In this document: piece after piece, positions 1 through 64,000 of the stretch | How positions within the stretch are numbered: the stretch's first letter is position 1 | How the letters are laid out: each line of letters begins with the position of its first letter | Source: a virus | IMG/VR virus record: IMGVR_UViG_3300048920_000077 | Length of the DNA: 64,000 bases | Strand: one strand, 5' to 3' | Translations under genes and position numbers: made by a program | Notes under the pieces: generated by a model | Databases searched by the model: none | Seen by the model: only the letters and a program-made list of their open reading frames with translations | Told to the model about the DNA's origin: nothing

Positions 1-47
1 CGGCGGGTGCGGGCTTTGACCGTCTGCCAGTCGAAGCCCTTGGCCAT
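1..47 (-). CDS. partial CDS (first 15 codons, MAKGFDWQTVKARTR...), continues past the left edge; unknown head-associated protein
   Basis: ATG at 47-45 overlaps the TAA of the upstream gene (TAATG coupling). The frame is open to the window edge. Confidence 0.3.
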   Translation of the reverse strand, partial: MAKGFDWQTVKARTR

Positions 48-400
48 TACAGGTCGCCTTCGTCAGCGTCTGTTGACTTCTGCTCGTCGGCCAGTTTGGC
101 TTTCTCCTGAGCGGCCGCTTGCTTTTTCTTCTCGGCTGCTGTCAGCGGCTTATCGCCTTCCGGTGCCTTCTCGACGTCTTTCTTATCGTCTTCCGGCGCT
201 TTCGGCTTAGGCTGGTCTGACTGGGTCAGGTCGAGAATGCGATCGGAATCGCTGTTAGCTTTGCGCAGAGCGCCCTTGTGCGCGCCTTCGATGTTCTCCA
301 CTTCTTCTGCAGTGAAGTCGAATTTGGTGTTCGGCTGCAGAAGCTGACGTTTGCCGTTGCGGAACACGACGACGGAGATGTTAGTAATACGTTGCGGCAT
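47..400 (-). CDS. hypothetical protein downstream of the capsid gene, Lys/Glu-rich, acidic C-terminal tail (...DADEGDL)
   Basis: ORF 47..433 trimmed to the ATG at 400, which is preceded by GAGGAA. Same strand as the head genes. No family recognised. Confidence 0.6.
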   Translation of the reverse strand: MPQRITNISVVVFRNGKRQLLQPNTKFDFTAEEVENIEGAHKGALRKANSDSDRILDLTQSDQPKPKAPEDDKKDVEKAPEGDKPLTAAEKKKQAAAQEKAKLADEQKSTDADEGDL

Positions 401-420
401 AGTAGGTTCCTCAAGTGAAT

Positions 421-449
421 GAAAAGGCGGCACACTGGCCGCCCTTTTA
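421..449 (-). terminator. intrinsic terminator-like hairpin after the major capsid gene
   Basis: GGCGGC-N6-GCCGCC stem flanked by A4 and T4. On the minus-strand RNA the stem is followed by UUUUC. Confidence 0.5.
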
Positions 450-481
450 GTTTAGCTCGTTAAGGTCTGGCAGACCCCATA

Positions 482-1558
482 TTAAGGGGTAGTGCCGGTC
501 TTAATCAAGAAGGTTGCGTTCGCATCGCCTGGAACCATCAGCGGAGCGGACTGGGACATGAAGAACTCTTCCCATGGGTCTTCTTGCGACACCCAGTTTT
601 TCGAGAAGATTTCCATCGCCTTCCAGCCAGCACGGCCGTCTTTGATGGCGCCGAAACAACGAACACCGGAGAACACTGCTGGCGCGATGCCGAAGACTTC
701 GGACGGCTCCAGGAAGTATTTCTGCGCGTTGGTTTCCGCATCCAGGTAGGTCGCTTCGTAGATCCAGATACGGATTTCGCCAGCGCCGTTCAGACCGGAC
801 ACGCGGCCAACGAACTCCAGACCTTCGAACTGATCCAGCAGACGGGTGATCTGAGTATCGGAACCGCCGAGACGGGTATCCATCAGACCGCCCAGGCCTA
901 CCAGCAGTTCTTTGTGGGCTTTGAAGTACGCGTTATACGCATCGCGGCCGAAGTAGACATCGACGATTCGCGCGCCAGATTCGGTGTTAGCGATACGGCG
1001 CAGCGCGGAGATGTCGCCCATAGGGTCGGCACCAGCAGCGCTCCAGTCAGATACCAGCGTCAGTCCGGCGTTACGCGGGAACACAACGGTACGGGTCGGA
1101 TACTTCTCGCCGGAGATAGTGACTTGCGCGTTCTTCGCGGCTTCACATGCCAGCCATTCGAAACGGTTGTAGATGCGTTGTTTCTGCTGCGCCGCCAGGT
1201 CGGCCACGATGATGTCGTGACGCTGCTGGTTGGTGTACGAACCGGACACCATAGTTTCACCCGGCATACGCATCAGCGGGGCATTGATGTCGACTTCGTC
1301 TTTCTCCTTGATGTACGCAGGAGCCAGGGAGTCGGCAGTGTAGCCTTCGCGGCGGTTGATCCAGCCTTGCACGTTAGGCGCAACGAATGGAGCAACACGA
1401 CGGTAGTTGGTGTTCACACGTTCGAAGAAAATCTTATCCGTTTCGAAATAGATCGAACGGCCATAGAAGCCTAAGAACAGGGAGAACGGGACTTTGATTT
1501 TGCGAATAACGCCGCCCGCGGTCTGCGTATCCCAAGGGTTGACGACTTGATCGGACAT
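482..1558 (-). CDS. major capsid protein, lambda gpE-like family
   Basis: 358 aa. Sits after the decoration gene in a lambda-order head module. The N-terminal pattern (...IYFETDKIFFERV...RRVAPFVAPNVQG...) is typical of the capsid protein E family. Confidence 0.85.
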   Translation of the reverse strand: MSDQVVNPWDTQTAGGVIRKIKVPFSLFLGFYGRSIYFETDKIFFERVNTNYRRVAPFVAPNVQGWINRREGYTADSLAPAYIKEKDEVDINAPLMRMPGETMVSGSYTNQQRHDIIVADLAAQQKQRIYNRFEWLACEAAKNAQVTISGEKYPTRTVVFPRNAGLTLVSDWSAAGADPMGDISALRRIANTESGARIVDVYFGRDAYNAYFKAHKELLVGLGGLMDTRLGGSDTQITRLLDQFEGLEFVGRVSGLNGAGEIRIWIYEATYLDAETNAQKYFLEPSEVFGIAPAVFSGVRCFGAIKDGRAGWKAMEIFSKNWVSQEDPWEEFFMSQSAPLMVPGDANATFLIKTGTTP

Positions 1559-1626
1559 TCTGAATTCCCCTATTACCCGATAATCGGTAAACGCCCGATC
1601 ATCGGGCGTCCATGTTTATGATTGCG

Positions 1627-2028
1627 TTAGCCTAACAGACGGCCGACGAAAATGTTAGACCCTGCGTATGCAAAAGCCAGACGGCGTTTGTCGTAGGTGT
1701 CAATGGACGCTGGCCACACCAGCGCTTCGTGGTTCGGCGCACCTGAATCATAAACCTGAATGTGGTCGCCGCCAACCGTCGGCTGCGCGGTAAAACCGAC
1801 AGGAACGGTTTCGTCGCCAGTACCGGCCGGATTGTACTTGATGTACTGGCCATTGGTTTTATTCAGCGCCACCACTTCGTATTTTTTATACTCAACGGTG
1901 TTCGCCCCGCCCGCCACGCCGCTGGACGTGTGTTTCGGATATTCGCCAGCCCAAAGCTGTTGCGGTTTGACGCCGTCCCAGTTTGAGTTACCGGCCAGAT
2001 CATCCGGTTCGTAAATTGCTTGTACCAT
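1627..2028 (-). CDS. head decoration protein, lambda gpD-like
   Basis: 133 aa between the protease/scaffold and capsid genes. The C-terminus LVWPASIDTYDKRRLAFAYAG parallels lambda gpD ...VLWPEAASDETKKRTAFAG. Confidence 0.7.
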   Translation of the reverse strand: MVQAIYEPDDLAGNSNWDGVKPQQLWAGEYPKHTSSGVAGGANTVEYKKYEVVALNKTNGQYIKYNPAGTGDETVPVGFTAQPTVGGDHIQVYDSGAPNHEALVWPASIDTYDKRRLAFAYAGSNIFVGRLLG

Positions 2029-2062
2029 TTCTCTTCTCCGTCAGGTCAGTGGACCGGTTGGC

Positions 2063-3406
2063 TTACGCGGTTTTCATTTCATCCGGGATCAGCGCCAGGA
2101 TGTCGGCCATGCGGTTCTCTTCGCTGGCTTTTTCCTGGTTAGGCTTGATCTCAGGGTTTTTGGTGTCTTCCATTGCCTTAGCGAAGGTATTGGAACCGTC
2201 GTTCTCAGCTTTGGTACCGTTTTTGGTTGGATCGGTTTCGGCCTTTTCAACCGGAGCCGGTGCCGCCGGTGCGGTCACTTTATCCAGGATAGCGCAGCAC
2301 ATCTCAGACGACAGGTCAGTATCGTATGCGAGGAACGACGCTAAGTCGCTTTGTGCTGACGCATTCGCATGGGTGTTAATCGCTTTCATGCGGGCGCGCG
2401 ATTCCAGTTCGATGGTTTTTGCATCGACCGGCGCTTCGGCCTGCGCTTCGGTAGTTGGCTTGTTGGTCACTTTTGCTGCATTAGACATATCGTCTTCCTC
2501 GTCATCATTTTCGTCGAAGGGATCATACCCGTCAGCCATTCTTGACATCGCGGTAAGAATCTCTGCCGATGGATCGTTAATTGCGTCAATCAGTTTTAAC
2601 TCTACCGCTTGTTCTGCCGTGTAGCAATCCGCCTCGGTAGCCAGGACAGATTCTAGTGTGATTCCCCGACCTTCTGCAACGGTTTCGGCGAAATCCTGTC
2701 GAATCTCTTCCAGTCGCGCTTCGGTCTTTTCCTTCACATCCGGATCCAATTTTTCGAATTGGTTGCCATCCACTTTGTGTTTACCGGCGTACATGAGCGT
2801 GACTTTCATGCCGATCGAGTCCATAAGTTCAGACACGTCGATGTGCATGGTCATCGCACCAACGGAGCCGGCCCCGCCACTTGGGGTCGACACCAGCTTG
2901 TCTACCTGGGAGCCTAACCAGTAGGCCGCCGAATAGCAACGCGAGTCGATGATACCCATCGTCGGGGTTTCCATGGCTGCAATGATGGCGCCCGCTTCCG
3001 CGCAGCCGGATACTTCCCCGCCGCCGGAGTTGATGTCGTACACGATCAGCTGTACGTCGGGATCGGCATCCGCCATCATCGACATTTTGGAAATGTACTG
3101 ATAGCCAGTCACCCACCCCCACGAACCGCCGAAGCGATTAATCAGCATCCCGTGAATAGGAATAACCGCCACGCCTCCGGCAAAAGCATACGGCTTTTCG
3201 TTAATCTCCGGCTGCATACCATAGGCGGCGACCACTTCCGCTTTCCATGTTGCATACAGCGCTTCTTCGTCTGCGCGTTCTTCCGGTGTCAGCGCCAGGA
3301 ACCGGCCGAGGTCGATATCCATTGACGCTTCCGGAACCGCCAGTAATGGCTGCAGGCTGATACGTCTGGCCACGGCCTGAGCGATGGTCGTATTAATTTG
3401 AGGCAT
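2063..3406 (-). CDS. head maturation protease (S49/ClpP-fold, gpC-like) with an acidic scaffold-like C-terminal half
   Basis: S49-type motifs (INSGGGEVSG, SAAYWLGSQ, GGAGSVG). ORF trimmed to MPQINTT at 3406, preceded by AGAAGGAAAA. The C-terminal third is low-complexity and acidic, like Nu3. Confidence 0.8.
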   Translation of the reverse strand: MPQINTTIAQAVARRISLQPLLAVPEASMDIDLGRFLALTPEERADEEALYATWKAEVVAAYGMQPEINEKPYAFAGGVAVIPIHGMLINRFGGSWGWVTGYQYISKMSMMADADPDVQLIVYDINSGGGEVSGCAEAGAIIAAMETPTMGIIDSRCYSAAYWLGSQVDKLVSTPSGGAGSVGAMTMHIDVSELMDSIGMKVTLMYAGKHKVDGNQFEKLDPDVKEKTEARLEEIRQDFAETVAEGRGITLESVLATEADCYTAEQAVELKLIDAINDPSAEILTAMSRMADGYDPFDENDDEEDDMSNAAKVTNKPTTEAQAEAPVDAKTIELESRARMKAINTHANASAQSDLASFLAYDTDLSSEMCCAILDKVTAPAAPAPVEKAETDPTKNGTKAENDGSNTFAKAMEDTKNPEIKPNQEKASEENRMADILALIPDEMKTA

Positions 3407-5039
3407 CTGCGTTTTCCTTCTGGTCCTGGGTATCGTTGTTAGACATGGTCTGCTGACGGTCATTCGCCCCAGGCTTCGTTGCTTCACTGGAGAATGTCAG
3501 GCCAGCGGCCTTAATCAATTTCTCTTCTTTCTGACGCTGGCGCACCACGTCTTTGAAGTACATGCCGAGGTTCGCGGCTTCTTTGTCGTAGGTGGAGAAG
3601 CCTGCAGCAACGCGCATAACGGCCGCCTGAGTTTCTTTGACCTCGTCAATCTGGCCACGTCCGGCGCCAATCCACAGACAACCGGTCAGCGCTTGCTTAA
3701 CGAGCGGAGCATACAGGATCGATGGCTTCATTCCCACTGGCATCGGTAGGTTGCCCGCGTTCCAGTCTTCCTCTAGATACAGGTCGTACACTTCACCGGC
3801 CATGCGGTCAGCGATGGTTTTCTTCTTCGCTTGCATACGCTTGTGCGTCAGGTTCATGGCCGCGCGGGCAGACGAATAGTTCGTCTTAGAGAAGTCGCGG
3901 GCGAACTCTTCATACGAATAGCCGAGCGATGCCGCGATATGGCGAATCAGGGAGATCTCAAACTCGGTACCGACACCGCCTGGCGTACCTAACTGCTGCA
4001 TGTTCAGTTTCGTGTTCGGGAACAGAACCGGAATGCTGGCGCCGTCGATCGTCAGGTTATTCGCTCCGCCCATGTACTCCTGCAGGCGGGACATGAACTG
4101 GCCGAGATATTCTTCCATGCCGAGTGAGTTTCCGCCCATGGCACCAGCAAGCATTTCCATTGGCAGTTCCGATTCCATCGTGGCCGCGTAGCTGGCTTTG
4201 ATGACGGCGTTCTGCAGAGTGATGTCCTGGAACCGACGGGTCATTCGCATCTGTTTCAGCGCGGCCACCATTTCAGACAGACCGCGAGTCTGGCCTGGAA
4301 GGTCGCGTTCGCAGATATGGACAAGCATTTTGCGCCCCCACGGCTTTTCTGCTTCGACTCGCTGCCATGTCACCTGTTGTGTCGTGCTGTACGGGTCGCC
4401 CATGTAGCCGTTTCGGATGTGGTAGGCGATAGGGCGTTCATACATGTCCAGTTCGACACCGCGGCGAAGACGCAACGTATCGGGGCCATTGTCGGGGTTA
4501 CAGAGCCGGTCCGGGGCGATTAACTGGATGGCCGTGTTAAGCGGGCGGCCAAGTTGGCGAATCCATTCGGACGAGAAAATGATCTCGCCGGAATAGACGT
4601 GGGACGCCAGGCCAAGGCGAATCAGGCTTGACAGCGTATCGCGGCGAGTGGCGTCCAGATAGTTAGCGCGGGATTCAGCCAGTAGGTTGAAGCGACCTTC
4701 CACGGCCATGGAGAATTCTTCTTCCCACGCATCGTCGAAGCGCGGGTCGATAGTTTTCAACACGTCGATATTCGGCTGCGCGATCAGCATGTAGCTGGCG
4801 CCGACGATACTGTCGCGGGTGGAGTGCAACACGCCGGACAGATAGCCGTCGTTCATCATGGCGTCGCGGCTGCGGTCATCCGTGATTTTCTTGGCGCCGT
4901 TCACCAGCGTATCCGGAGAGCCGCCGTATGGTTGCCAGCGCGCCATCTCGCGGGACATGATTTTAGCGCCTTCCAGTCCACCGCCGCCAAGTGCCATTGG
5001 CACCATCGCGTTCGACTCGGCGAGAGATAATTTTTTCAC
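3393..5039 (-). CDS. portal protein, lambda gpB family
   Basis: 548 aa, between gpW-like and protease genes. The N-terminal ...MARWQPYGGSPD...DRSRDAMMNDGY... pattern is typical of lambda-family portals. Confidence 0.85.
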   Translation of the reverse strand: MKKLSLAESNAMVPMALGGGGLEGAKIMSREMARWQPYGGSPDTLVNGAKKITDDRSRDAMMNDGYLSGVLHSTRDSIVGASYMLIAQPNIDVLKTIDPRFDDAWEEEFSMAVEGRFNLLAESRANYLDATRRDTLSSLIRLGLASHVYSGEIIFSSEWIRQLGRPLNTAIQLIAPDRLCNPDNGPDTLRLRRGVELDMYERPIAYHIRNGYMGDPYSTTQQVTWQRVEAEKPWGRKMLVHICERDLPGQTRGLSEMVAALKQMRMTRRFQDITLQNAVIKASYAATMESELPMEMLAGAMGGNSLGMEEYLGQFMSRLQEYMGGANNLTIDGASIPVLFPNTKLNMQQLGTPGGVGTEFEISLIRHIAASLGYSYEEFARDFSKTNYSSARAAMNLTHKRMQAKKKTIADRMAGEVYDLYLEEDWNAGNLPMPVGMKPSILYAPLVKQALTGCLWIGAGRGQIDEVKETQAAVMRVAAGFSTYDKEAANLGMYFKDVVRQRQKEEKLIKAAGLTFSSEATKPGANDRQQTMSNNDTQDQKENADASN

Positions 5040-5049
5040 TGTCTTCCCC

Positions 5050-5307
5050 TTAGAAGATGAATCGGAACGCTTTCTGCGGCTGCGAGGCTGGCGTACAAAT
5101 GCAGCCGTTTTCGCGCATGTACGACAGCAGCGTTTGAATGTACTGGTTCAGCGCCTGACGGTTTGCCGCGGTGAATTCCACGCGCTCGCCGTTCTGGTCT
5201 ACCACGACACGCACTGCGCCGCCCGTCACCAACTGGCTATACGCCTTTCGTGCATCCGCCAGCATGTCCTGCAGTTCTTCGCAGGTAAGTCCAGAACAAT
5301 CAAACAT
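5050..5307 (-). CDS. head-tail joining protein, gpW-like
   Basis: 85 aa between terL and portal, as in lambda. Carries the helical L..A...Y..L..G pattern of gpW. Confidence 0.6.
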   Translation of the reverse strand: MFDCSGLTCEELQDMLADARKAYSQLVTGGAVRVVVDQNGERVEFTAANRQALNQYIQTLLSYMRENGCICTPASQPQKAFRFIF

Positions 5308-5315
5308 AAATCCCC

Positions 5316-7394
5316 CTAAGCCATTTCCGAACCGAATTTAGCGAAATCATAGCGGGAAGCGGGCGCGCGGACAATCGCGCCTTTCTCTGTTATGAGTTCG
5401 ACCATGATATTTTTCTCCCACTCTTCCGCCCACAGCGGCGGCCGGTCCCACTGAATGTGTTCAATGCCGATGTAAGGGGAGATGGCACCGGCGATGCAGT
5501 ATACGCCTAAGTCCCATGCTTCGTTTCGCTCGCTGTTCGGGTTCTCCCACCCCTTCGGTGTGCGTACCTCCACGCAGAGTTCACGGTAATAGTCGTCGGA
5601 CAGCCAGTCCGGATGAACGACCATGCCTTTGCCTGGCGTCATCACCCCCAGTCGGCCGTCGAACATATCTTTAACCAGGTTGGTGTTGATCAGCAGCACC
5701 GGAATTTCCCCGCGCGCGTTGGCGTAACGGTCTTTACGGGTGGAATCCGGATACGTCAGCGCCACGCGTGGGGTGTTCGGGGTGTTGCGCCCTTTAATCA
5801 GCAGGAATCGCCCGCCCAGTCCATAATCTCCGCTGTTCAACTGACGGTAATAATTATACGCGTTAGCTGTCACGCCCGCGCGGCCGCCGGAGTCACAAAC
5901 GGTCAGTTTGACGGCCATGTGGCCAATGCCGCCTTCCAGTGGGTACTTCGCGCGGATGACCTGACGCGTGATGGTGTGCCAGTCGTCCAGGTACCCTGCA
6001 GGATCGAGCGGTTCCGGATCCCCGTTGTCGTCTAGTCGCTGGTCGTTCTTCACGATGTCGAACCGGTCAATCAGCACCTGATCAAACGGTTGTCCGGGAC
6101 GGATGCCCCACACCTGCACCACGAATTTCGACTTCTGGACGTCGATGGTGGCCATCAGGAACCGGACGTCGTTCGGCACCTGCTTAACCGGCAACGAGAT
6201 GGCCATGGCCTTAATGCTATCCGGCGACCGGACCGACCGCATAGATTTCGGCAGGTATGGCATACCCATGTCCGTGTTCCAGAACTTTTTCAATGCCTCT
6301 TCCGACATCGTGCGCTGGTACTCGTCCTCGGCGTTCAGGTAGTAGAACACCAGCTTTTCCCACGTCACGAATGCGGCGGCCACGCCTTTCAGCCAGTACG
6401 AAGCGATAAGGTTATCCGGTACCTCGCCGACCAGTTGGCCATTTTCGATGCGCATACCTTCCGGCACCCATATACCCCATTGCTGCATTTCTCGGCGGTC
6501 TTTGTAGTCGATCAGGCTCCCGCACTCAGGGCAGATCATCTGGACGGTACGGGCTTTCTCCAGGTTGGTCGGCTTCGTCTTATCCCACGTCAGCAGTTCG
6601 AACCGGCCTTCGAAATACTCTTCGCAGTGCGGGCATGGCCAGAACCACAAACGGCGGTCGCCGCGGTTATACAGGTTGGCGATACCATCGCACGGTGGCG
6701 CTTCGTGTGGGCTGCGGGCAATCCACTTCGGGTCGATAATCGGCATAGACGGCGAGGACTCCGCCATGCACATGGCCATGGAGCCGAACGTGGTGGTACG
6801 TTTTGAGCCGAGGTCGAACGGGGAGCCTTCGCCGCCCACGTCCATCGGGAATCGGTCATAGTCGGTCATCAAAACTCGCCCGATTGGACGACCCGCCAAT
6901 TCACCTGGCGCCGGATGCGACAGCGACAGGATGGTGCCGTTTTTGAAGTGTTTGTCGAACACGTTATCCGCGTCACGCCCTTTCAAAAGCTGCTCGCCGA
7001 CTTTCTTCGAATGCAGCATAAGACGGTCGATACGACGAATGGAGAAGTCACGGGCAAGGTTGTGCGTCGGGTTGTAGATGATCATGTCCATCGGGTCGAC
7101 GATGGTGGTATACAGCGTGGTATTCAGGATCATGGAGTCCGTCTTACCCGTCTGCGCCGACATCATCAGCGCCATGGCAATTTTCGTCCTGCTGGTAAAC
7201 ATGTCCATCGGCTCAACCATGTACGGGGTTTCCGAGTTCTTCCATGGTCCGATGTATGCACCTGGCTGGTAGACGTACCGGTATTTCATCGCCGCCTGCG
7301 AAACGGAGATACGTTCCGGCGCGCGGATGGTGTCTACCAGGTCAAGAAAGACGTCGTACAGCGAATCGAAGGTCTTAGAGTTCGTCGTTTTCAT
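5316..7394 (-). CDS. terL: terminase large subunit, lambda gpA family
   Basis: 692 aa. Walker A-like SAQTGKTD. The N-terminal PYMVEPMD motif and overall length are typical of gpA-type terminases. Confidence 0.9.
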   Translation of the reverse strand: MKTTNSKTFDSLYDVFLDLVDTIRAPERISVSQAAMKYRYVYQPGAYIGPWKNSETPYMVEPMDMFTSRTKIAMALMMSAQTGKTDSMILNTTLYTTIVDPMDMIIYNPTHNLARDFSIRRIDRLMLHSKKVGEQLLKGRDADNVFDKHFKNGTILSLSHPAPGELAGRPIGRVLMTDYDRFPMDVGGEGSPFDLGSKRTTTFGSMAMCMAESSPSMPIIDPKWIARSPHEAPPCDGIANLYNRGDRRLWFWPCPHCEEYFEGRFELLTWDKTKPTNLEKARTVQMICPECGSLIDYKDRREMQQWGIWVPEGMRIENGQLVGEVPDNLIASYWLKGVAAAFVTWEKLVFYYLNAEDEYQRTMSEEALKKFWNTDMGMPYLPKSMRSVRSPDSIKAMAISLPVKQVPNDVRFLMATIDVQKSKFVVQVWGIRPGQPFDQVLIDRFDIVKNDQRLDDNGDPEPLDPAGYLDDWHTITRQVIRAKYPLEGGIGHMAVKLTVCDSGGRAGVTANAYNYYRQLNSGDYGLGGRFLLIKGRNTPNTPRVALTYPDSTRKDRYANARGEIPVLLINTNLVKDMFDGRLGVMTPGKGMVVHPDWLSDDYYRELCVEVRTPKGWENPNSERNEAWDLGVYCIAGAISPYIGIEHIQWDRPPLWAEEWEKNIMVELITEKGAIVRAPASRYDFAKFGSEMA

Positions 7395-7947
7395 CTTCTT
7401 CGTCCTTTAAGCGCTGGAATGCCCCGCCGAGGGTTTCGCGGGTCATATTAATCAGGCTATCCATTTCCTGTACCAATGCTTCGCGCTGCTGCTCACTCAG
7501 GATTTCACGACGATCGATGGTGTCCTGCACCTGACGGACTCCGGTAACGAAGTTCTTCACCCACACGCCCAGCAGCATCTGAATCTGAGACGTCTCCCAC
7601 AATTCCCCTTCTTCTCGGAGATAGGTCAGGCGGGCGCGCTTACCGTTCCAGAACTCCTTCGACAGCAGCGGAGGCAGGTCTTGCGGGTTCATGGTTCGAA
7701 GGCGTTCTTCGATAAACGCCGGATCGATGTCGCAGAGATATCCGGCGACGTCGCGCAATTTGTAGATAGGGTTTCCGTTTCGATTGGCGCATGGTTTCAC
7801 TCCGGCATCGTGGATGTAGCGCGTCACCGTTCGACGGTCACGATCGAAGATATCGGCCAGTTGTGAGATTGAACAGCCTTCGTGGATCATCGACCGCGTC
7901 TTTTCGTCGGGGCCGGCGTTCTTAATGTCTTTGCGATTGTCTGCCAT
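7375..7947 (-). CDS. terS: terminase small subunit (HTH DNA-binding)
   Basis: 190 aa directly upstream of terL, overlapping it by 20 nt. HTH-like CSISQLADIFDRDRRTVTRYI. Acidic tail ...DEEDENDEL. Confidence 0.65.
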   Translation of the reverse strand: MADNRKDIKNAGPDEKTRSMIHEGCSISQLADIFDRDRRTVTRYIHDAGVKPCANRNGNPIYKLRDVAGYLCDIDPAFIEERLRTMNPQDLPPLLSKEFWNGKRARLTYLREEGELWETSQIQMLLGVWVKNFVTGVRQVQDTIDRREILSEQQREALVQEMDSLINMTRETLGGAFQRLKDEEDENDEL

Positions 7948-7962
7948 GTCAGTCCTTAAAAT

Positions 7963-8004
7963 GAAAAAAGACGCTGCCGATAATTTACGGCGAACGTCTT
8001 TGTA
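7963..8004 (-). terminator. hairpin plus U-run between the SNF2 helicase gene and terS
   Basis: Minus-strand RNA reads AAAGACGUUCGCCG-loop-CGGCAGCGUCUUUUUUCAUUUU. The stem is imperfect. Confidence 0.45.
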
Positions 8005-8019
8005 TTTGCAACGTGTGAT

Positions 8020-9546
8020 TTACAGCAAGTCGTCTTCGTCGGCCATGGCCGTTGCCCGCGCTGCCTCTTCCACTCGTTTCATCGTCGCTTCCCTGACCTT
8101 ACGCTGCAGGTACCGGAGCCTGTTAAGCAGCGCCTGTTCGCCATCCTGTTTCTTCTTCAACGATTCCCATGTTCGCAGATCGTATGTGCCTTTGGAAAGC
8201 AGAAGGTGAACGAATACGCGTTCTTTCTGCCCCTGCCGGTCGAGTCGCCCGACGAACTGCAGGAAGTTTTCTAACGACGGGTGGATGTCGAAGAAACACA
8301 TCTGATTGGTTGGCTTCTGCAGGTTAAGGCCGTGCGCTGCAGACTGCGGGTGTGCGATCAGCATCTTGATTTTTCCCGCATCCCATTTCTTCTTGTACTT
8401 CCCTTCCTTGTCAAGAACTGTAGCCCACGGGAACCGTTTTTTCAGGCGTTCCAGTGATTCTTCCCAATGGTACGCCAGCAGCAGCGGTTTGCCGTCGAGC
8501 TGGTCCAGCAGTTCTTCCAGTTCATCCAGCTTTTCATCGTGGAGGTAGTGGGGTCGGCGTTTCAGCACCATTTTGCCTTCACGGGTAGGGTGCGGCTCCT
8601 TCCACGTCTCATACACCATGCCGCTGGCCATCTGCAGCAGTTTGCCCCAAACAGCCGCTGCATTATCGGCCACGATTTCGACCTCACCCAGTTCCAGGAC
8701 GCTTTCTTTCTCCATCGTCTTGTACTGCTGCTCGAACGTCGCCGACATCGGCAGGATGTGTTCGACGAAGTGCGGGTCTTCCTTCTTGCCGGGTAAATAC
8801 TCCGGTCCCATGACGAGGGTGATGTCAGAGATCTTTTTGTCGATTTCCGGTTTCAGTGTGTCGATGACTTCCCACTTGCGAGTGTAGTAGTCCTGGCGGA
8901 AATAGTCGTTCCGGTAGTGGGTGATAACCTTGCCGAGACGATCACCTGCGTCCAGAAGGGCGATCTGCGCGAACAGGCTTTCGTATCCTTCGGATGCCGG
9001 GGTGGCCGTCAGTTCGATAAGGCGTTCAATGTTGTTGAACTCCAGCAGCAGTTTTTTGAAGCGCTGCGACTTGTGGTCTTTGAACTTACTGGACTCGTCG
9101 ATGATCACGCCGTCGTATGGCCAGTCTCTGCGCCAGTAATCGACGAGGGCCGGCACCATCTCCATGTTGACCATGTCCACCGACGTTTTACTGGTGCGCG
9201 AGCGGCGAAGCACCGCCTGCGTTTTGGTTTCCTTGGACGTTTCCGGCTCGTCGGACAGCACCGTATAGTCCAGCATAGCGAGGTGGCGCCACTCGGCGAA
9301 CGTTTCTGGCCACGTCACACGGGACACGCGCAGCGGGGCGATAATCAGCCAGCGGTTAATCTCCAGGTTGGCCAGCGTATCGAACAGCACCGTACCGGCC
9401 ACGGTCGATTTGCCGAGGCCGAGCGCCATCCACAGGCCGCATTTCTTCACGCGCATGGCGAAGTCGATGGCCATTAGCTGATAATCGTGCTGGTGGTCGC
9501 GGGTGAGTTCCGCTGCTGCAGCGCGGGCATTAGCGTCGAAATACAT
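8020..9546 (-). CDS. SNF2/DEAD-like helicase
   Basis: Walker A LGLGKS, DExx box IIDESSKF and C-terminal helicase motifs (HPQSAAHGLNLQ, VGRLDRQGQ). Confidence 0.85.
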   Translation of the reverse strand: MYFDANARAAAAELTRDHQHDYQLMAIDFAMRVKKCGLWMALGLGKSTVAGTVLFDTLANLEINRWLIIAPLRVSRVTWPETFAEWRHLAMLDYTVLSDEPETSKETKTQAVLRRSRTSKTSVDMVNMEMVPALVDYWRRDWPYDGVIIDESSKFKDHKSQRFKKLLLEFNNIERLIELTATPASEGYESLFAQIALLDAGDRLGKVITHYRNDYFRQDYYTRKWEVIDTLKPEIDKKISDITLVMGPEYLPGKKEDPHFVEHILPMSATFEQQYKTMEKESVLELGEVEIVADNAAAVWGKLLQMASGMVYETWKEPHPTREGKMVLKRRPHYLHDEKLDELEELLDQLDGKPLLLAYHWEESLERLKKRFPWATVLDKEGKYKKKWDAGKIKMLIAHPQSAAHGLNLQKPTNQMCFFDIHPSLENFLQFVGRLDRQGQKERVFVHLLLSKGTYDLRTWESLKKKQDGEQALLNRLRYLQRKVREATMKRVEEAARATAMADEDDLL

Positions 9547-9844
9547 TTTTCGCGTCCTCCAGGCTGTCGAACCAGTGAACTTCTACGCCGTGTTTGGCCA
9601 GTTCCCGCGCGCGAATCTTCTGCAGGGGAGACGGACGCTTACCGAACTGCTTTATCTCGGCCAGGATGAACTCGCTTTTATCGCCAGTCTTCCGGACGAA
9701 GCCGCGGTCTGGCATCCCGTTGAACGCCGGACTGGTGACTTTGAACTGCATCCAGCCGTGGTACTCAGCGAACTCACAAATACTTTTTTCCACTTTCGAT
9801 TCGCGGATGGTGGCGGCCACCGCGAACGGGTCTTTTCTCGGCAT
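9530..9844 (-). CDS. VRR-NUC domain nuclease
   Basis: 104 aa. MPDRGF...FILAEIKQFGKRPSPLQ matches the PD...(D/E)xK...Q core of VRR-NUC. Confidence 0.75.
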   Translation of the reverse strand: MPRKDPFAVAATIRESKVEKSICEFAEYHGWMQFKVTSPAFNGMPDRGFVRKTGDKSEFILAEIKQFGKRPSPLQKIRARELAKHGVEVHWFDSLEDAKNVFRR

Positions 9845-9848
9845 ATCG

Positions 9849-12056
9849 TTAGTCCTTCATGTAGAACGGGCCAGTCCATCCAGCGCCGCCGAGGTGCATT
9901 CCTGGCGCCCATGACAGTGGGGCGGTCATATGCTCCTGCAGGCGTGGCAGCGTGTGATAGGTGTCCTTGCGTTGTTCGTGGCAGACGATTTCATCGTGGA
10001 TGTGCATGACGATTTTGAAGCCGTCGCGGGTGGCGCGGATGATACCGGCTTTCAGCACGTCGCGGGCAATCGCCTGTACGATGTTTTCCACCAGTTTCCC
10101 GCCGTGGGTGTACTGACGCGACCACTTACGGGTCTTCTGGTCCATACCCATGTACGACAACTGGTATTTCGTATACGACTCTTCGACGTAGTCCGTGACT
10201 TTGACGCGTTTCCCGTTGCCGTCGCGGACGATTTTTTCGACCTTGTTGCGGAAGGTGCGTTTGACCGGCAGCACTTTCGGGTCGAAATACCACAGGCGGC
10301 GGCCGGAAGGAAGACGAATCGCCAGGAACGGCTTACGGTACTCAAAAGTCACGCGGCCACACTGCACCGGCTGTTTCGTTTTGAGGCACTTAAACGCGGC
10401 CTGCTCCAGTTCGAACCACAGATCAACAATCTCCGGACAGAGTTCACGGAACACGCGAACGTGTTCTGCCGCTTCTGCCTGGGTCATGTCGACGCCCATG
10501 TTCTCCGCGTAGCCCCACAGTCCGGTACGGGTGAACGTTTCTGTTTCCATGCCGCCGCCGAGGCGGTAGCCGCAGCCGAGCGTCGCCGGTTTGGCCATGG
10601 AGCGTTCTGCCTTCGTGACCTCGTCGTAAGCCTTGTCGTACAGGTGCATGGCGAACGATTTGTAGATATCGCGCCCACTGGACAGCACTTCCTGGAACCA
10701 TTTGCAGTCCGACAGCCAGCCGATCACCACCGATTCAATCGACGCAAGGTCGCACACGCGGAATTCGTGGTCTTCCTCGGCGCGGAACGTAGAGCGGATG
10801 CAGCCGACGATGGCTTCCATTGGCTCTTTCATCCACAGGGACAATTCATCGTAACGGCCAGCACGGATGATTTCGGTGGTGGTGTTCAGTTTCCGGATGT
10901 CCCCGTCTTTCGGCTCCAGACATTTCGGGGTGCGGGGCAGGTTCTGCGCCTGTACTCTGCGCCCCGCCCAACGCTGAGTACGCTGCGCGCCCGCCATCTG
11001 GAACGCATAGCGAAAACGGCCGGCACGGGAAGCGTTGGCGATCGTGGTGTACTTTCCGTGACTGGTGGATGCCGCCCACTTGCGCTTTTTCAGCACGACG
11101 ATACAGTCTTCCGTCATCTTGTGGGAGAAGCGGTTGAGTGCGGTTTTAACGGATGCCGCTTTACAGTCAGGGAACGGATAGCCGCGTTTCTGCAGCCATG
11201 GCAATAACTGAGCCGTGGAGTTCGGGTTGGCCAGTCCGGTGATCTCGCGCAGTTCGTTGACCAGTTCTTCCTTGCGGCGGTCTTTCAGAACGATGGCGTT
11301 CTCGGCCATGCGCAAGTCGATTGGCACCCCGCGGTCGTTGATTTCCTGATCGATAGCGTATGTCGCCCACTCGGACGGCGGGATCGGGTATTTATCTGGC
11401 CGGTCCAGGCGCGAGGCGATACCCATCTCGGCCGCGACGTCCATGACGTTATACACGCAGTAGGCGAACCACTCTTCCGGATACTTAGCGGGGTCGCGGA
11501 ACATGCCGCCCACGTTCTTTCGCTGGCGCTCCGGAACCGGTACCGAGAAGAACTTAATCAGGTCTTTTCCGATGTCCAGTTTTGCCTGCTCTTTCAGGCC
11601 GACGGCCGCGCCAATCTGCGCCAGCGTACCGCCGAATCCCATCATGTAGGCCAGCACCATCGTACAGCGCCAGTCCTTGTAGCCGATGTTGTCGCCCAGG
11701 CCCATAGCGAACTTCGTGATGGTGCGTTCGAACTGAGCGTTGAAGGCGTGTTTCAGAACGTTAGGATCACAAAAAATCGCAATTAAGCGACTTGGGAATT
11801 TCCCCATTTCCACGTTCCAGTGGAACCAGTGATTACCGTCCGGCCTGATTTCGCACCATGTCGCCATAAGCGGGTGCGTGGATGGGTGGTTTGCGTATCT
11901 GTCCTGCCCGAACTTTTTCAGGTCTTCTTCTGAGCGCGTTTCATAGTCGATATAGATATCGCTCGGCAGGTTTTCGCAGTTGTGATAGTCCTGGCGTTTA
12001 GCGGGAAGAACGGCAAGTTTCTTCGCTATCTCCAGGGTCATTTCGCCAACAATCAT
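9849..12056 (-). CDS. family A DNA polymerase with N-terminal 3'-5' exonuclease
   Basis: 735 aa. Exo motifs IDYETRS and NAQFE. Pol A-type C-terminal region (...HIHDEIV...). GGAG lies 7 nt before the ATG. Confidence 0.9.
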   Translation of the reverse strand: MIVGEMTLEIAKKLAVLPAKRQDYHNCENLPSDIYIDYETRSEEDLKKFGQDRYANHPSTHPLMATWCEIRPDGNHWFHWNVEMGKFPSRLIAIFCDPNVLKHAFNAQFERTITKFAMGLGDNIGYKDWRCTMVLAYMMGFGGTLAQIGAAVGLKEQAKLDIGKDLIKFFSVPVPERQRKNVGGMFRDPAKYPEEWFAYCVYNVMDVAAEMGIASRLDRPDKYPIPPSEWATYAIDQEINDRGVPIDLRMAENAIVLKDRRKEELVNELREITGLANPNSTAQLLPWLQKRGYPFPDCKAASVKTALNRFSHKMTEDCIVVLKKRKWAASTSHGKYTTIANASRAGRFRYAFQMAGAQRTQRWAGRRVQAQNLPRTPKCLEPKDGDIRKLNTTTEIIRAGRYDELSLWMKEPMEAIVGCIRSTFRAEEDHEFRVCDLASIESVVIGWLSDCKWFQEVLSSGRDIYKSFAMHLYDKAYDEVTKAERSMAKPATLGCGYRLGGGMETETFTRTGLWGYAENMGVDMTQAEAAEHVRVFRELCPEIVDLWFELEQAAFKCLKTKQPVQCGRVTFEYRKPFLAIRLPSGRRLWYFDPKVLPVKRTFRNKVEKIVRDGNGKRVKVTDYVEESYTKYQLSYMGMDQKTRKWSRQYTHGGKLVENIVQAIARDVLKAGIIRATRDGFKIVMHIHDEIVCHEQRKDTYHTLPRLQEHMTAPLSWAPGMHLGGAGWTGPFYMKD

Positions 12057-12070
12057 TAGCCATCTCCGAT

Positions 12071-12098
12071 AAAAAAGCCGCCCCGAAGGACGGCTTTG
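12071..12098 (-). terminator. intrinsic terminator between the SSB-like gene and the DNA polymerase gene
   Basis: Minus-strand RNA reads GCCGUCC-UUCG-GGGCGGC followed by U6, immediately before the polymerase SD. Confidence 0.55.
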
Positions 12099-12110
12099 CT
12101 GGTGGTCAGA

Positions 12111-12797
12111 TTATAAAGCGTCTTCGTCATCGTCGTTGCTGTTGCTGCTCGACTGACGGCTGCCGGATGATTTCGGCTGCTGCTTCTCGAAGTATTCATC
12201 ATCTTCGTCATCGTCCCACGCGCCATCAGTGTCGATAGGTTCTTCACCCAGGCGAGTATCGTCGCGGCGCCACTTCACAGATACCAGACCGGCGTTCACA
12301 CGCTTGGCCGTCGTACCTTTTTTCTGGTCGCGGTAGTTCTGGCCCCATGGGCGGATCAGCATGTCGCAGCGGACGCCAGGGTAGAACAGGTCGCGCAGTT
12401 CTTTCGCTGAGTCGATTTCATCACCATCGACAGACAGGAAAGACGGTTTACGGGATTCGCTCGCCTTAATCTGGTACATACCGGCCAGTTCAGGTCGCAG
12501 GTCTTCATCGCCTTCAACAACGAACCATTTGTCTTTGCTGCATTTGCAGTCCTTGTCTTCCATGATCTTTTTAATCATGTCGACCAGGTATTTTTTAGAC
12601 TCCTGGAAACGGTCGGACTCGATCAGACCTTCCATGCCGTACTTCTCTACTTCGCCGCCGTCGTCACGGGTGAACTTCTGCGGTTTGTCAAAGTGCGGGT
12701 AGGAACACTTCACATCCAGAAACTTGACGTAGCCTTCTTTGTAGAAGATCACACCTTCTTTCGGGAATTTTTTCTCAACTGTCAGTTTACGGGCCAT
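12111..12797 (-). CDS. DUF2815-type phage ssDNA-binding protein
   Basis: 228 aa between the DUF2800 nuclease and PolA, which is a conserved module order. Acidic SSB-like tail ...SNSNDDDEDAL. Confidence 0.7.
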   Translation of the reverse strand: MARKLTVEKKFPKEGVIFYKEGYVKFLDVKCSYPHFDKPQKFTRDDGGEVEKYGMEGLIESDRFQESKKYLVDMIKKIMEDKDCKCSKDKWFVVEGDEDLRPELAGMYQIKASESRKPSFLSVDGDEIDSAKELRDLFYPGVRCDMLIRPWGQNYRDQKKGTTAKRVNAGLVSVKWRRDDTRLGEEPIDTDGAWDDDEDDEYFEKQQPKSSGSRQSSSNSNDDDEDAL

Positions 12798-12812
12798 GCT
12801 ATTTCTCCGGTA

Positions 12813-14147
12813 TCATCGTTGTGACGGGAAGTAGAAATCGTCTTCTTCGTCGTTCATGGCAGATTTAGTATCTCCGCCAATTTCAGGTCGTTTATCGCTT
12901 AGTGGCACCAGTGTAGGCGCGCCTTTCGTCGATTTCACAATCGGACTGAGGATTTTCGGAAGTTCCTTTCTCTTCAATCCGGTGGCCATGAGTGCTTCTT
13001 CCGCCTGGTTCGGAGAAATCATCTCCGTTTTCCAGATGTCTTCTTCACTCAATCCTGCCTCAAGCAGAATCTTAACGGCTTTTTCCTCGTCTGCAAACTG
13101 CCGGAAATTACGTCCATCCACCAGTTTGTATCCAGGGACATCACCGCCAGCTAATGCTCGTCTGGTTAGTTCAGTCTGTAGCGACTTGAACCAGTTTTCT
13201 ATCGTCGTCCGGTATTTCAGGACGTTGGCTAACTGCGCATTCGTCAACGATTGAGGCGTCTGGAACTGCAGGTAAAACAAGTCCTCGTCCAGGTCTTCTT
13301 TCAGTGTCTTAATCTGCGTGTCGGTGATGGGGAATTGCCCGTCCTCCGGGAATCGCAGTTCAAGAACCTGTCGTGCCATGGCCAGTCGAGCGGGGCAGGT
13401 CTGTCGGATACGGCAGAAACCACACTGTTTCACACCGGCCACCAGCGGGGCATCAAGTTTCCATGCCTCTGCTGCCTTGCGTTTAACCAGTTCGCCGAAG
13501 CCCATCAGTTCTTCGACGGTGCATTCCCACTCTTCGAAGTGGTCGAGTCGGGGTTGCACGATGCAGATTACGATCCGCTTGATGTAGTAGAAGTCACGAA
13601 TTTCCATGTACTTCGCATACGCGTAGATCAGCAACTGCGTGTTTTTGATGGCATCGACTTTAACCCCTTTCCCGTATTTCAGGTCGCGGATATAAAGCGT
13701 GTCACCGTCGATTGCACAAAAATCCAGTGTCCCTTTTTGGCCAGGCACCGGCGTTAACATCGAAAAGTCTACGCGGCTTTCTATGAACTTTTCGCCAGGG
13801 GTCATCATGCACACGTCGACATACTCTTCGACGTAGATGAACATCCCGCGCGTTATCTGTATCTCGAACCAGTCGGTGCCGTTCTCAATCCAGACCCACT
13901 CGCCTAACCGCTCTTTCGGCTTCCGGCCAGTGGTTAGCCATTGTTCCGCTAACTCATGCGCCACCGTTCCTTCGGCAGCAAAAATCCCGGTATCGTCTGG
14001 AGCCAAAATATTTGGAATCAACGAACCGGGACAGTTCATCCACCTGGACGAAGCGGACGGCGAGAATATCGAATGGTCGCCGTCCGCAAATCGTTCGTAG
14101 ATGGCCTGCAGACTTAGCGAATTACAGTTCTTCTTCGCTGTTGTCAT
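12813..14147 (-). CDS. DUF2800 / Cas4-like PD-(D/E)XK exonuclease
   Basis: N-terminal SPSASSRWMNCPGS together with C-terminal CGFCRIRQTC gives a Cas4/AddB-style four-Cys pattern. Confidence 0.75.
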   Translation of the reverse strand: MTTAKKNCNSLSLQAIYERFADGDHSIFSPSASSRWMNCPGSLIPNILAPDDTGIFAAEGTVAHELAEQWLTTGRKPKERLGEWVWIENGTDWFEIQITRGMFIYVEEYVDVCMMTPGEKFIESRVDFSMLTPVPGQKGTLDFCAIDGDTLYIRDLKYGKGVKVDAIKNTQLLIYAYAKYMEIRDFYYIKRIVICIVQPRLDHFEEWECTVEELMGFGELVKRKAAEAWKLDAPLVAGVKQCGFCRIRQTCPARLAMARQVLELRFPEDGQFPITDTQIKTLKEDLDEDLFYLQFQTPQSLTNAQLANVLKYRTTIENWFKSLQTELTRRALAGGDVPGYKLVDGRNFRQFADEEKAVKILLEAGLSEEDIWKTEMISPNQAEEALMATGLKRKELPKILSPIVKSTKGAPTLVPLSDKRPEIGGDTKSAMNDEEDDFYFPSQR

Positions 14148-14523
14148 CGGCGGTGTTGCCGTTGTCCAGGTCAGCGATCGCGGCGCAGATTGCGTCGTAC
14201 ACTTCTTTGGACTTGTCTTCCGGCACGTCAGCGATCGCGTCGTAGCCCAGTTCTTTGGTCAGCGCTTTCGCCGCCTTCATGTCGGTCGCGTTTTTATACT
14301 CGACCAGTTTCGCTTTCAGCGTGTCAGGATCAACCACTTCCGGTTTCGCTTTGCCGGTTGCTTTGCCGCCGGTTGCTTTACCTTTCGCGCCGCCGGTAGC
14401 CTTCTCGGTGGTCTTTTCGTTGCCAGCGTCAGTTGCGCCGCCGATGGTGCCGCCCGCTTTAATCAGCAGAGTCAGTTCTTTTACTGCAGCGGTGTTTTCC
14501 TGGATAGCTTGTTCGAGAGACAT
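14122..14523 (-). CDS. hypothetical protein, first gene of the leftward replication operon; Lys/Gly/Thr-rich centre, acidic tail ...DNSEEEL
   Basis: 133-aa ORF with GAAGGAAAA before the ATG. Lies downstream of the predicted promoter at 14589-14617. Confidence 0.55.
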   Translation of the reverse strand: MSLEQAIQENTAAVKELTLLIKAGGTIGGATDAGNEKTTEKATGGAKGKATGGKATGKAKPEVVDPDTLKAKLVEYKNATDMKAAKALTKELGYDAIADVPEDKSKEVYDAICAAIADLDNGNTADDNSEEEL

Positions 14524-14588
14524 TCGATTTTCCTTCTAAACGGTTAATTTTCGGTGTGTCCGGTAGGCTGTTTGCCGCCGGTGATTGA

Positions 14589-14617
14589 AAGATACGCCTG
14601 ACCGGAAAATACGTCAA
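14589..14617 (-). promoter_or_regulatory. sigma70-type promoter for the leftward replication/packaging operon
   Basis: Minus strand reads TTGACG-17 nt-TATCTT, preceded by an AT-rich UP-like tract (AAATTTTTAAATATTTTTCGAAAAAA). Confidence 0.5.
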
Positions 14618-14715
14618 CACTTTTTTCGAAAAATATTTAAAAATTTGTCGTCGGTACCGATCATGTCTGCCTCCGCGCGGGGTAATATAGCCTCGAATGT
14701 CTCTTATGCTTGCCT

Positions 14716-14733
14716 TTCTGGTACATCTGGTAC
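14716..14733. promoter_or_regulatory. two tandem copies of the 9-bp iteron (TTCTGGTAC, ATCTGGTAC) upstream of the HTH/primase operon
   Basis: Same 9-mer as the array at 17819-18127. Located about 40 nt before the HTH gene start. Confidence 0.5.
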
Positions 14734-14772
14734 ATCATCACGGAGATCGTAACCACCAATATGGAGTATCCA

Positions 14773-15057
14773 ATGTCACATTTACCGCTGCCAGACCACC
14801 TGAAAACCGCCGATGACGAAGGTGTTCTGCGTTTTGTTATTACGCGCGCGGGTCTGTATGCCATCAATTCTGGCTTAGTGAAGGAGATAGCGGAACACTG
14901 CGATTTACGTCCGGACGTGCTGTCCCGTTTCATGCGCGAAGGCCATTTCACCCCGCGCGCTGCCACGTTAATCGAAAGCAAACTGGGACGCCAGTACGTC
15001 CACTGGGAATGGCTCGTTAATCCGCGCGAATGCCTGAAAAACGGAGGCATTTATTAA
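14773..15057 (+). CDS. small HTH DNA-binding protein (Cro/YdaS-like)
   Basis: ORF 14710..15057 trimmed to the ATG at 14773 (GGAG-N6-ATG). The segment EIAEHCDLRPDVLSRFMREGHFTPRAATLIESKL looks like an HTH. TAATG coupling to the primase gene. Confidence 0.5.
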   Translation: MSHLPLPDHLKTADDEGVLRFVITRAGLYAINSGLVKEIAEHCDLRPDVLSRFMREGHFTPRAATLIESKLGRQYVHWEWLVNPRECLKNGGIY

Positions 15058-17687
15058 TGGCTAAAACTTCGCTTCATCAAGTCGGCGAAGACCTGGCCGT
15101 TAATGGCTACATCTTTACGCCGATCCGGCGGAAATTGAAGGCGCCGTTATTCAAAAACTGGACTACGAACGACTTCGAAGGAAACTGGGAAAACTGGGTT
15201 CTGCAACACGGTGATTGCGGGGCCGGCATCCTTACCGCCAAAAACCCTGCCGTCGACCTGGATATCCGCGACGAAGAACTCGTCGAGCACATGTCTGATT
15301 ACGTGGAACTGGTGTATGGCAGCGCGCCTACGCGTGTGGGTATGGAGCCGAAACGCCTGCTGCTGTTCAAACTGTCCGGCGCTAAATTCCAGACCATGAA
15401 ATCTGTCTGGCATGACGGCGACCCGAAAGACAAAAAGACCCCGAAACACGAAGTTCAGATCCTGGGGGATGGCCAGCAGTTCATCGCTTTCGGTATCCAC
15501 CCCGATACGAACAAGCCGTACAAATGGGTGGCCAATGGCGACCCGACAGAAGTAGACCATGATGCCCTGCCAACGCTGACCGAAGCGCAGGCGTTCGACA
15601 TCATCGCCGAGTTTGACCGCGAGTGTGCGAAACGCGGGTGGACTCACTCTATGGCCGTGCGCGGGCAGTCCCTGGGATGGGACGACGAGGACGAAGAGTA
15701 CGAAGAAGATGACTGGGTAAACTCCGCCGTCGACCAGTACAGCCAGTATGATGGTGATTACGATGAACTGGAGCGCAAAGTTATGCTGCTGCCGGGTGCG
15801 GAGGATTACCAGCAGTGGATTCGTGTCATCGCAGCGCTGCAGACCGGTGTGGAAGACCAGGACCGGGCATACGACATCGCCCTGAAATGGTCGGCGCAGG
15901 CCAATAACTTCGACCAGGATGCTTTCGACCAGAAGTGGGACGAGGGATTCAAGCACGATAAAAAGCGCCTGATCTCCTTCCGTTCGCTGCTGCAGGAAGC
16001 CAACGAAATCGAAGACCGCCAGCGCGCGGAAGCCGTCGAAACGCTTATCCCGAAATTCTCCGGCGCCACCAGCCGCGACGAGTGGGTGGAAGCCGCCAAC
16101 CATTTCCGCAAAGTCAAGATGTTCGGAATGGCGCGAATGGACGTTGTGAAGGTCGCCTGCGACAAATACAACGACCTCATGGGGCGCAAGCTGACTCCGG
16201 CGGAAATCAAGAAGAACCTGTCATACCGTATCGACCCCGACGACCTGCCAGGTTGGCTCATGCAGTGGTGTTTCAACCGCCAGACCGGCCTTTTCGTCAA
16301 CATTCGAAACGGCTCGTCCAGTAGCGTCCAGGCTTTCGACCTCGCCATGCGCCGCTACATGGTGGACGAAGATCCAGACACGACTCCGGCAAAACTGGCC
16401 ATGGATATTTACCAGGTTCCGGTGGTGGACGGCGTGATGTATAACCCGCTGGCGCACGGCGAAACGCCGAACGGCGAGTGGAAGCCTGTTCGTGAATGCG
16501 CGGGCCGGCCGGAGTTCTTCCGCTTCTTCGAATCCGACAACCTAGCCTACTCCGCGGATAATGGCCGCATCTTCCTGAATACCTTCCATCCGGACACGAT
16601 GGTGGATATGCCGGACGAATACAGCCAGCGCGACCTGAAAAACATCCAGATCATGAAGGACTTTTTCATGGTTCAGTTCCCGGACCACAAAGAGCGCGAG
16701 TACGTGATGGAATACTTCGCGTGGGCGATCAAAAACCCAGGGAAGCGAATCAACTACGCCCTGATCATCCACGGTTGCCCTGGTTCGGGTAAAACCATCA
16801 TCCGCGAGATGTTCCGCTGCATCCTGGGTGACGCGAACGTCGGCGAGGTAAGCAACTCCGACCTGCAGAGTAACTTTACGAAGTGGGCTGAGTCGGACAT
16901 CGTTAAATTCGTGGAAGAAGTGTCGGTGGTCGGCCACGGTTATGACGTGCTGAACAATATCAAGCCGTTCATCACTAACCCGATAATCTCCGTCCGCCGT
17001 ATGCGCGAAGACAGCCTGAAAGTGCGTAACACCGCCAGTTACATCATGGTGACGAACGACCCTGCAGCGCTGCCGATCGACGACAACGACCGCCGTTATC
17101 TGGTGGTGGCCAGTCAGTTCCAGGATAAGAAGCGCGACCTGATCCCGTTCCTGAAATCTGAGCCGAATTTCTTCAAACGGTTCGACCGCGCTTTCCGTCA
17201 ATCCGCTGGCGCGCTGCGCAAATGGTTCAGCGAATTCCAGTTCCGGAAAGACTTCAATCCTTCCGGTGGCCATGCCCCGATGGACACCATGGCGCGTGAA
17301 CGAATGATGGCTCTTTCGAAGGACGATTTCACCGATTCCGTGATGACGTGCGTAAGCGAAAACTCGACTCGCAACGTTTGCCGGGACATCATTTTCATGC
17401 CGGATTTGATGGCCTATCTCGATCGGGAAATTGAGAACTTTAAGGCTCCGAACTCGCGTTCGATTTCACGAAAAATGGAAGCGGCGGGATTCTATCGGGT
17501 GGCGTCCACGCACTCCGGTAAAGTTCGCATCGACGGAAAACTGGGACGCTGCTATTCACCTCAACCGAAGCATTTTGAACGCCCTGACGGTTCCCCGGAT
17601 GCCGATGAAATTCGTGCATGGCTCGATCGTCATAACGAAGCGAATGTACAGGAGGAAGACGAATTCGACGAAGATGACATGCTTTAA
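15057..17687 (+). CDS. bifunctional primase-polymerase (AEP) with PriCT-like middle domain and SF3/D5-type helicase
   Basis: N-terminal prim-pol pattern (AGILT...AVDLDIRD). A PriCT-like YQQWIRVIAAL region. Walker A HGCPGSGKT. Start at the ATG after GGAGG. Confidence 0.85.
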   Translation: MAKTSLHQVGEDLAVNGYIFTPIRRKLKAPLFKNWTTNDFEGNWENWVLQHGDCGAGILTAKNPAVDLDIRDEELVEHMSDYVELVYGSAPTRVGMEPKRLLLFKLSGAKFQTMKSVWHDGDPKDKKTPKHEVQILGDGQQFIAFGIHPDTNKPYKWVANGDPTEVDHDALPTLTEAQAFDIIAEFDRECAKRGWTHSMAVRGQSLGWDDEDEEYEEDDWVNSAVDQYSQYDGDYDELERKVMLLPGAEDYQQWIRVIAALQTGVEDQDRAYDIALKWSAQANNFDQDAFDQKWDEGFKHDKKRLISFRSLLQEANEIEDRQRAEAVETLIPKFSGATSRDEWVEAANHFRKVKMFGMARMDVVKVACDKYNDLMGRKLTPAEIKKNLSYRIDPDDLPGWLMQWCFNRQTGLFVNIRNGSSSSVQAFDLAMRRYMVDEDPDTTPAKLAMDIYQVPVVDGVMYNPLAHGETPNGEWKPVRECAGRPEFFRFFESDNLAYSADNGRIFLNTFHPDTMVDMPDEYSQRDLKNIQIMKDFFMVQFPDHKEREYVMEYFAWAIKNPGKRINYALIIHGCPGSGKTIIREMFRCILGDANVGEVSNSDLQSNFTKWAESDIVKFVEEVSVVGHGYDVLNNIKPFITNPIISVRRMREDSLKVRNTASYIMVTNDPAALPIDDNDRRYLVVASQFQDKKRDLIPFLKSEPNFFKRFDRAFRQSAGALRKWFSEFQFRKDFNPSGGHAPMDTMARERMMALSKDDFTDSVMTCVSENSTRNVCRDIIFMPDLMAYLDREIENFKAPNSRSISRKMEAAGFYRVASTHSGKVRIDGKLGRCYSPQPKHFERPDGSPDADEIRAWLDRHNEANVQEEDEFDEDDML

Positions 17688-17722
17688 CGATTTTCTGAAA
17701 TTGGCCAATTTTTGAAATCAGA

Positions 17723-17754
17723 TCCCTGGAGAAATCCGGGGATTTTCGTTTTTG
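17723..17754 (+). terminator. intrinsic terminator after the primase/helicase gene
   Basis: TCCCTGGA-GAAA-TCCGGGGA stem (one U-G pair) followed by TTTTCGTTTTTG. Confidence 0.55.
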
Positions 17755-17818
17755 TAGGCGTGAAAATTCACGTTTTTCGGCCATTTTTCGCGTGATTTTC
17801 CATGGTATTTTCGTGAAA

Positions 17819-18127
17819 GTACCAGAACACGAAAACTTCCGGTACAGGGTTAAGCGTATGATCTATAAGAGGAAATCGACTTCGTGCCGAGTGTACCAGA
17901 AAGGTTCAGTTACGCGTTATATATGAGATACGATCTATGTAGTGTGATCAGTCTTATTTAGACAGTGGAGTCTTAATGGAACCTTATAAACTTCTGGTAC
18001 TTCTGGTACTTCTGGTACTAATAAACTCTAAGTTATCGGAATATAAAGAAATTTTGTTGTACCAGAAACTGTACCAGAAACTGTACCAGAAGCCGTACCA
18101 GAAAGAGTTGTGCCGAAAGTACCAGAA
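17819..18127. repeat. iteron array: 10 exact copies of GTACCAGAA/TTCTGGTAC in opposing orientations around an AT-rich spacer (putative replication origin or regulator-binding array)
   Basis: Forward copies start at 17819, 17893, 18059, 18071, 18083, 18095 and 18119. Reverse copies start at 17992, 18001 and 18010. The AT-rich spacer is 18019-18058. No credible CDS. Confidence 0.75.
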
Positions 18128-18543
18128 CTTCCATGGAAAAGTGGCAGTGGAGCCATGGCCGATCCCGCAGATTTCCGTAAACCGCGGCTCTGCGCCCCCG
18201 CGGCATTCGAATGGGGCCGGGGAAGTACCTTTTGACCCCCATCAAGAATTCTTCCGAAATCGCCCCGCCACGACGCGCAGCTAGCCAGGCAGTACCATCG
18301 CATTACTTACTACGCGATCGCCTCGTCTGCCCCCCATAGCGGCGCTAGAATCGCTATCCTGATATACGTGTTATACGTGATATGCAGATATTCACCATGA
18401 TCGGGGTGATCATAGTGTGCGGCGGTGTTCTGTATGGGGTGATCTCTGAATGCTACGAATGAATAAAAACAGGCGGGACCAGTATCATGATCGCCACGTT
18501 GTACACGGCAACCACGAAAGCAAGGATGAAGGGCAAGCAATAG

Positions 18544-18574
18544 AAATAAAAAAGCCCGCCATGATAGACGGGCA
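18544..18574 (-). terminator. intrinsic terminator after the leftward accessory operon
   Basis: Minus-strand RNA reads GCCCGUC-loop-GGCGGGC followed by UUUUUUAUUU, 35 nt after the stop at 18608. Confidence 0.5.
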
Positions 18575-18607
18575 ATCGTGAAGCCAGATTAAACGAGGTG
18601 TTACTGA

Positions 18608-19357
18608 TTATTCGTGATCATACTCCTGCAACCCATCGATCACAGGACCATCCGCGTCCATATGTGCGGCCTGATACCCGTGTTTATAAAGAGCCGCTTT
18701 TACGGCCAGGATATCCGGCTGTTGCGCTATCCAGTATGCGGATACGTTCTCTTCTTCAATCAGCCCTATCTCGTCCGCTGCATCAAAGCGGATGATCCAG
18801 CCGTATACAGTTGGGTGAATCCAGAAAGGGAGATCCCTGTTGCTGGTGATATCGTTAAGCCCTTTCAGCGTGGCGGGCGTGAGGTGGCAAGTAGACAACC
18901 ACGCGGATCGGTAGTTCTCCTTAAACGGATCAGCGGCGGCGGCCTTTTCTTCGGCTTTTCTGGCAAGGTCGAAAGCGGCGGGATAATCCTCGTTAACCAT
19001 GCCGTCAATGTTCCATACTGCATCGTGATGACCCGCGATCACCCCCATAACAGCCGCGCCCTGGGCACACCATAGCGATCCGATACTGTCAGATTGCACG
19101 AATTCAGGATCGAACCCTTCCACGTTAGCGCCGCAATCCAGCGCGTAAAAGTAGGCCGTTTCAATGTCGCCGTGCATCATTTCGCCGCTGGTGGTTTCGA
19201 AATGCACGATCAACGGATCATTCTCTTCGCGGTCGATATCCAGGATGAAAGCGGTAAACTTTTTAGCGGTAGTCATAGCAATGGCCTCGAAAGCGTCTAA
19301 TTCGGTTAATACGTCGTCTAATGTTGGTTTATTGCGGTTGCCGTTCAGAGTGATCAT
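18608..19357 (-). CDS. hypothetical protein
   Basis: ORF 18608..19375 trimmed to the ATG that forms an ATGA overlap with the upstream stop. No firm family. Confidence 0.6.
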   Translation of the reverse strand: MITLNGNRNKPTLDDVLTELDAFEAIAMTTAKKFTAFILDIDREENDPLIVHFETTSGEMMHGDIETAYFYALDCGANVEGFDPEFVQSDSIGSLWCAQGAAVMGVIAGHHDAVWNIDGMVNEDYPAAFDLARKAEEKAAAADPFKENYRSAWLSTCHLTPATLKGLNDITSNRDLPFWIHPTVYGWIIRFDAADEIGLIEEENVSAYWIAQQPDILAVKAALYKHGYQAAHMDADGPVIDGLQEYDHE

Positions 19358-20163
19358 TTTGCGCCCCATATCCATTTTGTATCGTCTTCACTTACGCCGT
19401 CATAGTTGTTCACGATGCACTCGAAAGGAATATGCCCCGCGATAACCTGGAACACATACGCGCCATTTTCGGCGGCAAATTCTAACCATCCCTCAGCCGG
19501 AAGCCCGAATGATCTACGGTAGACCGTTAACGCCTCCGCAACGATTGCCGCCGCGTTTTCTACGTTGATATGGCAGATGAAAGGGCGTTCAGTGTATCCC
19601 TTATCGCCTAACACCTGATCGGCAATCCACACGGTAAACGGTTTAGTTTGCGGCGCGTCCGGCTGTTCTTTGCCGATCATCGCGTCCACCAGTAAGCGCA
19701 AGCGGTTATGTACACCCCTTTCCCCGTTCTCACTGGTGATCCGTGAGTGTTCCAGTTCACGTCCGTAAAGCGCCCCGCATAACTGATAAGCCGCGTTTAA
19801 CCCGGCGTACACGTTGGTATTACAAAAGCGAAGCGTGACCAGTTGCGCATAATCCGCCGTGACGCCGTCCGTGCCATCGCGCAACCAATAAAACCCCCTG
19901 ATCCATTCCTTATGGCGGCGCGGGTTACTGTTCCCGCTGATCGCATAGGTCAACACGGCTTCCGCGAAGTGTGCGCGGTTATAGGCGGGCATATCCCGAT
20001 CCCACAATTCCAGCATGGTCGCCAGTACAGCCGCGCAAGCCGTCCGCCCGTCCGCCGCCTGTTTAGTGATTAACAGCGCCGCGCCGCGCCAGTTGCCGCC
20101 GTCGTTGATGGTATCAATTGCCCTATGTGCTAACTCACGCGCATTGTTGATTTTAATATTCAT
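19354..20163 (-). CDS. hypothetical protein (269 aa)
   Basis: Long ORF in an operon, with ATGA coupling on both sides. No recognised motifs. Confidence 0.65.
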   Translation of the reverse strand: MNIKINNARELAHRAIDTINDGGNWRGAALLITKQAADGRTACAAVLATMLELWDRDMPAYNRAHFAEAVLTYAISGNSNPRRHKEWIRGFYWLRDGTDGVTADYAQLVTLRFCNTNVYAGLNAAYQLCGALYGRELEHSRITSENGERGVHNRLRLLVDAMIGKEQPDAPQTKPFTVWIADQVLGDKGYTERPFICHINVENAAAIVAEALTVYRRSFGLPAEGWLEFAAENGAYVFQVIAGHIPFECIVNNYDGVSEDDTKWIWGAK

Positions 20164-20423
20164 TTGGTAGTCCCCATGTAAGGCAGTGCAGCATTCAGAT
20201 CCGCGATGATTTGCGCGGCGGTACGGTGATCGCGGGTATCAATCAGCACGGTGTGATCTACCGCGCCGCACGACAGATAGCGATCGTCTAAGGTCTGCGC
20301 GTTTTTCTCCATCTCAACCACGCACGGGATCACAGCGTCGTACACGTCAACGATATAATCCTGGCAATCGTCACCGCCGGATAACAGCGGCATACACACG
20401 GATAAAATAAGGCCGATACTCAT
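20160..20423 (-). CDS. hypothetical small protein with hydrophobic N-terminus
   Basis: 87-aa ORF coupled to its neighbours. The N-terminus MSIGLILSVCMPLLSG is signal-like. Confidence 0.5.
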   Translation of the reverse strand: MSIGLILSVCMPLLSGGDDCQDYIVDVYDAVIPCVVEMEKNAQTLDDRYLSCGAVDHTVLIDTRDHRTAAQIIADLNAALPYMGTTK

Positions 20424-20662
20424 TATTTAATTTCCTTTGCCGCGTCCACCACGGCGATCAAGTAAGACGAAACATAAACAGCATGACGGCACGAAAGAGC
20501 ATTTTTAAATAACATCCAGCGCCCGTCCGTAAATTCAATCCGGTATCCGTCACGGTCGAACGTCAACCCATCGCGGGTTTTCCATCCGGCCAGGTGGCGG
20601 CGTGTTCTGCTGAATTCCGCGCAAGCCTGAACAACCGATCTACGTTCACAGATACCGATCAT
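20423..20662 (-). CDS. hypothetical small protein
   Basis: 79-aa ORF in an operon, 1-nt overlap with the next gene. Confidence 0.5.
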   Translation of the reverse strand: MIGICERRSVVQACAEFSRTRRHLAGWKTRDGLTFDRDGYRIEFTDGRWMLFKNALSCRHAVYVSSYLIAVVDAAKEIK

Positions 20663-20672
20663 GATTTATTCC

Positions 20673-21485
20673 TTAATTCCGGAAATTCGCTAAAACAAGA
20701 TGGAATTTTTCGCCGTGCTGAGGCACACCACAACATTCACATTTAAACGATGTATCTCGTTCTGTTTTGTCATGGTCAATTGAAAGCGTGTTCCACTCGT
20801 TAGCCCACGCAATAACGCCGCGTCGTGCATTCTCTTCAATTTTATCAGTTCCTACGAATCCGCTTGCGTCGTCATTGGCAATCAGACAGGCGCAAGCGTT
20901 ACACACGGAAGCCTGATCAGCGTGTTGCACCTCGTCACCTGGCATGATTCTATAATCCGGCGATTCACCATTCAGGCGCTTAATCATTTCACGCAATCCC
21001 ATATTAATATTTGAAAGGTAAATTCTTTCATTGTCGTTTTCGGTTTCGGCAATGCGCTTATTATTAATTCCGATTTGTTCAGTAATTGGCGCGATCAATT
21101 CCTGGCGGCGGTTATATTCGATATGGGCGTTTACCATTTCCACCAGGCGATCCATATTTTCGGTTAATCCGTTGCCGCTGCAATCCTGCCATTCTGATTG
21201 GGACCAATCATCTAAATTACTGGCGATATAACCGTGTACCGCGTCCGCCATATTTTCATAACCGTTATCTTTCAGTGTTTCGGCGGTTTCGGTCTGGAAA
21301 GCATTTGCCGCACTATTAACGATCAGGCTTGCCAGTAATTCAGAGTTGCGCCATAACAGCTTTTTATCGTACCCACGGCGGCTTTTGCCGTCGTTCAGGA
21401 ATTCCACCAGGGGATTAACATCCACGCCCGCCGCTTTCATGATTGCCGCCGCGTTAATCAGTGCGTTTAATGCTTTCTTGCTCAT
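20673..21485 (-). CDS. hypothetical protein with C-terminal Cys clusters (CNACAC ... CECCG)
   Basis: ORF trimmed to the ATG at 21485 after GAGGAA. First gene behind the promoter at 21541-21568. The Cys pairs suggest a zinc-binding module. Confidence 0.6.
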   Translation of the reverse strand: MSKKALNALINAAAIMKAAGVDVNPLVEFLNDGKSRRGYDKKLLWRNSELLASLIVNSAANAFQTETAETLKDNGYENMADAVHGYIASNLDDWSQSEWQDCSGNGLTENMDRLVEMVNAHIEYNRRQELIAPITEQIGINNKRIAETENDNERIYLSNINMGLREMIKRLNGESPDYRIMPGDEVQHADQASVCNACACLIANDDASGFVGTDKIEENARRGVIAWANEWNTLSIDHDKTERDTSFKCECCGVPQHGEKFHLVLANFRN

Positions 21486-21540
21486 GGTCATTTCCTCGTT
21501 AATCTGTCGTTTCGTTGTTTTTGTTTGGTGGTGCACTGTC

Positions 21541-21568
21541 AAGATAACACATACGCCGCGAAGGTCAA
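21541..21568 (-). promoter_or_regulatory. early promoter (TTGACCTTC family), leftward
   Basis: Minus strand reads TTGACC-16 nt-TATCTT. Shares the -35 flank and the downstream leader with the promoter at 24098-24126. Confidence 0.5.
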
Positions 21569-21592
21569 CCGTTTTTCACCGTAAGCCAGACG

Positions 21593-21632
21593 ACAAAAGG
21601 CCGCAACCCCGCATAAACAGGGGATTGCAGCC
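21593..21632 (-). terminator. intrinsic terminator separating the two leftward accessory operons
   Basis: Minus-strand RNA reads GGCUGCAAUCCCC-loop-GGGGUUGCGGCC (two G-U pairs) followed by UUUUGU. Confidence 0.55.
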
Positions 21633-21670
21633 CGAAAAATTATTTTTCGCGTTATGCGGATTATGTGAAC

Positions 21671-21847
21671 TTAATCACGTTTCGGCTTTTCCGGCAGGAT
21701 GAAGCCCACGAAAGCGGCGGCAATAAACGCCACGCCCGCCGCCGTGAAAAACCAGCGCGGCGAAAGGTACGGATAAGGCAGATTGAACACCACCAGCGCG
21801 GCAAATAACACCATGACCAGGGCAAAGAGACAACGGATTAAAGGCAT
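21671..21847 (-). CDS. small membrane protein (58 aa, two hydrophobic helices); below the ORF-track size cut-off
   Basis: My own translation: MPLIRCLFALVMVLFAALVVFNLPYPYLSPRWFFTAAGVAFIAAAFVGFILPEKPKRD. The ATG at 21847 lies 1 nt after the upstream stop (TGA at 21849-21851). Confidence 0.45.
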   Translation of the reverse strand: MPLIRCLFALVMVLFAALVVFNLPYPYLSPRWFFTAAGVAFIAAAFVGFILPEKPKRD

Positions 21848-21848
21848 A

Positions 21849-22049
21849 TCAGGCCACCTGTAAAATTAAGGTAAATGGATTGTTTGAACAGCCGATCAGG
21901 CGTCCCGTTTTACGTTCACGCAAATAGACCATGCGACGCCCGAAACATTGACGGAATTCAACACGGCAACGGCGATGCACCCGCAACAAGTCACGCCCGA
22001 TATAAAAGCCGATGAAGGCATAGCCGCAAATCAGGAATAACATGATCAT
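21849..22049 (-). CDS. small protein with N-terminal transmembrane segment
   Basis: 66-aa ORF, MIMLFLICGYAFIGFYIG then Arg-rich. ATGA coupling to the upstream gene. Confidence 0.45.
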   Translation of the reverse strand: MIMLFLICGYAFIGFYIGRDLLRVHRRCRVEFRQCFGRRMVYLRERKTGRLIGCSNNPFTLILQVA

Positions 22050-22339
22050 GATTCACGCCCCAGGATCACGGCCTCGTTATCGTCCACCAGCTTAACCAGG
22101 AGACGGCTAAACGCGGTTTCGCTGAATGATCCATGCCAGCCAGCCGCGCCCGCTTCCGTGTGCGACTCTTCGCGCATACAATCAACCATTGCATAAACTT
22201 CATCCTGATAAATAAAGTACAGGGATTGATCGGCGGTTTCATAATCGTAATTTTCGATCTGTTCCTTCTGCTGTTCTTCAGTCAGTTCATGGAAATAAAC
22301 AACGGGGATTGACTCAGTAGTTAAAATTTTAATGGTCAT
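22046..22339 (-). CDS. hypothetical acidic small protein
   Basis: 97-aa ORF in an operon. No family recognised. Confidence 0.55.
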   Translation of the reverse strand: MTIKILTTESIPVVYFHELTEEQQKEQIENYDYETADQSLYFIYQDEVYAMVDCMREESHTEAGAAGWHGSFSETAFSRLLVKLVDDNEAVILGRES

Positions 22340-22349
22340 GGTGATCCCC

Positions 22350-22985
22350 TTATTCGTGGATTTTGCCGTAAGCGGTGAATTCTAAATCGTCGCCGTTGCA
22401 TTCAATATATTCGGCGGTGTATTCGTCGCTTTCCTGATATTCCAGATCCTCAGCCATAGCGACGCAATAAGCATCAATTGCAGCTCGAACAAGATCGCCT
22501 AATTGCGTTTCATCCGTGGGCTTTTTCAGGAATTCACGGAAAGGCTGTAAAAGCGTTTCATCGTGGCATACGCCGGTATAGTTGCAGCAGTCCGCCGCAC
22601 GGTAAACGCCGCTCATACGCTTAACAACGTGATCAGTTTGCTTGAAACCGTAGCGGACGACGTCACGCGGGACGGTGTAAACGCGCGGCCCTGGTTGCAG
22701 TCCCTTAATGTTATTCACGATCCACGTATACAGCCGCGCCCCGCTCACATATTCAGCGGGCAGATCGTCAAAGTCGAGATCTACGCGGCAACCGTCCAGG
22801 CCATAGGACCAATCTTTAATTTCCATCCCGATATCAGCGGCGAAAGCTTCTAAGCTGGCTTTATATTCGGAATAATCAAAATCGTGGTGTTTTAAAATGT
22901 TATTGCGAACAGATTGAAGCGCGATCTTTTTCGCGGCGTCGTTCAGTTCAGAGAAAGAAAACAGGTCAATCGTTAATGTGCGCAT
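22350..22985 (-). CDS. hypothetical protein (211 aa)
   Basis: Clean ORF with an SD-like GAGGA before the ATG. No family recognised. Confidence 0.6.
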   Translation of the reverse strand: MRTLTIDLFSFSELNDAAKKIALQSVRNNILKHHDFDYSEYKASLEAFAADIGMEIKDWSYGLDGCRVDLDFDDLPAEYVSGARLYTWIVNNIKGLQPGPRVYTVPRDVVRYGFKQTDHVVKRMSGVYRAADCCNYTGVCHDETLLQPFREFLKKPTDETQLGDLVRAAIDAYCVAMAEDLEYQESDEYTAEYIECNGDDLEFTAYGKIHE

Positions 22986-23042
22986 GGTAGATCCTCGTTA
23001 TATCGTCGTTATGGTTTCGGCTGTCGTCGTGCAATAAATCAA

Positions 23043-23582
23043 TTACAGATAACGCAATGAAAAAATCCGGTCATCATTGTAAGACTGGATATATTCATGA
23101 ATCCGGTAGCCCTCGATCCCGCTTTCCTTGCTAACCTCGTTAATCATTTCCAGCATAATGCCAGCCGCATGACGGGCAAAACCCTGGATATCTGATCCAT
23201 CCGCTACGCCAGGTTTATAATTCACGCGGATACCATTCGGGAACAACCAACTAAACGCCTTCATATATGCCGCGCCTTTATTGGTGGCGGGCATGAAACG
23301 CACGGTGATAGACATATACAGCGGCATGAATTCCGGTACCTGGTTAATCAGGAATACCCAACCGCCATTATCCGCATGGTGTGGGGCGCTGTTCACGATA
23401 GTAAAACGAGTACCACGCGCCGCGTTAATCTGATCCAACGTGGCAACCACGGCGGCGCGGTGATTCTGTTCACTGTTCAGCGCGTCGTCCCACAAAACAC
23501 GTTTAGTGCCATACTGGCTTTTAACCTGGACGCGCCCCTGTCCGCTTGCGCCTGCTTTATACAGCGTGGTGATAGTTTGCAT
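23043..23582 (-). CDS. hypothetical protein (179 aa)
   Basis: Clean ORF in an operon. No family recognised. Confidence 0.6.
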   Translation of the reverse strand: MQTITTLYKAGASGQGRVQVKSQYGTKRVLWDDALNSEQNHRAAVVATLDQINAARGTRFTIVNSAPHHADNGGWVFLINQVPEFMPLYMSITVRFMPATNKGAAYMKAFSWLFPNGIRVNYKPGVADGSDIQGFARHAAGIMLEMINEVSKESGIEGYRIHEYIQSYNDDRIFSLRYL

Positions 23583-23595
23583 GATGTTCCCCTTA

Positions 23596-24051
23596 TTAAC
23601 GGTTAGATTTACGGATGAAATGCTTTTCTACAGCGGTGCGGTGTTCTTCCCCTAACAGGCCGATCAGGTGTTCAGCCATATCCGCGCAAAGGACGTCGCC
23701 CGCTATCGCGTCCCACGTAAAGCCGCTACGGCTGGACGCTTCGCGCATACTCGCTTTGACCCTGGCGATCTCGTTGCCGTGGCAAGGTTCAACCATGAGC
23801 GCGGTTAACAGGCCGCCGTGTGAAGCAAGCCAGCCCGCGATCACCTCGTCGGAAGGACGGACGGCAACGAGCTGATCCGCGCTGATATCCAGCCAGAAAG
23901 AAAACACATAGCGGACGCCGTCGATCTCCACGGTTTCGGAAAACTCTTTACCTTTGCAGATAACCGCCGCGCTGATATAAGCCGCCGCCGGATTCTGGAC
24001 AGCGCCGCCGCCCGCGAAATATGAATGAGTAAATAAAACTGGTGTATTCAT
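23596..24051 (-). CDS. hypothetical protein (151 aa), first gene behind the promoter at 24098-24126
   Basis: ORF preceded by the AACGAGGCAACAAG leader and SD. Confidence 0.6.
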   Translation of the reverse strand: MNTPVLFTHSYFAGGGAVQNPAAAYISAAVICKGKEFSETVEIDGVRYVFSFWLDISADQLVAVRPSDEVIAGWLASHGGLLTALMVEPCHGNEIARVKASMREASSRSGFTWDAIAGDVLCADMAEHLIGLLGEEHRTAVEKHFIRKSNR

Positions 24052-24097
24052 CTTGTTGCCTCGTTGATTCGTGTCGTTGTTTGGTGGTGCCCGCTAA

Positions 24098-24126
24098 TTA
24101 TTAATGACCTACGCCGTGAAGGTCAA
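24098..24126 (-). promoter_or_regulatory. early promoter (TTGACCTTC family), leftward
   Basis: Minus strand reads TTGACC-17 nt-TAATAA. The leader GCACCACCAAACAA...AACGAGG is duplicated at 21486-21540. Confidence 0.5.
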
Positions 24127-24431
24127 CCACCTATCAAAATTTATTTCACTTTTGCGGACGATCACCACCACCGACAGCGGCCTAAACCCGCGCCCCGCCT
24201 GGCTTCGCGGTATCTGTAGACAGCACGAAAACGCCAGGTGATCACCACCAGCGCCACCCCGACAGCCCGCCAGGCCAGGCGCGGCGCGGCTTCCAGCCGA
24301 TCGCACCCCCGAAAAATCGAAATACGCCCCGAAAATCAACGACTTACAAAAATTTAACTTAAAAACCGACAAACGTGAACACCCCTATCGGGCCAACTTT
24401 TTCTCCGGTATCTGAAAAGAGGTCGAACTCC

Positions 24432-24622
24432 CTTACTCACTTCAAAAAGCCCATGAGCGGATCAATTTTGGCCACGCGTTCTGAGCGTTTCCCGCGCGCT
24501 CTATCACTTCAGCAACCCCGTGAGCGGATCAATTTTGGCCACGCGTTCTGACTCTTTCGCACTATCACTTCGGCAACCCCATGAGCGGATCAATTCTGGC
24601 TGCAGTTTCTGAGCGATTGAAA
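24432..24622. repeat. three tandem direct repeats (69, 61 and 61 bp) just upstream of the rightward early promoter
   Basis: Units start at 24432, 24501 and 24562. The core TGAGCGGATCAATTTTGGCCACGCGTTCTGA is identical in units 1 and 2. Each unit carries GATC; units 1 and 2 also carry the TGGCCA and ACGCGT palindromes (degenerate in unit 3). Confidence 0.8.
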
Positions 24623-24640
24623 AATAATCGTGAAAACGTG

Positions 24641-24670
24641 TTGACCTTCGTGGCGTGTGTCGTTTATATT
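24641..24670 (+). promoter_or_regulatory. early promoter (TTGACCTTC family), rightward
   Basis: TTGACC-18 nt-TATATT, 30 nt before the SD of the first rightward gene. Confidence 0.55.
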
Positions 24671-24699
24671 TCAATCCACCAGCAAACAGGAGCAACAAA

Positions 24700-25002
24700 A
24701 TGCCGAAGAAATTAACCGTCGATACCACTGCAGTCAGTAAGCCGGCCCGCACCGGATTACGCAGCCAACTGGCCGCCCTGCAGGTAGGGCAAAGCGTAAC
24801 GATCAGCGAAGTATCGGTGCCGGAGAAAGGCGAGGCGGCAATCACCGCGGCTATCCGTACCAGCCAGAAGTTACGCAGCAATAACAGCCGGTCAGTCACT
24901 GACGTCCGCAACAAGACCGGCCAGAAGTACACGATCAGCAGTTCAAGAACCTGGGAGAACAACGCGTTCACCTGCCACCTTCAAATCATCCGTATCGCAT
25001 AA
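24700..25002 (+). CDS. hypothetical protein, paralog of 31210..31533
   Basis: ORF trimmed to the ATG after AGGAG. Shares SQ(L/I)AAL..G ... N.(F/Y)...II(R/K)R pattern with 31210..31533. Confidence 0.6.
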   Translation: MPKKLTVDTTAVSKPARTGLRSQLAALQVGQSVTISEVSVPEKGEAAITAAIRTSQKLRSNNSRSVTDVRNKTGQKYTISSSRTWENNAFTCHLQIIRIA

Positions 25003-25006
25003 GGTA

Positions 25007-25960
25007 ATGACCATGACTAAACGTACTTTGCAAGAACACATGCGTCCGGCATACGCCCCGCAGAAACTGTCCCGCCTGCGCATCATGATCGACAAGGAAA
25101 GCCTGTCGACGCAGCCGAACGCAGCATTCATTTCCCTGAGTGCGGTTGTAATGGACTTCGATGCGAAATCGCCCCAGGAGTCCCTGTTGAACCGCTTTAA
25201 CATGTACGTCGCCTTCGACTCGGTGTTCAAATATGCGGACAGCGGCGCGGGCCACATAGACCCGCAGACGATTTTGTGGTGGTTCAGTCAGTCAGATGCT
25301 GCCCGCATGGATCAGGTACACGGACAGGAAGAAGCGCTACCCCTGCGTGACGTACTGGTGGCGTTCAACAACTGGGTGAAAGACATGGCCAACCTGTATG
25401 GGGTACACCGCGACCGCGTCGAAATCTGGTCATGCGGACCAATGCAGGATCAGAACTGGCTGGAACACGCATGGCGTGACACTTTCCCGGACAGCATGTT
25501 TTCCACGAAACCGGAATGGCCATGGTGGGGCGTTCGCTGCGGCCGGTCCTTCCTGTCCACCTTCTACAAAGTGAAAGAAGGCGTGGCCAACGAAGGCACC
25601 CTGCACGTCGGTATCGACGACTGCTGCAACCAGGCTCGCAAGCTGTTCGCCATCATCCGTTCCATTGACCTTGCCGACCCGGACCTGCGTAATGTGATGC
25701 TGCAGAAGGACGGCACATGGCTGGATCTGGACGACTTCTCCCCGCTGAACCTTGTGAACATCGACACGGACGGCACCGAAGAACTGGGGTCAACCGATCA
25801 GGAAGGGACGTTGCTGTTCAACTGGCAGGTGGAGACAAAGGCAAACGGACAGGCCAGCACACACAAGGGAATGTCGCAGCACCAGGCGTATGAGTTCGCC
25901 GAGAAGTGGTATCAGGACCACCCAGGCAGCGCATATCCGACGGTTTCACAGGAGAAATAG
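25007..25960 (+). CDS. DEDDh-type 3'-5' exonuclease (Rv2179c-like)
   Basis: Exo I IMIDKESL, HIDPQTILWW (the T..WW signature of this family) and Exo III HVGIDDC. Confidence 0.7.
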   Translation: MTMTKRTLQEHMRPAYAPQKLSRLRIMIDKESLSTQPNAAFISLSAVVMDFDAKSPQESLLNRFNMYVAFDSVFKYADSGAGHIDPQTILWWFSQSDAARMDQVHGQEEALPLRDVLVAFNNWVKDMANLYGVHRDRVEIWSCGPMQDQNWLEHAWRDTFPDSMFSTKPEWPWWGVRCGRSFLSTFYKVKEGVANEGTLHVGIDDCCNQARKLFAIIRSIDLADPDLRNVMLQKDGTWLDLDDFSPLNLVNIDTDGTEELGSTDQEGTLLFNWQVETKANGQASTHKGMSQHQAYEFAEKWYQDHPGSAYPTVSQEK

Positions 25961-25966
25961 CCAGTA

Positions 25967-26221
25967 ATGAAGCCGATGACAGCAGTATTCGGCGCGGTCG
26001 TGGTATCGGCGGTACTGCTGTTTGCGGCCGAGCCTCGCCACCAGCGCGAAATGGTTCACCTCGTTGACCGGTACGCCGGAAATAACTATCCACCACTAAC
26101 TGAATGGGCTAAAGAGAATGACGACGCAAGTAGAAATACCGCAGGGCGCGGGCAAAACCAACAACCCGAACGGGATCGTCGTAGTACGCGGGAAACAGGG
26201 GTGCGGGAAGACACGCGATAA
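25967..26221 (+). CDS. possible small membrane protein (uncertain)
   Basis: N-terminal TM AVFGAVVVSAVLLFAA. The last ~100 nt overlap the next gene out of frame and look low-complexity. Confidence 0.3.
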   Translation: MKPMTAVFGAVVVSAVLLFAAEPRHQREMVHLVDRYAGNNYPPLTEWAKENDDASRNTAGRGQNQQPERDRRSTRETGVREDTR

Positions 26222-26486
26222 GGACGTGCTGGCGCGCTTCTTCCAGTGTGAGCATATCGTTGACGACGTGGGCTACAACATTTTCCACCGCCCGCACATG
26301 CACAACATGAAGAGTCTGCAGAGCCAGATGCGACAGGCGCTGACTCAACCTGGGCGCGTACTGATCCTGACCTGCGCCGAAGCGCGTCACGTAGAGTACG
26401 CCATGAGCCGTCATTTCCCGACACTCTTTGCCGGAGTGTTCGACTATGACGAAGTAATGTCCACCATCAAAAGCGGGGCGATTTAA
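26118..26486 (+). CDS. small P-loop NTPase-like protein (122 aa)
   Basis: Walker A GKQGCGKT. A hydrophobic strand RVLILT could be Walker B. Confidence 0.5.
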   Translation: MTTQVEIPQGAGKTNNPNGIVVVRGKQGCGKTRDKDVLARFFQCEHIVDDVGYNIFHRPHMHNMKSLQSQMRQALTQPGRVLILTCAEARHVEYAMSRHFPTLFAGVFDYDEVMSTIKSGAI

Positions 26487-26488
26487 CC

Positions 26489-27247
26489 ATGGATAAATTA
26501 CGCAAAACGCAAAAACGTATGCCCGACCTCAATGGTCTTCCTGGTTGGGTAACACTGGCCGAACTGTCTAACGGCGACCAGAAGTTCATCGTACAGCGCC
26601 ACCTGCTGACGATGATCGAGACAACCATCACCCGCGACGAAGCGTTTGTCCTGGTGGAAGCTCTGGTGGATCACTTCACGCTGCCGGCCCCGACGACCAT
26701 CCCGAACGGCCATGGACCGGTCGGTGCGTTCTATGCGCAACTGGACGATGCGCGGGCGCGGGACTGCTCGCACATCTCGCTGTCGCGTGGCCATGCCAAT
26801 CTGGTTGCCGAGCATATCCGGCTGCTGGAAGAACAACTGGCCGCCCTGCAGAAGCAGGTGAACGATCCGGAGCGTGTGCGCCGCCTGAACGAACACGCGG
26901 CCATTATCAATCTGCTCGGCTACGTGCAAGACGGCAGCGATCAGGTCGTCACGCTGTTCCAGGACGACGCCACGCTGGACTGGGTAGTGAAGACCGGCCA
27001 GAAGTCGGAGCACGGCCGCACCCTGGCCGAAGCGTTACGCGCCCACTTCCCCGGTGAGGACGAGGAAAGCCAGCAGGTCAGGAAGTTCCTGTCATCCCAG
27101 TCCCGACTGAAAGAAGTGGATGTCGAGATCCCTGACGAGTGCGTGGCCACCGGCCAGTCGTGTGAGTACGCGCCGGACGGTCCGGACGGCGAGATGCAGT
27201 GCAAATACTGCGGGAAGTCCATCGAACACAAGAACGCGGACGTGTGA
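26489..27247 (+). CDS. hypothetical protein with C-terminal Cys pair (CKYCG)
   Basis: 252-aa clean ORF in an operon. Confidence 0.6.
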   Translation: MDKLRKTQKRMPDLNGLPGWVTLAELSNGDQKFIVQRHLLTMIETTITRDEAFVLVEALVDHFTLPAPTTIPNGHGPVGAFYAQLDDARARDCSHISLSRGHANLVAEHIRLLEEQLAALQKQVNDPERVRRLNEHAAIINLLGYVQDGSDQVVTLFQDDATLDWVVKTGQKSEHGRTLAEALRAHFPGEDEESQQVRKFLSSQSRLKEVDVEIPDECVATGQSCEYAPDGPDGEMQCKYCGKSIEHKNADV

Positions 27248-27248
27248 T

Positions 27249-27647
27249 ATGGCGCTGATCAACGAGAAACTTAACAAGTTCCAGAAAGCGGCGGTCTACC
27301 GCTGCTTACCGGGCGCCGACCTCGACGATGATGACCTGGACGTCATCTATTCGGCCATGCTGAACTACGCCGAGTTCTCTACGCCGGTGAAAGTCCGGCT
27401 GACCATGCGCCGAGTCCGTGACCTGAAACCTGGCGACCTGATTGTCGGACGTGTGGGCGGCGCGATTAAGAAGGTGATCGGGGTCTATCCGGACGCGTCC
27501 AATCGCGGGCACCTCGGACACGTCGGCGAAATGAAATGGCGCGTCGACTTCGTGCTGGACAATCCCAACTGGAACCGCGAAGGCCACGACTTCCGGTATC
27601 CGGACTTCTATTACCTGATCGTGAAACAGGAGCAACGTGATGCGTAA
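27249..27647 (+). CDS. hypothetical protein (132 aa)
   Basis: ORF 27120..27647 trimmed to the ATG at 27249, 1 nt after the upstream TGA. Confidence 0.6.
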   Translation: MALINEKLNKFQKAAVYRCLPGADLDDDDLDVIYSAMLNYAEFSTPVKVRLTMRRVRDLKPGDLIVGRVGGAIKKVIGVYPDASNRGHLGHVGEMKWRVDFVLDNPNWNREGHDFRYPDFYYLIVKQEQRDA

Positions 27648-28131
27648 CATAAACGGATACCTGGAGGCGTTGAAGAAGCGCTTCCCTGGCTGCAAAGTTG
27701 GGTACCACTATGAGTTTGACGAGTTCCAGGTGGTGCTGGACGACGGCGAATCATTCCGTCATGAAGACCCGACACAACTTGTCCGTGACGTAGAGGACTA
27801 CCGGAAGGCGCAGAAAGCCGAGGCAGAAGCGAACAACGAAGGCCTGGCGCTGTTCCACACGCTGCTGGATAAAGCGAAAGAGCGCGCCATTATTGCGGCC
27901 GAGAAGTTCCCGCAGCCCAACTACGTGCTGAACAAGTTTTCCGAAGAGTCCGGCGAAGTGGTGAAAGAGATCATCCACTACACCGAGAACCGCGGCGACT
28001 GGGCGCGCGTGGAAGACGAAATCGTCGACCTGCTGGCCATGACTCTGCGTCTGCTGAAAGAAGGCGACGGCGTTATCGGATTCATCCCGCCATACCTGAA
28101 AGGGGGCGACAATGTCAAAAGTAATCCTTAG
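27640..28131 (+). CDS. MazG-like nucleotide pyrophosphohydrolase domain protein
   Basis: C-terminal half FSEESGEVVKEI...VEDEIVDLLAMTL fits the MazG E..GE...E..D helices. AGGAG lies 8 nt before the ATG. Confidence 0.6.
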   Translation: MRNINGYLEALKKRFPGCKVGYHYEFDEFQVVLDDGESFRHEDPTQLVRDVEDYRKAQKAEAEANNEGLALFHTLLDKAKERAIIAAEKFPQPNYVLNKFSEESGEVVKEIIHYTENRGDWARVEDEIVDLLAMTLRLLKEGDGVIGFIPPYLKGGDNVKSNP

Positions 28132-28348
28132 CGAACGCCTGGTCATCATCCTCGGACGTCTTCTCGGCGAGGACTATGCCTGGCGCGGTGTTGAGTTCAC
28201 GAACGACACGGAAGGTCTGTTCACGGAAAGATTCATGGACGAAGCAAAAACCGGATTTTTCAACGACGAAGCAGATTTGTTCGTGGCGGAGGAAGAAGAC
28301 GTGATCCGGTTCTTCGAAAAGGTCGCAGAGGAGAACGGCAATGACTGA
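28112..28348 (+). CDS. hypothetical acidic small protein
   Basis: 78-aa ORF in an operon, overlapping both neighbours. Confidence 0.5.
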   Translation: MSKVILSERLVIILGRLLGEDYAWRGVEFTNDTEGLFTERFMDEAKTGFFNDEADLFVAEEEDVIRFFEKVAEENGND

Positions 28349-28670
28349 ACGCGTATTGCAGTTAGCCGTCGAAGGCGAATACTTCGAGGCGTTCCTGGAT
28401 GGCTCGAAGAAGCACGAATACCGTCTGGCCAATAACTACTGGCAGCGCCGGATTGTCGGCAGGGAGTATGACAAGCTGATCCTGACGTGGGGGTATCCGA
28501 GCAAGACAGACAAGAAGCGCCGCATCGAAATGCCTTACACCGGCTATGAGTTCCTGGACTCCATGCAGCACAAGCATTTCGGCGACGGTATCGTTCAGGT
28601 GTTCGCTATCAATATCGCCCCGCGCGAGCAATGGACGCACGATCCTGCGCTGTCGCACAAAAAGACATAA
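28341..28670 (+). CDS. ASCH-like domain protein
   Basis: N-terminal YFEAFLDGSKKHEYRL resembles the ASCH F..I..G.K..E.R strand-loop. Confidence 0.5.
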   Translation: MTERVLQLAVEGEYFEAFLDGSKKHEYRLANNYWQRRIVGREYDKLILTWGYPSKTDKKRRIEMPYTGYEFLDSMQHKHFGDGIVQVFAINIAPREQWTHDPALSHKKT

Positions 28671-28696
28671 ATTGTCGGTACCCGCGACAAAAACGA

Positions 28697-28726
28697 TTGA
28701 CCTTCACGACAGGTGTGTGCTAGTTT
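28697..28726 (+). promoter_or_regulatory. early promoter (TTGACCTTC family), rightward
   Basis: AAAAACGATTGACCTTCACGAC...-18 nt-TAGTTT. Same -35 context as 24641, 21568 and 24126. Confidence 0.5.
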
Positions 28727-28754
28727 TCATCTTAGGTACAACTAAGGGGACAAC

Positions 28755-29024
28755 ATGCACACACCTGAACGCTATTTAGAAGTATTCCAGGAGGGGCGCC
28801 TTGCCGGAGAGATCGGGGTAAGGCGCGAGCACAACCCATTCCTGGGTACTGATCTCGCTGACGCATGGGAAGAAGGACGCCAACACGGGGAACAAAACTT
28901 CGAACTGTTCAAGCGAGATCTGGATGATCACTTTAAAGGGACCGGCCGCCACCTGGCTATGGTAGCCGCCACCGTGATATTTTTAGTCGTCATCACCGTC
29001 ATATTCTTTTTAACGGAGCATTGA
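28755..29024 (+). CDS. Rmf/CrpP-like motif protein with C-terminal transmembrane anchor
   Basis: FQEGRLAGEIGVRREHNPF...AWEEGRQHG resembles the G..AG..G...(C/N)P(Y/F)...W..GW motif. C-terminal TM LAMVAATVIFLVVITVIFFL. Confidence 0.45.
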   Translation: MHTPERYLEVFQEGRLAGEIGVRREHNPFLGTDLADAWEEGRQHGEQNFELFKRDLDDHFKGTGRHLAMVAATVIFLVVITVIFFLTEH

Positions 29025-29025
29025 T

Positions 29026-29358
29026 ATGCACATGCCAACACTTAAAACCCATCGGAAACGCGTGGGACTGACCGGCGACATCCGTTTCCGCAGGCAATGG
29101 TTTACCCGCAAGATGATCCTGCAGGTGGCCGTGATTTACGAAGTGGTTAAGTACCGCTACCCGCAAGAACTGACCGACCCGAACACCCCGTTCACCACGG
29201 AGGTCGAGTGGGAGGATGCAGACGGGTCTGCCGCCCTTCGCGTGATGTTCCGCCTACCGCCATTCGGTCCGAAGCTGGATTTCGGTGATCCTAAAATTCC
29301 AGAATTCGCGGGAAACGGCGAGTACAGAAGCGCTCGCAAGGAGTTCGTCAAGAAATGA
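29026..29358 (+). CDS. hypothetical protein (110 aa)
   Basis: ORF in an operon, ATGA coupling to the methyltransferase gene. Confidence 0.5.
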   Translation: MHMPTLKTHRKRVGLTGDIRFRRQWFTRKMILQVAVIYEVVKYRYPQELTDPNTPFTTEVEWEDADGSAALRVMFRLPPFGPKLDFGDPKIPEFAGNGEYRSARKEFVKK

Positions 29359-30380
29359 CGGTCTACTATAACGAGTTCGACCCTAACGCTGCCGACTGGC
29401 TTGAAAACCTGATTTTATCCGGCGACCTGCCCGACGGCGTGGTCGACCGAAGGAGTATTGTCGATGTCCAACCATCCGACCTTCGCGGCTTTAACGCCTG
29501 TCACTTTTTTGCCGGAATTGGCGGCTGGCCGCTCGCCTTACGAATGGCCGGTTTCCCCGATGACTTTCGCGTATGGACCGGCAGTCCTCCCTGCCAGCCT
29601 TTCAGTAACGCCGGAAAACAAAAAGGTCGCAGCGACGATCGCCACCTCGCGCCAGTCTGGTGCCGACTCGTCAAAGAGTGCCAACCTGCAATTATGTTTG
29701 GCGAACAGGTTGAGAACGCTATCAAAAAACATTGGCTCGACGATTTATACGATCAACTGGAAATGGCGGGTTACGCCGTGGGATCGGCCGTACTGCCAGG
29801 CGGTATCATCGGCGCGCCGCACCGCAGGGAACGAATCATGTTCGGCGCTCACCGGCTGGATGTCCCCGACAGTGATGTCGAAAATTGGGGGACGCTCACC
29901 GGAGAGTTTGGCCAAACGGCAGGCGGACAGGTTGAAGAGTGGCCGGACGTCGCTAAGTCCTGGGAACCTGGGCGAGCAACTTACGATGTATTACGCAGCC
30001 TGGCCGACGCCCACGGCATCGGACGTGAAGGGATCGGGACCGACCGTCATCCGGCAGGACGGGAAGGACAGGACGTGGGATCGGATCGACTTCGCTGCGG
30101 AACAGGGATTCAAGACAACAATGCTCCGCATTACATGCCTTGGGGAATTGTTGACTGGGTCTGCGGCGGGGATGGTAAGTGGCGGCCAATTGAACCCGGC
30201 CTTGCCCCGCTGGTTAATGGGTTTTCCGATATCGTGGGACCGGGAAAGTCCGAGATATTACGCCTGGCTCGCAGTAACAAAACAATCCGGCTTAAAGGCT
30301 ACGGGAACGCCATCATCCCCGCGCTCGCTGCCGAATTCATCCGAGCCTTTGTCCTCGCCATTGGCGACAGTCGACTCTGA
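29355..30380 (+). CDS. DNA (cytosine-5)-methyltransferase
   Basis: Motif I FFAGIGG, IV SPPCQPFS, VI GEQVENA, VIII GAPHRRERIMF. C-terminal WRPIEPGLAPLVNGF...LKGYGNAIIPALAAEFI (motif X). Confidence 0.85.
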   Translation: MTVYYNEFDPNAADWLENLILSGDLPDGVVDRRSIVDVQPSDLRGFNACHFFAGIGGWPLALRMAGFPDDFRVWTGSPPCQPFSNAGKQKGRSDDRHLAPVWCRLVKECQPAIMFGEQVENAIKKHWLDDLYDQLEMAGYAVGSAVLPGGIIGAPHRRERIMFGAHRLDVPDSDVENWGTLTGEFGQTAGGQVEEWPDVAKSWEPGRATYDVLRSLADAHGIGREGIGTDRHPAGREGQDVGSDRLRCGTGIQDNNAPHYMPWGIVDWVCGGDGKWRPIEPGLAPLVNGFSDIVGPGKSEILRLARSNKTIRLKGYGNAIIPALAAEFIRAFVLAIGDSRL

Positions 30381-30396
30381 GGATGACCTCTTATGA
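29464..30396 (+). CDS. same-strand +1 frame ORF inside the C5-methyltransferase gene, encoding alternative methyltransferase-like C-terminal motifs (expression unproven)
   Basis: Open for 312 codons from 29458. AAGGAG (29450-55)-N8-ATG (29464). Encodes GWMSPTV, AAWPTPTASDVKG and QLNPALPRWLMGFPISWD. Ends DSEDDLL, with its TGA overlapping the next ATG. Confidence 0.4.
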   Translation: MSNHPTFAALTPVTFLPELAAGRSPYEWPVSPMTFAYGPAVLPASLSVTPENKKVAATIATSRQSGADSSKSANLQLCLANRLRTLSKNIGSTIYTINWKWRVTPWDRPYCQAVSSARRTAGNESCSALTGWMSPTVMSKIGGRSPESLAKRQADRLKSGRTSLSPGNLGEQLTMYYAAWPTPTASDVKGSGPTVIRQDGKDRTWDRIDFAAEQGFKTTMLRITCLGELLTGSAAGMVSGGQLNPALPRWLMGFPISWDRESPRYYAWLAVTKQSGLKATGTPSSPRSLPNSSEPLSSPLATVDSEDDLL

Positions 30397-30623
30397 TCAC
30401 GGTAAAAACGGCTGCTAAGATGGTGGCCATTGCCCTGGTAAACAACAAGATGATCGCCGACATCAACGGCGCTCTGAACGAAGCAGACCGGTATGGTGTG
30501 TCCGAAGACAATCCCTCCCGCCGTCTGCTGAATCGTCTGTTGAAGCGCCACCAGCACATCGCGGACAAGATGGTTCACTATGCCACCCAGTTAACAAGAG
30601 AGAACGATTATGCCGAAAAATAA
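30393..30623 (+). CDS. hypothetical small protein
   Basis: 76-aa ORF in an operon. Confidence 0.5.
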   Translation: MITVKTAAKMVAIALVNNKMIADINGALNEADRYGVSEDNPSRRLLNRLLKRHQHIADKMVHYATQLTRENDYAEK

Positions 30624-30939
30624 ACCACTGAACTTCGAAGGTGCCACGCTTAAATCCGGCGGTGGCAGTATCAGCAACGGCATGTACGTGAAGAATTTCT
30701 GGCGCGTGGAGTTAGCCGACGGAACCCAAATCCAACGCGATTACTACTACAGCGGAAAGAACGGCCAGTATTTCTGGAAACGCTGGTGGCCAAACGACGA
30801 CATCGCCACCTGGCGCAGCAGCGAAAGCCGCGGCAGTTTCCGTAAACTGGGCGACTTCGACAACGCGGCCGTTGACGCGTGGGTTAAGGCGCATCCGGAT
30901 TTCTACGAAGACGGCACCAAAAAGTACGAGGAACGCTGA
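30610..30939 (+). CDS. hypothetical protein, Trp/Tyr-rich
   Basis: 109-aa ORF in an operon. Confidence 0.55.
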   Translation: MPKNKPLNFEGATLKSGGGSISNGMYVKNFWRVELADGTQIQRDYYYSGKNGQYFWKRWWPNDDIATWRSSESRGSFRKLGDFDNAAVDAWVKAHPDFYEDGTKKYEER

Positions 30940-30940
30940 C

Positions 30941-31135
30941 ATGGACGAGGAAATGGAGTTTTACGGCTACTGGCTGTATCACGAATGCGATTGCGGCGGC
31001 ATTCTGACGTCGTGGGCGCAATACGAAAGACTCCATGCCAGCGACCCACTTGTCGAGCGAGTTTCCTGGGAACGGTATAAGCAGGCACATGAAGACGGTT
31101 GGGATGTGGAGTGGACAGAGAACGAAGAACTGTAG
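30941..31135 (+). CDS. hypothetical small acidic protein (ends ...TENEEL)
   Basis: ORF 30872..31135 trimmed to the ATG at 30941, 1 nt after the upstream stop. Confidence 0.5.
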   Translation: MDEEMEFYGYWLYHECDCGGILTSWAQYERLHASDPLVERVSWERYKQAHEDGWDVEWTENEEL

Positions 31136-31152
31136 TCCACCTGAAAAACTGT

Positions 31153-31181
31153 TTGACAGGAAGAACGCATGTAATTATCTT
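31153..31181 (+). promoter_or_regulatory. sigma70-type promoter embedded in a 9-bp inverted repeat
   Basis: TTGACA-17 nt-TATCTT. GTTTGACAG (31151-59) and CTGTCAAAC (31183-91) bracket it. Confidence 0.5.
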
Positions 31182-31209
31182 TCTGTCAAACAGCCAAAAG
31201 GATCTTATC

Positions 31210-31533
31210 ATGACCGACCAGCTTTCCATTGCCATGCAGATGCCGGATGACGGCGTCCAGAAAGGCTCCCGCAAACAACCTTCCTCCCTGACCAGCCAGA
31301 TTGCCGCGCTGGATTTAGGGGAGGTCTGCTGCAAAATGGTGGCCGTTGACGCCGCCGACCTGAAATCCCTGTCTACCATCAAGAAAGGTCTGTCCGACGG
31401 CGCGTATTCCAGCGTTAAGGGTGCGAAGAACCGCAATGGTATGTCAGGCGCTGAGTTCTCCATAGAAACTTCCCACACCATCACCGCCAGCGGCAACGTA
31501 TACGCCGTGGCCATCATCAAAAGGATGAAATAA
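31210..31533 (+). CDS. hypothetical protein, paralog of 24700..25002
   Basis: ORF trimmed to the ATG at 31210 after AAAGGA. First gene behind the promoter. Shared motif pattern with 24700..25002. Confidence 0.6.
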   Translation: MTDQLSIAMQMPDDGVQKGSRKQPSSLTSQIAALDLGEVCCKMVAVDAADLKSLSTIKKGLSDGAYSSVKGAKNRNGMSGAEFSIETSHTITASGNVYAVAIIKRMK

Positions 31534-31958
31534 TGACTGAACTAAACCTGTCCGCTGCAGAGGTTGGCCGACTGACGCACACTCTGACCGAAGCGCTTAT
31601 CGAACTGGGTATCAATGCCGGTGAACGCGGAGAGAATTACCCGCTGGTTCTCGCCGACCTGGTACCGGCCATCAAAAAGCTGAAACAGTCGAACGAAGCC
31701 CTGCAGGGCGAAATCAAAATCATGGAAGCCGTACAGGAACGACTGTCCGACGACCTGGAAGAGAAGTTCAACCAGATGCAGGTCAGCCTGATCGCCTTCG
31801 TCATGTGGAAATGCGGCCGTAAAACACTGGCCATCGACAGCCGCGAAATCACGGACACCACGCGTTTCGGTGCGCAGCAGATTGGCGTGAAGGCCGTCGA
31901 CAAGTACACCACGCAGTACCAGGTTCGCCCACTGAAAGGTGATCGCCATGGCCGATGA
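31533..31958 (+). CDS. hypothetical protein (141 aa), coiled-coil-like centre
   Basis: ORF with TAATG coupling to the upstream gene. Confidence 0.55.
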   Translation: MTELNLSAAEVGRLTHTLTEALIELGINAGERGENYPLVLADLVPAIKKLKQSNEALQGEIKIMEAVQERLSDDLEEKFNQMQVSLIAFVMWKCGRKTLAIDSREITDTTRFGAQQIGVKAVDKYTTQYQVRPLKGDRHGR

Positions 31959-32310
31959 TCTCGCCCGCTTGAATGCGGAGCCGGCCCCGCCGGAATTCCT
32001 GACACTGGACGAGGCGGCGGTAACGTTCCTCGCCCTGCAGCGCATCCTGAAAGTCCACAGCCCATCTTTCGCTATGTTGAAAGCGTGTGGCCACACGGTT
32101 GAGCGGGAAATGCGCCACAACGTTACTACTGTCGTCGAAGAGATCAGCATGATGAATCTGTCTCCGGCGCGACAGGAAATCATTTCGGAACACCTGTTCC
32201 GGAAACTGGGCGACCTGTCGTCCGCTATCGACAACCTGCGCCTGATATCCGAAGACCTCATGAATTCGGATATCCAGAAAATACTGGCGCGCTACGAAGG
32301 AAGGGATTAA
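31948..32310 (+). CDS. hypothetical protein
   Basis: ORF 31939..32310. ATG at 31948 preferred over GTG at 31939. Confidence 0.55.
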   Translation: MADDLARLNAEPAPPEFLTLDEAAVTFLALQRILKVHSPSFAMLKACGHTVEREMRHNVTTVVEEISMMNLSPARQEIISEHLFRKLGDLSSAIDNLRLISEDLMNSDIQKILARYEGRD

Positions 32311-33509
32311 TGGCTACTTTCGCTAACAAACTGAGAGGGTTTAACGTGATGCGCCTGGAGAAATCCATGGTCGCAGATTCGTACCCACTGAAACACTTAT
32401 GGTCTGGCCACTCTGCAGAAGAGGTTGCCCGCGCCATGAACCTGCAGGTCAAAGAGGCATCGGAAACCACCCCGCTGTATGCCGAAGACCCTGCCACCTC
32501 CGCATGGCTGCGATACGGCTTCGCCCGCATCACGGACGCGCTGCCGTTCATGGAAATAGAGTGGCAGGACGACAGCGACTTCGACCCCGCGGACACGGTG
32601 TTCCATGCGCTCGACAACGGCCAGATCTTTGCCATCCTGGAACGTCGTGAACGCATCCTGCCAGGTGACACGTTGCGCGCCGAAGTCCAGAAGGAAGGGG
32701 CGAAACTGGCCAAGCGTCAGGGCGAAGAACTGAACCGTAAACAGTGGGCGGAAATCAAAGACGTCGTGGCCGCCCGTCTGCTGTCGAAAGCCCTTATCCG
32801 GACCCGTCAGATCCCGGTCCTGTTCCAGCGCTCCGTCAACGACCCTGACATCTACGACGTGTTCTACTTCGTCAGCAGTCACAAGGTCGTGGAAGACGTG
32901 AATACCGCGCTGTTCCGCCGCGCGTTCACCTCGTTCCCTGCGTACCCGTTTGAGAACGACCTGACGCTGCCCGTCAAATGGCTGCTGACGCGTATCCTGA
33001 AAGAGACGGAAGGCGATAAGGCGTGGCCAACGTTCGTGCCGTACACGTCGGCTAAACTGACTGATAAGGCATCCGGCGGTTCGGCGTACTCGTTCAAAGA
33101 CCAGATCCTGCGCGGTTCTGACGGCGAGTTCGACCCACTGGTGGCCGAAGCGCTGGAACAGGACTATGAAGTGGACAACATGTCCATGCGCTTCTGGCAG
33201 AAGTCGCCTATCGATCACGCCCTCGGCTACACGTCGTTCAAGCTCAACGCGAAAGGCGTGTTCTCCGGCATCAAAGTGTCGGACATTCTGGTGGCCGAGC
33301 GGGGCAGCGTGGAAAGCGACAGCGCGATGCTGGACTTCAACGCTTACATGTTCCTGTATACGGACATCATCGGGGACATGATCGGCTACCTGGAAGACCT
33401 CTGCTCCTACTTCTCGCCTGACCGCCAGCGCGACGAGGAAGACGGCACGGGCAAAGTCGGCGAAACGGAAACCGTCGACGAAGAGTATGACGAGAACGAC
33501 GAACTGTAA
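32310..33509 (+). CDS. rdgC: RdgC-like recombination-associated protein
   Basis: NGQIFAILERRERILPGDTLRAEVQKEGAKL...ARLLSKALIRTRQIPVLF parallels E. coli RdgC [21 protein letters not shown]...LLPRAFSRFSQT. Extra acidic tail. Confidence 0.7.
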   Translation: MATFANKLRGFNVMRLEKSMVADSYPLKHLWSGHSAEEVARAMNLQVKEASETTPLYAEDPATSAWLRYGFARITDALPFMEIEWQDDSDFDPADTVFHALDNGQIFAILERRERILPGDTLRAEVQKEGAKLAKRQGEELNRKQWAEIKDVVAARLLSKALIRTRQIPVLFQRSVNDPDIYDVFYFVSSHKVVEDVNTALFRRAFTSFPAYPFENDLTLPVKWLLTRILKETEGDKAWPTFVPYTSAKLTDKASGGSAYSFKDQILRGSDGEFDPLVAEALEQDYEVDNMSMRFWQKSPIDHALGYTSFKLNAKGVFSGIKVSDILVAERGSVESDSAMLDFNAYMFLYTDIIGDMIGYLEDLCSYFSPDRQRDEEDGTGKVGETETVDEEYDENDEL

Positions 33510-33518
33510 GGGGCGGGT

Positions 33519-33752
33519 ATGGCAGCACCGAAGTACGAAACATACCGCAAGATGTTAGCCGACATGGAGGTCGGCCATTCCTTCTTCGTGGAGGGAAAAC
33601 AGCCGAAGGACGTTTACTTCTTGCGACAGGTGGCGCGGCGGGCCGGCATTAAAATTTCCATCCACCGTGTCGAGAACGACGAGATCTACCAGGGGCAGGC
33701 GGGCGTCCGCGTCTGGAAGGAGAAACCGGACAGTGAAGATGACAAACTCTGA
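33519..33752 (+). CDS. hypothetical small protein (ends ...DSEDDKL)
   Basis: 77-aa ORF in an operon. Confidence 0.55.
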   Translation: MAAPKYETYRKMLADMEVGHSFFVEGKQPKDVYFLRQVARRAGIKISIHRVENDEIYQGQAGVRVWKEKPDSEDDKL

Positions 33753-34155
33753 CCCGTTCCACATACCGTCCACGTCCTCCCGTCAGGGCGTCTATAAGCA
33801 CTGGCGTAACTGGCGGACTGGCGTGATCATCGAAACCATCCACAAGCCCGACGAGAAGACGGAAATCTGGTGGGATAGCGAGTTCGAAGCCGTCGTGCTG
33901 TTCCACCACCAGGGGCAGCAGATTGTCTTCTGCGATCCGCTGCTGGAAGTCATGAAGATGCAGCCCCGCCACAACGGCTGCACGGTCATCCGGCTGGAAG
34001 AATTCAACCAACTGGTGAAGCAGTACGGAGGTGAGAACACGCACGGCTATCTTTGCAATAGGACAAATGATGATTTGACAATCGAATCGTTACTAACTAT
34101 TAATATGGATAGCCGTAGTGAACTTACTTCTGTACTGAAAGCGCCCTGGTATTAA
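33739..34155 (+). CDS. hypothetical protein (138 aa)
   Basis: ORF 33667..34155 trimmed to the ATG at 33739. Last gene before a terminator. Confidence 0.55.
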   Translation: MTNSDPFHIPSTSSRQGVYKHWRNWRTGVIIETIHKPDEKTEIWWDSEFEAVVLFHHQGQQIVFCDPLLEVMKMQPRHNGCTVIRLEEFNQLVKQYGGENTHGYLCNRTNDDLTIESLLTINMDSRSELTSVLKAPWY

Positions 34156-34185
34156 TTTTGGTGGAAGGTAACGAGAGACTCATTT

Positions 34186-34212
34186 TGCCCCGCACGTCGG
34201 GGCATCTTTTTA
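34186..34212 (+). terminator. intrinsic terminator
   Basis: TGCCCCG-CACGT-CGGGGCA followed by TCTTTTTA. Confidence 0.65.
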
Positions 34213-34225
34213 TCCGTAAAACTTG

Positions 34226-34255
34226 TTGACATGCGATCTAACGGTGGTGTAATTT
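34226..34255 (+). promoter_or_regulatory. sigma70-type promoter (TTGACATGCGA family)
   Basis: TTGACA-18 nt-TAATTT. About 35 bp are nearly identical to 37141-37175. An 8-bp inverted repeat TTTGTAAT/ATTACAAA follows. Confidence 0.55.
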
Positions 34256-34285
34256 GTAATAGTAATTACAAACGGAGCTACCTCA

Positions 34286-34918
34286 ATGAAACTACCGAGT
34301 ATCACGCCTTACCGGCCATCGAAAGTCGAATGGCCATCCTCGGCCACACCGGATTTCGGCGGTGAAATCGGCCTGATAATGCACGACGGCTCGTTCCCCT
34401 TCTTCGTCAGCAGCACCGGAAAGACCAGTGACCTGCCGGACGATATCGCAGAAGAGGTCGACCCGCTGTACGCTATTGCTGCGAAAGAGTTCAACCCTGT
34501 ACGCCCGAAAGACTTCGACGGTCTGGCTATCTATGGCCACCTCGTCAAAGGATACTTCTTCGGGCGTTTCGCTATGCGCGCTGGCGTGGCCGCCGGTACC
34601 GAAAAGATGCGCGGCGACCTCGGCATGGCGCGGGCGTCGTTGATGCGGATCATGCTGCAGGCGGGAATGATTCACCAGGAATACAAAGGCCGCATGTGGA
34701 TCGCCCCGTCGTTCCCCGTGCTATGCGATGCGCAGTTTGGCCGCCAGTTCGCCAAGTGGCATGGCCATCCGACGCTGACCGACCAGTTCGCTTCCCGGAC
34801 CCTGCCAAAAGTCCCGACGTTCGGCGCGCTGCTGACCGACATTTTCGTAACCTACACCCCAACCGGTGCGATCAGTATGCGCGCCACCGAAGACCAGACG
34901 GAGAACCTTTGCTTATGA
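34286..34918 (+). CDS. hypothetical protein (210 aa)
   Basis: Clean ORF, GGAG before the ATG. Confidence 0.6.
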   Translation: MKLPSITPYRPSKVEWPSSATPDFGGEIGLIMHDGSFPFFVSSTGKTSDLPDDIAEEVDPLYAIAAKEFNPVRPKDFDGLAIYGHLVKGYFFGRFAMRAGVAAGTEKMRGDLGMARASLMRIMLQAGMIHQEYKGRMWIAPSFPVLCDAQFGRQFAKWHGHPTLTDQFASRTLPKVPTFGALLTDIFVTYTPTGAISMRATEDQTENLCL

Positions 34919-35487
34919 AACTCGTTTATATTGCCGGCCCGTACCGCGCTGCTGACCAGGCTGGCGTTGAAGCCAATATCCATCTCGCCCGCCAGACGGC
35001 CGTTGCTCTGCTGAAAGCGCTGCACCACAAGCCTGTCGTGGAAATCATCGGTGGCCATGGCTACGACGATGCGCCGGAGAGCCGCAGTATCCTGGAGAAG
35101 ATGGGGCGTGAAGCGCCATTCCCTGTCATCCCGCACATGAACACCGCCCTGTTCGACTACACGCCAGGCATCTCTGGCATTGACGCGGACTACTGGCTGC
35201 GCGGCACCCTGCGCCAGATGTGGGACTGCAGTTATGTTATCCTGACGCATCCGGATGCCGCAGAAAAATCCATCGGCACCTGTAACGAGGTGTACGAAGC
35301 GAACCGCTGCGGGATACCGGTTTTCGAAGACGTTCCAGCGTTCATTTACTATCTGACTGACGAGAAGTTCCAGGCGCAGGTGGACGACTGGGTGAAGAAG
35401 ATTAAGCAAGACCCAACCGGCTATCGTGTTGGCCGGACGCGTCATGTATTCGGGAGTCCTTTAGATGAATCACAATCACAGAAGTAA
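34915..35487 (+). CDS. nucleoside 2-deoxyribosyltransferase-like protein (DUF4406/DUF1937-type)
   Basis: N-terminal MKLVYIAGPYRA, later IPHMN and CNEVYEANRCGIPV. ATGA coupling. ORF 34696..35487 trimmed. Confidence 0.45.
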   Translation: MKLVYIAGPYRAADQAGVEANIHLARQTAVALLKALHHKPVVEIIGGHGYDDAPESRSILEKMGREAPFPVIPHMNTALFDYTPGISGIDADYWLRGTLRQMWDCSYVILTHPDAAEKSIGTCNEVYEANRCGIPVFEDVPAFIYYLTDEKFQAQVDDWVKKIKQDPTGYRVGRTRHVFGSPLDESQSQK

Positions 35488-35656
35488 GTACCGCACGACT
35501 GACCAGTTCGTTTGCCCTGGGTGCGGAAAAAGTTGGGACGTCAATGATACCGACGTCCCTGAATGCGTAACCGAGGCCGAGATCGGTTTACGCGAGCGGT
35601 CTGCGGGGAAGGGGACTCACAAGCAGACCAAAACTATGTACCGGAAGAGGTCATGA
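35465..35656 (+). CDS. small Cys-containing (zinc-ribbon-like) basic protein
   Basis: 63 aa, CPGCG...PEC. Confidence 0.45.
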   Translation: MNHNHRSKYRTTDQFVCPGCGKSWDVNDTDVPECVTEAEIGLRERSAGKGTHKQTKTMYRKRS

Positions 35657-35856
35657 TTAGGCGGATTATCTTTGTCATTCTCTTCACGGTAACTGCCATC
35701 GTCGTCATCGCAGGTTGGACGGTGGCCGCGCCCATCGTCTTTGCCTGGCAGACAATCGCAGGTGCCTGGCGGGGGTTCCGGAACGCGTCATACATTATGC
35801 GCATAGGATTTGACCGAACCATTAAGAACTATCTGGAAGGAGTAAAACGGCTATGA
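35653..35856 (+). CDS. small membrane protein (two hydrophobic segments)
   Basis: ORF trimmed to the ATG at 35653 after GGAAGAGG. Sequence IIFVILFTVTAIVVIAGWTVAAPIVFAW. Confidence 0.5.
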   Translation: MIRRIIFVILFTVTAIVVIAGWTVAAPIVFAWQTIAGAWRGFRNASYIMRIGFDRTIKNYLEGVKRL

Positions 35857-36143
35857 CTTCTGCAGCAAAAGATTTGAAAAGGGCGCTGGTTGTTCAGCAG
35901 ATCAGCGCGGCTACCGAATTCACCCCGCAGGAGGTCGAAGGATTAATGGCACCAGGTCATCCCATGGCCGTGCTGTTCGACCTCATGTACGAACAGATTG
36001 AAGGTCTGCAGGAAACCAACCTTCGCCTGAACGACGCTGTCACCAAGGCACAGCAGAAAGCGGATCTTGCGGCCATGAAGGCGCAGGAATACTTCGTTCG
36101 TCTGCGTGACGGCAAGCTGCTTAACCAGGGGGAAACATTTTGA
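35853..36143 (+). CDS. hypothetical protein (96 aa)
   Basis: ORF with ATGA coupling. Confidence 0.5.
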   Translation: MTSAAKDLKRALVVQQISAATEFTPQEVEGLMAPGHPMAVLFDLMYEQIEGLQETNLRLNDAVTKAQQKADLAAMKAQEYFVRLRDGKLLNQGETF

Positions 36144-36394
36144 GCCAGCGAGAGCAATTCCAGGAACGCGTTCAGCGCATGGCCAGCCGGAATAACCTGA
36201 AAACGGAAATCGTGGCCAGCACCGGCGCCATCTACATCTTTGCCGAGGGCAACGAATCGGTGAAGGTTCTGGCGTCCATGGCCGCCCGCCCGTGCCAGGT
36301 GGTGATCCAGTTTGCCGACGGCACCGTTCAGCGCGAGCAATGGGCGCTGCTGGAAGCGGTGTGCCGCAACCTGAAACTGGGGGCGCCTGCATGA
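36140..36394 (+). CDS. hypothetical protein (84 aa, TTG start)
   Basis: ORF in an operon. The non-ATG start lowers confidence. Confidence 0.45.
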   Translation: MSQREQFQERVQRMASRNNLKTEIVASTGAIYIFAEGNESVKVLASMAARPCQVVIQFADGTVQREQWALLEAVCRNLKLGAPA

Positions 36395-37077
36395 ACAGCT
36401 ACGTGCGCAGACTGGAAGCCGTGAAGGACCAGCGTTTCCATGAACTGAAAGAGATTGGCGACCAGTGGCGTACCGGCGACGCGCTTTTCCACGGCATTGA
36501 AACACTCTGCCTGCCGTCGGAGAAGCGCCGCCCGCCTAAGTTCGTGCTGGACCTGTTCACCGATGGCCAGAACTCGAAGTGTCCGGACTACTTCACGGCC
36601 GAGGATAACGCGCTGCTGCAGGACTGGACCGGCCGCCTGCAGGGCATCACCGAGGAAGCCGACTATGCCTTCGCCAACCCGCCGTATTCAATCATTCAGT
36701 CGGACGAGGGCGATATTATTACCGGTATGGCGCCGATTATGGAAAAGGCGCTGGAAGAACGGGAACAGGGCGGGCGCTTCGCCTTCCTGATTAAAGCCGC
36801 TACCAGTGAAACGTGGTGGCCGGACAGCGAACCGGATCGCACGTACTTCATCAAAGGCCGCGTGGCGTTCGAACGACCTGAGTGGTTCCGGCCAGAAAAA
36901 CCGGTCAGCCGCCAGTCAGCGTTCTTCGGCTGCGCGGTACTGGTGTTCAATAAGCACTTGCCGCGCGACAAGGAACCAGTGTACATTCACCGGAAAGAAC
37001 TTCTGGCATTCGGACGCAAGCGGGCAGAAGAACTGGCAGAGATTCGGCAGCGGCATATCCAGTCGTTTTCGTTGTAG
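36391..37077 (+). CDS. phage-type DNA N6-adenine methyltransferase (Dam family)
   Basis: ORF trimmed to the ATG at 36391 (ATGA coupling). Catalytic FANPPYS. ...SETWW... and FIKGRVAFE are typical of the phage Dam family. Confidence 0.75.
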   Translation: MNSYVRRLEAVKDQRFHELKEIGDQWRTGDALFHGIETLCLPSEKRRPPKFVLDLFTDGQNSKCPDYFTAEDNALLQDWTGRLQGITEEADYAFANPPYSIIQSDEGDIITGMAPIMEKALEEREQGGRFAFLIKAATSETWWPDSEPDRTYFIKGRVAFERPEWFRPEKPVSRQSAFFGCAVLVFNKHLPRDKEPVYIHRKELLAFGRKRAEELAEIRQRHIQSFSL

Positions 37078-37100
37078 TAGCCTCCAGGGATGGGATAAGA

Positions 37101-37130
37101 AGTCCGGCTTTCGAGCCGGATTTTTTATTT
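37101..37130 (+). terminator. intrinsic terminator
   Basis: TCCGGCT-TTCG-AGCCGGA followed by TTTTTTATTT. Confidence 0.7.
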
Positions 37131-37142
37131 CCTGAAAACCTG

Positions 37143-37170
37143 TTGACATGCGAAACAACGGTGATAGTAT
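37143..37170 (+). promoter_or_regulatory. sigma70-type promoter (TTGACATGCGA family)
   Basis: TTGACA-16 nt-TAGTAT. Near-duplicate of the 34226 promoter. Confidence 0.55.
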
Positions 37171-37206
37171 TTGTCATAACTTCCACACGTCACTAAGGAC
37201 GAACAA

Positions 37207-38076
37207 ATGAGATCATCACGTATTGCATTAGGCGGATTCGGTTACGGCGGCATAGCTGCGATTGCCGCATCCTTGGGTCTGTCTTCCGGCGTAGTAACCG
37301 GCCGTAATCGCTCGATCGGCAAGCCTACGGCACTCGCTGCCCGCTATACCGCAGAAGCGGCAGCAATCGAAACGTGGAACCACAAAGTCGACGAGGCGAA
37401 GGCCAGGAAGAACATCACCTTCGGCCGCCGCAAAGAGCGCTCCCCGAAAAAGCGGATGCTGCCGGCCCCGTCCAACCGCGGCGCCACAATCATCGGCGAT
37501 CTGATCTTCAACTATCAGGTGCATAGCAACAACGTGATGAACGAGTTCACCGGCCAGCGCGCTAAAGAGTACATGCGCCGCGTGGGCGGCCGTTCGATTG
37601 ACGGGGTTAAGGCGGAAGCCGAGCACCTCCACCGCGCCCGCAATAAGCACCAGAAAAAGGTGTCTCGCATGATCGGCGGCCGTACCCTGCGCGTCATCCA
37701 GCAGTTATCGAACAACCAGCAGCAGCACTTCGAAGAGAAGCGCCAGCATGACTGGCAGTTATGGACGCCGATCGATAATGGCATCTGGCAGTATCAGGTT
37801 CACGACGAGGTGTTCCCGTACTTCATGTTCAACGACGAAACGGGAAACCTGTTTGAGTTCGATCCAGCCAGGCTCCACTTCGAATGCGTCGAAGATGCCA
37901 ACGTGGCCGCGCAGTATTACGTTGACTGGGTTAACGCGAAGACCGAGTCGGACAAAGAAGCGCGGGAGAAAGACTTCAAAGACTACTGCGAACAGTACGG
38001 CCACACGCTGACCGCAGCAACAAACACTATCTCCGCTGACGAAGCGGGCGACGAAAACTACGCACTGGAAGGTTAA
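37207..38076 (+). CDS. hypothetical protein (289 aa), basic N-terminal half
   Basis: Clean ORF behind a promoter, AAGGA before the ATG. Confidence 0.6.
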   Translation: MRSSRIALGGFGYGGIAAIAASLGLSSGVVTGRNRSIGKPTALAARYTAEAAAIETWNHKVDEAKARKNITFGRRKERSPKKRMLPAPSNRGATIIGDLIFNYQVHSNNVMNEFTGQRAKEYMRRVGGRSIDGVKAEAEHLHRARNKHQKKVSRMIGGRTLRVIQQLSNNQQQHFEEKRQHDWQLWTPIDNGIWQYQVHDEVFPYFMFNDETGNLFEFDPARLHFECVEDANVAAQYYVDWVNAKTESDKEAREKDFKDYCEQYGHTLTAATNTISADEAGDENYALEG

Positions 38077-38078
38077 TC

Positions 38079-39278
38079 ATGAGCATGAGAAATGTACGTT
38101 GGGTGGAAGATGTGCTGTCCCGTAATGGCCGAGATAGCGAACTGAACGAAGTGGTAAAAGTCATGGCCAAGTTTGGGTACGAAAAGGTGGAACCACTGCG
38201 GGTATCCGAAGCCCGTCCAGACCCCCACCCAACGCCGGAACAGTTCGCCAAGGAAGTAAAACACGTCCTTGGCAGGCCGGACAGCCGCTTCCATGAGACG
38301 CTTAAAGAGTGTTTACGGTCAGTCGGGTACGTGAAACCCGATACGCCGAGGAAGGCCGAAGATATCCAATCTTTCGCTAACCGTGTGGATACCGCCCTCA
38401 GCGACCCGTTGAGCATTTTTCACGCCGACGTGAAAGCGGTCGTCCTGAATCGTGGGTACTACCTTCCGCAAGCGGCTAACCCGAACGTGTTCGAGATCGA
38501 CCTGACGGGCATCCCAGTTCACCTGCAGGAAGTGTTCAAAGTCCACGTCGACTTAATGTTCGGCGGTCTGGTGGCAGGTGAGAAGAAGCAGTCCGGCACC
38601 GAATTCATGAAGTGGGACGACGACTCGTTTAACGTCGGCGATGCGCTGGAACTGGCATTCAAGAACATCATGAAAGGCCACATGGCGGATGCGTCGAACT
38701 TCCTCATGTTCATCAACGCGCGCGGCTGGACGATAACTCCGATCCTGTTCCGTAACCATCTTCCACGACTGCCATGGGATGAAGACCCGATTACGGTGGA
38801 TCCGACGCAAGTTCCGCTGGCGCAAGTACCCCGCAAAGGGTCGAAGAAACCGAACACCGGATTCTATACCATGACGCACGGCCGCGATGTTCCGGACGGA
38901 TACATCAGCAGCATGAAAGACGAACTGTATGAAGGCAAACTGCACTGGATACGCGCTGTTCGCGGATATGATGACCTATTCCACGTCCTGGCGCTGGCGT
39001 ATGACCAGGCGGCGCGCGGCAAAGGGAAAGAGCGTCACGCCAATAACAAGCCGTTTGCCAAGCAGCCGCTGATAGAACTGGCGGATAAATTCGGTACCGG
39101 ATTCCTGCTCGGCCAAGCGGCCAAGAAGCTGGAAGAGTGTCAGATCCTGCCGTTTGGCGCGGACGTCAAAGAACTGCTCGGCGCAATCGTCTACACGGCT
39201 GCAGCAGTCATCCACCTGGAGATGACAGCGGAACGCAATGCACTGGAAGATCCGGACGAACTGGATGGGACTTTCTAA
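38079..39278 (+). CDS. hypothetical protein with C-terminal dATP/dGTP diphosphohydrolase-like (DUF5664-like) segment
   Basis: C-terminal ARGKGKERHANNKPFAKQP...GFLLGQAAKKLEE resembles the GKERH...PF..QP...GQA.KK signature as I recall it. The N-terminal 300 aa are unknown. Confidence 0.5.
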   Translation: MSMRNVRWVEDVLSRNGRDSELNEVVKVMAKFGYEKVEPLRVSEARPDPHPTPEQFAKEVKHVLGRPDSRFHETLKECLRSVGYVKPDTPRKAEDIQSFANRVDTALSDPLSIFHADVKAVVLNRGYYLPQAANPNVFEIDLTGIPVHLQEVFKVHVDLMFGGLVAGEKKQSGTEFMKWDDDSFNVGDALELAFKNIMKGHMADASNFLMFINARGWTITPILFRNHLPRLPWDEDPITVDPTQVPLAQVPRKGSKKPNTGFYTMTHGRDVPDGYISSMKDELYEGKLHWIRAVRGYDDLFHVLALAYDQAARGKGKERHANNKPFAKQPLIELADKFGTGFLLGQAAKKLEECQILPFGADVKELLGAIVYTAAAVIHLEMTAERNALEDPDELDGTF

Positions 39279-39889
39279 TGGCCAGACACTACATCAACAC
39301 GAACGGCATCCGTGGCATGGCCATGGGCGGTGTTCTCCTGGACATCGACGTCATTACAACGGTTGGGTCGTACTGGCCCGCCACGCCGCAGGAGAGCTCT
39401 TATTTCGACGTGCTGCTGGACGACGGCCGAACAGTGAAAGTGGTATTCGACAGTTCGATACCGGTAGACCGGCAAATGGGTGAACATGCCCGCCTGGTGA
39501 AAGAGATCGTCAGGAAGTTCGGTCTGACCGGAGAAGGCGAACCATCCGGCGTCAGCGATGGCCGCAAGTCCATCAAAGACATCGACTTCGAACCGGTGGC
39601 CAAAACCTTCTACGACGCCACTGATCCAGACGGTGCCATTCTGCTAACGGCCAGGGGTTTAGGTGCGTACACCGCGTATCTGTACTCACTGGATGCCGAA
39701 AGCGAGCACCATCGCGGCATTATCGACGCGTCAATCCGGCAGGTCGAACAGTTCGCGGTGAAGGTGTTCGGGGATAGTCTGGCCATGGACGAATTCGGTA
39801 AAGCGCGAGACACGACAACGTGGAGCGTGGCCACCGATGACCCTGGCCGGATAGTGTCGCCGGAGTTCGGCAAAAAGGTAGACTGGTAA
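39278..39889 (+). CDS. hypothetical protein (203 aa)
   Basis: ORF 39137..39889 trimmed to the ATG at 39278 (TAATG coupling). Last rightward gene. Confidence 0.55.
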   Translation: MARHYINTNGIRGMAMGGVLLDIDVITTVGSYWPATPQESSYFDVLLDDGRTVKVVFDSSIPVDRQMGEHARLVKEIVRKFGLTGEGEPSGVSDGRKSIKDIDFEPVAKTFYDATDPDGAILLTARGLGAYTAYLYSLDAESEHHRGIIDASIRQVEQFAVKVFGDSLAMDEFGKARDTTTWSVATDDPGRIVSPEFGKKVDW

Positions 39890-39922
39890 AAAGAAACCCC
39901 GCACTACGCGGGGTTCTTCGTT
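39889..39922. terminator. bidirectional intrinsic terminator between convergent early and late blocks
   Basis: AACCCCGC-ACTAC-GCGGGGTT with an A-run upstream and a T-run downstream. Confidence 0.65.
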
Positions 39923-40411
39923 TTAGGCTGGCGGAATCGCCGCAATCTGTCGGGCAACCTCGTCGTGGATCAGCTTAGGCGAGAACATACGCTGCCCTGT
40001 CTCCGTCCCCGTCTGCAGTTCGGTCGCCGTGGCCAGCGCCGGAAGCGTTACCGAGCCGCCACCGCCGCCCGCGATTGTGCCGACCACGATGACCTGCACG
40101 AATTCACGATAGGCCGAGGTGTCGCCGAGGATGACGGTCGGTCCGTAGGCCAGCGCGCCGGACGTACCGAGGGCGGTTTCCAGTTTATCCGCGAACGCGG
40201 ACATCAACTGGTCGCTGATAACCTGATAGGCGGTCACTGCGTTGCCGGTGCCGGTACCCACGAACTGAACCAGTTTAGTCACGCCGGACTGCTGGCCAAT
40301 CACGAACGGCAGGCCAACCGGCTGTTTGCCATCCGCGATTGCTGCAGTTACCAACGAGGCCAGTTGCGCAGGACTATCCGCCTGCAGAATGGAAGTGATA
40401 TCAACTGCCAT
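39923..40411 (-). CDS. hypothetical Gly/Ala/Thr-rich protein at the end of the lysis operon
   Basis: ORF trimmed to the ATG at 40411, preceded by AAGGAG-N7. Overlaps the o-spanin stop. Confidence 0.6.
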   Translation of the reverse strand: MAVDITSILQADSPAQLASLVTAAIADGKQPVGLPFVIGQQSGVTKLVQFVGTGTGNAVTAYQVISDQLMSAFADKLETALGTSGALAYGPTVILGDTSAYREFVQVIVVGTIAGGGGGSVTLPALATATELQTGTETGQRMFSPKLIHDEVARQIAAIPPA

Positions 40412-40646
40412 GCTTTTGCTCCTTACGTTTAGGTGGTTGCCAGCCGCAGAGACTGACGCCGGTTTCATTATGCAGGACAATCTGGCGCTTTGTCCCGTCC
40501 GTCAGCACATCTTTTCGACTGGGGTAGATCGGCGTGGCCACCGAGCAAAACGCGGGTGCCAGTGTGGCCTTAGTCCCGCATCCAGTCGTCAGCGCGCTTA
40601 TCGAGATCGCTATCAGACATGGAATCCACTTTTTGTTTCGCGTCAT
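40401..40646 (-). CDS. o-spanin (Rz1-like outer-membrane lipoprotein)
   Basis: Internal start MTRNKKWIPCLIAISISALTTGC gives a lipobox-like signal. Overlaps the 3' end of the i-spanin gene in another frame. Confidence 0.6.
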   Translation of the reverse strand: MTRNKKWIPCLIAISISALTTGCGTKATLAPAFCSVATPIYPSRKDVLTDGTKRQIVLHNETGVSLCGWQPPKRKEQKHGS

Positions 40647-40815
40647 TGACTCGCTTCTCCGCTTCAACGTGAACCTGGAAGTCATTGGCCATCTGGCTTT
40701 GCTTCTGTTCTTCTTTGCCGTCGCGCCGGCCCCGATAGAACGCTGCCACCAGACCACCAACGAAAAGGGCGGCCACAATGAGCCACCCCTTAATTCGCTG
40801 CCATATCGTCAGCAT
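40570..40815 (-). CDS. i-spanin (Rz-like)
   Basis: N-terminal TM WLIVAALFVGGLVAAF followed by a charged coiled-coil-like periplasmic part. Overlapped-spanin architecture. Confidence 0.6.
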   Translation of the reverse strand: MLTIWQRIKGWLIVAALFVGGLVAAFYRGRRDGKEEQKQSQMANDFQVHVEAEKRVNDAKQKVDSMSDSDLDKRADDWMRD

Positions 40816-41519
40816 TACGCCTCGGACAAGGTTGACAGTTTCTGCCGACGCCAGTGGGAGTACGCCAGCGCGACGGCCGCCCCCACCATTACGACGCCGA
40901 TCGTGATGCGCATCCAGTCGCCGGAGGTCAGGTCATCGCGGCTGTTACTGATTGCCGCTGTCACCTGCGGGATAACGCCTGCCAGTTGGTCAATGGCCAC
41001 GCCTGCTGTCGCGGTTGCGGCTACGGTGGTAGTCGTTACGACCTTCTTTTCAGTCGGCACCACACCGGCACGGCGCAGCGCTTCCTGGATGACGTCGTCC
41101 TTGTACCAGGTGTTGCCATTGGACAGCGGGCCGGTGCCGTTCTCATGTCGAATAATGCCTTCCACCAGCCCACGCAGCGTATTGTAATCGTGCATGTTCA
41201 GGATTTCAGCGTTAGGGTCAACGTTCAGCAGGGCGGCCACCTGCTTGGCATACGCCGTGACGTTGTTTTCCTTGGCGGGCGCCCAGCGCTCGATCACCTC
41301 GCGTACCGAGTCAATCTTGCTGCCGTCGTTCGCCTTACGCTTATCGTAATACGTGATTAACGTCACCGCGATAGCCCTGATACCGCTGACTGGGTCAACG
41401 AACTGAGCGAATCGTGGGTCGGTCTTCTGCGAAGCAGGGACCAAGCCCTGCCATGGTGATCCCCATTCAATGTTGCCAGGATTATTGTTTCTAATCCCAC
41501 GCGGCTGTTGCTTTGCCAT
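40815..41519 (-). CDS. putative endolysin / peptidoglycan hydrolase with C-terminal transmembrane anchor
   Basis: N-terminal RGIRNNNPGNIEW...RAIAVTLITYY...IERWAP motif family. Sits between the holin-like and spanin genes. C-terminal TM ITIGVVMVGAAVALAY. Confidence 0.55.
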   Translation of the reverse strand: MAKQQPRGIRNNNPGNIEWGSPWQGLVPASQKTDPRFAQFVDPVSGIRAIAVTLITYYDKRKANDGSKIDSVREVIERWAPAKENNVTAYAKQVAALLNVDPNAEILNMHDYNTLRGLVEGIIRHENGTGPLSNGNTWYKDDVIQEALRRAGVVPTEKKVVTTTTVAATATAGVAIDQLAGVIPQVTAAISNSRDDLTSGDWMRITIGVVMVGAAVALAYSHWRRQKLSTLSEA

Positions 41520-41521
41520 TG

Positions 41522-41800
41522 TTAGTATTTCCCGTTAGTTGTCCCGTTTCGGCCGACAGTAAGGATAATGTTATCCAGTTTGGCGTTGATACTTTTGAGG
41601 TCTTCGCGGGTATCGGTTGCCGTCTGTCGCTGCTGCGTTTTCATCTCGGCGATTTGGGCGAGCGCGAAATCTGCCTTGGCGTTGACGGTGCCGATATACT
41701 GCAGCCCCGCCGCACCTAAACTGATAATCGTGACCGTTACACCGATCAACGAAATCCAGTTAACTTTTTCGCGCGCACCCCCTGCTGGAATGTCGCTCAC
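41522..41800 (-). CDS. holin-like single-TMD membrane protein (GTG start)
   Basis: ORF 41522..41944 trimmed to the GTG at 41800 after AGGGGG-N7. TM WISLIGVTVTIISLGAAGL followed by a coiled-coil-like tail. Confidence 0.4.
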   Translation of the reverse strand: MSDIPAGGAREKVNWISLIGVTVTIISLGAAGLQYIGTVNAKADFALAQIAEMKTQQRQTATDTREDLKSINAKLDNIILTVGRNGTTNGKY

Positions 41801-41846
41801 AAATAAACCCCCTGTAGCATTACGTAATCCGCGCCTAAAGAATACC

Positions 41847-43964
41847 TCAAGACGTTTGAATGTACACGATGCTGATTGTAATGATTGGACGGTGTTTAAT
41901 CGCATAATCTGGTACCCCATACAGCGTCGGGTCCGGTAGAGCAACCATCTGCAACGCCATATCGACAGTTAGAGTGGAAGCCGGATTAGCTGGATTCGGG
42001 AACGATGTGACTTTCGACACCTGCGTTACTGCCTGACTAACTTCTGCAGGTGACACCATGTTCGCCGGATCGCCATAATCGGCACTGGTGGAAGCCTGAA
42101 TCGAAATTTGAGTTAGGGTCACGGATGATACCGGAACCGTCGGGTCAGGGAAAGTATCGCTTGTTGCTTTTTGCACCACTGCTTGCGTTACTTCCGCCCA
42201 TACCTGGCTAACCGTAGGATCAGGGTATTCCACTTCGGACGCGATGGTTTCTACAACCTGGAACGCTTCACCTGGTTGCGCTTCTTTTGTCGGGTCCGGA
42301 TACGTGTCGTCGGTATATGCGGTCATCACGGAAATCTGGTCGGAATAAACGGGCGAAATCGGTTCTGCAGGATCAGGATACACCGCATTACGTGCTACCG
42401 CCTCCACCGTTTGTCCGATAAAAATCCCTTTCGTGGCCAGGTCGGACGCAGGCGTATAGAACAGGTATTGCGATGTCAGTTGTGCCAGTTGCAGCGCGCG
42501 GGTGAACGACTGCGGATGTACGACGTCGGAATGCTGCAGCGTCTGGATACCCAGTTGGGAAGTAAGCGCGGCATTAACCGGCGGGATCATATCGCCTGGT
42601 GATGGGTACTGCGTCCACTGCAGCCATTCCAGGTGCGCCTGCGGAACAACGGCCGGAGACGTCCAGACAGGCAGAGGGTTCGACTGCAGCGCCACCATGG
42701 CCATCTGCGGAACGGCCGTTTGCGACTGCATGATATCCGGATTGGTGTAGTCCGTGTCCTGCGTGGCCACCTTCAATACGGACTGCATGGCATTCGTTTT
42801 GCCGATGTCGCCAGGCGGGTCGTACAGCGCTTCCTGCACCACCAGTTCGGCTAACTGCAGCGCGCGGGTATCAGACTGCCAGACCGGCAGCGGCGTAGAC
42901 TGCACCACCTGCATAACGTTCTGGCCAGCGAGGTTGGGACCAACGATAAGCGGCTCGCCATCGGTGTGCTGCAGCGCGACCATGACTTCCTGATACACCT
43001 CGTCGGTACCCTGATCCGGCAGCGGCGACGTGTAGTCGAACAGGGTCTTCATGGCCACCTGACTGACGGCGGTATCCGACCACGGCAAATAGCCCATAGG
43101 CGTCTGCTGGAGGACTTTAAACGACACATGGTAGGCCGTGGTGGTCGAACGCGGCAGGAAGCCCATAGGGGTGCGGTACAGTTCCCACTGCGCCAGCGAC
43201 AGCGCGTAATGCGGAGACTGCCAGATCTGCATCGGGGTTTGCTGAACGACCTGCATCGCCTGCTGAGACACGTAGTCCATGGACACCGGAACGTGCTGGT
43301 GGATATCCGACTGCAGCACCTGCATGGCTTCGGACATAACGGCTGTCATGCTCTGCGGCGGCGAGAAAGTAATCTTCTGGACGGCCTGCAGGGTTTCCGA
43401 CATCACGCGGGTCTGCGACCACGGCATCGGGGCAATCACCTGCTGGACAACGCGCTGGACTAACTGAACGGCGCGAGTCGTGGAGATCGTGTCCGCCGTG
43501 GACGGGAAGTCCGTTTTCTGGCTGACCTTCTGGAAGAACTGCGGCACGTATGCGGCGGATCCGGTTTCCACCTGATTGATGATGAACGCCAGACGGCCGG
43601 TAGAGACGAAGCCCGCCGGTGGCCGGATGATAAAGCCGAGGCGGGATGTCTGAACGAGGCCGACGAAATCAGGGGTGCGGGTTTGTGCCGTCAGCGCGGT
43701 AAGGCGGTATGACGCCATTCTGAGCGTCGGCGCGTCCAGGTAGACCATTCCTACGCGTTCAGTGGAAACGACACCTTTCAGATCCGGATTGCGGGTGGCC
43801 GACGCCAGCACGGTAAGGCGATAGCTCGCCATGCGGATGTTCGGGGCGTCCTGATAAAGCATGGCCAGACGCGACGTAGAAACTATGCCGCCAAGGTCAA
43901 CGCTACCCCCTCTGTACGTCAGCGCCACCAGCCGGTAACTGGCGACGTTAATATCTTCGGCCAT
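41847..43964 (-). CDS. repeat-rich tail fibre/tip-associated protein (705 aa)
   Basis: Three N-terminal ~40-aa repeats (ASYRL..L...VST.R...). Many Q..MQVVQ.TP...WQS units. Five C-terminal (Y/F)PDP(T/A) units. Sits after the paralog array. Confidence 0.6.
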   Translation of the reverse strand: MAEDINVASYRLVALTYRGGSVDLGGIVSTSRLAMLYQDAPNIRMASYRLTVLASATRNPDLKGVVSTERVGMVYLDAPTLRMASYRLTALTAQTRTPDFVGLVQTSRLGFIIRPPAGFVSTGRLAFIINQVETGSAAYVPQFFQKVSQKTDFPSTADTISTTRAVQLVQRVVQQVIAPMPWSQTRVMSETLQAVQKITFSPPQSMTAVMSEAMQVLQSDIHQHVPVSMDYVSQQAMQVVQQTPMQIWQSPHYALSLAQWELYRTPMGFLPRSTTTAYHVSFKVLQQTPMGYLPWSDTAVSQVAMKTLFDYTSPLPDQGTDEVYQEVMVALQHTDGEPLIVGPNLAGQNVMQVVQSTPLPVWQSDTRALQLAELVVQEALYDPPGDIGKTNAMQSVLKVATQDTDYTNPDIMQSQTAVPQMAMVALQSNPLPVWTSPAVVPQAHLEWLQWTQYPSPGDMIPPVNAALTSQLGIQTLQHSDVVHPQSFTRALQLAQLTSQYLFYTPASDLATKGIFIGQTVEAVARNAVYPDPAEPISPVYSDQISVMTAYTDDTYPDPTKEAQPGEAFQVVETIASEVEYPDPTVSQVWAEVTQAVVQKATSDTFPDPTVPVSSVTLTQISIQASTSADYGDPANMVSPAEVSQAVTQVSKVTSFPNPANPASTLTVDMALQMVALPDPTLYGVPDYAIKHRPIITISIVYIQTS

Positions 43965-43973
43965 CTGCTATCC

Positions 43974-45077
43974 CTAAGATTTAATGGAAAAGCCGGTCTT
44001 CACGGCAGACAGGTCTGCGATAGTCCAGTTATTCCCGTCGGGTTTTTTATCCAGGTACAGAGGGCGGTACGAGTATGAACTCGTCGGTGGCAACATGATG
44101 TCCCCTGTCGACACGTTGCCAGCCCCGAAGTTCGCTTCGGTTGTCAGGACGTGCGTTGCTCCACCGAAGTTTCCAAGATAGGATTCCGCCCCCACAGACA
44201 ATACCTGCTGCAGCGATTCAAAGCCAGCCAGTACACCGCCCTGTTGATACTGCTCGCGCTTGCCGACCACGTTGGACGTGATGTATCCGGTAGCGTTGAC
44301 GGTGTTGACGAAGTCTGACAACTGGCTGTAATGCGCGGTGCCGTCGCCGCCAGTCCACTCGGTAATCACGTCTGCCGTGGCCGCAACCGGAAGAATGCGC
44401 GCCGTTCTGCCAGGGCGATACTGCAGGCCGGGATTACTCAGGTCGACGGAAACGAAGTCCAGCAGGTCGACAGTGATCGCTGGCGGCGGTGAAACCGTAG
44501 TGACGTTACTAACCAGCAGATACAGGAATCCTGGCGTGGCCGGATTGACGATAGAGGTACCGGCAGGCGGGGTCATTAAGAAATCGTCCAGCCAGACTTT
44601 ATACGCGCCAGCAGCAGAACGGTAGATTTCCACCGTGTAGAACTTGTCGTAGTTGAACGCGAACGTAACCGGCTGAGTAGTCGTCTGCTGACCATTGTTG
44701 GTCGGACCGAACAGGTTACTGTTCATATACCAGAACGTCGTGTTAACGGCGTTGGTCGCGGCTGCGATCATATTCAGACGGAACGCCACCATTCGCGCGC
44801 TGCCGTTGTTATTCACGCGCAGGCGGAACGACATGTAGCCTTCGCCATTCGTAGGGAAAGGCAAGCCGTAAGTCTGCCCCTGACTGTTAGCCGCGTTGGC
44901 GAGGGTGTACGTGATTCGAAGCCCTCGACGGTTGATGGTCGCGCCTGCCGGTGTCGTGTCTGACATCACGACCATCTGCGCGGACGCGTAAGACGTGTCT
45001 GCCGGAATGCTAAGACCTCGCGTGTTAAGCGAGGCGATGTCCGGTACGTTGAAGTTTTCTAAGCGATAGACGCCCAC
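43974..45077 (-). CDS. tail-tip associated paralog 5 of 5 (most divergent)
   Basis: 367 aa, GTG start. Shares the central ...FYTVEIY...YKVWLDD... pattern and the C-terminal domain pattern with the other four. Confidence 0.6.
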   Translation of the reverse strand: MGVYRLENFNVPDIASLNTRGLSIPADTSYASAQMVVMSDTTPAGATINRRGLRITYTLANAANSQGQTYGLPFPTNGEGYMSFRLRVNNNGSARMVAFRLNMIAAATNAVNTTFWYMNSNLFGPTNNGQQTTTQPVTFAFNYDKFYTVEIYRSAAGAYKVWLDDFLMTPPAGTSIVNPATPGFLYLLVSNVTTVSPPPAITVDLLDFVSVDLSNPGLQYRPGRTARILPVAATADVITEWTGGDGTAHYSQLSDFVNTVNATGYITSNVVGKREQYQQGGVLAGFESLQQVLSVGAESYLGNFGGATHVLTTEANFGAGNVSTGDIMLPPTSSYSYRPLYLDKKPDGNNWTIADLSAVKTGFSIKS

Positions 45078-45086
45078 GGTAGCCCC

Positions 45087-46271
45087 TTAGTTTAAAAGTT
45101 TGATACCCATTGCAGCAGCGGTGATCTCGCTTGGTGTCCACTTTAAACCGGTTTTCGGGTTCAGAGAAACATCGAACACGTAGTTATTCATCGTGCTGAG
45201 TACCAGCGTTCCCGACTTCGCGCTTTGCCCGTTGGTGCCGTCATACTGCGTGGCCGCCGTCAGTGTGTGCGTACCGTCTGCCATGGTCATCCCGTAGGCT
45301 TTTACCGCGACGCCATAAACGGTGGCCGCATTCGCTGCCACGGCATCCGGACCCACATACAGGTCGGTGGCCGCAGAACCGGCCGTAAGATACGAAGGCG
45401 TGGCCAGTTCGTTGGTTTGCTGCAGGACTGCGGCGTTCGACGCGAATCCGGTAGGGCGATCCCACTGAACGGAGAAGTCTGCCTGCGGTGCCAGTTCCAG
45501 TACGCGCGCGCCAGGACCGAGAACGCCGGTATGAACCGCGTCAATGCCAAGCACGTACATGTTAGAGAAGATCATGTCGTGGAAGCCGTTGCCGTTGTTC
45601 GCGTTGTTCCCTGTCCACATGCCAACGCCGAAGCCGTTCTTCGTCTTGAACGTTCCGGTGTACGCCACGTCCAGAACCAGAATCCCGTTAGCGTATGCAC
45701 GAAGGCGCTGGACATCCGTTTCGATAAGGATTTCGAAGTGGATGTCGGTGTTCGCCTTCAACTGGTCGGAAGTCGTTGTTTCCGTACCTGCCGCGCTGTA
45801 TGCGATCCCCGCTGTAGTCCCGTCTGTCGGAAGGAAGAACCGGCAAAGAAGACCCGGAGGCGTGGCCGTCGAGTTAGCTGGCGGCGCTGTTACCATTGAC
45901 CCATCGAATACACAAATAGACGGACCGGTCGTCGCGCTGGATACCGTCGGGACAAACTGGCACATGAAGCCGATGACGAACTTGTCATACGGCGTCGTTT
46001 CGATAGCCTGCATAAGCACACTCAGCCAGGTAAACGCCGTGGCCGAGTTTTTACGGAGGTTCAGTTTGTTGCGGGTGGCAAAGACCGGATCCGCCTGAAT
46101 GATTGCCTGCGTGTTCGAAAACGCGGCCGATGTTCCGTTGATGATGCTGTACGGGATCCATCCTGCCTTGTACAGAAGCGACGCTTGCCCTAACGCCGTG
46201 GTTGTGCCGTTAGGGAAAGCGATAGTCTGCCGAGCAAGGGTAGTGAAGCCGTCCACGAATTGTACGGACAT
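45087..46271 (-). CDS. tail-tip associated paralog 4 of 5
   Basis: 394 aa. N-terminus MSVQFVDGF. Central ...HFEILIETD...RAYANG... pattern. Confidence 0.65.
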   Translation of the reverse strand: MSVQFVDGFTTLARQTIAFPNGTTTALGQASLLYKAGWIPYSIINGTSAAFSNTQAIIQADPVFATRNKLNLRKNSATAFTWLSVLMQAIETTPYDKFVIGFMCQFVPTVSSATTGPSICVFDGSMVTAPPANSTATPPGLLCRFFLPTDGTTAGIAYSAAGTETTTSDQLKANTDIHFEILIETDVQRLRAYANGILVLDVAYTGTFKTKNGFGVGMWTGNNANNGNGFHDMIFSNMYVLGIDAVHTGVLGPGARVLELAPQADFSVQWDRPTGFASNAAVLQQTNELATPSYLTAGSAATDLYVGPDAVAANAATVYGVAVKAYGMTMADGTHTLTAATQYDGTNGQSAKSGTLVLSTMNNYVFDVSLNPKTGLKWTPSEITAAAMGIKLLN

Positions 46272-46280
46272 ACAGTCTCC

Positions 46281-47315
46281 TTAGCGCGTCACGATGCCGA
46301 AGGTTGCTGATTCGACGGCGTTCTGCGACCACGAACCGCCACCTGGAGGGGTTTCGTAGGTAGTCTGCAGGTACTTGTTCGTCTCAATCAGGGATAACTG
46401 CTTCTCGTCGCTAATGCTGTTTACGGTCAGCTTGAGGCCGAGTTTACGGTCATCCAGGTCGCCCTTACGCGCCAGCGCCACCAGACCCACGCCATAGATC
46501 GTGTTGCTGTTCGGCAGCACGGCATTGGAACGGAACTCGTCAGTGTTGCCATTCACGTTGGACTGCAGGTACGGCTTGTTCGTTTCCAGTGGGGCAAGCT
46601 GCGCGGCCACGTCGTAATGGTTGGTCGGTGCCGGTGACGCGCCGTTCGGAACAATCGTCCACTGCGTCGTGATATCTGCAGTCGGGAAGCGCGTGTTCAC
46701 GGAGCACGGACCAAGGCGGTCAACGCGGGTGCCGGTTGCGTTATCCAGTACGTAGAGGTCGTCGATAATCTGAACGCCAGCGGCGGACTGAGTAGCGGTC
46801 TGTCCCCAGGTGATTGTCACCGGATTGGACGGCGCGGTACCCATGGCCACGGACAACTGCAGTTCGTCGTTCGCATACACCGTGATGGTGTTGGCTGACG
46901 TGTCCAGCACGACTTCAATGAAGTACCACGCGTTCAGGATCAGCACCGCGGCGCCAAGCGTAGAGCCGATTTTCAGCTTACCTGTCGTCGGATCCCAGTC
47001 GAGGTCGAGAACACCGCCTTCGATACGGCAGACACGCATACGCGCGCCGGTTGCCTTAATGGCGAAGCCGAAGACAATCTTCGTTGCGCCGACAGCCGGA
47101 GTGTAGCCCCACGAAATAGATGGAACGGTAGACGAACTGGCCGGTACCGAGAACTGCAGGGCGCGCTGGCCAGTGATGCGGCCGTCGACAATCGCCAGTG
47201 TGGTAGACGTCGGGTTTCGAACGGTGTAGTTCGCCGCCTCCAGGTATTTCTGGACGACGGTGCCTACCTGGCCAACTGGGGTGTAATGGTCGAAACCATC
47301 AATCCACATAAGCAT
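46281..47315 (-). CDS. tail-tip associated paralog 3 of 5
   Basis: 344 aa. N-terminus MLMWIDGFDHY. Central WYFIEVVLD...ITVYAND. Confidence 0.65.
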   Translation of the reverse strand: MLMWIDGFDHYTPVGQVGTVVQKYLEAANYTVRNPTSTTLAIVDGRITGQRALQFSVPASSSTVPSISWGYTPAVGATKIVFGFAIKATGARMRVCRIEGGVLDLDWDPTTGKLKIGSTLGAAVLILNAWYFIEVVLDTSANTITVYANDELQLSVAMGTAPSNPVTITWGQTATQSAAGVQIIDDLYVLDNATGTRVDRLGPCSVNTRFPTADITTQWTIVPNGASPAPTNHYDVAAQLAPLETNKPYLQSNVNGNTDEFRSNAVLPNSNTIYGVGLVALARKGDLDDRKLGLKLTVNSISDEKQLSLIETNKYLQTTYETPPGGGSWSQNAVESATFGIVTR

Positions 47316-47328
47316 GATTTATCTCCTG

Positions 47329-48297
47329 TTACGGTCTGACGACGACACCGAATGGGGTGTCCTGCAGGTTAGTGTTGTCCCACGCCACATTACCAGGTGC
47401 CTGCGGGAAAAACGAGTAAAAGTATTTCGGGGTAACGTCCAGGGTAGTGACGAGATTCTCTTTCTGCGTCGACCCCTTCGGTCCAACCACCACGCCCATC
47501 TGGCGGGCGTCGATATCGTTCTTGCGGGCGCGCACGACCACGCCTACGGCCGTAATCGTTCCGGTACCGGCTGTCGCGCCGGACTTGAACAGATCCTGCG
47601 CCCCGCTGACGGAAGACTTGATGAACTCGGTTTCCGACGGCGGAAGGTTATCCACCATGGCAAAGTGATCGTCGCCGGTAGCGGGACTCCACTCTTTCAG
47701 GAAATCACTGGTCGGCAAACGCATCGTAATGGCCTGCGGTCCAACGCGCGCTACCGGCGCACCGCCAGAACCGTTGTTCAGCACGAAGATATCGTCCACG
47801 CGCTTCACGCTCTTAATCGGCGCCGCCCACGTACAGTCGAACGTCGTCAGGCCGGTCATCGCGGCGGGCAGCGGTACCGTCAGATCGAGAACGTTGTTGA
47901 TGTACACCTGAATCTGGTTCTGGTTCTTATCGATCACCATTTCGTAATAATACCAGACGCCCAGTACAGGGGTGACAGTGCCTTTCGCGCCGTTGATCTG
48001 AATCTTGTCCGGCCACTGCAGGGTAACGCCGTTTGCAATGGCCACGATGTCGTCACGCTGCGTCTCGGCCATGTAGGCGAATCCGATAACCGTCAGCGGC
48101 GCCGTGGACACGAACGCGCGTTTAATTGAGCCTGCCAGGTTAGTCGTGCCGAGCATGACCGCTTTGGTGTCGCTGTTGCGGCCGTTGCTAATGGCCACGC
48201 TGCCCGACACGGTGTATCCGGCTGCAGGTAGCTCGGTTGCCACCTGCGACGTTGACATATTGGAAAACTGTTCGAAACCGTCCATATGGATCAGCAT
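47329..48297 (-). CDS. tail-tip associated paralog 2 of 5
   Basis: 322 aa. N-terminus MLIHMDGFEQF. Central WYYYEMVID...IQVYINN. Confidence 0.65.
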   Translation of the reverse strand: MLIHMDGFEQFSNMSTSQVATELPAAGYTVSGSVAISNGRNSDTKAVMLGTTNLAGSIKRAFVSTAPLTVIGFAYMAETQRDDIVAIANGVTLQWPDKIQINGAKGTVTPVLGVWYYYEMVIDKNQNQIQVYINNVLDLTVPLPAAMTGLTTFDCTWAAPIKSVKRVDDIFVLNNGSGGAPVARVGPQAITMRLPTSDFLKEWSPATGDDHFAMVDNLPPSETEFIKSSVSGAQDLFKSGATAGTGTITAVGVVVRARKNDIDARQMGVVVGPKGSTQKENLVTTLDVTPKYFYSFFPQAPGNVAWDNTNLQDTPFGVVVRP

Positions 48298-48300
48298 GGG

Positions 48301-49242
48301 TTAACTCCTGTTCAGCACTGCGCCGAACTTCTCGGCCAAGATGGATTCCGCCGTGTCGCTCTGTACCGGCACATCCGAGTAACGATACTTCCAGTCCATC
48401 GGAATATCCGTGTTCGGGACATTGCGGCCGCCGAACTTCATTGTCAGGGTCAGGTTGTCGACGGTCGTTTTACGGACTAACGATACCAGACCGAGCGCCA
48501 GAACGTTATTGTTATCCGGCAGCGTTTGCGAAGACGTGAATGATTCTTCTGCGCCCGTCACGTTGCCGATCAGGTAACGGTCAAGTTTATCCGTCGGCAG
48601 CGGACCAACCATCGCCCAGTGTGCGGCAGTTGGGCTTGTGGACGGCGCCCACTCGTTCGGAGTTTCGTCCTTAGTAGGGAAGCGCGTCACGATCTGCATT
48701 GGCTGGATGCGCGCGCCGTCGTTCATGTAGAAGTCGTCGTAGTTCTTCGTTGACCCGACATCATCCGGCACCGCGTTCCACGGATTGAGGCGGCAGGTCA
48801 CGACGTTGGCAGTGGCCAGTTCTTCCGGCATGGTGCCGACGAAATCCTGACGGCCGTTAAACCAGACGACCATCTGGCGGGCGTTGCGGCGTAGCTCCAC
48901 CTCGCAGTAATACCAGCGGGACTTCACAGGGCCGGCATTACCGGTTTCCCCGCCAACGAAGTACGGGCGGCCGGTAGATACGCTGAGAGCCAGGGTAACG
49001 CCATTGTTAAACTGGATCAGCGCGCCCCGCTTATCGAACTGAAACGCGAAGCCGACGGAGAAGCGATCCCCCGACCATGGCCACCCGCGCGATACTGAAC
49101 TGCTGGCGCAGACAAGCGAACGTCCTGTTTTGCGACCGGTCCCTGTCACCACGTTCCCCAAAATGGTGTAATCGGCCAACCGCATTTCCGCCGCCGGATT
49201 CTCTGCTTTGTCGAATTGTTCGAATCCATCAATGAATGGCAT
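48301..49242 (-). CDS. tail-tip associated paralog 1 of 5
   Basis: 313 aa. N-terminus MPFIDGFEQF. Central WYYCEVELR...MVVWFNG. Confidence 0.65.
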   Translation of the reverse strand: MPFIDGFEQFDKAENPAAEMRLADYTILGNVVTGTGRKTGRSLVCASSSVSRGWPWSGDRFSVGFAFQFDKRGALIQFNNGVTLALSVSTGRPYFVGGETGNAGPVKSRWYYCEVELRRNARQMVVWFNGRQDFVGTMPEELATANVVTCRLNPWNAVPDDVGSTKNYDDFYMNDGARIQPMQIVTRFPTKDETPNEWAPSTSPTAAHWAMVGPLPTDKLDRYLIGNVTGAEESFTSSQTLPDNNNVLALGLVSLVRKTTVDNLTLTMKFGGRNVPNTDIPMDWKYRYSDVPVQSDTAESILAEKFGAVLNRS

Positions 49243-49250
49243 GTTCTACC

Positions 49251-49976
49251 TCACGTCACGATGTTCAGGCGAAACGCCCAACCGAAGTTCTTGAATCCTG
49301 CGATGATATCAGTCGGCGCTTTAATAGCGAAGATGTCCCCCGCACCGAATGACACCGGACTCGGAATGTCGAACTGGCCAGTGGTAGAGCCGGAAGGGAT
49401 CATGATTCTCCCGACCTTCGTGGCGTTTCGGTAGATGGCCAGTTCAACGTATCCCGGACTACCGGCCACCAGCCGGAATGAACTACCTACTGCGTTCTTA
49501 GGCAGGGACACCGCCTGCACCAGCGGCAGGAACATGATCCACTCGTCTTTGTCCACTGCGTAAGGGACAGTACCGCCGATGTCATAGTAAAGCGGGAGGA
49601 CGCCTGGGTCAGTTCCCGGGGTTTGGCCGGTTGTCTCGTCGACCCACTGCACCCCGTTATACCAGATCCACGCTTCGATATTGACCAGTCGGGCGCGCAG
49701 GCCACGCGTCGGGGTGAAGAACACCCACTGGCCAGCGAGACGATACGCCATCTTGCCGTCCTGGTTAGCCCAGTCGCCGGAAGAAGGCGTGGCCACAATG
49801 TACTGATCGCCGTCCTCAACGTTCTGAGGCGGCGACCCGAAGTTCATGTTCAGGATGTAGGGGTTCATCAGGGCGTCCATCAGAACCATGTTTTGGTTCA
49901 TCGGACCGCCCCAAAAATCCTCCCCTGCAGCCCAACCGTACAGCACCCCGAAACGGGGCGCGGTAACTGCTGGCAT
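49251..49976 (-). CDS. DUF2793-like tail protein
   Basis: ORF trimmed to the ATG at 49976 after AAGGAG. GDQYIV...GDWANQDGKMAYRLAGQWVFFTPTRG...IWYNGVQW fits the DUF2793 pattern seen next to GTA-type host-specificity genes. Confidence 0.6.
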   Translation of the reverse strand: MPAVTAPRFGVLYGWAAGEDFWGGPMNQNMVLMDALMNPYILNMNFGSPPQNVEDGDQYIVATPSSGDWANQDGKMAYRLAGQWVFFTPTRGLRARLVNIEAWIWYNGVQWVDETTGQTPGTDPGVLPLYYDIGGTVPYAVDKDEWIMFLPLVQAVSLPKNAVGSSFRLVAGSPGYVELAIYRNATKVGRIMIPSGSTTGQFDIPSPVSFGAGDIFAIKAPTDIIAGFKNFGWAFRLNIVT

Positions 49977-49987
49977 ATTGATTCTCC

Positions 49988-52900
49988 TTAAAGCGTTTTC
50001 GGCAGAGTGTTCGCCCAACCATGATCCCAGTCGTATGACCATGAGCCTTCGAAGTCAGGGTCTGGCGGCTCCGGCGGGTCAACGATGATTGGCGGAATCT
50101 CCGGTGGCCAGTCAGGGTCTACTGGGTCAGTCGGGTCTGGCGTCGTCGGGTCAGTCGGGTCTGGCTCATTCGGACCACCAGGATCGCCTGGATTGCCGCC
50201 GCCACTTCCGCCACCAGAACCACCGCCAGGTTGATTGCCGCCGCCAGGCTGCTGACCAGGAGGACAGGCATTCGTCGGAACACTGACATAAAACGAGTAT
50301 CCCTGCCATGATTCTAAACCACTTGGGTTCACTGCGAACAGCGTCATCATGATTGTCACGTTGCCGCAGGCGTTGAACACCGGCCCCGCTTTCGCGCCGT
50401 CCGCTTCTGCCATGGCCGCGGTGTACGTGAAGCCGGTACCGTCGATGTCGTACTGACGCAGGGTAAATTTATCCGCGCCGCCTTTGCTGTTCGGCAGAAC
50501 GTAACCCACCCAAACGCGATACTTGACGCCAGGTTCCGGACCAATGTTGCCCGCTGTATGGTCTACCGCGTCCCCCGCCTGAGACAGACGGTCGCGGTGT
50601 GTCCACGACAGGTTGACGTCGCGCGCATGGTAGATGCCCTGAGCGTCACGCGTGAACGCATCGGTACGAATCCACCAGCGATGGTTGTCGATATACACGT
50701 CGCCAGGGGCATACGGCCGGACCGGTCGCGTCTTCATCTGGATGTTCGTCTGCGGCACCTGATCGAGCGGGTACGGGACGGTGTGGGTTTCCGGTTTCAG
50801 TTTCACGCCCACCCACTCCTGACCGCCGTAGACGTAGCCGGAGATGGCGTTTTTCTTCTGGAAGAACCAGATCGGCGTGTTGCGGTAGTGAATCGCGGGA
50901 ACCGTGTCTGCCACGCCGCGGCCGAGCACCAGGAAGCCGTTGCCGATAGAGTCGATGCGGACGATCTCTTTATCAATCAGGGCGAGGTCGCCTACGGAAA
51001 TCCCCTCCAGCGGTACGCCGTCCTGTTCGGATGTCGCGCCAAACGAAACCTGCGTATCCAGGTAATCCAGATTGGTGGTTGTCACCGCCCACGGAGTGAA
51101 CGCGCCGGAGCCGGACGACTGCCAGTTCTTAGGCGTGTACACCGGATTGCCTTTGCTGTCGTAGGTAACATCCAGCGCCGAGGACCAGAACTCATAGCCA
51201 TCGGTCAGACGGTCAGAAGTACGGGCAACCACGCCCATCGGACGCGAGTTAGACAGGCTGAGATTCAGGCGATACAGTTCCAGGTACGGCGCTTCGAACA
51301 GCGTGGCATCCATGACCACCGGCATGAGCGTCATCTGGCTCGCTGCCTGACCAAGTGAAGCCATGGCCAGACCGTCAGTCGGCATACCGCTGCCATCGCT
51401 GTCATCAACGTCGGTTGCGGTCTGCTGGCCAAGTGAAGCCATCATCAGGCCATAAGTCGGGGTAGAGTCGTCCCCGCCGTCCGTATCGCTGACAGTCATG
51501 GACGTCTGCTGCGCAAGCTGCGCCATCTGCAGATAGGTCGCCACGTCTTCCACCTGAATCTGGATCCGGTAGCCCTGCCACGATTCGTAATTATTCCGGC
51601 GCGTGAACAGCGTCGCGGACATGTCGAACACGCGGCCGTCGTCCTGCTCGGTCACGCCAAGGTCAGACATAGCCTGCGTCCACAGATACTGATAAGACGT
51701 TCCGGTGATGCCGGTTTCCTGACGGACGAGAACGTTCTGGTCGTTGTAGAAGCGCAGGACATACGACGTGCCTGGCTCCGGACCAATGTTCCCGATTTCG
51801 TGATCCACGCGGGTATCTTCCTGCGCCACACGATCGCGGTGTTTCCAGGAGATAGTCAGTACCGGAGCATTCTTGCTTAACGACGTTTTCACGTACCAGC
51901 GCCACTGATCGTTCAGCCAGACATACCCTGGAGCATACGGACGGTAGAAGCGGAAGTTCATGACAACGGTATCGATCGGCGCGTCTTCCAGTGGGTACCG
52001 GCCAGCGAGGGTGTACGGCAGCACTTTGCCGTCGACAGTCTCGCCGCCCACGTAGGCCACGGAATCCGAACCGACTTCGTCTTCGAAGAACCACGCCAGT
52101 TGTCCGGCTGCTTGTGGGGCCGGCACCGTGTCATAAACGCCACGCGCTACCGTCAGCCAGTATTCGTTACCCATCTCGGCGATAGCGTCCACGCGCATAA
52201 TCTCTTCGCCCAGGTAGATACACTCGCCCACCACCATCTCGTCTTCGTCTTTCAGCTTGTTCAGTTTGACGGTGGTAGTCAGGTAGGAAATGTTCTCCAT
52301 CAGTTCGCCGAGCGGAACGAAGCCCCCTTGGCCACGGATTTCGAATGAGGATTCGCCGCCCGCGCGCATGGCCAGATCGTAGCCCATCGACAAACTGGTA
52401 GGCTTTTCTGCGGCCATGCCGTAATAACCCCATTGCGGTTGGATGGCGTTGAACTCCCCTGGCGGGTACATGCGGTTCAGGAGCGCGTAGGGAACCTCGT
52501 AGGCGCGTCGGCGGGCGATGGACGGCAAACGGTCAGGTGGATTCGTTACCGGCGGCTGTACGGCCGCTGTACCGTTCACAGGCATGGCGAAGACGTCTTC
52601 CACTGCAGAGATATGCAGATAGCCATCGGTCATCGGCATTTCTTCCACAGCACCGGCACGAATGGCGATGTCGATGCCCCCGCGCTTAGGATCCTGAATA
52701 CGGAAGACGGTACCAGGCTGAATCTTCCAGCCGCGGTGGTCGACCTTAATCTTGAATCCGCGGAGGGGCAGCGCCTGCGCATTCAGGTCGCGGTCAGCGA
52801 GACGTTGGGCCAGCTCGGCAGTCGGCGCGCCCATGTAGTCGACGTTGCTGGAAACGATCGACCCTGCAGTCTGGATACCGGCCAGGTTCTGCGAGCGCAC

Positions 52901-53785
52901 CTTCCCGTCTTCGTTCGACAGCGGCGAGTGATAGCCGACCACGATTTCGTTAATCAAACTGGTACCGGCGGCCACCGAACATTCTTCCACGGCGATAAGG
53001 CCGGAATCGTTCGTGAACACCGGCAACTGTTCAAACACGTAATCGTCGCGGATCAGTTTAATCGTCAGCAGGCCGGTCTGTTTATCGACGTACATCGTGG
53101 CGCCGAGGTGGTCCAGAATGTTCTGCGCGAAGGAGTCCAGGTTGTCGGTACGTTTCCACGCAAGGCAAAGCCCCATCCCTTCTGAGTAAGCAAGGTCAGC
53201 AGCGTATTGCCATTGCGCTTCGTACATCGCCGAACGCGGGATGCCACGACCCCACACTCGGTTGGTGCACGCTTCATACAGGATGTGGACGCCGTTCATC
53301 GACTGGATGGTGCCGACGCGCGAATGCCCGTCATCATCGGTGTACGTGGTGGTCTGGTCGATGCGAATCTTCGACGGGTACCACGTAGCGCCGTCCCACC
53401 CCTGCAGCAGTCGGCGCAGTTTGAACGCCCACGGTTTCGGGTACGGGTTCATGGCGCAGACCATGCCGTCAAAGAACAACGTCACGATGCCCCTGAACTC
53501 CGGCGACAAACCTGGCAGAATGGACTTCACCTTAGCCGAGACAGTCTGGCTTTCCCCGCCCAGGTAAAACTCGGCGTTCCCGTCGATACCACCTTCGGCC
53601 TTGGTACCGCCGAAAAGCTCCGGCTTACTGATCTTGAAAGCGGTGTTGGACGTCATCTCGCCCGTCCATGCCGTCCGGTCGCCCACGCGGATTTCCAGCA
53701 GCGCGTCGACCGGTCCCCGGCACATCCCCATTTGCATCGACATTAAGTATTTAAAGCCGACTGTAACGTTCTTGGCCTTACCCAT
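49988..53785 (-). CDS. host specificity / central tail tip protein (gpJ- or GTA g15-like)
   Basis: 1265 aa. N-terminus GFKYLMSMQMGMCRGPVDALLEIRVGD...LFGGTKAEGGIDG is typical of this family. Internal ~330-aa duplication. Pro/Gly-rich C-terminus. Confidence 0.85.
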   Translation of the reverse strand: MGKAKNVTVGFKYLMSMQMGMCRGPVDALLEIRVGDRTAWTGEMTSNTAFKISKPELFGGTKAEGGIDGNAEFYLGGESQTVSAKVKSILPGLSPEFRGIVTLFFDGMVCAMNPYPKPWAFKLRRLLQGWDGATWYPSKIRIDQTTTYTDDDGHSRVGTIQSMNGVHILYEACTNRVWGRGIPRSAMYEAQWQYAADLAYSEGMGLCLAWKRTDNLDSFAQNILDHLGATMYVDKQTGLLTIKLIRDDYVFEQLPVFTNDSGLIAVEECSVAAGTSLINEIVVGYHSPLSNEDGKVRSQNLAGIQTAGSIVSSNVDYMGAPTAELAQRLADRDLNAQALPLRGFKIKVDHRGWKIQPGTVFRIQDPKRGGIDIAIRAGAVEEMPMTDGYLHISAVEDVFAMPVNGTAAVQPPVTNPPDRLPSIARRRAYEVPYALLNRMYPPGEFNAIQPQWGYYGMAAEKPTSLSMGYDLAMRAGGESSFEIRGQGGFVPLGELMENISYLTTTVKLNKLKDEDEMVVGECIYLGEEIMRVDAIAEMGNEYWLTVARGVYDTVPAPQAAGQLAWFFEDEVGSDSVAYVGGETVDGKVLPYTLAGRYPLEDAPIDTVVMNFRFYRPYAPGYVWLNDQWRWYVKTSLSKNAPVLTISWKHRDRVAQEDTRVDHEIGNIGPEPGTSYVLRFYNDQNVLVRQETGITGTSYQYLWTQAMSDLGVTEQDDGRVFDMSATLFTRRNNYESWQGYRIQIQVEDVATYLQMAQLAQQTSMTVSDTDGGDDSTPTYGLMMASLGQQTATDVDDSDGSGMPTDGLAMASLGQAASQMTLMPVVMDATLFEAPYLELYRLNLSLSNSRPMGVVARTSDRLTDGYEFWSSALDVTYDSKGNPVYTPKNWQSSGSGAFTPWAVTTTNLDYLDTQVSFGATSEQDGVPLEGISVGDLALIDKEIVRIDSIGNGFLVLGRGVADTVPAIHYRNTPIWFFQKKNAISGYVYGGQEWVGVKLKPETHTVPYPLDQVPQTNIQMKTRPVRPYAPGDVYIDNHRWWIRTDAFTRDAQGIYHARDVNLSWTHRDRLSQAGDAVDHTAGNIGPEPGVKYRVWVGYVLPNSKGGADKFTLRQYDIDGTGFTYTAAMAEADGAKAGPVFNACGNVTIMMTLFAVNPSGLESWQGYSFYVSVPTNACPPGQQPGGGNQPGGGSGGGSGGGNPGDPGGPNEPDPTDPTTPDPTDPVDPDWPPEIPPIIVDPPEPPDPDFEGSWSYDWDHGWANTLPKTL

Positions 53786-53993
53786 TGTTGTTCTTCTCCG
53801 CTTCCATTCGGTGTGCCAGTTCGATAACGGCGTTCATCTGCGCATCCCCGTAAGCGCGCACCTGTTCTTCCGGCATCCCGTTCTGTAGCGCGTACATGAT
53901 TTCTTCGTCGGTCAGGCCAACGCGTTTCATGCGGTTGACCAGTCCACGGCCGCAGAGTTTAGCGGCACGGATATGTTCGACAGTGATAAGCAT
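53778..53993 (-). CDS. hypothetical small tail-module protein
   Basis: 71-aa ORF overlapping the start of the tip protein gene. Confidence 0.45.
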   Translation of the reverse strand: MLITVEHIRAAKLCGRGLVNRMKRVGLTDEEIMYALQNGMPEEQVRAYGDAQMNAVIELAHRMEAEKNNNG

Positions 53994-54002
53994 AAAGCCC
54001 CC

Positions 54003-54245
54003 TTATTTTTTCGCGTTCTTCGCTTTAACTTTCTTCGTGCGGAAATTGCCGGTGGCCAGAACGAACCAGTCGGAGATCCACACCTCGCCAAAGATGACGG
54101 TTTGCGGCGTACCTTCATCAATCTGCGGGATGTTCATATCATCGTAGGTGCCAGGCTGCGGTTGCGTTGGCTTGGGCGCCAGCACGATAGATAGCACCAT
54201 ACTGGCCACCATCATAATCAGCATCGCCCACGTCATCGGTTCCAT
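54003..54245 (-). CDS. small tail assembly protein (gpI-like segment) with N-terminal hydrophobic helix
   Basis: 80 aa. LAPKPTQPQPG...IDEGTPQTVIFGEVWIS resembles the P.P...EG.P.P.V.G motif of tail assembly and tip proteins. Confidence 0.45.
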   Translation of the reverse strand: MEPMTWAMLIMMVASMVLSIVLAPKPTQPQPGTYDDMNIPQIDEGTPQTVIFGEVWISDWFVLATGNFRTKKVKAKNAKK

Positions 54246-54254
54246 GTTGCCTCC

Positions 54255-55079
54255 TTAGAAAATCGGGTCGCCTGAGAACGGCGATTTGCCAGGGATGTGC
54301 GGCTCACCGCCGTAGTTGGCCACGTTGTTGAATTTGCTGCTGCAGGTGAGAATGACACGATTGCATCCTGGGTAAATGTATATCGGATCCCCGTTCGCAA
54401 TGCCATCGCTTCGTCCAAGCAGGGTAATCGTGTTGCCAATCTGCGACGTGATGCCTCGGCGGTTCGGACCACCTGTCCGGCGGTCTACCCACTCGACGAA
54501 TCCGGCCGTGAAGTAGTTGTCCCCGAAAGCAGCGATGTCCGCGGCCACGGTGATTTTCCCGCCCTGCGCGTTGGTAACGGTGGTCGTCAGTTTGTGGGCG
54601 TCTTTGTTAACTTTGCAGGTTGCCTGGTCGTACAGAACGTAAGGACAGCCGCGCTGCCACGTCAGGCGTAAGCCATTCCGCTGCATGGTGGGACCAAGCG
54701 TCTGGCAGGTAATCTCGGCCACTCCGGGAGTCGTGAAGTTCACGTTATTGATGAAGCCGACGTAGTTGTAGGCCATCTCGTTGTCGTTCTCATGGACGCG
54801 GGCGCGTTTAACCATGACATCGTTAATTGGCGGGGTGTTAACGTAGAGCGACACAAGGTCGAACGTGATCGGCAACCGGATGGTGAATGAGTCCGTCTGC
54901 GCTTCGCCGGTCTGGCTGACGCCGTCATCCTCAATGCCGAGCGTTTTGTACAGACGCCCGCCGACGGAAATATCGCTGTCAGCGGACGTCACGTACCACG
55001 CCTTTGTGTCGATGGTGAATTCGTATAGGTGAATGGGACGCCCACTAAATGTCGACGCCTCATACTCGTTGTACGCCAT
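54255..55079 (-). CDS. tail hub protein, DUF2163 + BR0599-type C-terminus (GTA g13-like / gpL-like)
   Basis: ORF trimmed to the ATG at 55079 after AAGGAG. C-terminus YPGCNRVILTCSSKFNNVANYGGEPHIPG matches the BR0599 GC...C..F.N..N(F/Y)GG.P.IPG signature. Confidence 0.7.
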   Translation of the reverse strand: MAYNEYEASTFSGRPIHLYEFTIDTKAWYVTSADSDISVGGRLYKTLGIEDDGVSQTGEAQTDSFTIRLPITFDLVSLYVNTPPINDVMVKRARVHENDNEMAYNYVGFINNVNFTTPGVAEITCQTLGPTMQRNGLRLTWQRGCPYVLYDQATCKVNKDAHKLTTTVTNAQGGKITVAADIAAFGDNYFTAGFVEWVDRRTGGPNRRGITSQIGNTITLLGRSDGIANGDPIYIYPGCNRVILTCSSKFNNVANYGGEPHIPGKSPFSGDPIF

Positions 55080-55089
55080 AGCCTTCTCC

Positions 55090-56793
55090 TTATGGGAATA
55101 CGGCTGGCGCTCCATCTCTTCGTTCAATGAATCCGTGTAGCGCCAGCACACATTCTGCCGGTCCTGTCAGGTCAGCGTGGTGTGTGATTTCCACGGTGTC
55201 CGACGCCAATCGGCAGTATGGCATGAAGCATAACACTCGAATGTCTTCCTTGGCGATAGACCCGATGGTCTGGTCGAGGTATAAATATTCCACCCCATCC
55301 TCGGCGCGCGAGCTAACAATGCGGGCAGTGAGCGCCGTCCCATCGCGTTTTTCCAGGTACAGGTTGCGCCGGATTTCCTGCAGCAGATCCGCATAATACG
55401 AATACCCTGTCTGCTCCACCGCGATGTATCCGGTAGCCGGATTGATGTCTTCCACCAGCGTGAAATCCTCCAGCCAGTTAGGCGCGTAGAACGGCTGCGT
55501 CTGACCAGCCATGGCATACAGCATCTGGATGAACGTGAACTTCTCCTTCTTCCCTTTCAGCAGCCACGGCAGTGACCAGTCCTGCGTTTCCTGATTACCG
55601 GCGTCCATGACATACGGGATGCCGGTCTGGTTGTCTGTCCAGAACACAACACGGTCGAACGAGTGGGAAATGTTCTCCTTCCAGTTCGGGCGCTGATTAA
55701 TGATCGGCAGGTTATCGCGGCCGTTACGCGGCCAGCCGACGTCGTTGAAAATCCACGATGGCTGGATGAACGACTCGGCCGTGACAACGCGGAAACGCAC
55801 CTGGAAATCGGCAGCAGCGTTGGTGTAGTTGTCCGCCTGGACAGCATCTTCAATCACGGACACGCGGCAGGGGAACAGTCGGAAGTTCGACCAGTCTTTT
55901 TTCAGTCCGGTGGCCAGCACGATGCGATCGTTATGCACCTCCAGGATAGGCACCAGTTCGTAATCGAAAATCTTCGACCGGTCCATGTTGCGGAGGATGG
56001 CCACGCCACCAGCGTAATAGTTCCGGTAGGTGAAGTCGCCGTGGATAACGGTTTCTTTCTCGGTCAGGTTCCACTTGATGAACTGGGTGTCGAACCACAG
56101 CGGGATAAGGCACTGGTCGCGGCCGAGGCCGATAATGGCCATCTCGATCGCACGGCGTTTATTCTTCAATCCGCGGAACTGCGCTTCCACGTACCGGCGC
56201 GGGAATCGGCGAATCTTGCGGCGCTGCTCGGCACCGGTTTCCGACGTCTGGACTGTCGACAACCACGCCCACGATTCGGTAATGCCGTCTCCCCAGTTCG
56301 GCTCCGGCAGGAATACCGGCAGGCTGAGAATATTACTCCCGCTGCCCGCCGGTTTAGCGCCAATGTCCGGCCACTGGGATTCATTGCCGATCATGCCGTT
56401 CGGGTCTGAGATGCTTTCCGGCACCACGTTCCCGCTGTTGTAGAACGCCCACCCCGCGTATGCCGGAGTGTTCAGCGGACCATTGAAGTACGAAACATCC
56501 AGGCGGTGCCACCCCTGATCGACAGTGACGTACTCAAACGTCGACACCGCCATGCCAGCGGTACCGATTTGCGTGGAGTCGATGAACATCGTCATGGAGT
56601 CGTCGGAAGCCATCTGCACGGTGTACACGCCGCCGTCGAAATACTGCCAGCGGGACATGTAGTACGTGTGGTTCGCGGCTGCTCCGGAGAACGCGTCCTG
56701 GACGTATAGCATCCAGGCGTTGTTCATCTGCTGCGAGAATGTCTTGACTGTCGCGTTAGCGTCGCGTGTCCCCTTAACTGCTTTATCGGCCAT
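55090..56793 (-). CDS. distal tail protein (TIGR02217/DUF2460-like, GTA g12-like) with N-terminal PA14-like domain
   Basis: Core ...TSETGAEQRRKIRRFPRRYVEAQF... The N-terminal 130 aa (GVYTVQMASDDSMTMFIDSTQIG...GWHRLDVSYFNG) resemble a PA14 carbohydrate-binding fold. Confidence 0.6.
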   Translation of the reverse strand: MADKAVKGTRDANATVKTFSQQMNNAWMLYVQDAFSGAAANHTYYMSRWQYFDGGVYTVQMASDDSMTMFIDSTQIGTAGMAVSTFEYVTVDQGWHRLDVSYFNGPLNTPAYAGWAFYNSGNVVPESISDPNGMIGNESQWPDIGAKPAGSGSNILSLPVFLPEPNWGDGITESWAWLSTVQTSETGAEQRRKIRRFPRRYVEAQFRGLKNKRRAIEMAIIGLGRDQCLIPLWFDTQFIKWNLTEKETVIHGDFTYRNYYAGGVAILRNMDRSKIFDYELVPILEVHNDRIVLATGLKKDWSNFRLFPCRVSVIEDAVQADNYTNAAADFQVRFRVVTAESFIQPSWIFNDVGWPRNGRDNLPIINQRPNWKENISHSFDRVVFWTDNQTGIPYVMDAGNQETQDWSLPWLLKGKKEKFTFIQMLYAMAGQTQPFYAPNWLEDFTLVEDINPATGYIAVEQTGYSYYADLLQEIRRNLYLEKRDGTALTARIVSSRAEDGVEYLYLDQTIGSIAKEDIRVLCFMPYCRLASDTVEITHHADLTGPAECVLALHGFIERRDGAPAVFP

Positions 56794-59700
56794 TAGCTTT
56801 TCACCATTTGCTTAACTGTTGACAGTTGCCCGCGCAGACCGATGATAAGCGCCTGCTGTCCTTCCGGCGTTTTCATTGCTTCGGCAAGGGCAGCGCGTCG
56901 GTCATCTACTGCGATAAGGCGCAGGCTGCTCGGTCCCTTGTTCCCGCCACCGTTAAGGATGTGGCGTGGGTCGTCGCGCGTCAATACCTCTTCGCCTCGT
57001 TCCAGTACGCTCGGCACCTCGTTAGGGCGCAGGCCGGAGTTAGGCGCTTGGCCAGCAATACCGCCAGTGTGGTACCGCGGCGCCACGCCGAAGGCCGAAG
57101 CAGGCAGCGCACGTTTGTGGCCACCTCCGCCGCCAGCAACCCCGCCGGTATGGTTCTGGCCACTGACCAGTGAACCGGCTGCAGACCCGATAGACCCCAT
57201 GATTCCGCCAGCGCCGGAGAACGACTGCAGGTAGCGCAGGATCATCGTTTTCAGAATGGCCATGGCAAGATCTTTCATCAGGTCTGCGAAGAACAGACCC
57301 ATCGTCACGCCAAGCTGCTGTACCGCTTCTCCCCATGTCTGAGTACCCTGATAAACTTTCGTCAGGTTATCCACGATAGAGTCGAAGGCCGTGTCCAGAC
57401 CGTTAAGCAGACCGCTCGTCAACTGGACGTAGAATTTCTCCACGGCGCGCTGCGAGTTCTCGATCTTCACCTGCATGGTGTCCAGGTTGACCATGAGCGC
57501 ATTAAACGCTTCCGGATCCATGGCGGCCTGATTGGCGATAGCGAACTGGCGCAGGGCATCAATGTTCGCCAGGATTTTAACCTTGGACTCGTCGTACAGG
57601 GCGTTCAGTTGTTCGACCTGCTGCTGCTCGGTGATAAGTCCGGCATCCGCTTTCGCGTTAATTAACGCCTCGTTATCTTTGCGCTCCTTGCTGTTCGAAT
57701 CCACCTTGGCCTGCAGGCGCTGCAATTCCTGCGCGGCGGTCTGTTGCTTGACGGCTTCGCTGGTGGTCTGTTTCAGAACATCGAGTCGCTTCTGCATTGC
57801 GGCAGCGCCGGACTTATCGAACGCCGCGATTTTCTTAATGCGGTTTTCGAGATCCTTATACTGGTCTACCGCGGCTTTCACGGCCGCCGCTTCACGCTCG
57901 CCATAGCTGGAGGTCGGGTCGCCGTATACAGCTTTCTTCTGCGCGCGGCTTTCGGCCTGTTCCAGATCCGTCATGGTGGACTGAACGAGGTTGGCGCGTT
58001 TGTTGACTGCGCCGGCCCCGCTGCCAGCATGGTCAGCCTGGTACGCTTTGCGCTCGTTCTCCACCGCCTGTTCAATCAGTTCCTTTGTGCGTTTCAGCGT
58101 GGCGCCGCCGTACTTCTCGGCTTCCTTCAACTGCGCGGCGTAAGACTGGCGTACCAGCGAGATGCGGGTGTTCAGGTCGTCCTTGGCCACGCGTTTCTGC
58201 TGCGCGATGGACTGCTTCGCCAGATTGTCACGCAGCGTATCCAGTTTCTTGTTGAAAGACTTCTCGTCCACGGCCTGACGGTCAAACGCGGTTTCCGTCT
58301 GCGAACGGCGGAAGCCTGCCACGGCATCCATGTCTTTTTTAAGCTGCTCGGTCTGCGCTTTGACGTTTGCCGGGATCGGCGCGTTCTTCGCTTCGTACTC
58401 TTTTTTCAGTTCGTCGAATTCTTTGTACTTGCCGGAGATCACGCCTTTGATGTAGTTGAACGACACCACGACGTACTTGATCATTCCGTCGACGATACTG
58501 CGGACTGTCTCTGACTGATCGTACAGCACCTTCCCGATGTCAAGCGCCAGCAGGATCCATCCAATGTACGGGATGGCGCGCGTCAGCAGTCGCATGGCCA
58601 ACGCAAGGCCGCGCGTCGCCGTTGTCGCCGTCCCCATGCTGCGGGCGAAGATCAGAATCATTGCCTGCAGGTTACGAATGCTGGTGTTCGCCGTCGAAGC
58701 CATACCCGCCAGGTCTTTCAGCGATGTGCCGAAGGAGTAGGCCAACTGGATGCCTTTGACAAACGCGATGTTGGCCAGCGCCCATTTGACCAGGTCGAGG
58801 TTCTCCACAAGGAACTGCGCGGCGCCCGCCACGGTAGAAAACGCGGCGCCAAGGTCTTCGGCCAGTTGCTTCCCTTCGTTGCTTTCCAGAAGCTGAGTCA
58901 GGGAGGTAATGAGTTTGCGGTACGCGTCCAGGAAGCCGGAGTCGGCCAGCGCCAGGTTGAAGCGGAACTTCGCGTTATCCAGGGCGTTCTGCTGCGCCAC
59001 GATACCGGTACGCATCTGCTCCGTAGCGTCCGTGGTTTCCTTGGCCAAGTCGCGCATGATGGAGATAACGGCCGTCGAGTCCAGCACGGCGTTTTCCATG
59101 TACTTACGAAACTCCGGCTCGGTAAGGCCAAGCGCTTTCGCACCGGCCGCAAACGCGCCAGGGATCTGTTCGCCGAACTGCTGCTTGAATTCTTCCGCTG
59201 AGATGTTCCCCTTCGACAGCATCTGTTCGATCGCCAGGAAGACAAGGTTCATCTGGTCGGCGGTCTTACCGTATGCGGTACCGATCGAGGTGACGTTTTC
59301 GAACAGTTCCTTCGATTCTTTCTGGCCAAGGCCGCTGCCCTTCGCTGCTGCGGAGAACTTGCCGTAGGACTTGGCCATGCTTTCCAGGTTAGAGCCGAAG
59401 TAGTCGGCCACCTGATTGACGTACTCCCACTCTTTCGCCTGCGCCTTCTGGTCCTTACCGACCACGACGGCAATCGCGGACATCGTCTGCTGACGGGTAA
59501 TCGCCGCATCGACTGCAGAGTTCGCCAGGTTGATGGCACCGAACACGCCGCCGTATGCAGCAGCCAGCGCCAGCAGTTCGCCACGCAAACGCTGCGCCCA
59601 CGACAGCGCGGTTTTCTGCTGGTCGTAGTTGTCTTTGGTTTTCTTGCCCGCCTGGTCTGCGGCAGCACCGTTCCGGCGGTACGCTTCGGTCAACGCGTTC

Positions 59701-60926
59701 TGCGCGGTGGTCGTGTTCTTCGCGGCCGCAATCAGGCGCTGCTCGGCTTCCGTCAGGTTACGGGTGTCGATGCCCGCCGCGCGTAACTGCTGCTGAATCT
59801 CACGCGCCGACATCGACGTCCGGCTGAACTGGGTAGAAAGCTGAGACAGCGTCTGCTGCGCCTGACGAAGTTTCTGGCTAATAGCTGCCGTGTCTGCGCC
59901 GGTCTGCGTCAGCGCCTGAGTCAGTCGCATGACCTCCGCGCGAGCCTGGCTGTATTCGCTGCGCAGGCGGGCCAGCTCCTGCGTCTGGGTGCGGAACTGG
60001 TCGACCATCTGCGCCAGCGCCGTAACCGTTTCGCGGGCGTTTTTCAGTTCACGGATTTTACCGGCAAAGTCGGTGATCGGCTTCTTCGTGCCGGTGACGC
60101 CGGCCCGCACTCTTTCCACGGCCTGATTCAGACCGTCCAGGGTCTTCGCGCCGTTGCGGGATGGGTCGGTGATGTTCCGGATTTGCTGCGCCAGCGACAC
60201 CGCTGCTGTCCCTGCAGTACGCATAGACGCGGCCGTGCTGTTCCAACCGTTCGCCACGGCGCGCTGCTCGGCGGCCAGTTGACGCAGGGCGTCCTGCTGA
60301 CGTTTGAGGTTGGCGGCCAGTTCCTGCTGCGCTGCTGCCTCCTGAGCGGCTTTCAGTTGCTGCAGGTGTTTGGCGTTGTTCTCGATCGCATTGTCCTGCT
60401 TGGCCAGTTCCCCGTTCAGGGTGGCCATGGCCGTCTCAATGCGTTTAGTCGCCTGCTGCGTCTGGTTAGCGGCAATGCCATAACCGGCAAGGCGTTGCCC
60501 CAGTTTCGTCAGGGTATCGGTCTGTTTCAGTACGGCACGTTCTTCACGCTCGCGCGCGGCAGACAGGCGTTTGAGTTCCGCCTCTTCTTTCTTGAGGATC
60601 TTATCCTGCTGCGCCAGCTTGGCCGCGTATGCCGTTTGTGCCTGCGCTGCAGCGAGTGCGCGTTTGCGTGTCTCGTCCAGGGCGCGGGCTTGGTTCTCGT
60701 ATGCTTTGACGTCGGCGATCTGTCGCAGCATCGCCTTGGCCACTTTCTCCAGGTCGTTATAGCTGTTTTCGAGATCACGCACCGAAGCGTCGCCCTTCTT
60801 AGCCGCGTCGCGCTGGTCTTCCATGGCCTTGGACAGTTTGTCCATTGTCCGGGTCAACTGGTCGAAGGTCTGCTTCGAGTAGTCCTTCGCGCGGATTCTT
60901 AGCGTGATATCTTTATTGTCAGCCAT
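56793..60926 (-). CDS. tail tape measure protein
   Basis: 1377 aa, long coiled-coil-like Ala/Gln/Lys-rich sequence. Central hydrophobic segments. Position after the G/T chaperone genes. Confidence 0.85.
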   Translation of the reverse strand: MADNKDITLRIRAKDYSKQTFDQLTRTMDKLSKAMEDQRDAAKKGDASVRDLENSYNDLEKVAKAMLRQIADVKAYENQARALDETRKRALAAAQAQTAYAAKLAQQDKILKKEEAELKRLSAAREREERAVLKQTDTLTKLGQRLAGYGIAANQTQQATKRIETAMATLNGELAKQDNAIENNAKHLQQLKAAQEAAAQQELAANLKRQQDALRQLAAEQRAVANGWNSTAASMRTAGTAAVSLAQQIRNITDPSRNGAKTLDGLNQAVERVRAGVTGTKKPITDFAGKIRELKNARETVTALAQMVDQFRTQTQELARLRSEYSQARAEVMRLTQALTQTGADTAAISQKLRQAQQTLSQLSTQFSRTSMSAREIQQQLRAAGIDTRNLTEAEQRLIAAAKNTTTAQNALTEAYRRNGAAADQAGKKTKDNYDQQKTALSWAQRLRGELLALAAAYGGVFGAINLANSAVDAAITRQQTMSAIAVVVGKDQKAQAKEWEYVNQVADYFGSNLESMAKSYGKFSAAAKGSGLGQKESKELFENVTSIGTAYGKTADQMNLVFLAIEQMLSKGNISAEEFKQQFGEQIPGAFAAGAKALGLTEPEFRKYMENAVLDSTAVISIMRDLAKETTDATEQMRTGIVAQQNALDNAKFRFNLALADSGFLDAYRKLITSLTQLLESNEGKQLAEDLGAAFSTVAGAAQFLVENLDLVKWALANIAFVKGIQLAYSFGTSLKDLAGMASTANTSIRNLQAMILIFARSMGTATTATRGLALAMRLLTRAIPYIGWILLALDIGKVLYDQSETVRSIVDGMIKYVVVSFNYIKGVISGKYKEFDELKKEYEAKNAPIPANVKAQTEQLKKDMDAVAGFRRSQTETAFDRQAVDEKSFNKKLDTLRDNLAKQSIAQQKRVAKDDLNTRISLVRQSYAAQLKEAEKYGGATLKRTKELIEQAVENERKAYQADHAGSGAGAVNKRANLVQSTMTDLEQAESRAQKKAVYGDPTSSYGEREAAAVKAAVDQYKDLENRIKKIAAFDKSGAAAMQKRLDVLKQTTSEAVKQQTAAQELQRLQAKVDSNSKERKDNEALINAKADAGLITEQQQVEQLNALYDESKVKILANIDALRQFAIANQAAMDPEAFNALMVNLDTMQVKIENSQRAVEKFYVQLTSGLLNGLDTAFDSIVDNLTKVYQGTQTWGEAVQQLGVTMGLFFADLMKDLAMAILKTMILRYLQSFSGAGGIMGSIGSAAGSLVSGQNHTGGVAGGGGGHKRALPASAFGVAPRYHTGGIAGQAPNSGLRPNEVPSVLERGEEVLTRDDPRHILNGGGNKGPSSLRLIAVDDRRAALAEAMKTPEGQQALIIGLRGQLSTVKQMVKS

Positions 60927-61269
60927 TGGTCATAAGCCCCTTAATAACTTTCTGGAAAAACTTGCCGCCCTCTTTAGTCATAATACTCGACGCGGCGGCT
61001 TGCAGCACGATCCCTTCGCTGGCCAGTTGACGGTTGTTCATCTGCCTGACCATCTCAGCGGTACCGATTAACTTGCCAAGGGTAAGTCGGTCTGCGTCGG
61101 GGATATTGTTCATTTGCAGGTAGACGACATGCGCCCGAATATTGGAAAACCATTTCTCCGCTTCGTGGCGCTCGTCTGGTGTTACGCTGGAATCATCCCC
61201 AGTTTCGGAGCCGCTAGCCTCACCTGCTGGATCAGCGCTCCGATTAGCTTTACCGGTCCGCCGAAGTCG
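60919..61269 (-). CDS. T-extension of the tail assembly chaperone (predicted -1 frameshift product G-T)
   Basis: The frame -1 relative to the G gene is open from 61269 through the G stop to 60919, and it ends overlapping the tape measure start. No canonical XXXYYYZ heptamer seen. Confidence 0.45.
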   Translation of the reverse strand, partial: RLRRTGKANRSADPAGEASGSETGDDSSVTPDERHEAEKWFSNIRAHVVYLQMNNIPDADRLTLGKLIGTAEMVRQMNNRQLASEGIVLQAAASSIMTKEGGKFFQKVIKGLMTNG

Positions 61270-61664
61270 TCAGCCGACAGCGCGTAAATGTGGCCAAGGG
61301 CGCGACATTGGATGTGCATCGGCCAGCGGCGAATCTCTTCCAGTGACGCCAGATCCGGATTACCGTCTTCGCCCAGTTCGTCAGCGGCCATAGCGATGAT
61401 GTCGGCCATGATTGCCGGAGCGCTGGCGCAAATGTCGGCAATGAAAGCGGCGAAGTCCGCGTCAGTCATCATCGCGCCAGGGTCTTTGCGTTCGGACACT
61501 TCCTGATAATGCTCCCAAAGGGTCAGCAGTTTATCCAGGTTGTCGTAATGCAGGCTTACCAGTTGGTTCAGGTCGTGGAAGGCAAGGCCGCGAACATCGG
61601 CGTAAATAGTCCCCTGCGAATCTGTTACTTCTCGGCGCGGTACCGCGCGTTTCTGAATGGCCAT
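61182..61664 (-). CDS. tail assembly chaperone (gpG-like)
   Basis: 160-aa acidic ORF between the tail tube and tape measure genes, with an overlapping -1 frame extension. Confidence 0.55.
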   Translation of the reverse strand: MAIQKRAVPRREVTDSQGTIYADVRGLAFHDLNQLVSLHYDNLDKLLTLWEHYQEVSERKDPGAMMTDADFAAFIADICASAPAIMADIIAMAADELGEDGNPDLASLEEIRRWPMHIQCRALGHIYALSADDFGGPVKLIGALIQQVRLAAPKLGMIPA

Positions 61665-61703
61665 CGTTATAGTCTCCTGTTTGTGGACACCGCTAATCTA
61701 GCA

Positions 61704-61735
61704 AATAAAAAAGGCCAGGGGTTAGCCTGACCTTT
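61704..61735 (-). terminator. intrinsic terminator after the major tail gene
   Basis: Minus-strand RNA reads AAGGUCAGG-CUAACC-CCUGGCCUU followed by UUUUAUUUG. Confidence 0.65.
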
Positions 61736-61753
61736 GAATATTTTGCGTTCCGC

Positions 61754-62941
61754 TTACGGGGCGGTGACAGACAGGTTCGCCGTCTTCGTTGCTCCGCTGG
61801 ACACGACGGTGGCCGTAATCTGCACGGTACCCGCGCCGGTGGCGGTTGCTTTGACCGTGGTGGTGGCCACGCCGGACGCGTTAGTCGTCACGGTGGTCTG
61901 CGCCAGGGTCACTGCAGTAACGCCCGATGGCAGAGCACCACGCGCCAGTGTTACCTGCTGGTTGTTAGCCGGTTGGCCAGCGGCATCCAGGACGGTAACG
62001 GTAACGGTGGACGTCGCGGTGTTATCGCCAGCGATAGACGTCGGGTTCAGCGTCAGAGTAGAGACGGTCGCGCCCGCGCCCGCGTTACCAGCGTCCGGAG
62101 TAGGACGGTAGGTGATCTGCGATGGGGTGTTGCAGTCTTTTTTCAGCACACCGAAGTTGAACGAAAGCTGCTGCCAGTCGTCGCCTTTCAGGGCGTAGTC
62201 GCCATTCGGGGTCAGGTTGACCTGCGGCCAGTAGTAGTTCATCTGCAGACCTTTCGGGTTATCCGAAATGAAGCGCAGCGCCCCGCGAACGGTATCGTCG
62301 GAGGTGATGAACATGTCGGTGGAACCGGCTTTGCGGTTGTACTGAGCGTACAGCTTAGACGGCGCTACCAGGTCTGGCGCATCGGGTTCGATGTACACGC
62401 GGCCGGTGTCTGCTTCCAGTTCGTAGTTGCCCGCTGGCAGCAATGTCAGGCCGGAAACGGTTGACAGGTCGCCGGAGCCGATCACGATGGAGGCGTTAGC
62501 CGAAGCGTAATACAGTTCGAAGTTAGCCGCGTCGATGTTCCCCAGACCTTGCGGCTCGTCTACAGTCTGGCCAAGCTGGTAGAAATATCCGCGGGTGACA
62601 GCGTTCTCGCCGTTCAGACCTTCCTTAACATCGGACTGCTGCGTGTTAACGATGGTCTGGCTATTGCCGCCGAAGAATGCCGCCACGTTCTCGATCGAGA
62701 TGTTATCGGTGATGAAGCTGCCTGAACGGGTGTTCTGCAGAGTCATCTGGTCGTCCATCTCCTTCACGCCATAATCGGACGAGAAGTGGTCCAGCGTGGT
62801 GACGTCCTGCGTGGCGTTCAGTTCTGGCGTGTTGCCCAGGTAACGCTCGCCGGTCGGATTGCCCTTGTTATCCTGACGGTCGAAGAAGAGTCGACCACGG
62901 CCTAATACAAGGTTGTTTTTCTCATTAACGCAAGTGGCCAT
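61754..62941 (-). CDS. major tail (tube) protein with C-terminal Ig-like (Big_1-type) domain
   Basis: 395 aa upstream of the chaperones. The C-terminal ~100 aa (TLTLNPTSIAGDNTATSTVTVTVLDAAGQP...TATGAGTVQITATV) look like a bacterial Ig-like domain. Confidence 0.75.
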   Translation of the reverse strand: MATCVNEKNNLVLGRGRLFFDRQDNKGNPTGERYLGNTPELNATQDVTTLDHFSSDYGVKEMDDQMTLQNTRSGSFITDNISIENVAAFFGGNSQTIVNTQQSDVKEGLNGENAVTRGYFYQLGQTVDEPQGLGNIDAANFELYYASANASIVIGSGDLSTVSGLTLLPAGNYELEADTGRVYIEPDAPDLVAPSKLYAQYNRKAGSTDMFITSDDTVRGALRFISDNPKGLQMNYYWPQVNLTPNGDYALKGDDWQQLSFNFGVLKKDCNTPSQITYRPTPDAGNAGAGATVSTLTLNPTSIAGDNTATSTVTVTVLDAAGQPANNQQVTLARGALPSGVTAVTLAQTTVTTNASGVATTTVKATATGAGTVQITATVVSSGATKTANLSVTAP

Positions 62942-62964
62942 TTCGACCCCCCTTTATTTGTTGA

Positions 62965-63471
62965 TCAACATTTAAGGTCACGAACAATTGTAAGCCGGAC
63001 CGGCTGATAAAAATACGCCATCGGCGAAACATCATCGCCGCCAGGGCGGACGACTGCAGGGTCCAGTTCAATCTTAGAGATCATCCCGCCCAACATGAAG
63101 TATTCCGGATACTTCCCGCCGCTCATGCCATTAGAACGCGACGCGGCGATTTTGCCAAGCTGCGTTTCGACATCGTGCAAAAAGAGGTATGCAGCATCCG
63201 TTGGGTGTTCCTGCCCGTTCGCTGAGATGAAGCCCTGAATCAGCAATGTCCAGGCGTCCTTGCTCACCGTGTTGTCTTCTGTCGCCCAGTCTGAAATGTC
63301 CGAACGCGGAGACTCCAGCAGAGCGAGGAAAGGCACTGCGGTTTCCTGCCCGAACTGCGACCGGCCCCGCCACGTTCCTTTGCTGTCGGTTGTAAAGCCG
63401 TTCGCCACGGTGATTTCGTTCAGGATTGTCGTTAATTTCTGTTGAATTTGCAATTTAATCAGCGCGCTCAT
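62965..63471 (-). CDS. tail terminator-like protein (gpU position)
   Basis: 168-aa ORF immediately upstream of the tube gene. Assignment is by position only. Confidence 0.45.
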   Translation of the reverse strand: MSALIKLQIQQKLTTILNEITVANGFTTDSKGTWRGRSQFGQETAVPFLALLESPRSDISDWATEDNTVSKDAWTLLIQGFISANGQEHPTDAAYLFLHDVETQLGKIAASRSNGMSGGKYPEYFMLGGMISKIELDPAVVRPGGDDVSPMAYFYQPVRLTIVRDLKC

Positions 63472-63986
63472 TCGATAAGCCTCGAAAGTTGTCGTAAGAA
63501 TTCGGCCTGCACAAGATTCCCGAACGGCTCCGTTACCTTGCTGCGGGTGTCATTGAAGACCTGCGCTACCGATGGCCCGTACAGCAGCGCCACCGAGCCT
63601 TTGACCAGCCATGACTGGTGCGTCGTCTTCTTGTTGGCCAATGTGGATTCCCCTGGCGCCAGCCGGACTGCCAGGCCGAGGTTGTAATGGTCTTCCGATT
63701 TCGATGCGCCCTTATTCAGTCGAACCAGCCAGCCTTTCTTGATGAACGTCGTCTTCCCTTTCTTCACACGTACCGTAACGCCTGCTTCCGGACCACGCCC
63801 CACGGCGGAGCTTGTGGCAAAGCGGGCCAGGCTGGTGGCACGGTCACGCGATCTGATAATGGCTTCGGGGTTCTCGTTGGTGGCCAGTTTGGCCACGCCA
63901 AGGCGGTCGCCGGTGAGGTAGCTTTTGTTAAAGCTGATCTCGTCGGTCATGTAGTTCTTGATAAGCGCCATGCCTTTGCCTTTCAC
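63468..63986 (-). CDS. tail completion / head-tail adaptor protein (gpZ or HK97 gp10-like position)
   Basis: 172-aa ORF (GTG at 63986 or ATG at 63971), ATGA-coupled to the next gene. Assignment is by position only. Confidence 0.4.
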   Translation of the reverse strand: MKGKGMALIKNYMTDEISFNKSYLTGDRLGVAKLATNENPEAIIRSRDRATSLARFATSSAVGRGPEAGVTVRVKKGKTTFIKKGWLVRLNKGASKSEDHYNLGLAVRLAPGESTLANKKTTHQSWLVKGSVALLYGPSVAQVFNDTRSKVTEPFGNLVQAEFLRQLSRLIE

Positions 63987-64000
63987 GGTATCGTTGATGG

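Follow-up and report, generated by a model that had tools for sequence, protein, structure and literature searches.

Two overlapping frames in one phage methyltransferase gene

A single phage gene for a DNA cytosine-5 methyltransferase (C5-MTase) raises the question of whether it encodes one protein or two, and what the second would do. The gene lies in a viral sequence of 64,000 nucleotides (IMG/VR record IMGVR_UViG_3300048920_000077), which we refer to in full as the window. Its methyltransferase frame (frame A) contains, almost wholly nested and on the same strand, a long +1 frame (frame B). The features that define the two frames are:

29355..30380, plus strand: frame A, 341 aa, candidate alpha-like subunit
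29464..30396, plus strand: frame B, +1 frame, candidate beta-like subunit
29450..29455, plus strand: Shine-Dalgarno AAGGAG of frame B, 8 nt before ATG 29464
30379..30396, plus strand: frame-B-only tail EDDLL and stop (TGA 30394-30396), beyond the stop of frame A

Frame B spans 310 aa from ATG 29464, or 312 aa from the alternative TTG 29458. The coordinates listed in a first-pass annotation (A 29355-30380; B 29458-30396), the Shine-Dalgarno, ATG 29464, a CCCC run at 29864-29867 and an ATGA overlap are all borne out by the sequence, as is its observation that the same bases read LADA or WPTP, EPG or NPA, and PLVNGF or RWLMGF depending on the frame. The overlap joins the TGA of frame B to the ATG of the next gene (30393), and it is kept together with the tail, [SC]E[DE]D[LQ]L, in 8/8 close relatives. 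In the window's clade frame B carries this acidic-Leu tail, which also occurs on several ORFs of the phage.

Stops are absent from the +1 frame across 322 of the 341 codons of the gene. When synonymous codons were shuffled so as to keep the frame-A protein, the mean open length was 118 and the maximum 314 (20,000 trials; P<5e-5), which agrees with the earlier claim that the openness of frame B exceeds chance. The +2 frame is ordinary by the same test (53 codons open, P=0.76). The search for frame-B stops in relatives that the first-pass annotation had proposed bears out the pattern: the +1 frame is open in 82/82 homologous loci picked by frame A (GC 45-71%), covering a median of 87% of the gene versus 18% for +2, with median open lengths of 285 and 59 codons, respectively. 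Conversely, all 81 loci picked by frame B contain an overlapping frame-A methylase, with the frames offset by +1. No frame-B stop falls within frame-A residues 40-110 in 70/77 genes, where 13% would be expected to lack one; across the middle region in which B is selected, stops are absent from frame A in 77/77 genes (7.6% expected), the loci for this latter count having been selected for full-length frame-A matches.

Frame B has 1,981 homologues (best 2e-77), and a profile search extends these to 21,598 cluster representatives; Paenibacillus phage Jacopo, too, has a homologous nested +1 ORF (hhalign 98.3%, E 1e-14). All 8 close relatives, taken from independent assemblies, keep both frames intact. 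One length variant among close relatives falls at the following site:

29724..29729, plus strand: A6 homopolymer, A7 in close relative L088/P0036

The extra A in L088/P0036 joins the frame-B N-terminus to the frame-A C-terminus.

The start signals of frame B are written into frame A. Its Shine-Dalgarno is made of the frame-A codons R33-S34 (AGG AGT) and its ATG of D37-V38 (GAT GTC), so that biased synonymous codons of invariant frame-A residues make up both signals. At D37 the codon is GAT in 43 genes and GAC in 6, compared with a GAT:GAC ratio of 19:56 at D42. In 57% of genes the first frame-B ATG has a Shine-Dalgarno-like motif ahead of it; at random positions the figure is 11%.

Selection alternates between the frames

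Constraint along the gene is distributed as a mosaic. Close-relative dN/dS values (A|B) in successive segments from 5' to 3' are 0.09|1.77, 0.29|1.31, 0.24|0.48, 1.35|0.26, 0.44|0.30 and 0.16|1.11, and per-phase nucleotide entropy in 77 divergent genes follows the same pattern. Motifs I-VIII and motif X are where frame A is under constraint; for frame B it is the middle. Three zones stand out:

29505..29834, plus strand: frame-A catalytic core (motifs I, IV, VI, VIII), frame-A dN/dS 0.09-0.29
29671..29817, plus strand: doubly constrained zone, frame-B residues 72-120 over frame-A motifs VI-VIII
29850..30140, plus strand: middle region, where frame B is the selected frame (dN/dS B 0.26, A 1.35)

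Within the doubly constrained zone the wobble entropy of frame A drops to about 1.0 and dN/dS is low in both frames (A 0.24, B 0.48). The corresponding frame-B residues 72-120, with the pattern LQ..LANRL...GS.IY..WK..VTP...PYCQ..SS..RT, are predicted to form a helix and a beta-hairpin (pLDDT up to 86). In the middle region frame A is a low-complexity linker with large indels, yet it is kept open, and the most variable phase is the wobble position of frame B. These data confirm that frame A and frame B are both genuine coding frames. The start signals of frame B, its openness from near the 5' end and the purifying selection on it together support independent translation, the reading of an overprinted protein that the first-pass annotation had listed among its options.

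Frame A carries the catalytic domain

Frame A matches phrog_363 end to end (9e-68) and PF00145 over residues 67-169 only (3e-21). The motifs that place it among the C5-MTases, namely the large-domain motifs I, IV, VI and VIII together with motif X in the same chain, are located as follows:

29505-29528, plus strand: motif I, FFAGIGGW, frame A
29583-29603, plus strand: motif IV, SPPCQPF, frame A
29697-29711, plus strand: motif VI, FGEQV, frame A
29811-29834, plus strand: motif VIII, GAPHRRER, frame A
30141..30200, plus strand: conserved frame-A block WGIVDWVCGGDGKWRPIEPG, counterpart of motif IX, first half (M.HhaI NGKTRKLHP)
30297..30320, plus strand: motif X, GYGNAIIP, frame-A residues 315-322

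Motifs I-VIII align to M.HhaI 76-174 (E about 1e-16), and the C-terminus aligns weakly to M.HhaI 268-310 (motifs IX-X). Conservation in the C-terminal part is seen in the block W..DW..C.DGK.RP.EPG, where W263, D273, G274 and R277 are invariant, and in motif X, where G317, N318, A319 and I320 are invariant and dN/dS is 0.16 in frame A and 1.11 in frame B. Between these parts, residues 166-262 are unalignable among homologues, with indels from 0 to >150 aa and a dN/dS of 1.35. By alignment and dN/dS, a conserved variable region and a complete motif IX are absent from this catalytic chain. The earlier description of frame A as a complete C5-MTase thus holds for motifs I, IV, VI and VIII and fails for completeness, since PF00145 covers residues 67-169 only and the variable region is unconstrained.

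Frame B carries repeated modules and a motif-IX-like block

The conserved parts of frame B lie in its middle and C-terminal regions:

29857 and 30001, plus strand: W-x-T-P modules in the middle region, core AAWPTPTASDVKGSGPTVIRQDGKDRTWDRIDFAAEQG
30184..30240, plus strand: motif-IX-like block GQLNPALPRWLMGFPISWD, with M.HhaI KLHPRECARVMGYPDSY in the same register

In the motif-IX-like block L245, P247, W252, L253, G255, P257 and W260 are invariant, and the wobble entropy of frame A falls to 0.44 over the same nucleotides (30184..30240). A CCCG Pro codon run (30195-30198) and GGGTTTT (30219-30225) are common to both frames. The pattern L-x-P-x5-L-M-G-F-P-x-x-W is in register with motif IX of M.HhaI and also matches an in-frame motif of gp80 of phage A1SD1; it has no significant match among PDB sequences. 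We therefore base the motif IX designation on the in-register pattern, as no solved C5-MTase is matched significantly by the frame-B profile. The translation further includes the peptide TSLSPGNLGEQLTMYYAAWPTPTASDVK, and its first ~70 residues are S/L/R-rich, with dN/dS above 1 and predicted disorder.

The profile searches that the first-pass annotation had called for gave PF00145 for frame A; for frame B they gave phrog_1008 (2.5e-20, residues 41-263) and phrog_31772 (4e-17), families labelled DNA methyltransferase. Neither frame B nor its homologues matched any family in Pfam or NCBIfam. The frame-B profile matched no PDB sequence even at E<=10. AlphaFold models built from 40 and 116 sequences reached pLDDT 56 and 63, respectively (pTM about 0.26), and Foldseek found no fold match for them in the PDB; given these low-pLDDT models and the Foldseek result, we make no structural assignment for frame B. 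No catalytic domain was found among the matches listed for the ~21,600 frame-B cluster representatives, nor did a search among frame-B homologues find any in-frame fusion of a catalytic domain with a frame-B-like region. Frame-B ORFs fused to Dam, HNH or nuclease ORFs do exist.

Judged from its sequence, frame B does not encode a second methyltransferase: it lacks a catalytic domain and has WPTP-type modules and a motif-IX-like block instead. The strings that the first-pass annotation took for marks of a different subgroup of C5-MTases turn out to be frame-B products of this same gene family. Its related suggestion, a snapshot of two subfamilies related by frameshift, loses the part in which frame B is a second methyltransferase and retains an element of truth in actinophage genes that have motifs IX and X in different frames.

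Relation to known two-subunit and monomeric C5-MTases

The closest precedent, absent from the readings in the first-pass annotation, is M.EcoHK31I of E. coli HK31, for which such an arrangement was first described (Lee, Kam & Shaw 1995): in this heterodimeric C5-MTase a beta polypeptide with motif IX lies wholly inside another frame of the gene for alpha, which has motifs I-VIII and X (PMC2836561, PMC3404938). As described there, beta starts at codons of its own within alpha and can do without its N-terminal part, the two polypeptides associate and are both required for methylation, activity is lost once the beta start codons are removed, and the target-recognition domain (TRD) is placed in alpha (PMC2836561, PMC3404938). 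The likeness to the window lies in the published architecture: frame A resembles the large subunit with motifs I-VIII plus X, and frame B the small subunit nested in an alternative frame with its own start. The two systems also differ. M.EcoHK31I beta is 176 aa long, compared with 310-312 aa for frame B; the TRD is assigned to alpha in M.EcoHK31I, whereas in the window gene it is beta that conserves the variable region, alpha being unconstrained there; and M.EcoHK31I is part of a restriction-modification system, whereas the window gene is an orphan phage methylase.

M.AquI-type split C5-MTases consist of consecutive ORFs, with an alpha that has motifs I-VIII and a beta that has motifs IX-X. 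They would share with the window a two-subunit layout split in the variable region, and differ in that the window keeps motif X in frame A and has its second ORF nested rather than consecutive. Gordonia phages Float294 and Jumbo have the M.AquI-type layout, with LLPTP modules, motif IX and motif X in the second ORF (+1). Frame B is only moderately linked to these ORFs (hhalign 58-70%), and its links to actinophage ORFs, moderate to weak, serve as suggestive context only. In Mycobacterium phage A1SD1 a motif IX of the frame-B type shares one frame with the catalytic domain and motif X. Unlike in the monomeric M.HhaI, the motif order of the window is spread over two frames, and neither frame has both a constrained variable region and a full motif IX.

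Counterparts that already bear an annotation are the 'Mte8-like protein' ORFs (phrog_1008) of the Kagunavirus coliphages K1G, K1H and K1ind1-3 (GenBank GU196277-81), which are homologous to frame B (47% identity) and occupy the same +1 nested position inside a C-specific methylase gene. RefSeq labels both features of the K1 coliphage locus 'DNA methyltransferase'. In Erwinia phage pEp_SNUABM_08, the nearest relative of the window, only frame A is annotated. Our literature search found 'Mte8' as an annotation label only, with no functional or evolutionary analysis, and searches for overprinting with methyltransferase, or for the strings WLMGFP, WPTPTA and LLPTPTA, returned nothing relevant. By homology, the two-frame arrangement recurs throughout a phage gene family of very large size and mostly goes unannotated. 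New here may be its scale (~21,600 clusters, several phyla), the selection on the variable region in beta rather than alpha, and the frame rearrangements in actinophages.

A probable two-subunit methyltransferase and its alternatives

We consider it probable that the locus encodes two separately translated polypeptides in overlapping frames that together form one heterodimeric DNA cytosine-5 methyltransferase. Frame A would supply the large catalytic domain with motifs I-VIII, followed by a tether free of sequence constraint, the initial half of motif IX and, last, motif X. Frame B would initiate at its own Shine-Dalgarno and ATG about 110 nt into the gene and comprise, in order, a disordered N-terminus that can be dispensed with, a helix-hairpin, W-P-T-P-x-A-x-D modules in variable number and a motif-IX helix (LNP..RWLMGFP..W), the last three being the likely counterpart of the small target-recognition domain. 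By analogy with M.EcoHK31I, A and B most likely associate, with B responsible for target recognition and both needed for methylation.

That frame B is a real, separately translated protein with a role outside methylation, as a regulator, anti-defence factor or replisome adaptor, appears unlikely. Such a role would fit the lack of significant similarity to solved methyltransferases and of any Pfam or NCBIfam family, the largely low-confidence models, the recurrence of the acidic-Leu tail on several phage ORFs, and the occasional fusions to unrelated domains (nuclease, HNH). However, frame B is never seen outside a methylase gene (81/81), and its conserved core sits exactly where frame A has no constrained TRD and motif-IX helix. 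The register of its C-terminal block with motif IX, the single A1SD1 frame that combines that motif-IX type, the catalytic domain and motif X, and the M.EcoHK31I precedent argue in the same direction.

Programmed frameshifting, from A to B near 29864 and back near 30219-30225, or by a single slip, would yield either one continuous enzyme chain or isoforms whose target-recognition region comes from frame B. The selected segments, read A-B-A, do tile the canonical order of motifs I-VIII, variable region, IX and X, and the window has CCCC (29864), an in-phase G_GGT_TTT (30219-30225) and the conserved CCC-G Pro codon common to both frames (30195-30198). We nevertheless regard frameshifting as very improbable. 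An in-phase slippery heptamer is missing from 65/77 genes, GGGTTTT is restricted to the window's clade, other genes carry TGGCCCACNCC in place of CCCC, and RNA structure downstream is unremarkable (z -1.3 and +0.8). Frame B is moreover open, with a Shine-Dalgarno and ATG, from about 400 nt upstream of the proposed slip, and frame A is kept open through the middle; as a slip at CCCC explains neither the ~130 open frame-B codons upstream of it nor the open frame A, the two isoforms by a +1 slip envisaged in the first-pass annotation find no support. The loss of M.EcoHK31I activity on removal of the beta start codons is likewise not what a frameshift predicts. With no conserved slippery site, a shifted frame kept upstream and no stimulator, the locus was rejected as a programmed ribosomal frameshift gene. 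A non-functional frame B, due to composition or frame-A constraint, or a frameshifted pseudogene or sequencing artefact, was also considered in view of the first ~70 frame-B residues, which are predicted disordered and have no constraint of their own, and of the homopolymer indel in one relative. It is refuted already by the comparative data and retains a negligible probability: frame-B dN/dS is 0.26 in the middle where that of frame A is 1.35, conservation of the ORF and of its sequence extends across phyla and GC contents of 45-71%, the shuffle tests contradict chance opening, and both frames are intact in the 8 independently assembled relatives.

Implications of the two-subunit reading

The two-subunit reading can tentatively be extended to the family, at somewhat less than even confidence. 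The target-recognition domain would then reside in the overprinted beta as W-P-T-P modules, the 'variable region' of alpha being only an open tether; specificity would change through gain and loss of modules in the +1 frame, and motifs IX and X would have moved between frames by lineage. If so, few same-strand overlapping gene pairs in tailed phages would be longer or more widespread, and specificity would evolve in a frame ignored by annotation pipelines.

Annotation treats thousands of phage and prophage "DNA cytosine methyltransferase" genes as coding for one protein each. Should the +1 subunit be needed, cloning of frame A by itself, codon optimisation and prediction of specificity from its sequence would fail or mislead, and methylome and anti-restriction studies of such phages would miss a gene. 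The locus also offers a clean natural system of two proteins sharing about 930 nt, with constraint falling on the two frames in alternating segments and with one frame's start signals held in synonymous codons of the other. Across lineages the frame layout of the motifs would read A-B-A in the window family and A-B in the Gordonia phages, with only the module in the +1 frame in Mycobacterium phage A1SD1.

Two overlapping reading frames

Dual coding of 29355-30396 is strongly supported, and its best explanation is probably a two-subunit methyltransferase of the type of M.EcoHK31I, a heterodimeric C5-methyltransferase (C5-MTase) whose beta chain lies inside the alpha gene in another frame. On re-reading of the sequence, the coordinates and sequence details that the first-pass annotation gave for both frames, the AAGGAG and the ATGA were all correct.

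29355-30380, + strand: frame A, 341 aa
29450-29455, + strand: frame-B Shine-Dalgarno (SD) AAGGAG, 8 nt before ATG 29464
29458-30396, + strand, +1 frame: frame B, 312 aa from TTG; ATG at 29464
30393-30396, + strand: overlap (ATGA) of the frame-B TGA with the ATG of the next gene

In the window gene alone the +1 frame is open over 322 of 341 codons; in 20,000 synonymous shuffles that preserve frame A, the longest +1 run averaged 118 and reached at most 314. By the same test the +2 frame is unremarkable (53 codons, P=0.76). The ATG of the next gene (30393-30623, + strand) overlaps the stop of frame B and not that of frame A, 12 nt earlier. Since the same ATGA layout is found in 8/8 close relatives, this suggests that the next gene is translationally coupled to frame B.

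Database matches and co-occurrence

Frame A matches phrog_363 end to end (9e-68) and PF00145 over residues 67-169 only (3e-21), and PF00145 is present in all of its more than 6,400 homologues. Frame B has no match in Pfam or NCBIfam. Its matches, phrog_1008 and phrog_31772, both bear the label 'DNA methyltransferase'. Its 1,981 homologues measure ~230-390 aa and lack a catalytic domain; a profile search with it retrieved 21,598 cluster representatives, of which 7,358 reach E<=1e-30. The different subgroup of C5-MTases recognised in the first-pass annotation is thus made up of frame-B products. Frame B itself has no catalytic domain and is not a second methyltransferase.

In tblastn searches of phage genomes, frame-A-like and frame-B-like matches fall on the same DNA. 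Coliphage K1ind2 annotates both, as a 'C-specific methylase' and a nested 'Mte8-like protein' at offset +1; in the literature 'Mte8-like' is an annotation label only. Erwinia phage pEp_SNUABM_08 (Casjensviridae; frame A 92.6% and frame B 88.1% identical), the closest relative of the window, has only frame A annotated. Among 82 loci chosen by frame-A match alone (80 viral loci and two phage records; GC 45% to 71%), the +1 frame has a median of 285 open codons, or 87% of the gene, against 59 for the +2 frame and ~100 for the reverse-strand frames, and is homologous to frame B of the window in 82/82. The converse sample comprised 80 cellular-genome loci picked by the frame-B profile, from Enterobacterales, Alpha-, Beta- and Deltaproteobacteria and MAGs assigned to Planctomycetes, Bacteroidetes and Lentisphaerae, plus one locus with a frame-B-Dam fusion. 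A frame-A ORF with catalytic N-terminus and motif-X C-terminus overlaps frame B at offset +1 in 81/81 of these.

We further note a 64,312-bp record deposited as an Enterobacter hormaechei plasmid, NZ_CP139333.1, whose positions 25896-26519 share 97.6% identity with the frame-B core of the window; only the methyltransferase is annotated there. This is probably the genome of a phage conspecific with the source of the window, present as a phage-plasmid or circularised in assembly. In Salmonella phage SAP012 (LC553736.1; L090 1801-2599), a methylase ORF of 263 aa and a nested ORF of 225 aa are both intact, and the whole 800-nt stretch holding them is unannotated in GenBank.

Selection along the gene

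In a +1 overlap the wobble position of frame A is position 2 of frame-B codons and that of frame B is position 1 of frame-A codons; therefore the most variable phase shows which frame is constrained. Variability per phase across 77 distinct genes forms a mosaic, with which Nei-Gojobori dN/dS among eight close relatives (68-93% identical, independent assemblies) agrees.

Constraint by per-phase entropy, 77 genes
29355 to ~29680: frame A dominates
29683-29830: both frames constrained; frame-A wobble entropy down to ~1.0
29863-30130: frame B dominates
30133-30250: both; handover from A ('DGK.RP.E') to B ('NP..SRWLMG')
30283 onward: frame A dominates (motif X)

dN/dS by frame-A codons, eight relatives
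1-34: A 0.09, B 1.77
35-110: A 0.29, B 1.31
111-165: A 0.24, B 0.48
166-262: A 1.35, B 0.26
263-295: A 0.44, B 0.30
296-341: A 0.16, B 1.11

In accord with dN/dS, residues 1-165 and 263-341 of frame A are conserved in alignment; residues 166-262 are of low complexity, unalignable and of varying length (0 to >150 residues). Over the same middle, frame B carries a variable number of W-P-T-P-x-A-x-D modules, with the core 'AWPTPTANDYKGSG.TVIRKDGKDRTFDRLDYATEQG' followed by 'RITASG..LTGS.AGM..SGQLNP..SRWLMGFP..W'.

Each frame is kept free of stops where it is the passenger. Over frame-A residues 40-110, frame B is stop-free in 70/77 genes against 13% expected from frame-A synonymous shuffles, and the third frame in only 6/77; in the seven exceptions frame B starts later, yet upstream of its conserved part. 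Across the middle selected in B, frame A is stop-free in 77/77 genes, in loci picked for full-length frame-A matches, against 7.6% expected from frame-B synonymous shuffles, and the third frame in 0/77.

One close relative, L088 (protein P0036), has A7 instead of A6 at the homopolymer at 29724-29729 of the window, which joins the frame-B N-terminus to the frame-A C-terminus (called gene 305 aa) and disrupts the catalytic subunit. An assembly error, an inactivating mutation and a phase-variable switch are all possible causes.

Two subunits or frameshifted isoforms

M.EcoHK31I is a characterised heterodimeric C5-MTase in which alpha carries motifs I-VIII and X, beta carries motif IX, and association is required; the first ~42 residues of beta are dispensable in vitro, methylation was lost when the beta start codons within alpha were silently removed, and was regained with alpha and beta on separate plasmids (PMC2836561, PMC3404938). 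M.AquI is a second natural two-subunit enzyme (PMC3404938). Compared by published description, the window gene has the architecture of M.EcoHK31I feature for feature. Since the large domain of C5-MTases comprises motifs I-VIII plus motif X and the small domain the variable region and motif IX (PMC3404938), frame A would amount to the large domain plus a tether, and frame B to the small domain with additional elements.

At motif IX, a weak third HMMER domain aligns frame A 'DGKFRPVEPGTFPLANGIP...RLRGYGNAIVP' to M.HhaI 268-310 (motifs IX-X), and frame B 'QLNPAHSRWLMGFPPEW', from the same nucleotides, matches M.HhaI 'KLHPRECARVMGYPDSY' in the same register at motif level. A Pro (CCCG, 30195-30198) and Gly-Phe (GGGTTTT) are common to both frames, and by phase analysis of the 77 genes constraint falls on A in the opening half of the motif and on B in the closing half. 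AlphaFold models of frame B are weak (pLDDT 56 full length, 63 core; pTM ~0.26), with residues 1-67 disordered and moderate confidence for a helix (72-91) and a hairpin (97-120). Neither the model, by fold, nor the sequence, against PDB chains, has a match in the PDB.

Among its possible explanations, the first-pass annotation listed a +1 slip at the CCCC run at 29864-29867 that would yield two MTase isoforms. This is rejected, as the slip sites are not conserved: other genes have TGGCCCACNCC in place of the CCCC run, GGGTTTT (30219-30225) is restricted to the clade of the window, and an in-phase X_XXY_YYZ heptamer near the B-to-A boundary is absent in 65/77 genes. Downstream of both candidate sites, RNA folding is no stronger than in shuffled sequence (z -1.28 and +0.82). 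Frame B has start signals of its own, embedded in invariant frame-A residues: D37-V38 written as GAT-GTN creates the ATG in 43/77 genes (D37 codons GAT 43, GAC 6; D42 codons GAT 19, GAC 56), in K1-type phages the annotated start 'MKEALPKL' comes from D31-E32 written as GAT-GAA, and R33-S34 as AGG-AGY supplies the SD. In 64/77 genes frame B has its first ATG 79-127 nt from the gene start. An SD-like motif stands ahead of that first ATG in 57% of all genes, vs 11% at random in-gene positions.

Beyond M.EcoHK31I, four points are added here: how large and taxonomically broad the family is, that annotation almost always omits the second ORF, evidence for constraint on the variable region in beta and not in alpha, and an apparently different split of motifs IX and X over the frames of actinophage relatives.

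Other lineages

In Paenibacillus phage Jacopo, gp56 and gp57 form the same nested +1 pair (gp57 vs the frame-B profile, 98.3% probability, E 1e-14). Actinophage relatives appear to distribute motifs IX and X over the frames differently from the window gene. In Gordonia phages Float294 (L091) and Jumbo (L092), frame A ends right after motif VIII and the +1 ORF, moderately linked to the frame-B profile (58-70%), holds LLPTP modules, 'LNP..EWMMGLPDGHVTD' and 'LGNGVVPQQA', which are motifs IX and X. In Mycobacterium phage A1SD1 (L093), gp80 carries motifs I-VIII, 'EFYEWLMGLPRGWVTD' and 'LLGNGVVPQQA' in one frame, and a single LLPTPLARDSKG module (LLPTP) sits in a 104-aa +1 ORF weakly linked to the profile (36%). 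All cases seen have the WPTP/LLPTP modules in the +1 frame as counted from the catalytic domain.

Tails, fusions and a further methyltransferase

The first-pass annotation noted that frame B shares its acidic-Leu tail with the replication proteins here; about ten ORFs of the phage, frame B included, end in an acidic run and a terminal Leu (...MADEDDLL, ...DEFDEDDML, ...EYDENDEL).

Minus strand: 47-433, 7375-7947, 8020-9546, 12111-12797, 14122-14523
+ strand: 15030-17687, 30872-31135, 32310-33509, 33519-33752, frame B 29458-30396

The frame-B tail is encoded by the 12-nt gap after the frame-A stop and is present in 8/8 close relatives; other clades end in a short or basic tail. T7 replication proteins carry acidic tails, and by analogy these ORFs may have a C-terminal tail for docking in common.

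In some genomes frame B continues in frame into a downstream domain (related loci L008 1583-3916, L010, L021, L022 and L174 2495-4063, the last encoding P0060; proteins P0081 and P0114). Putative partners are a nuclease-like ORF (777-789 aa; by eye PD-(D/E)XK/DUF2800-type), a Dam N6-adenine methyltransferase domain (PF05869; 520 aa; three contigs) and an HNH domain.

A second methyltransferase of the phage is encoded at ~36390-37077 (+ strand) by an ORF ('MNSYVRRLEAVKD...FANPPYSII...') that shows the N6-adenine methyltransferase motif NPPY; 36544-36639 has 83-84% nt identity to annotated DNA adenine methylase genes of Klebsiella phages.
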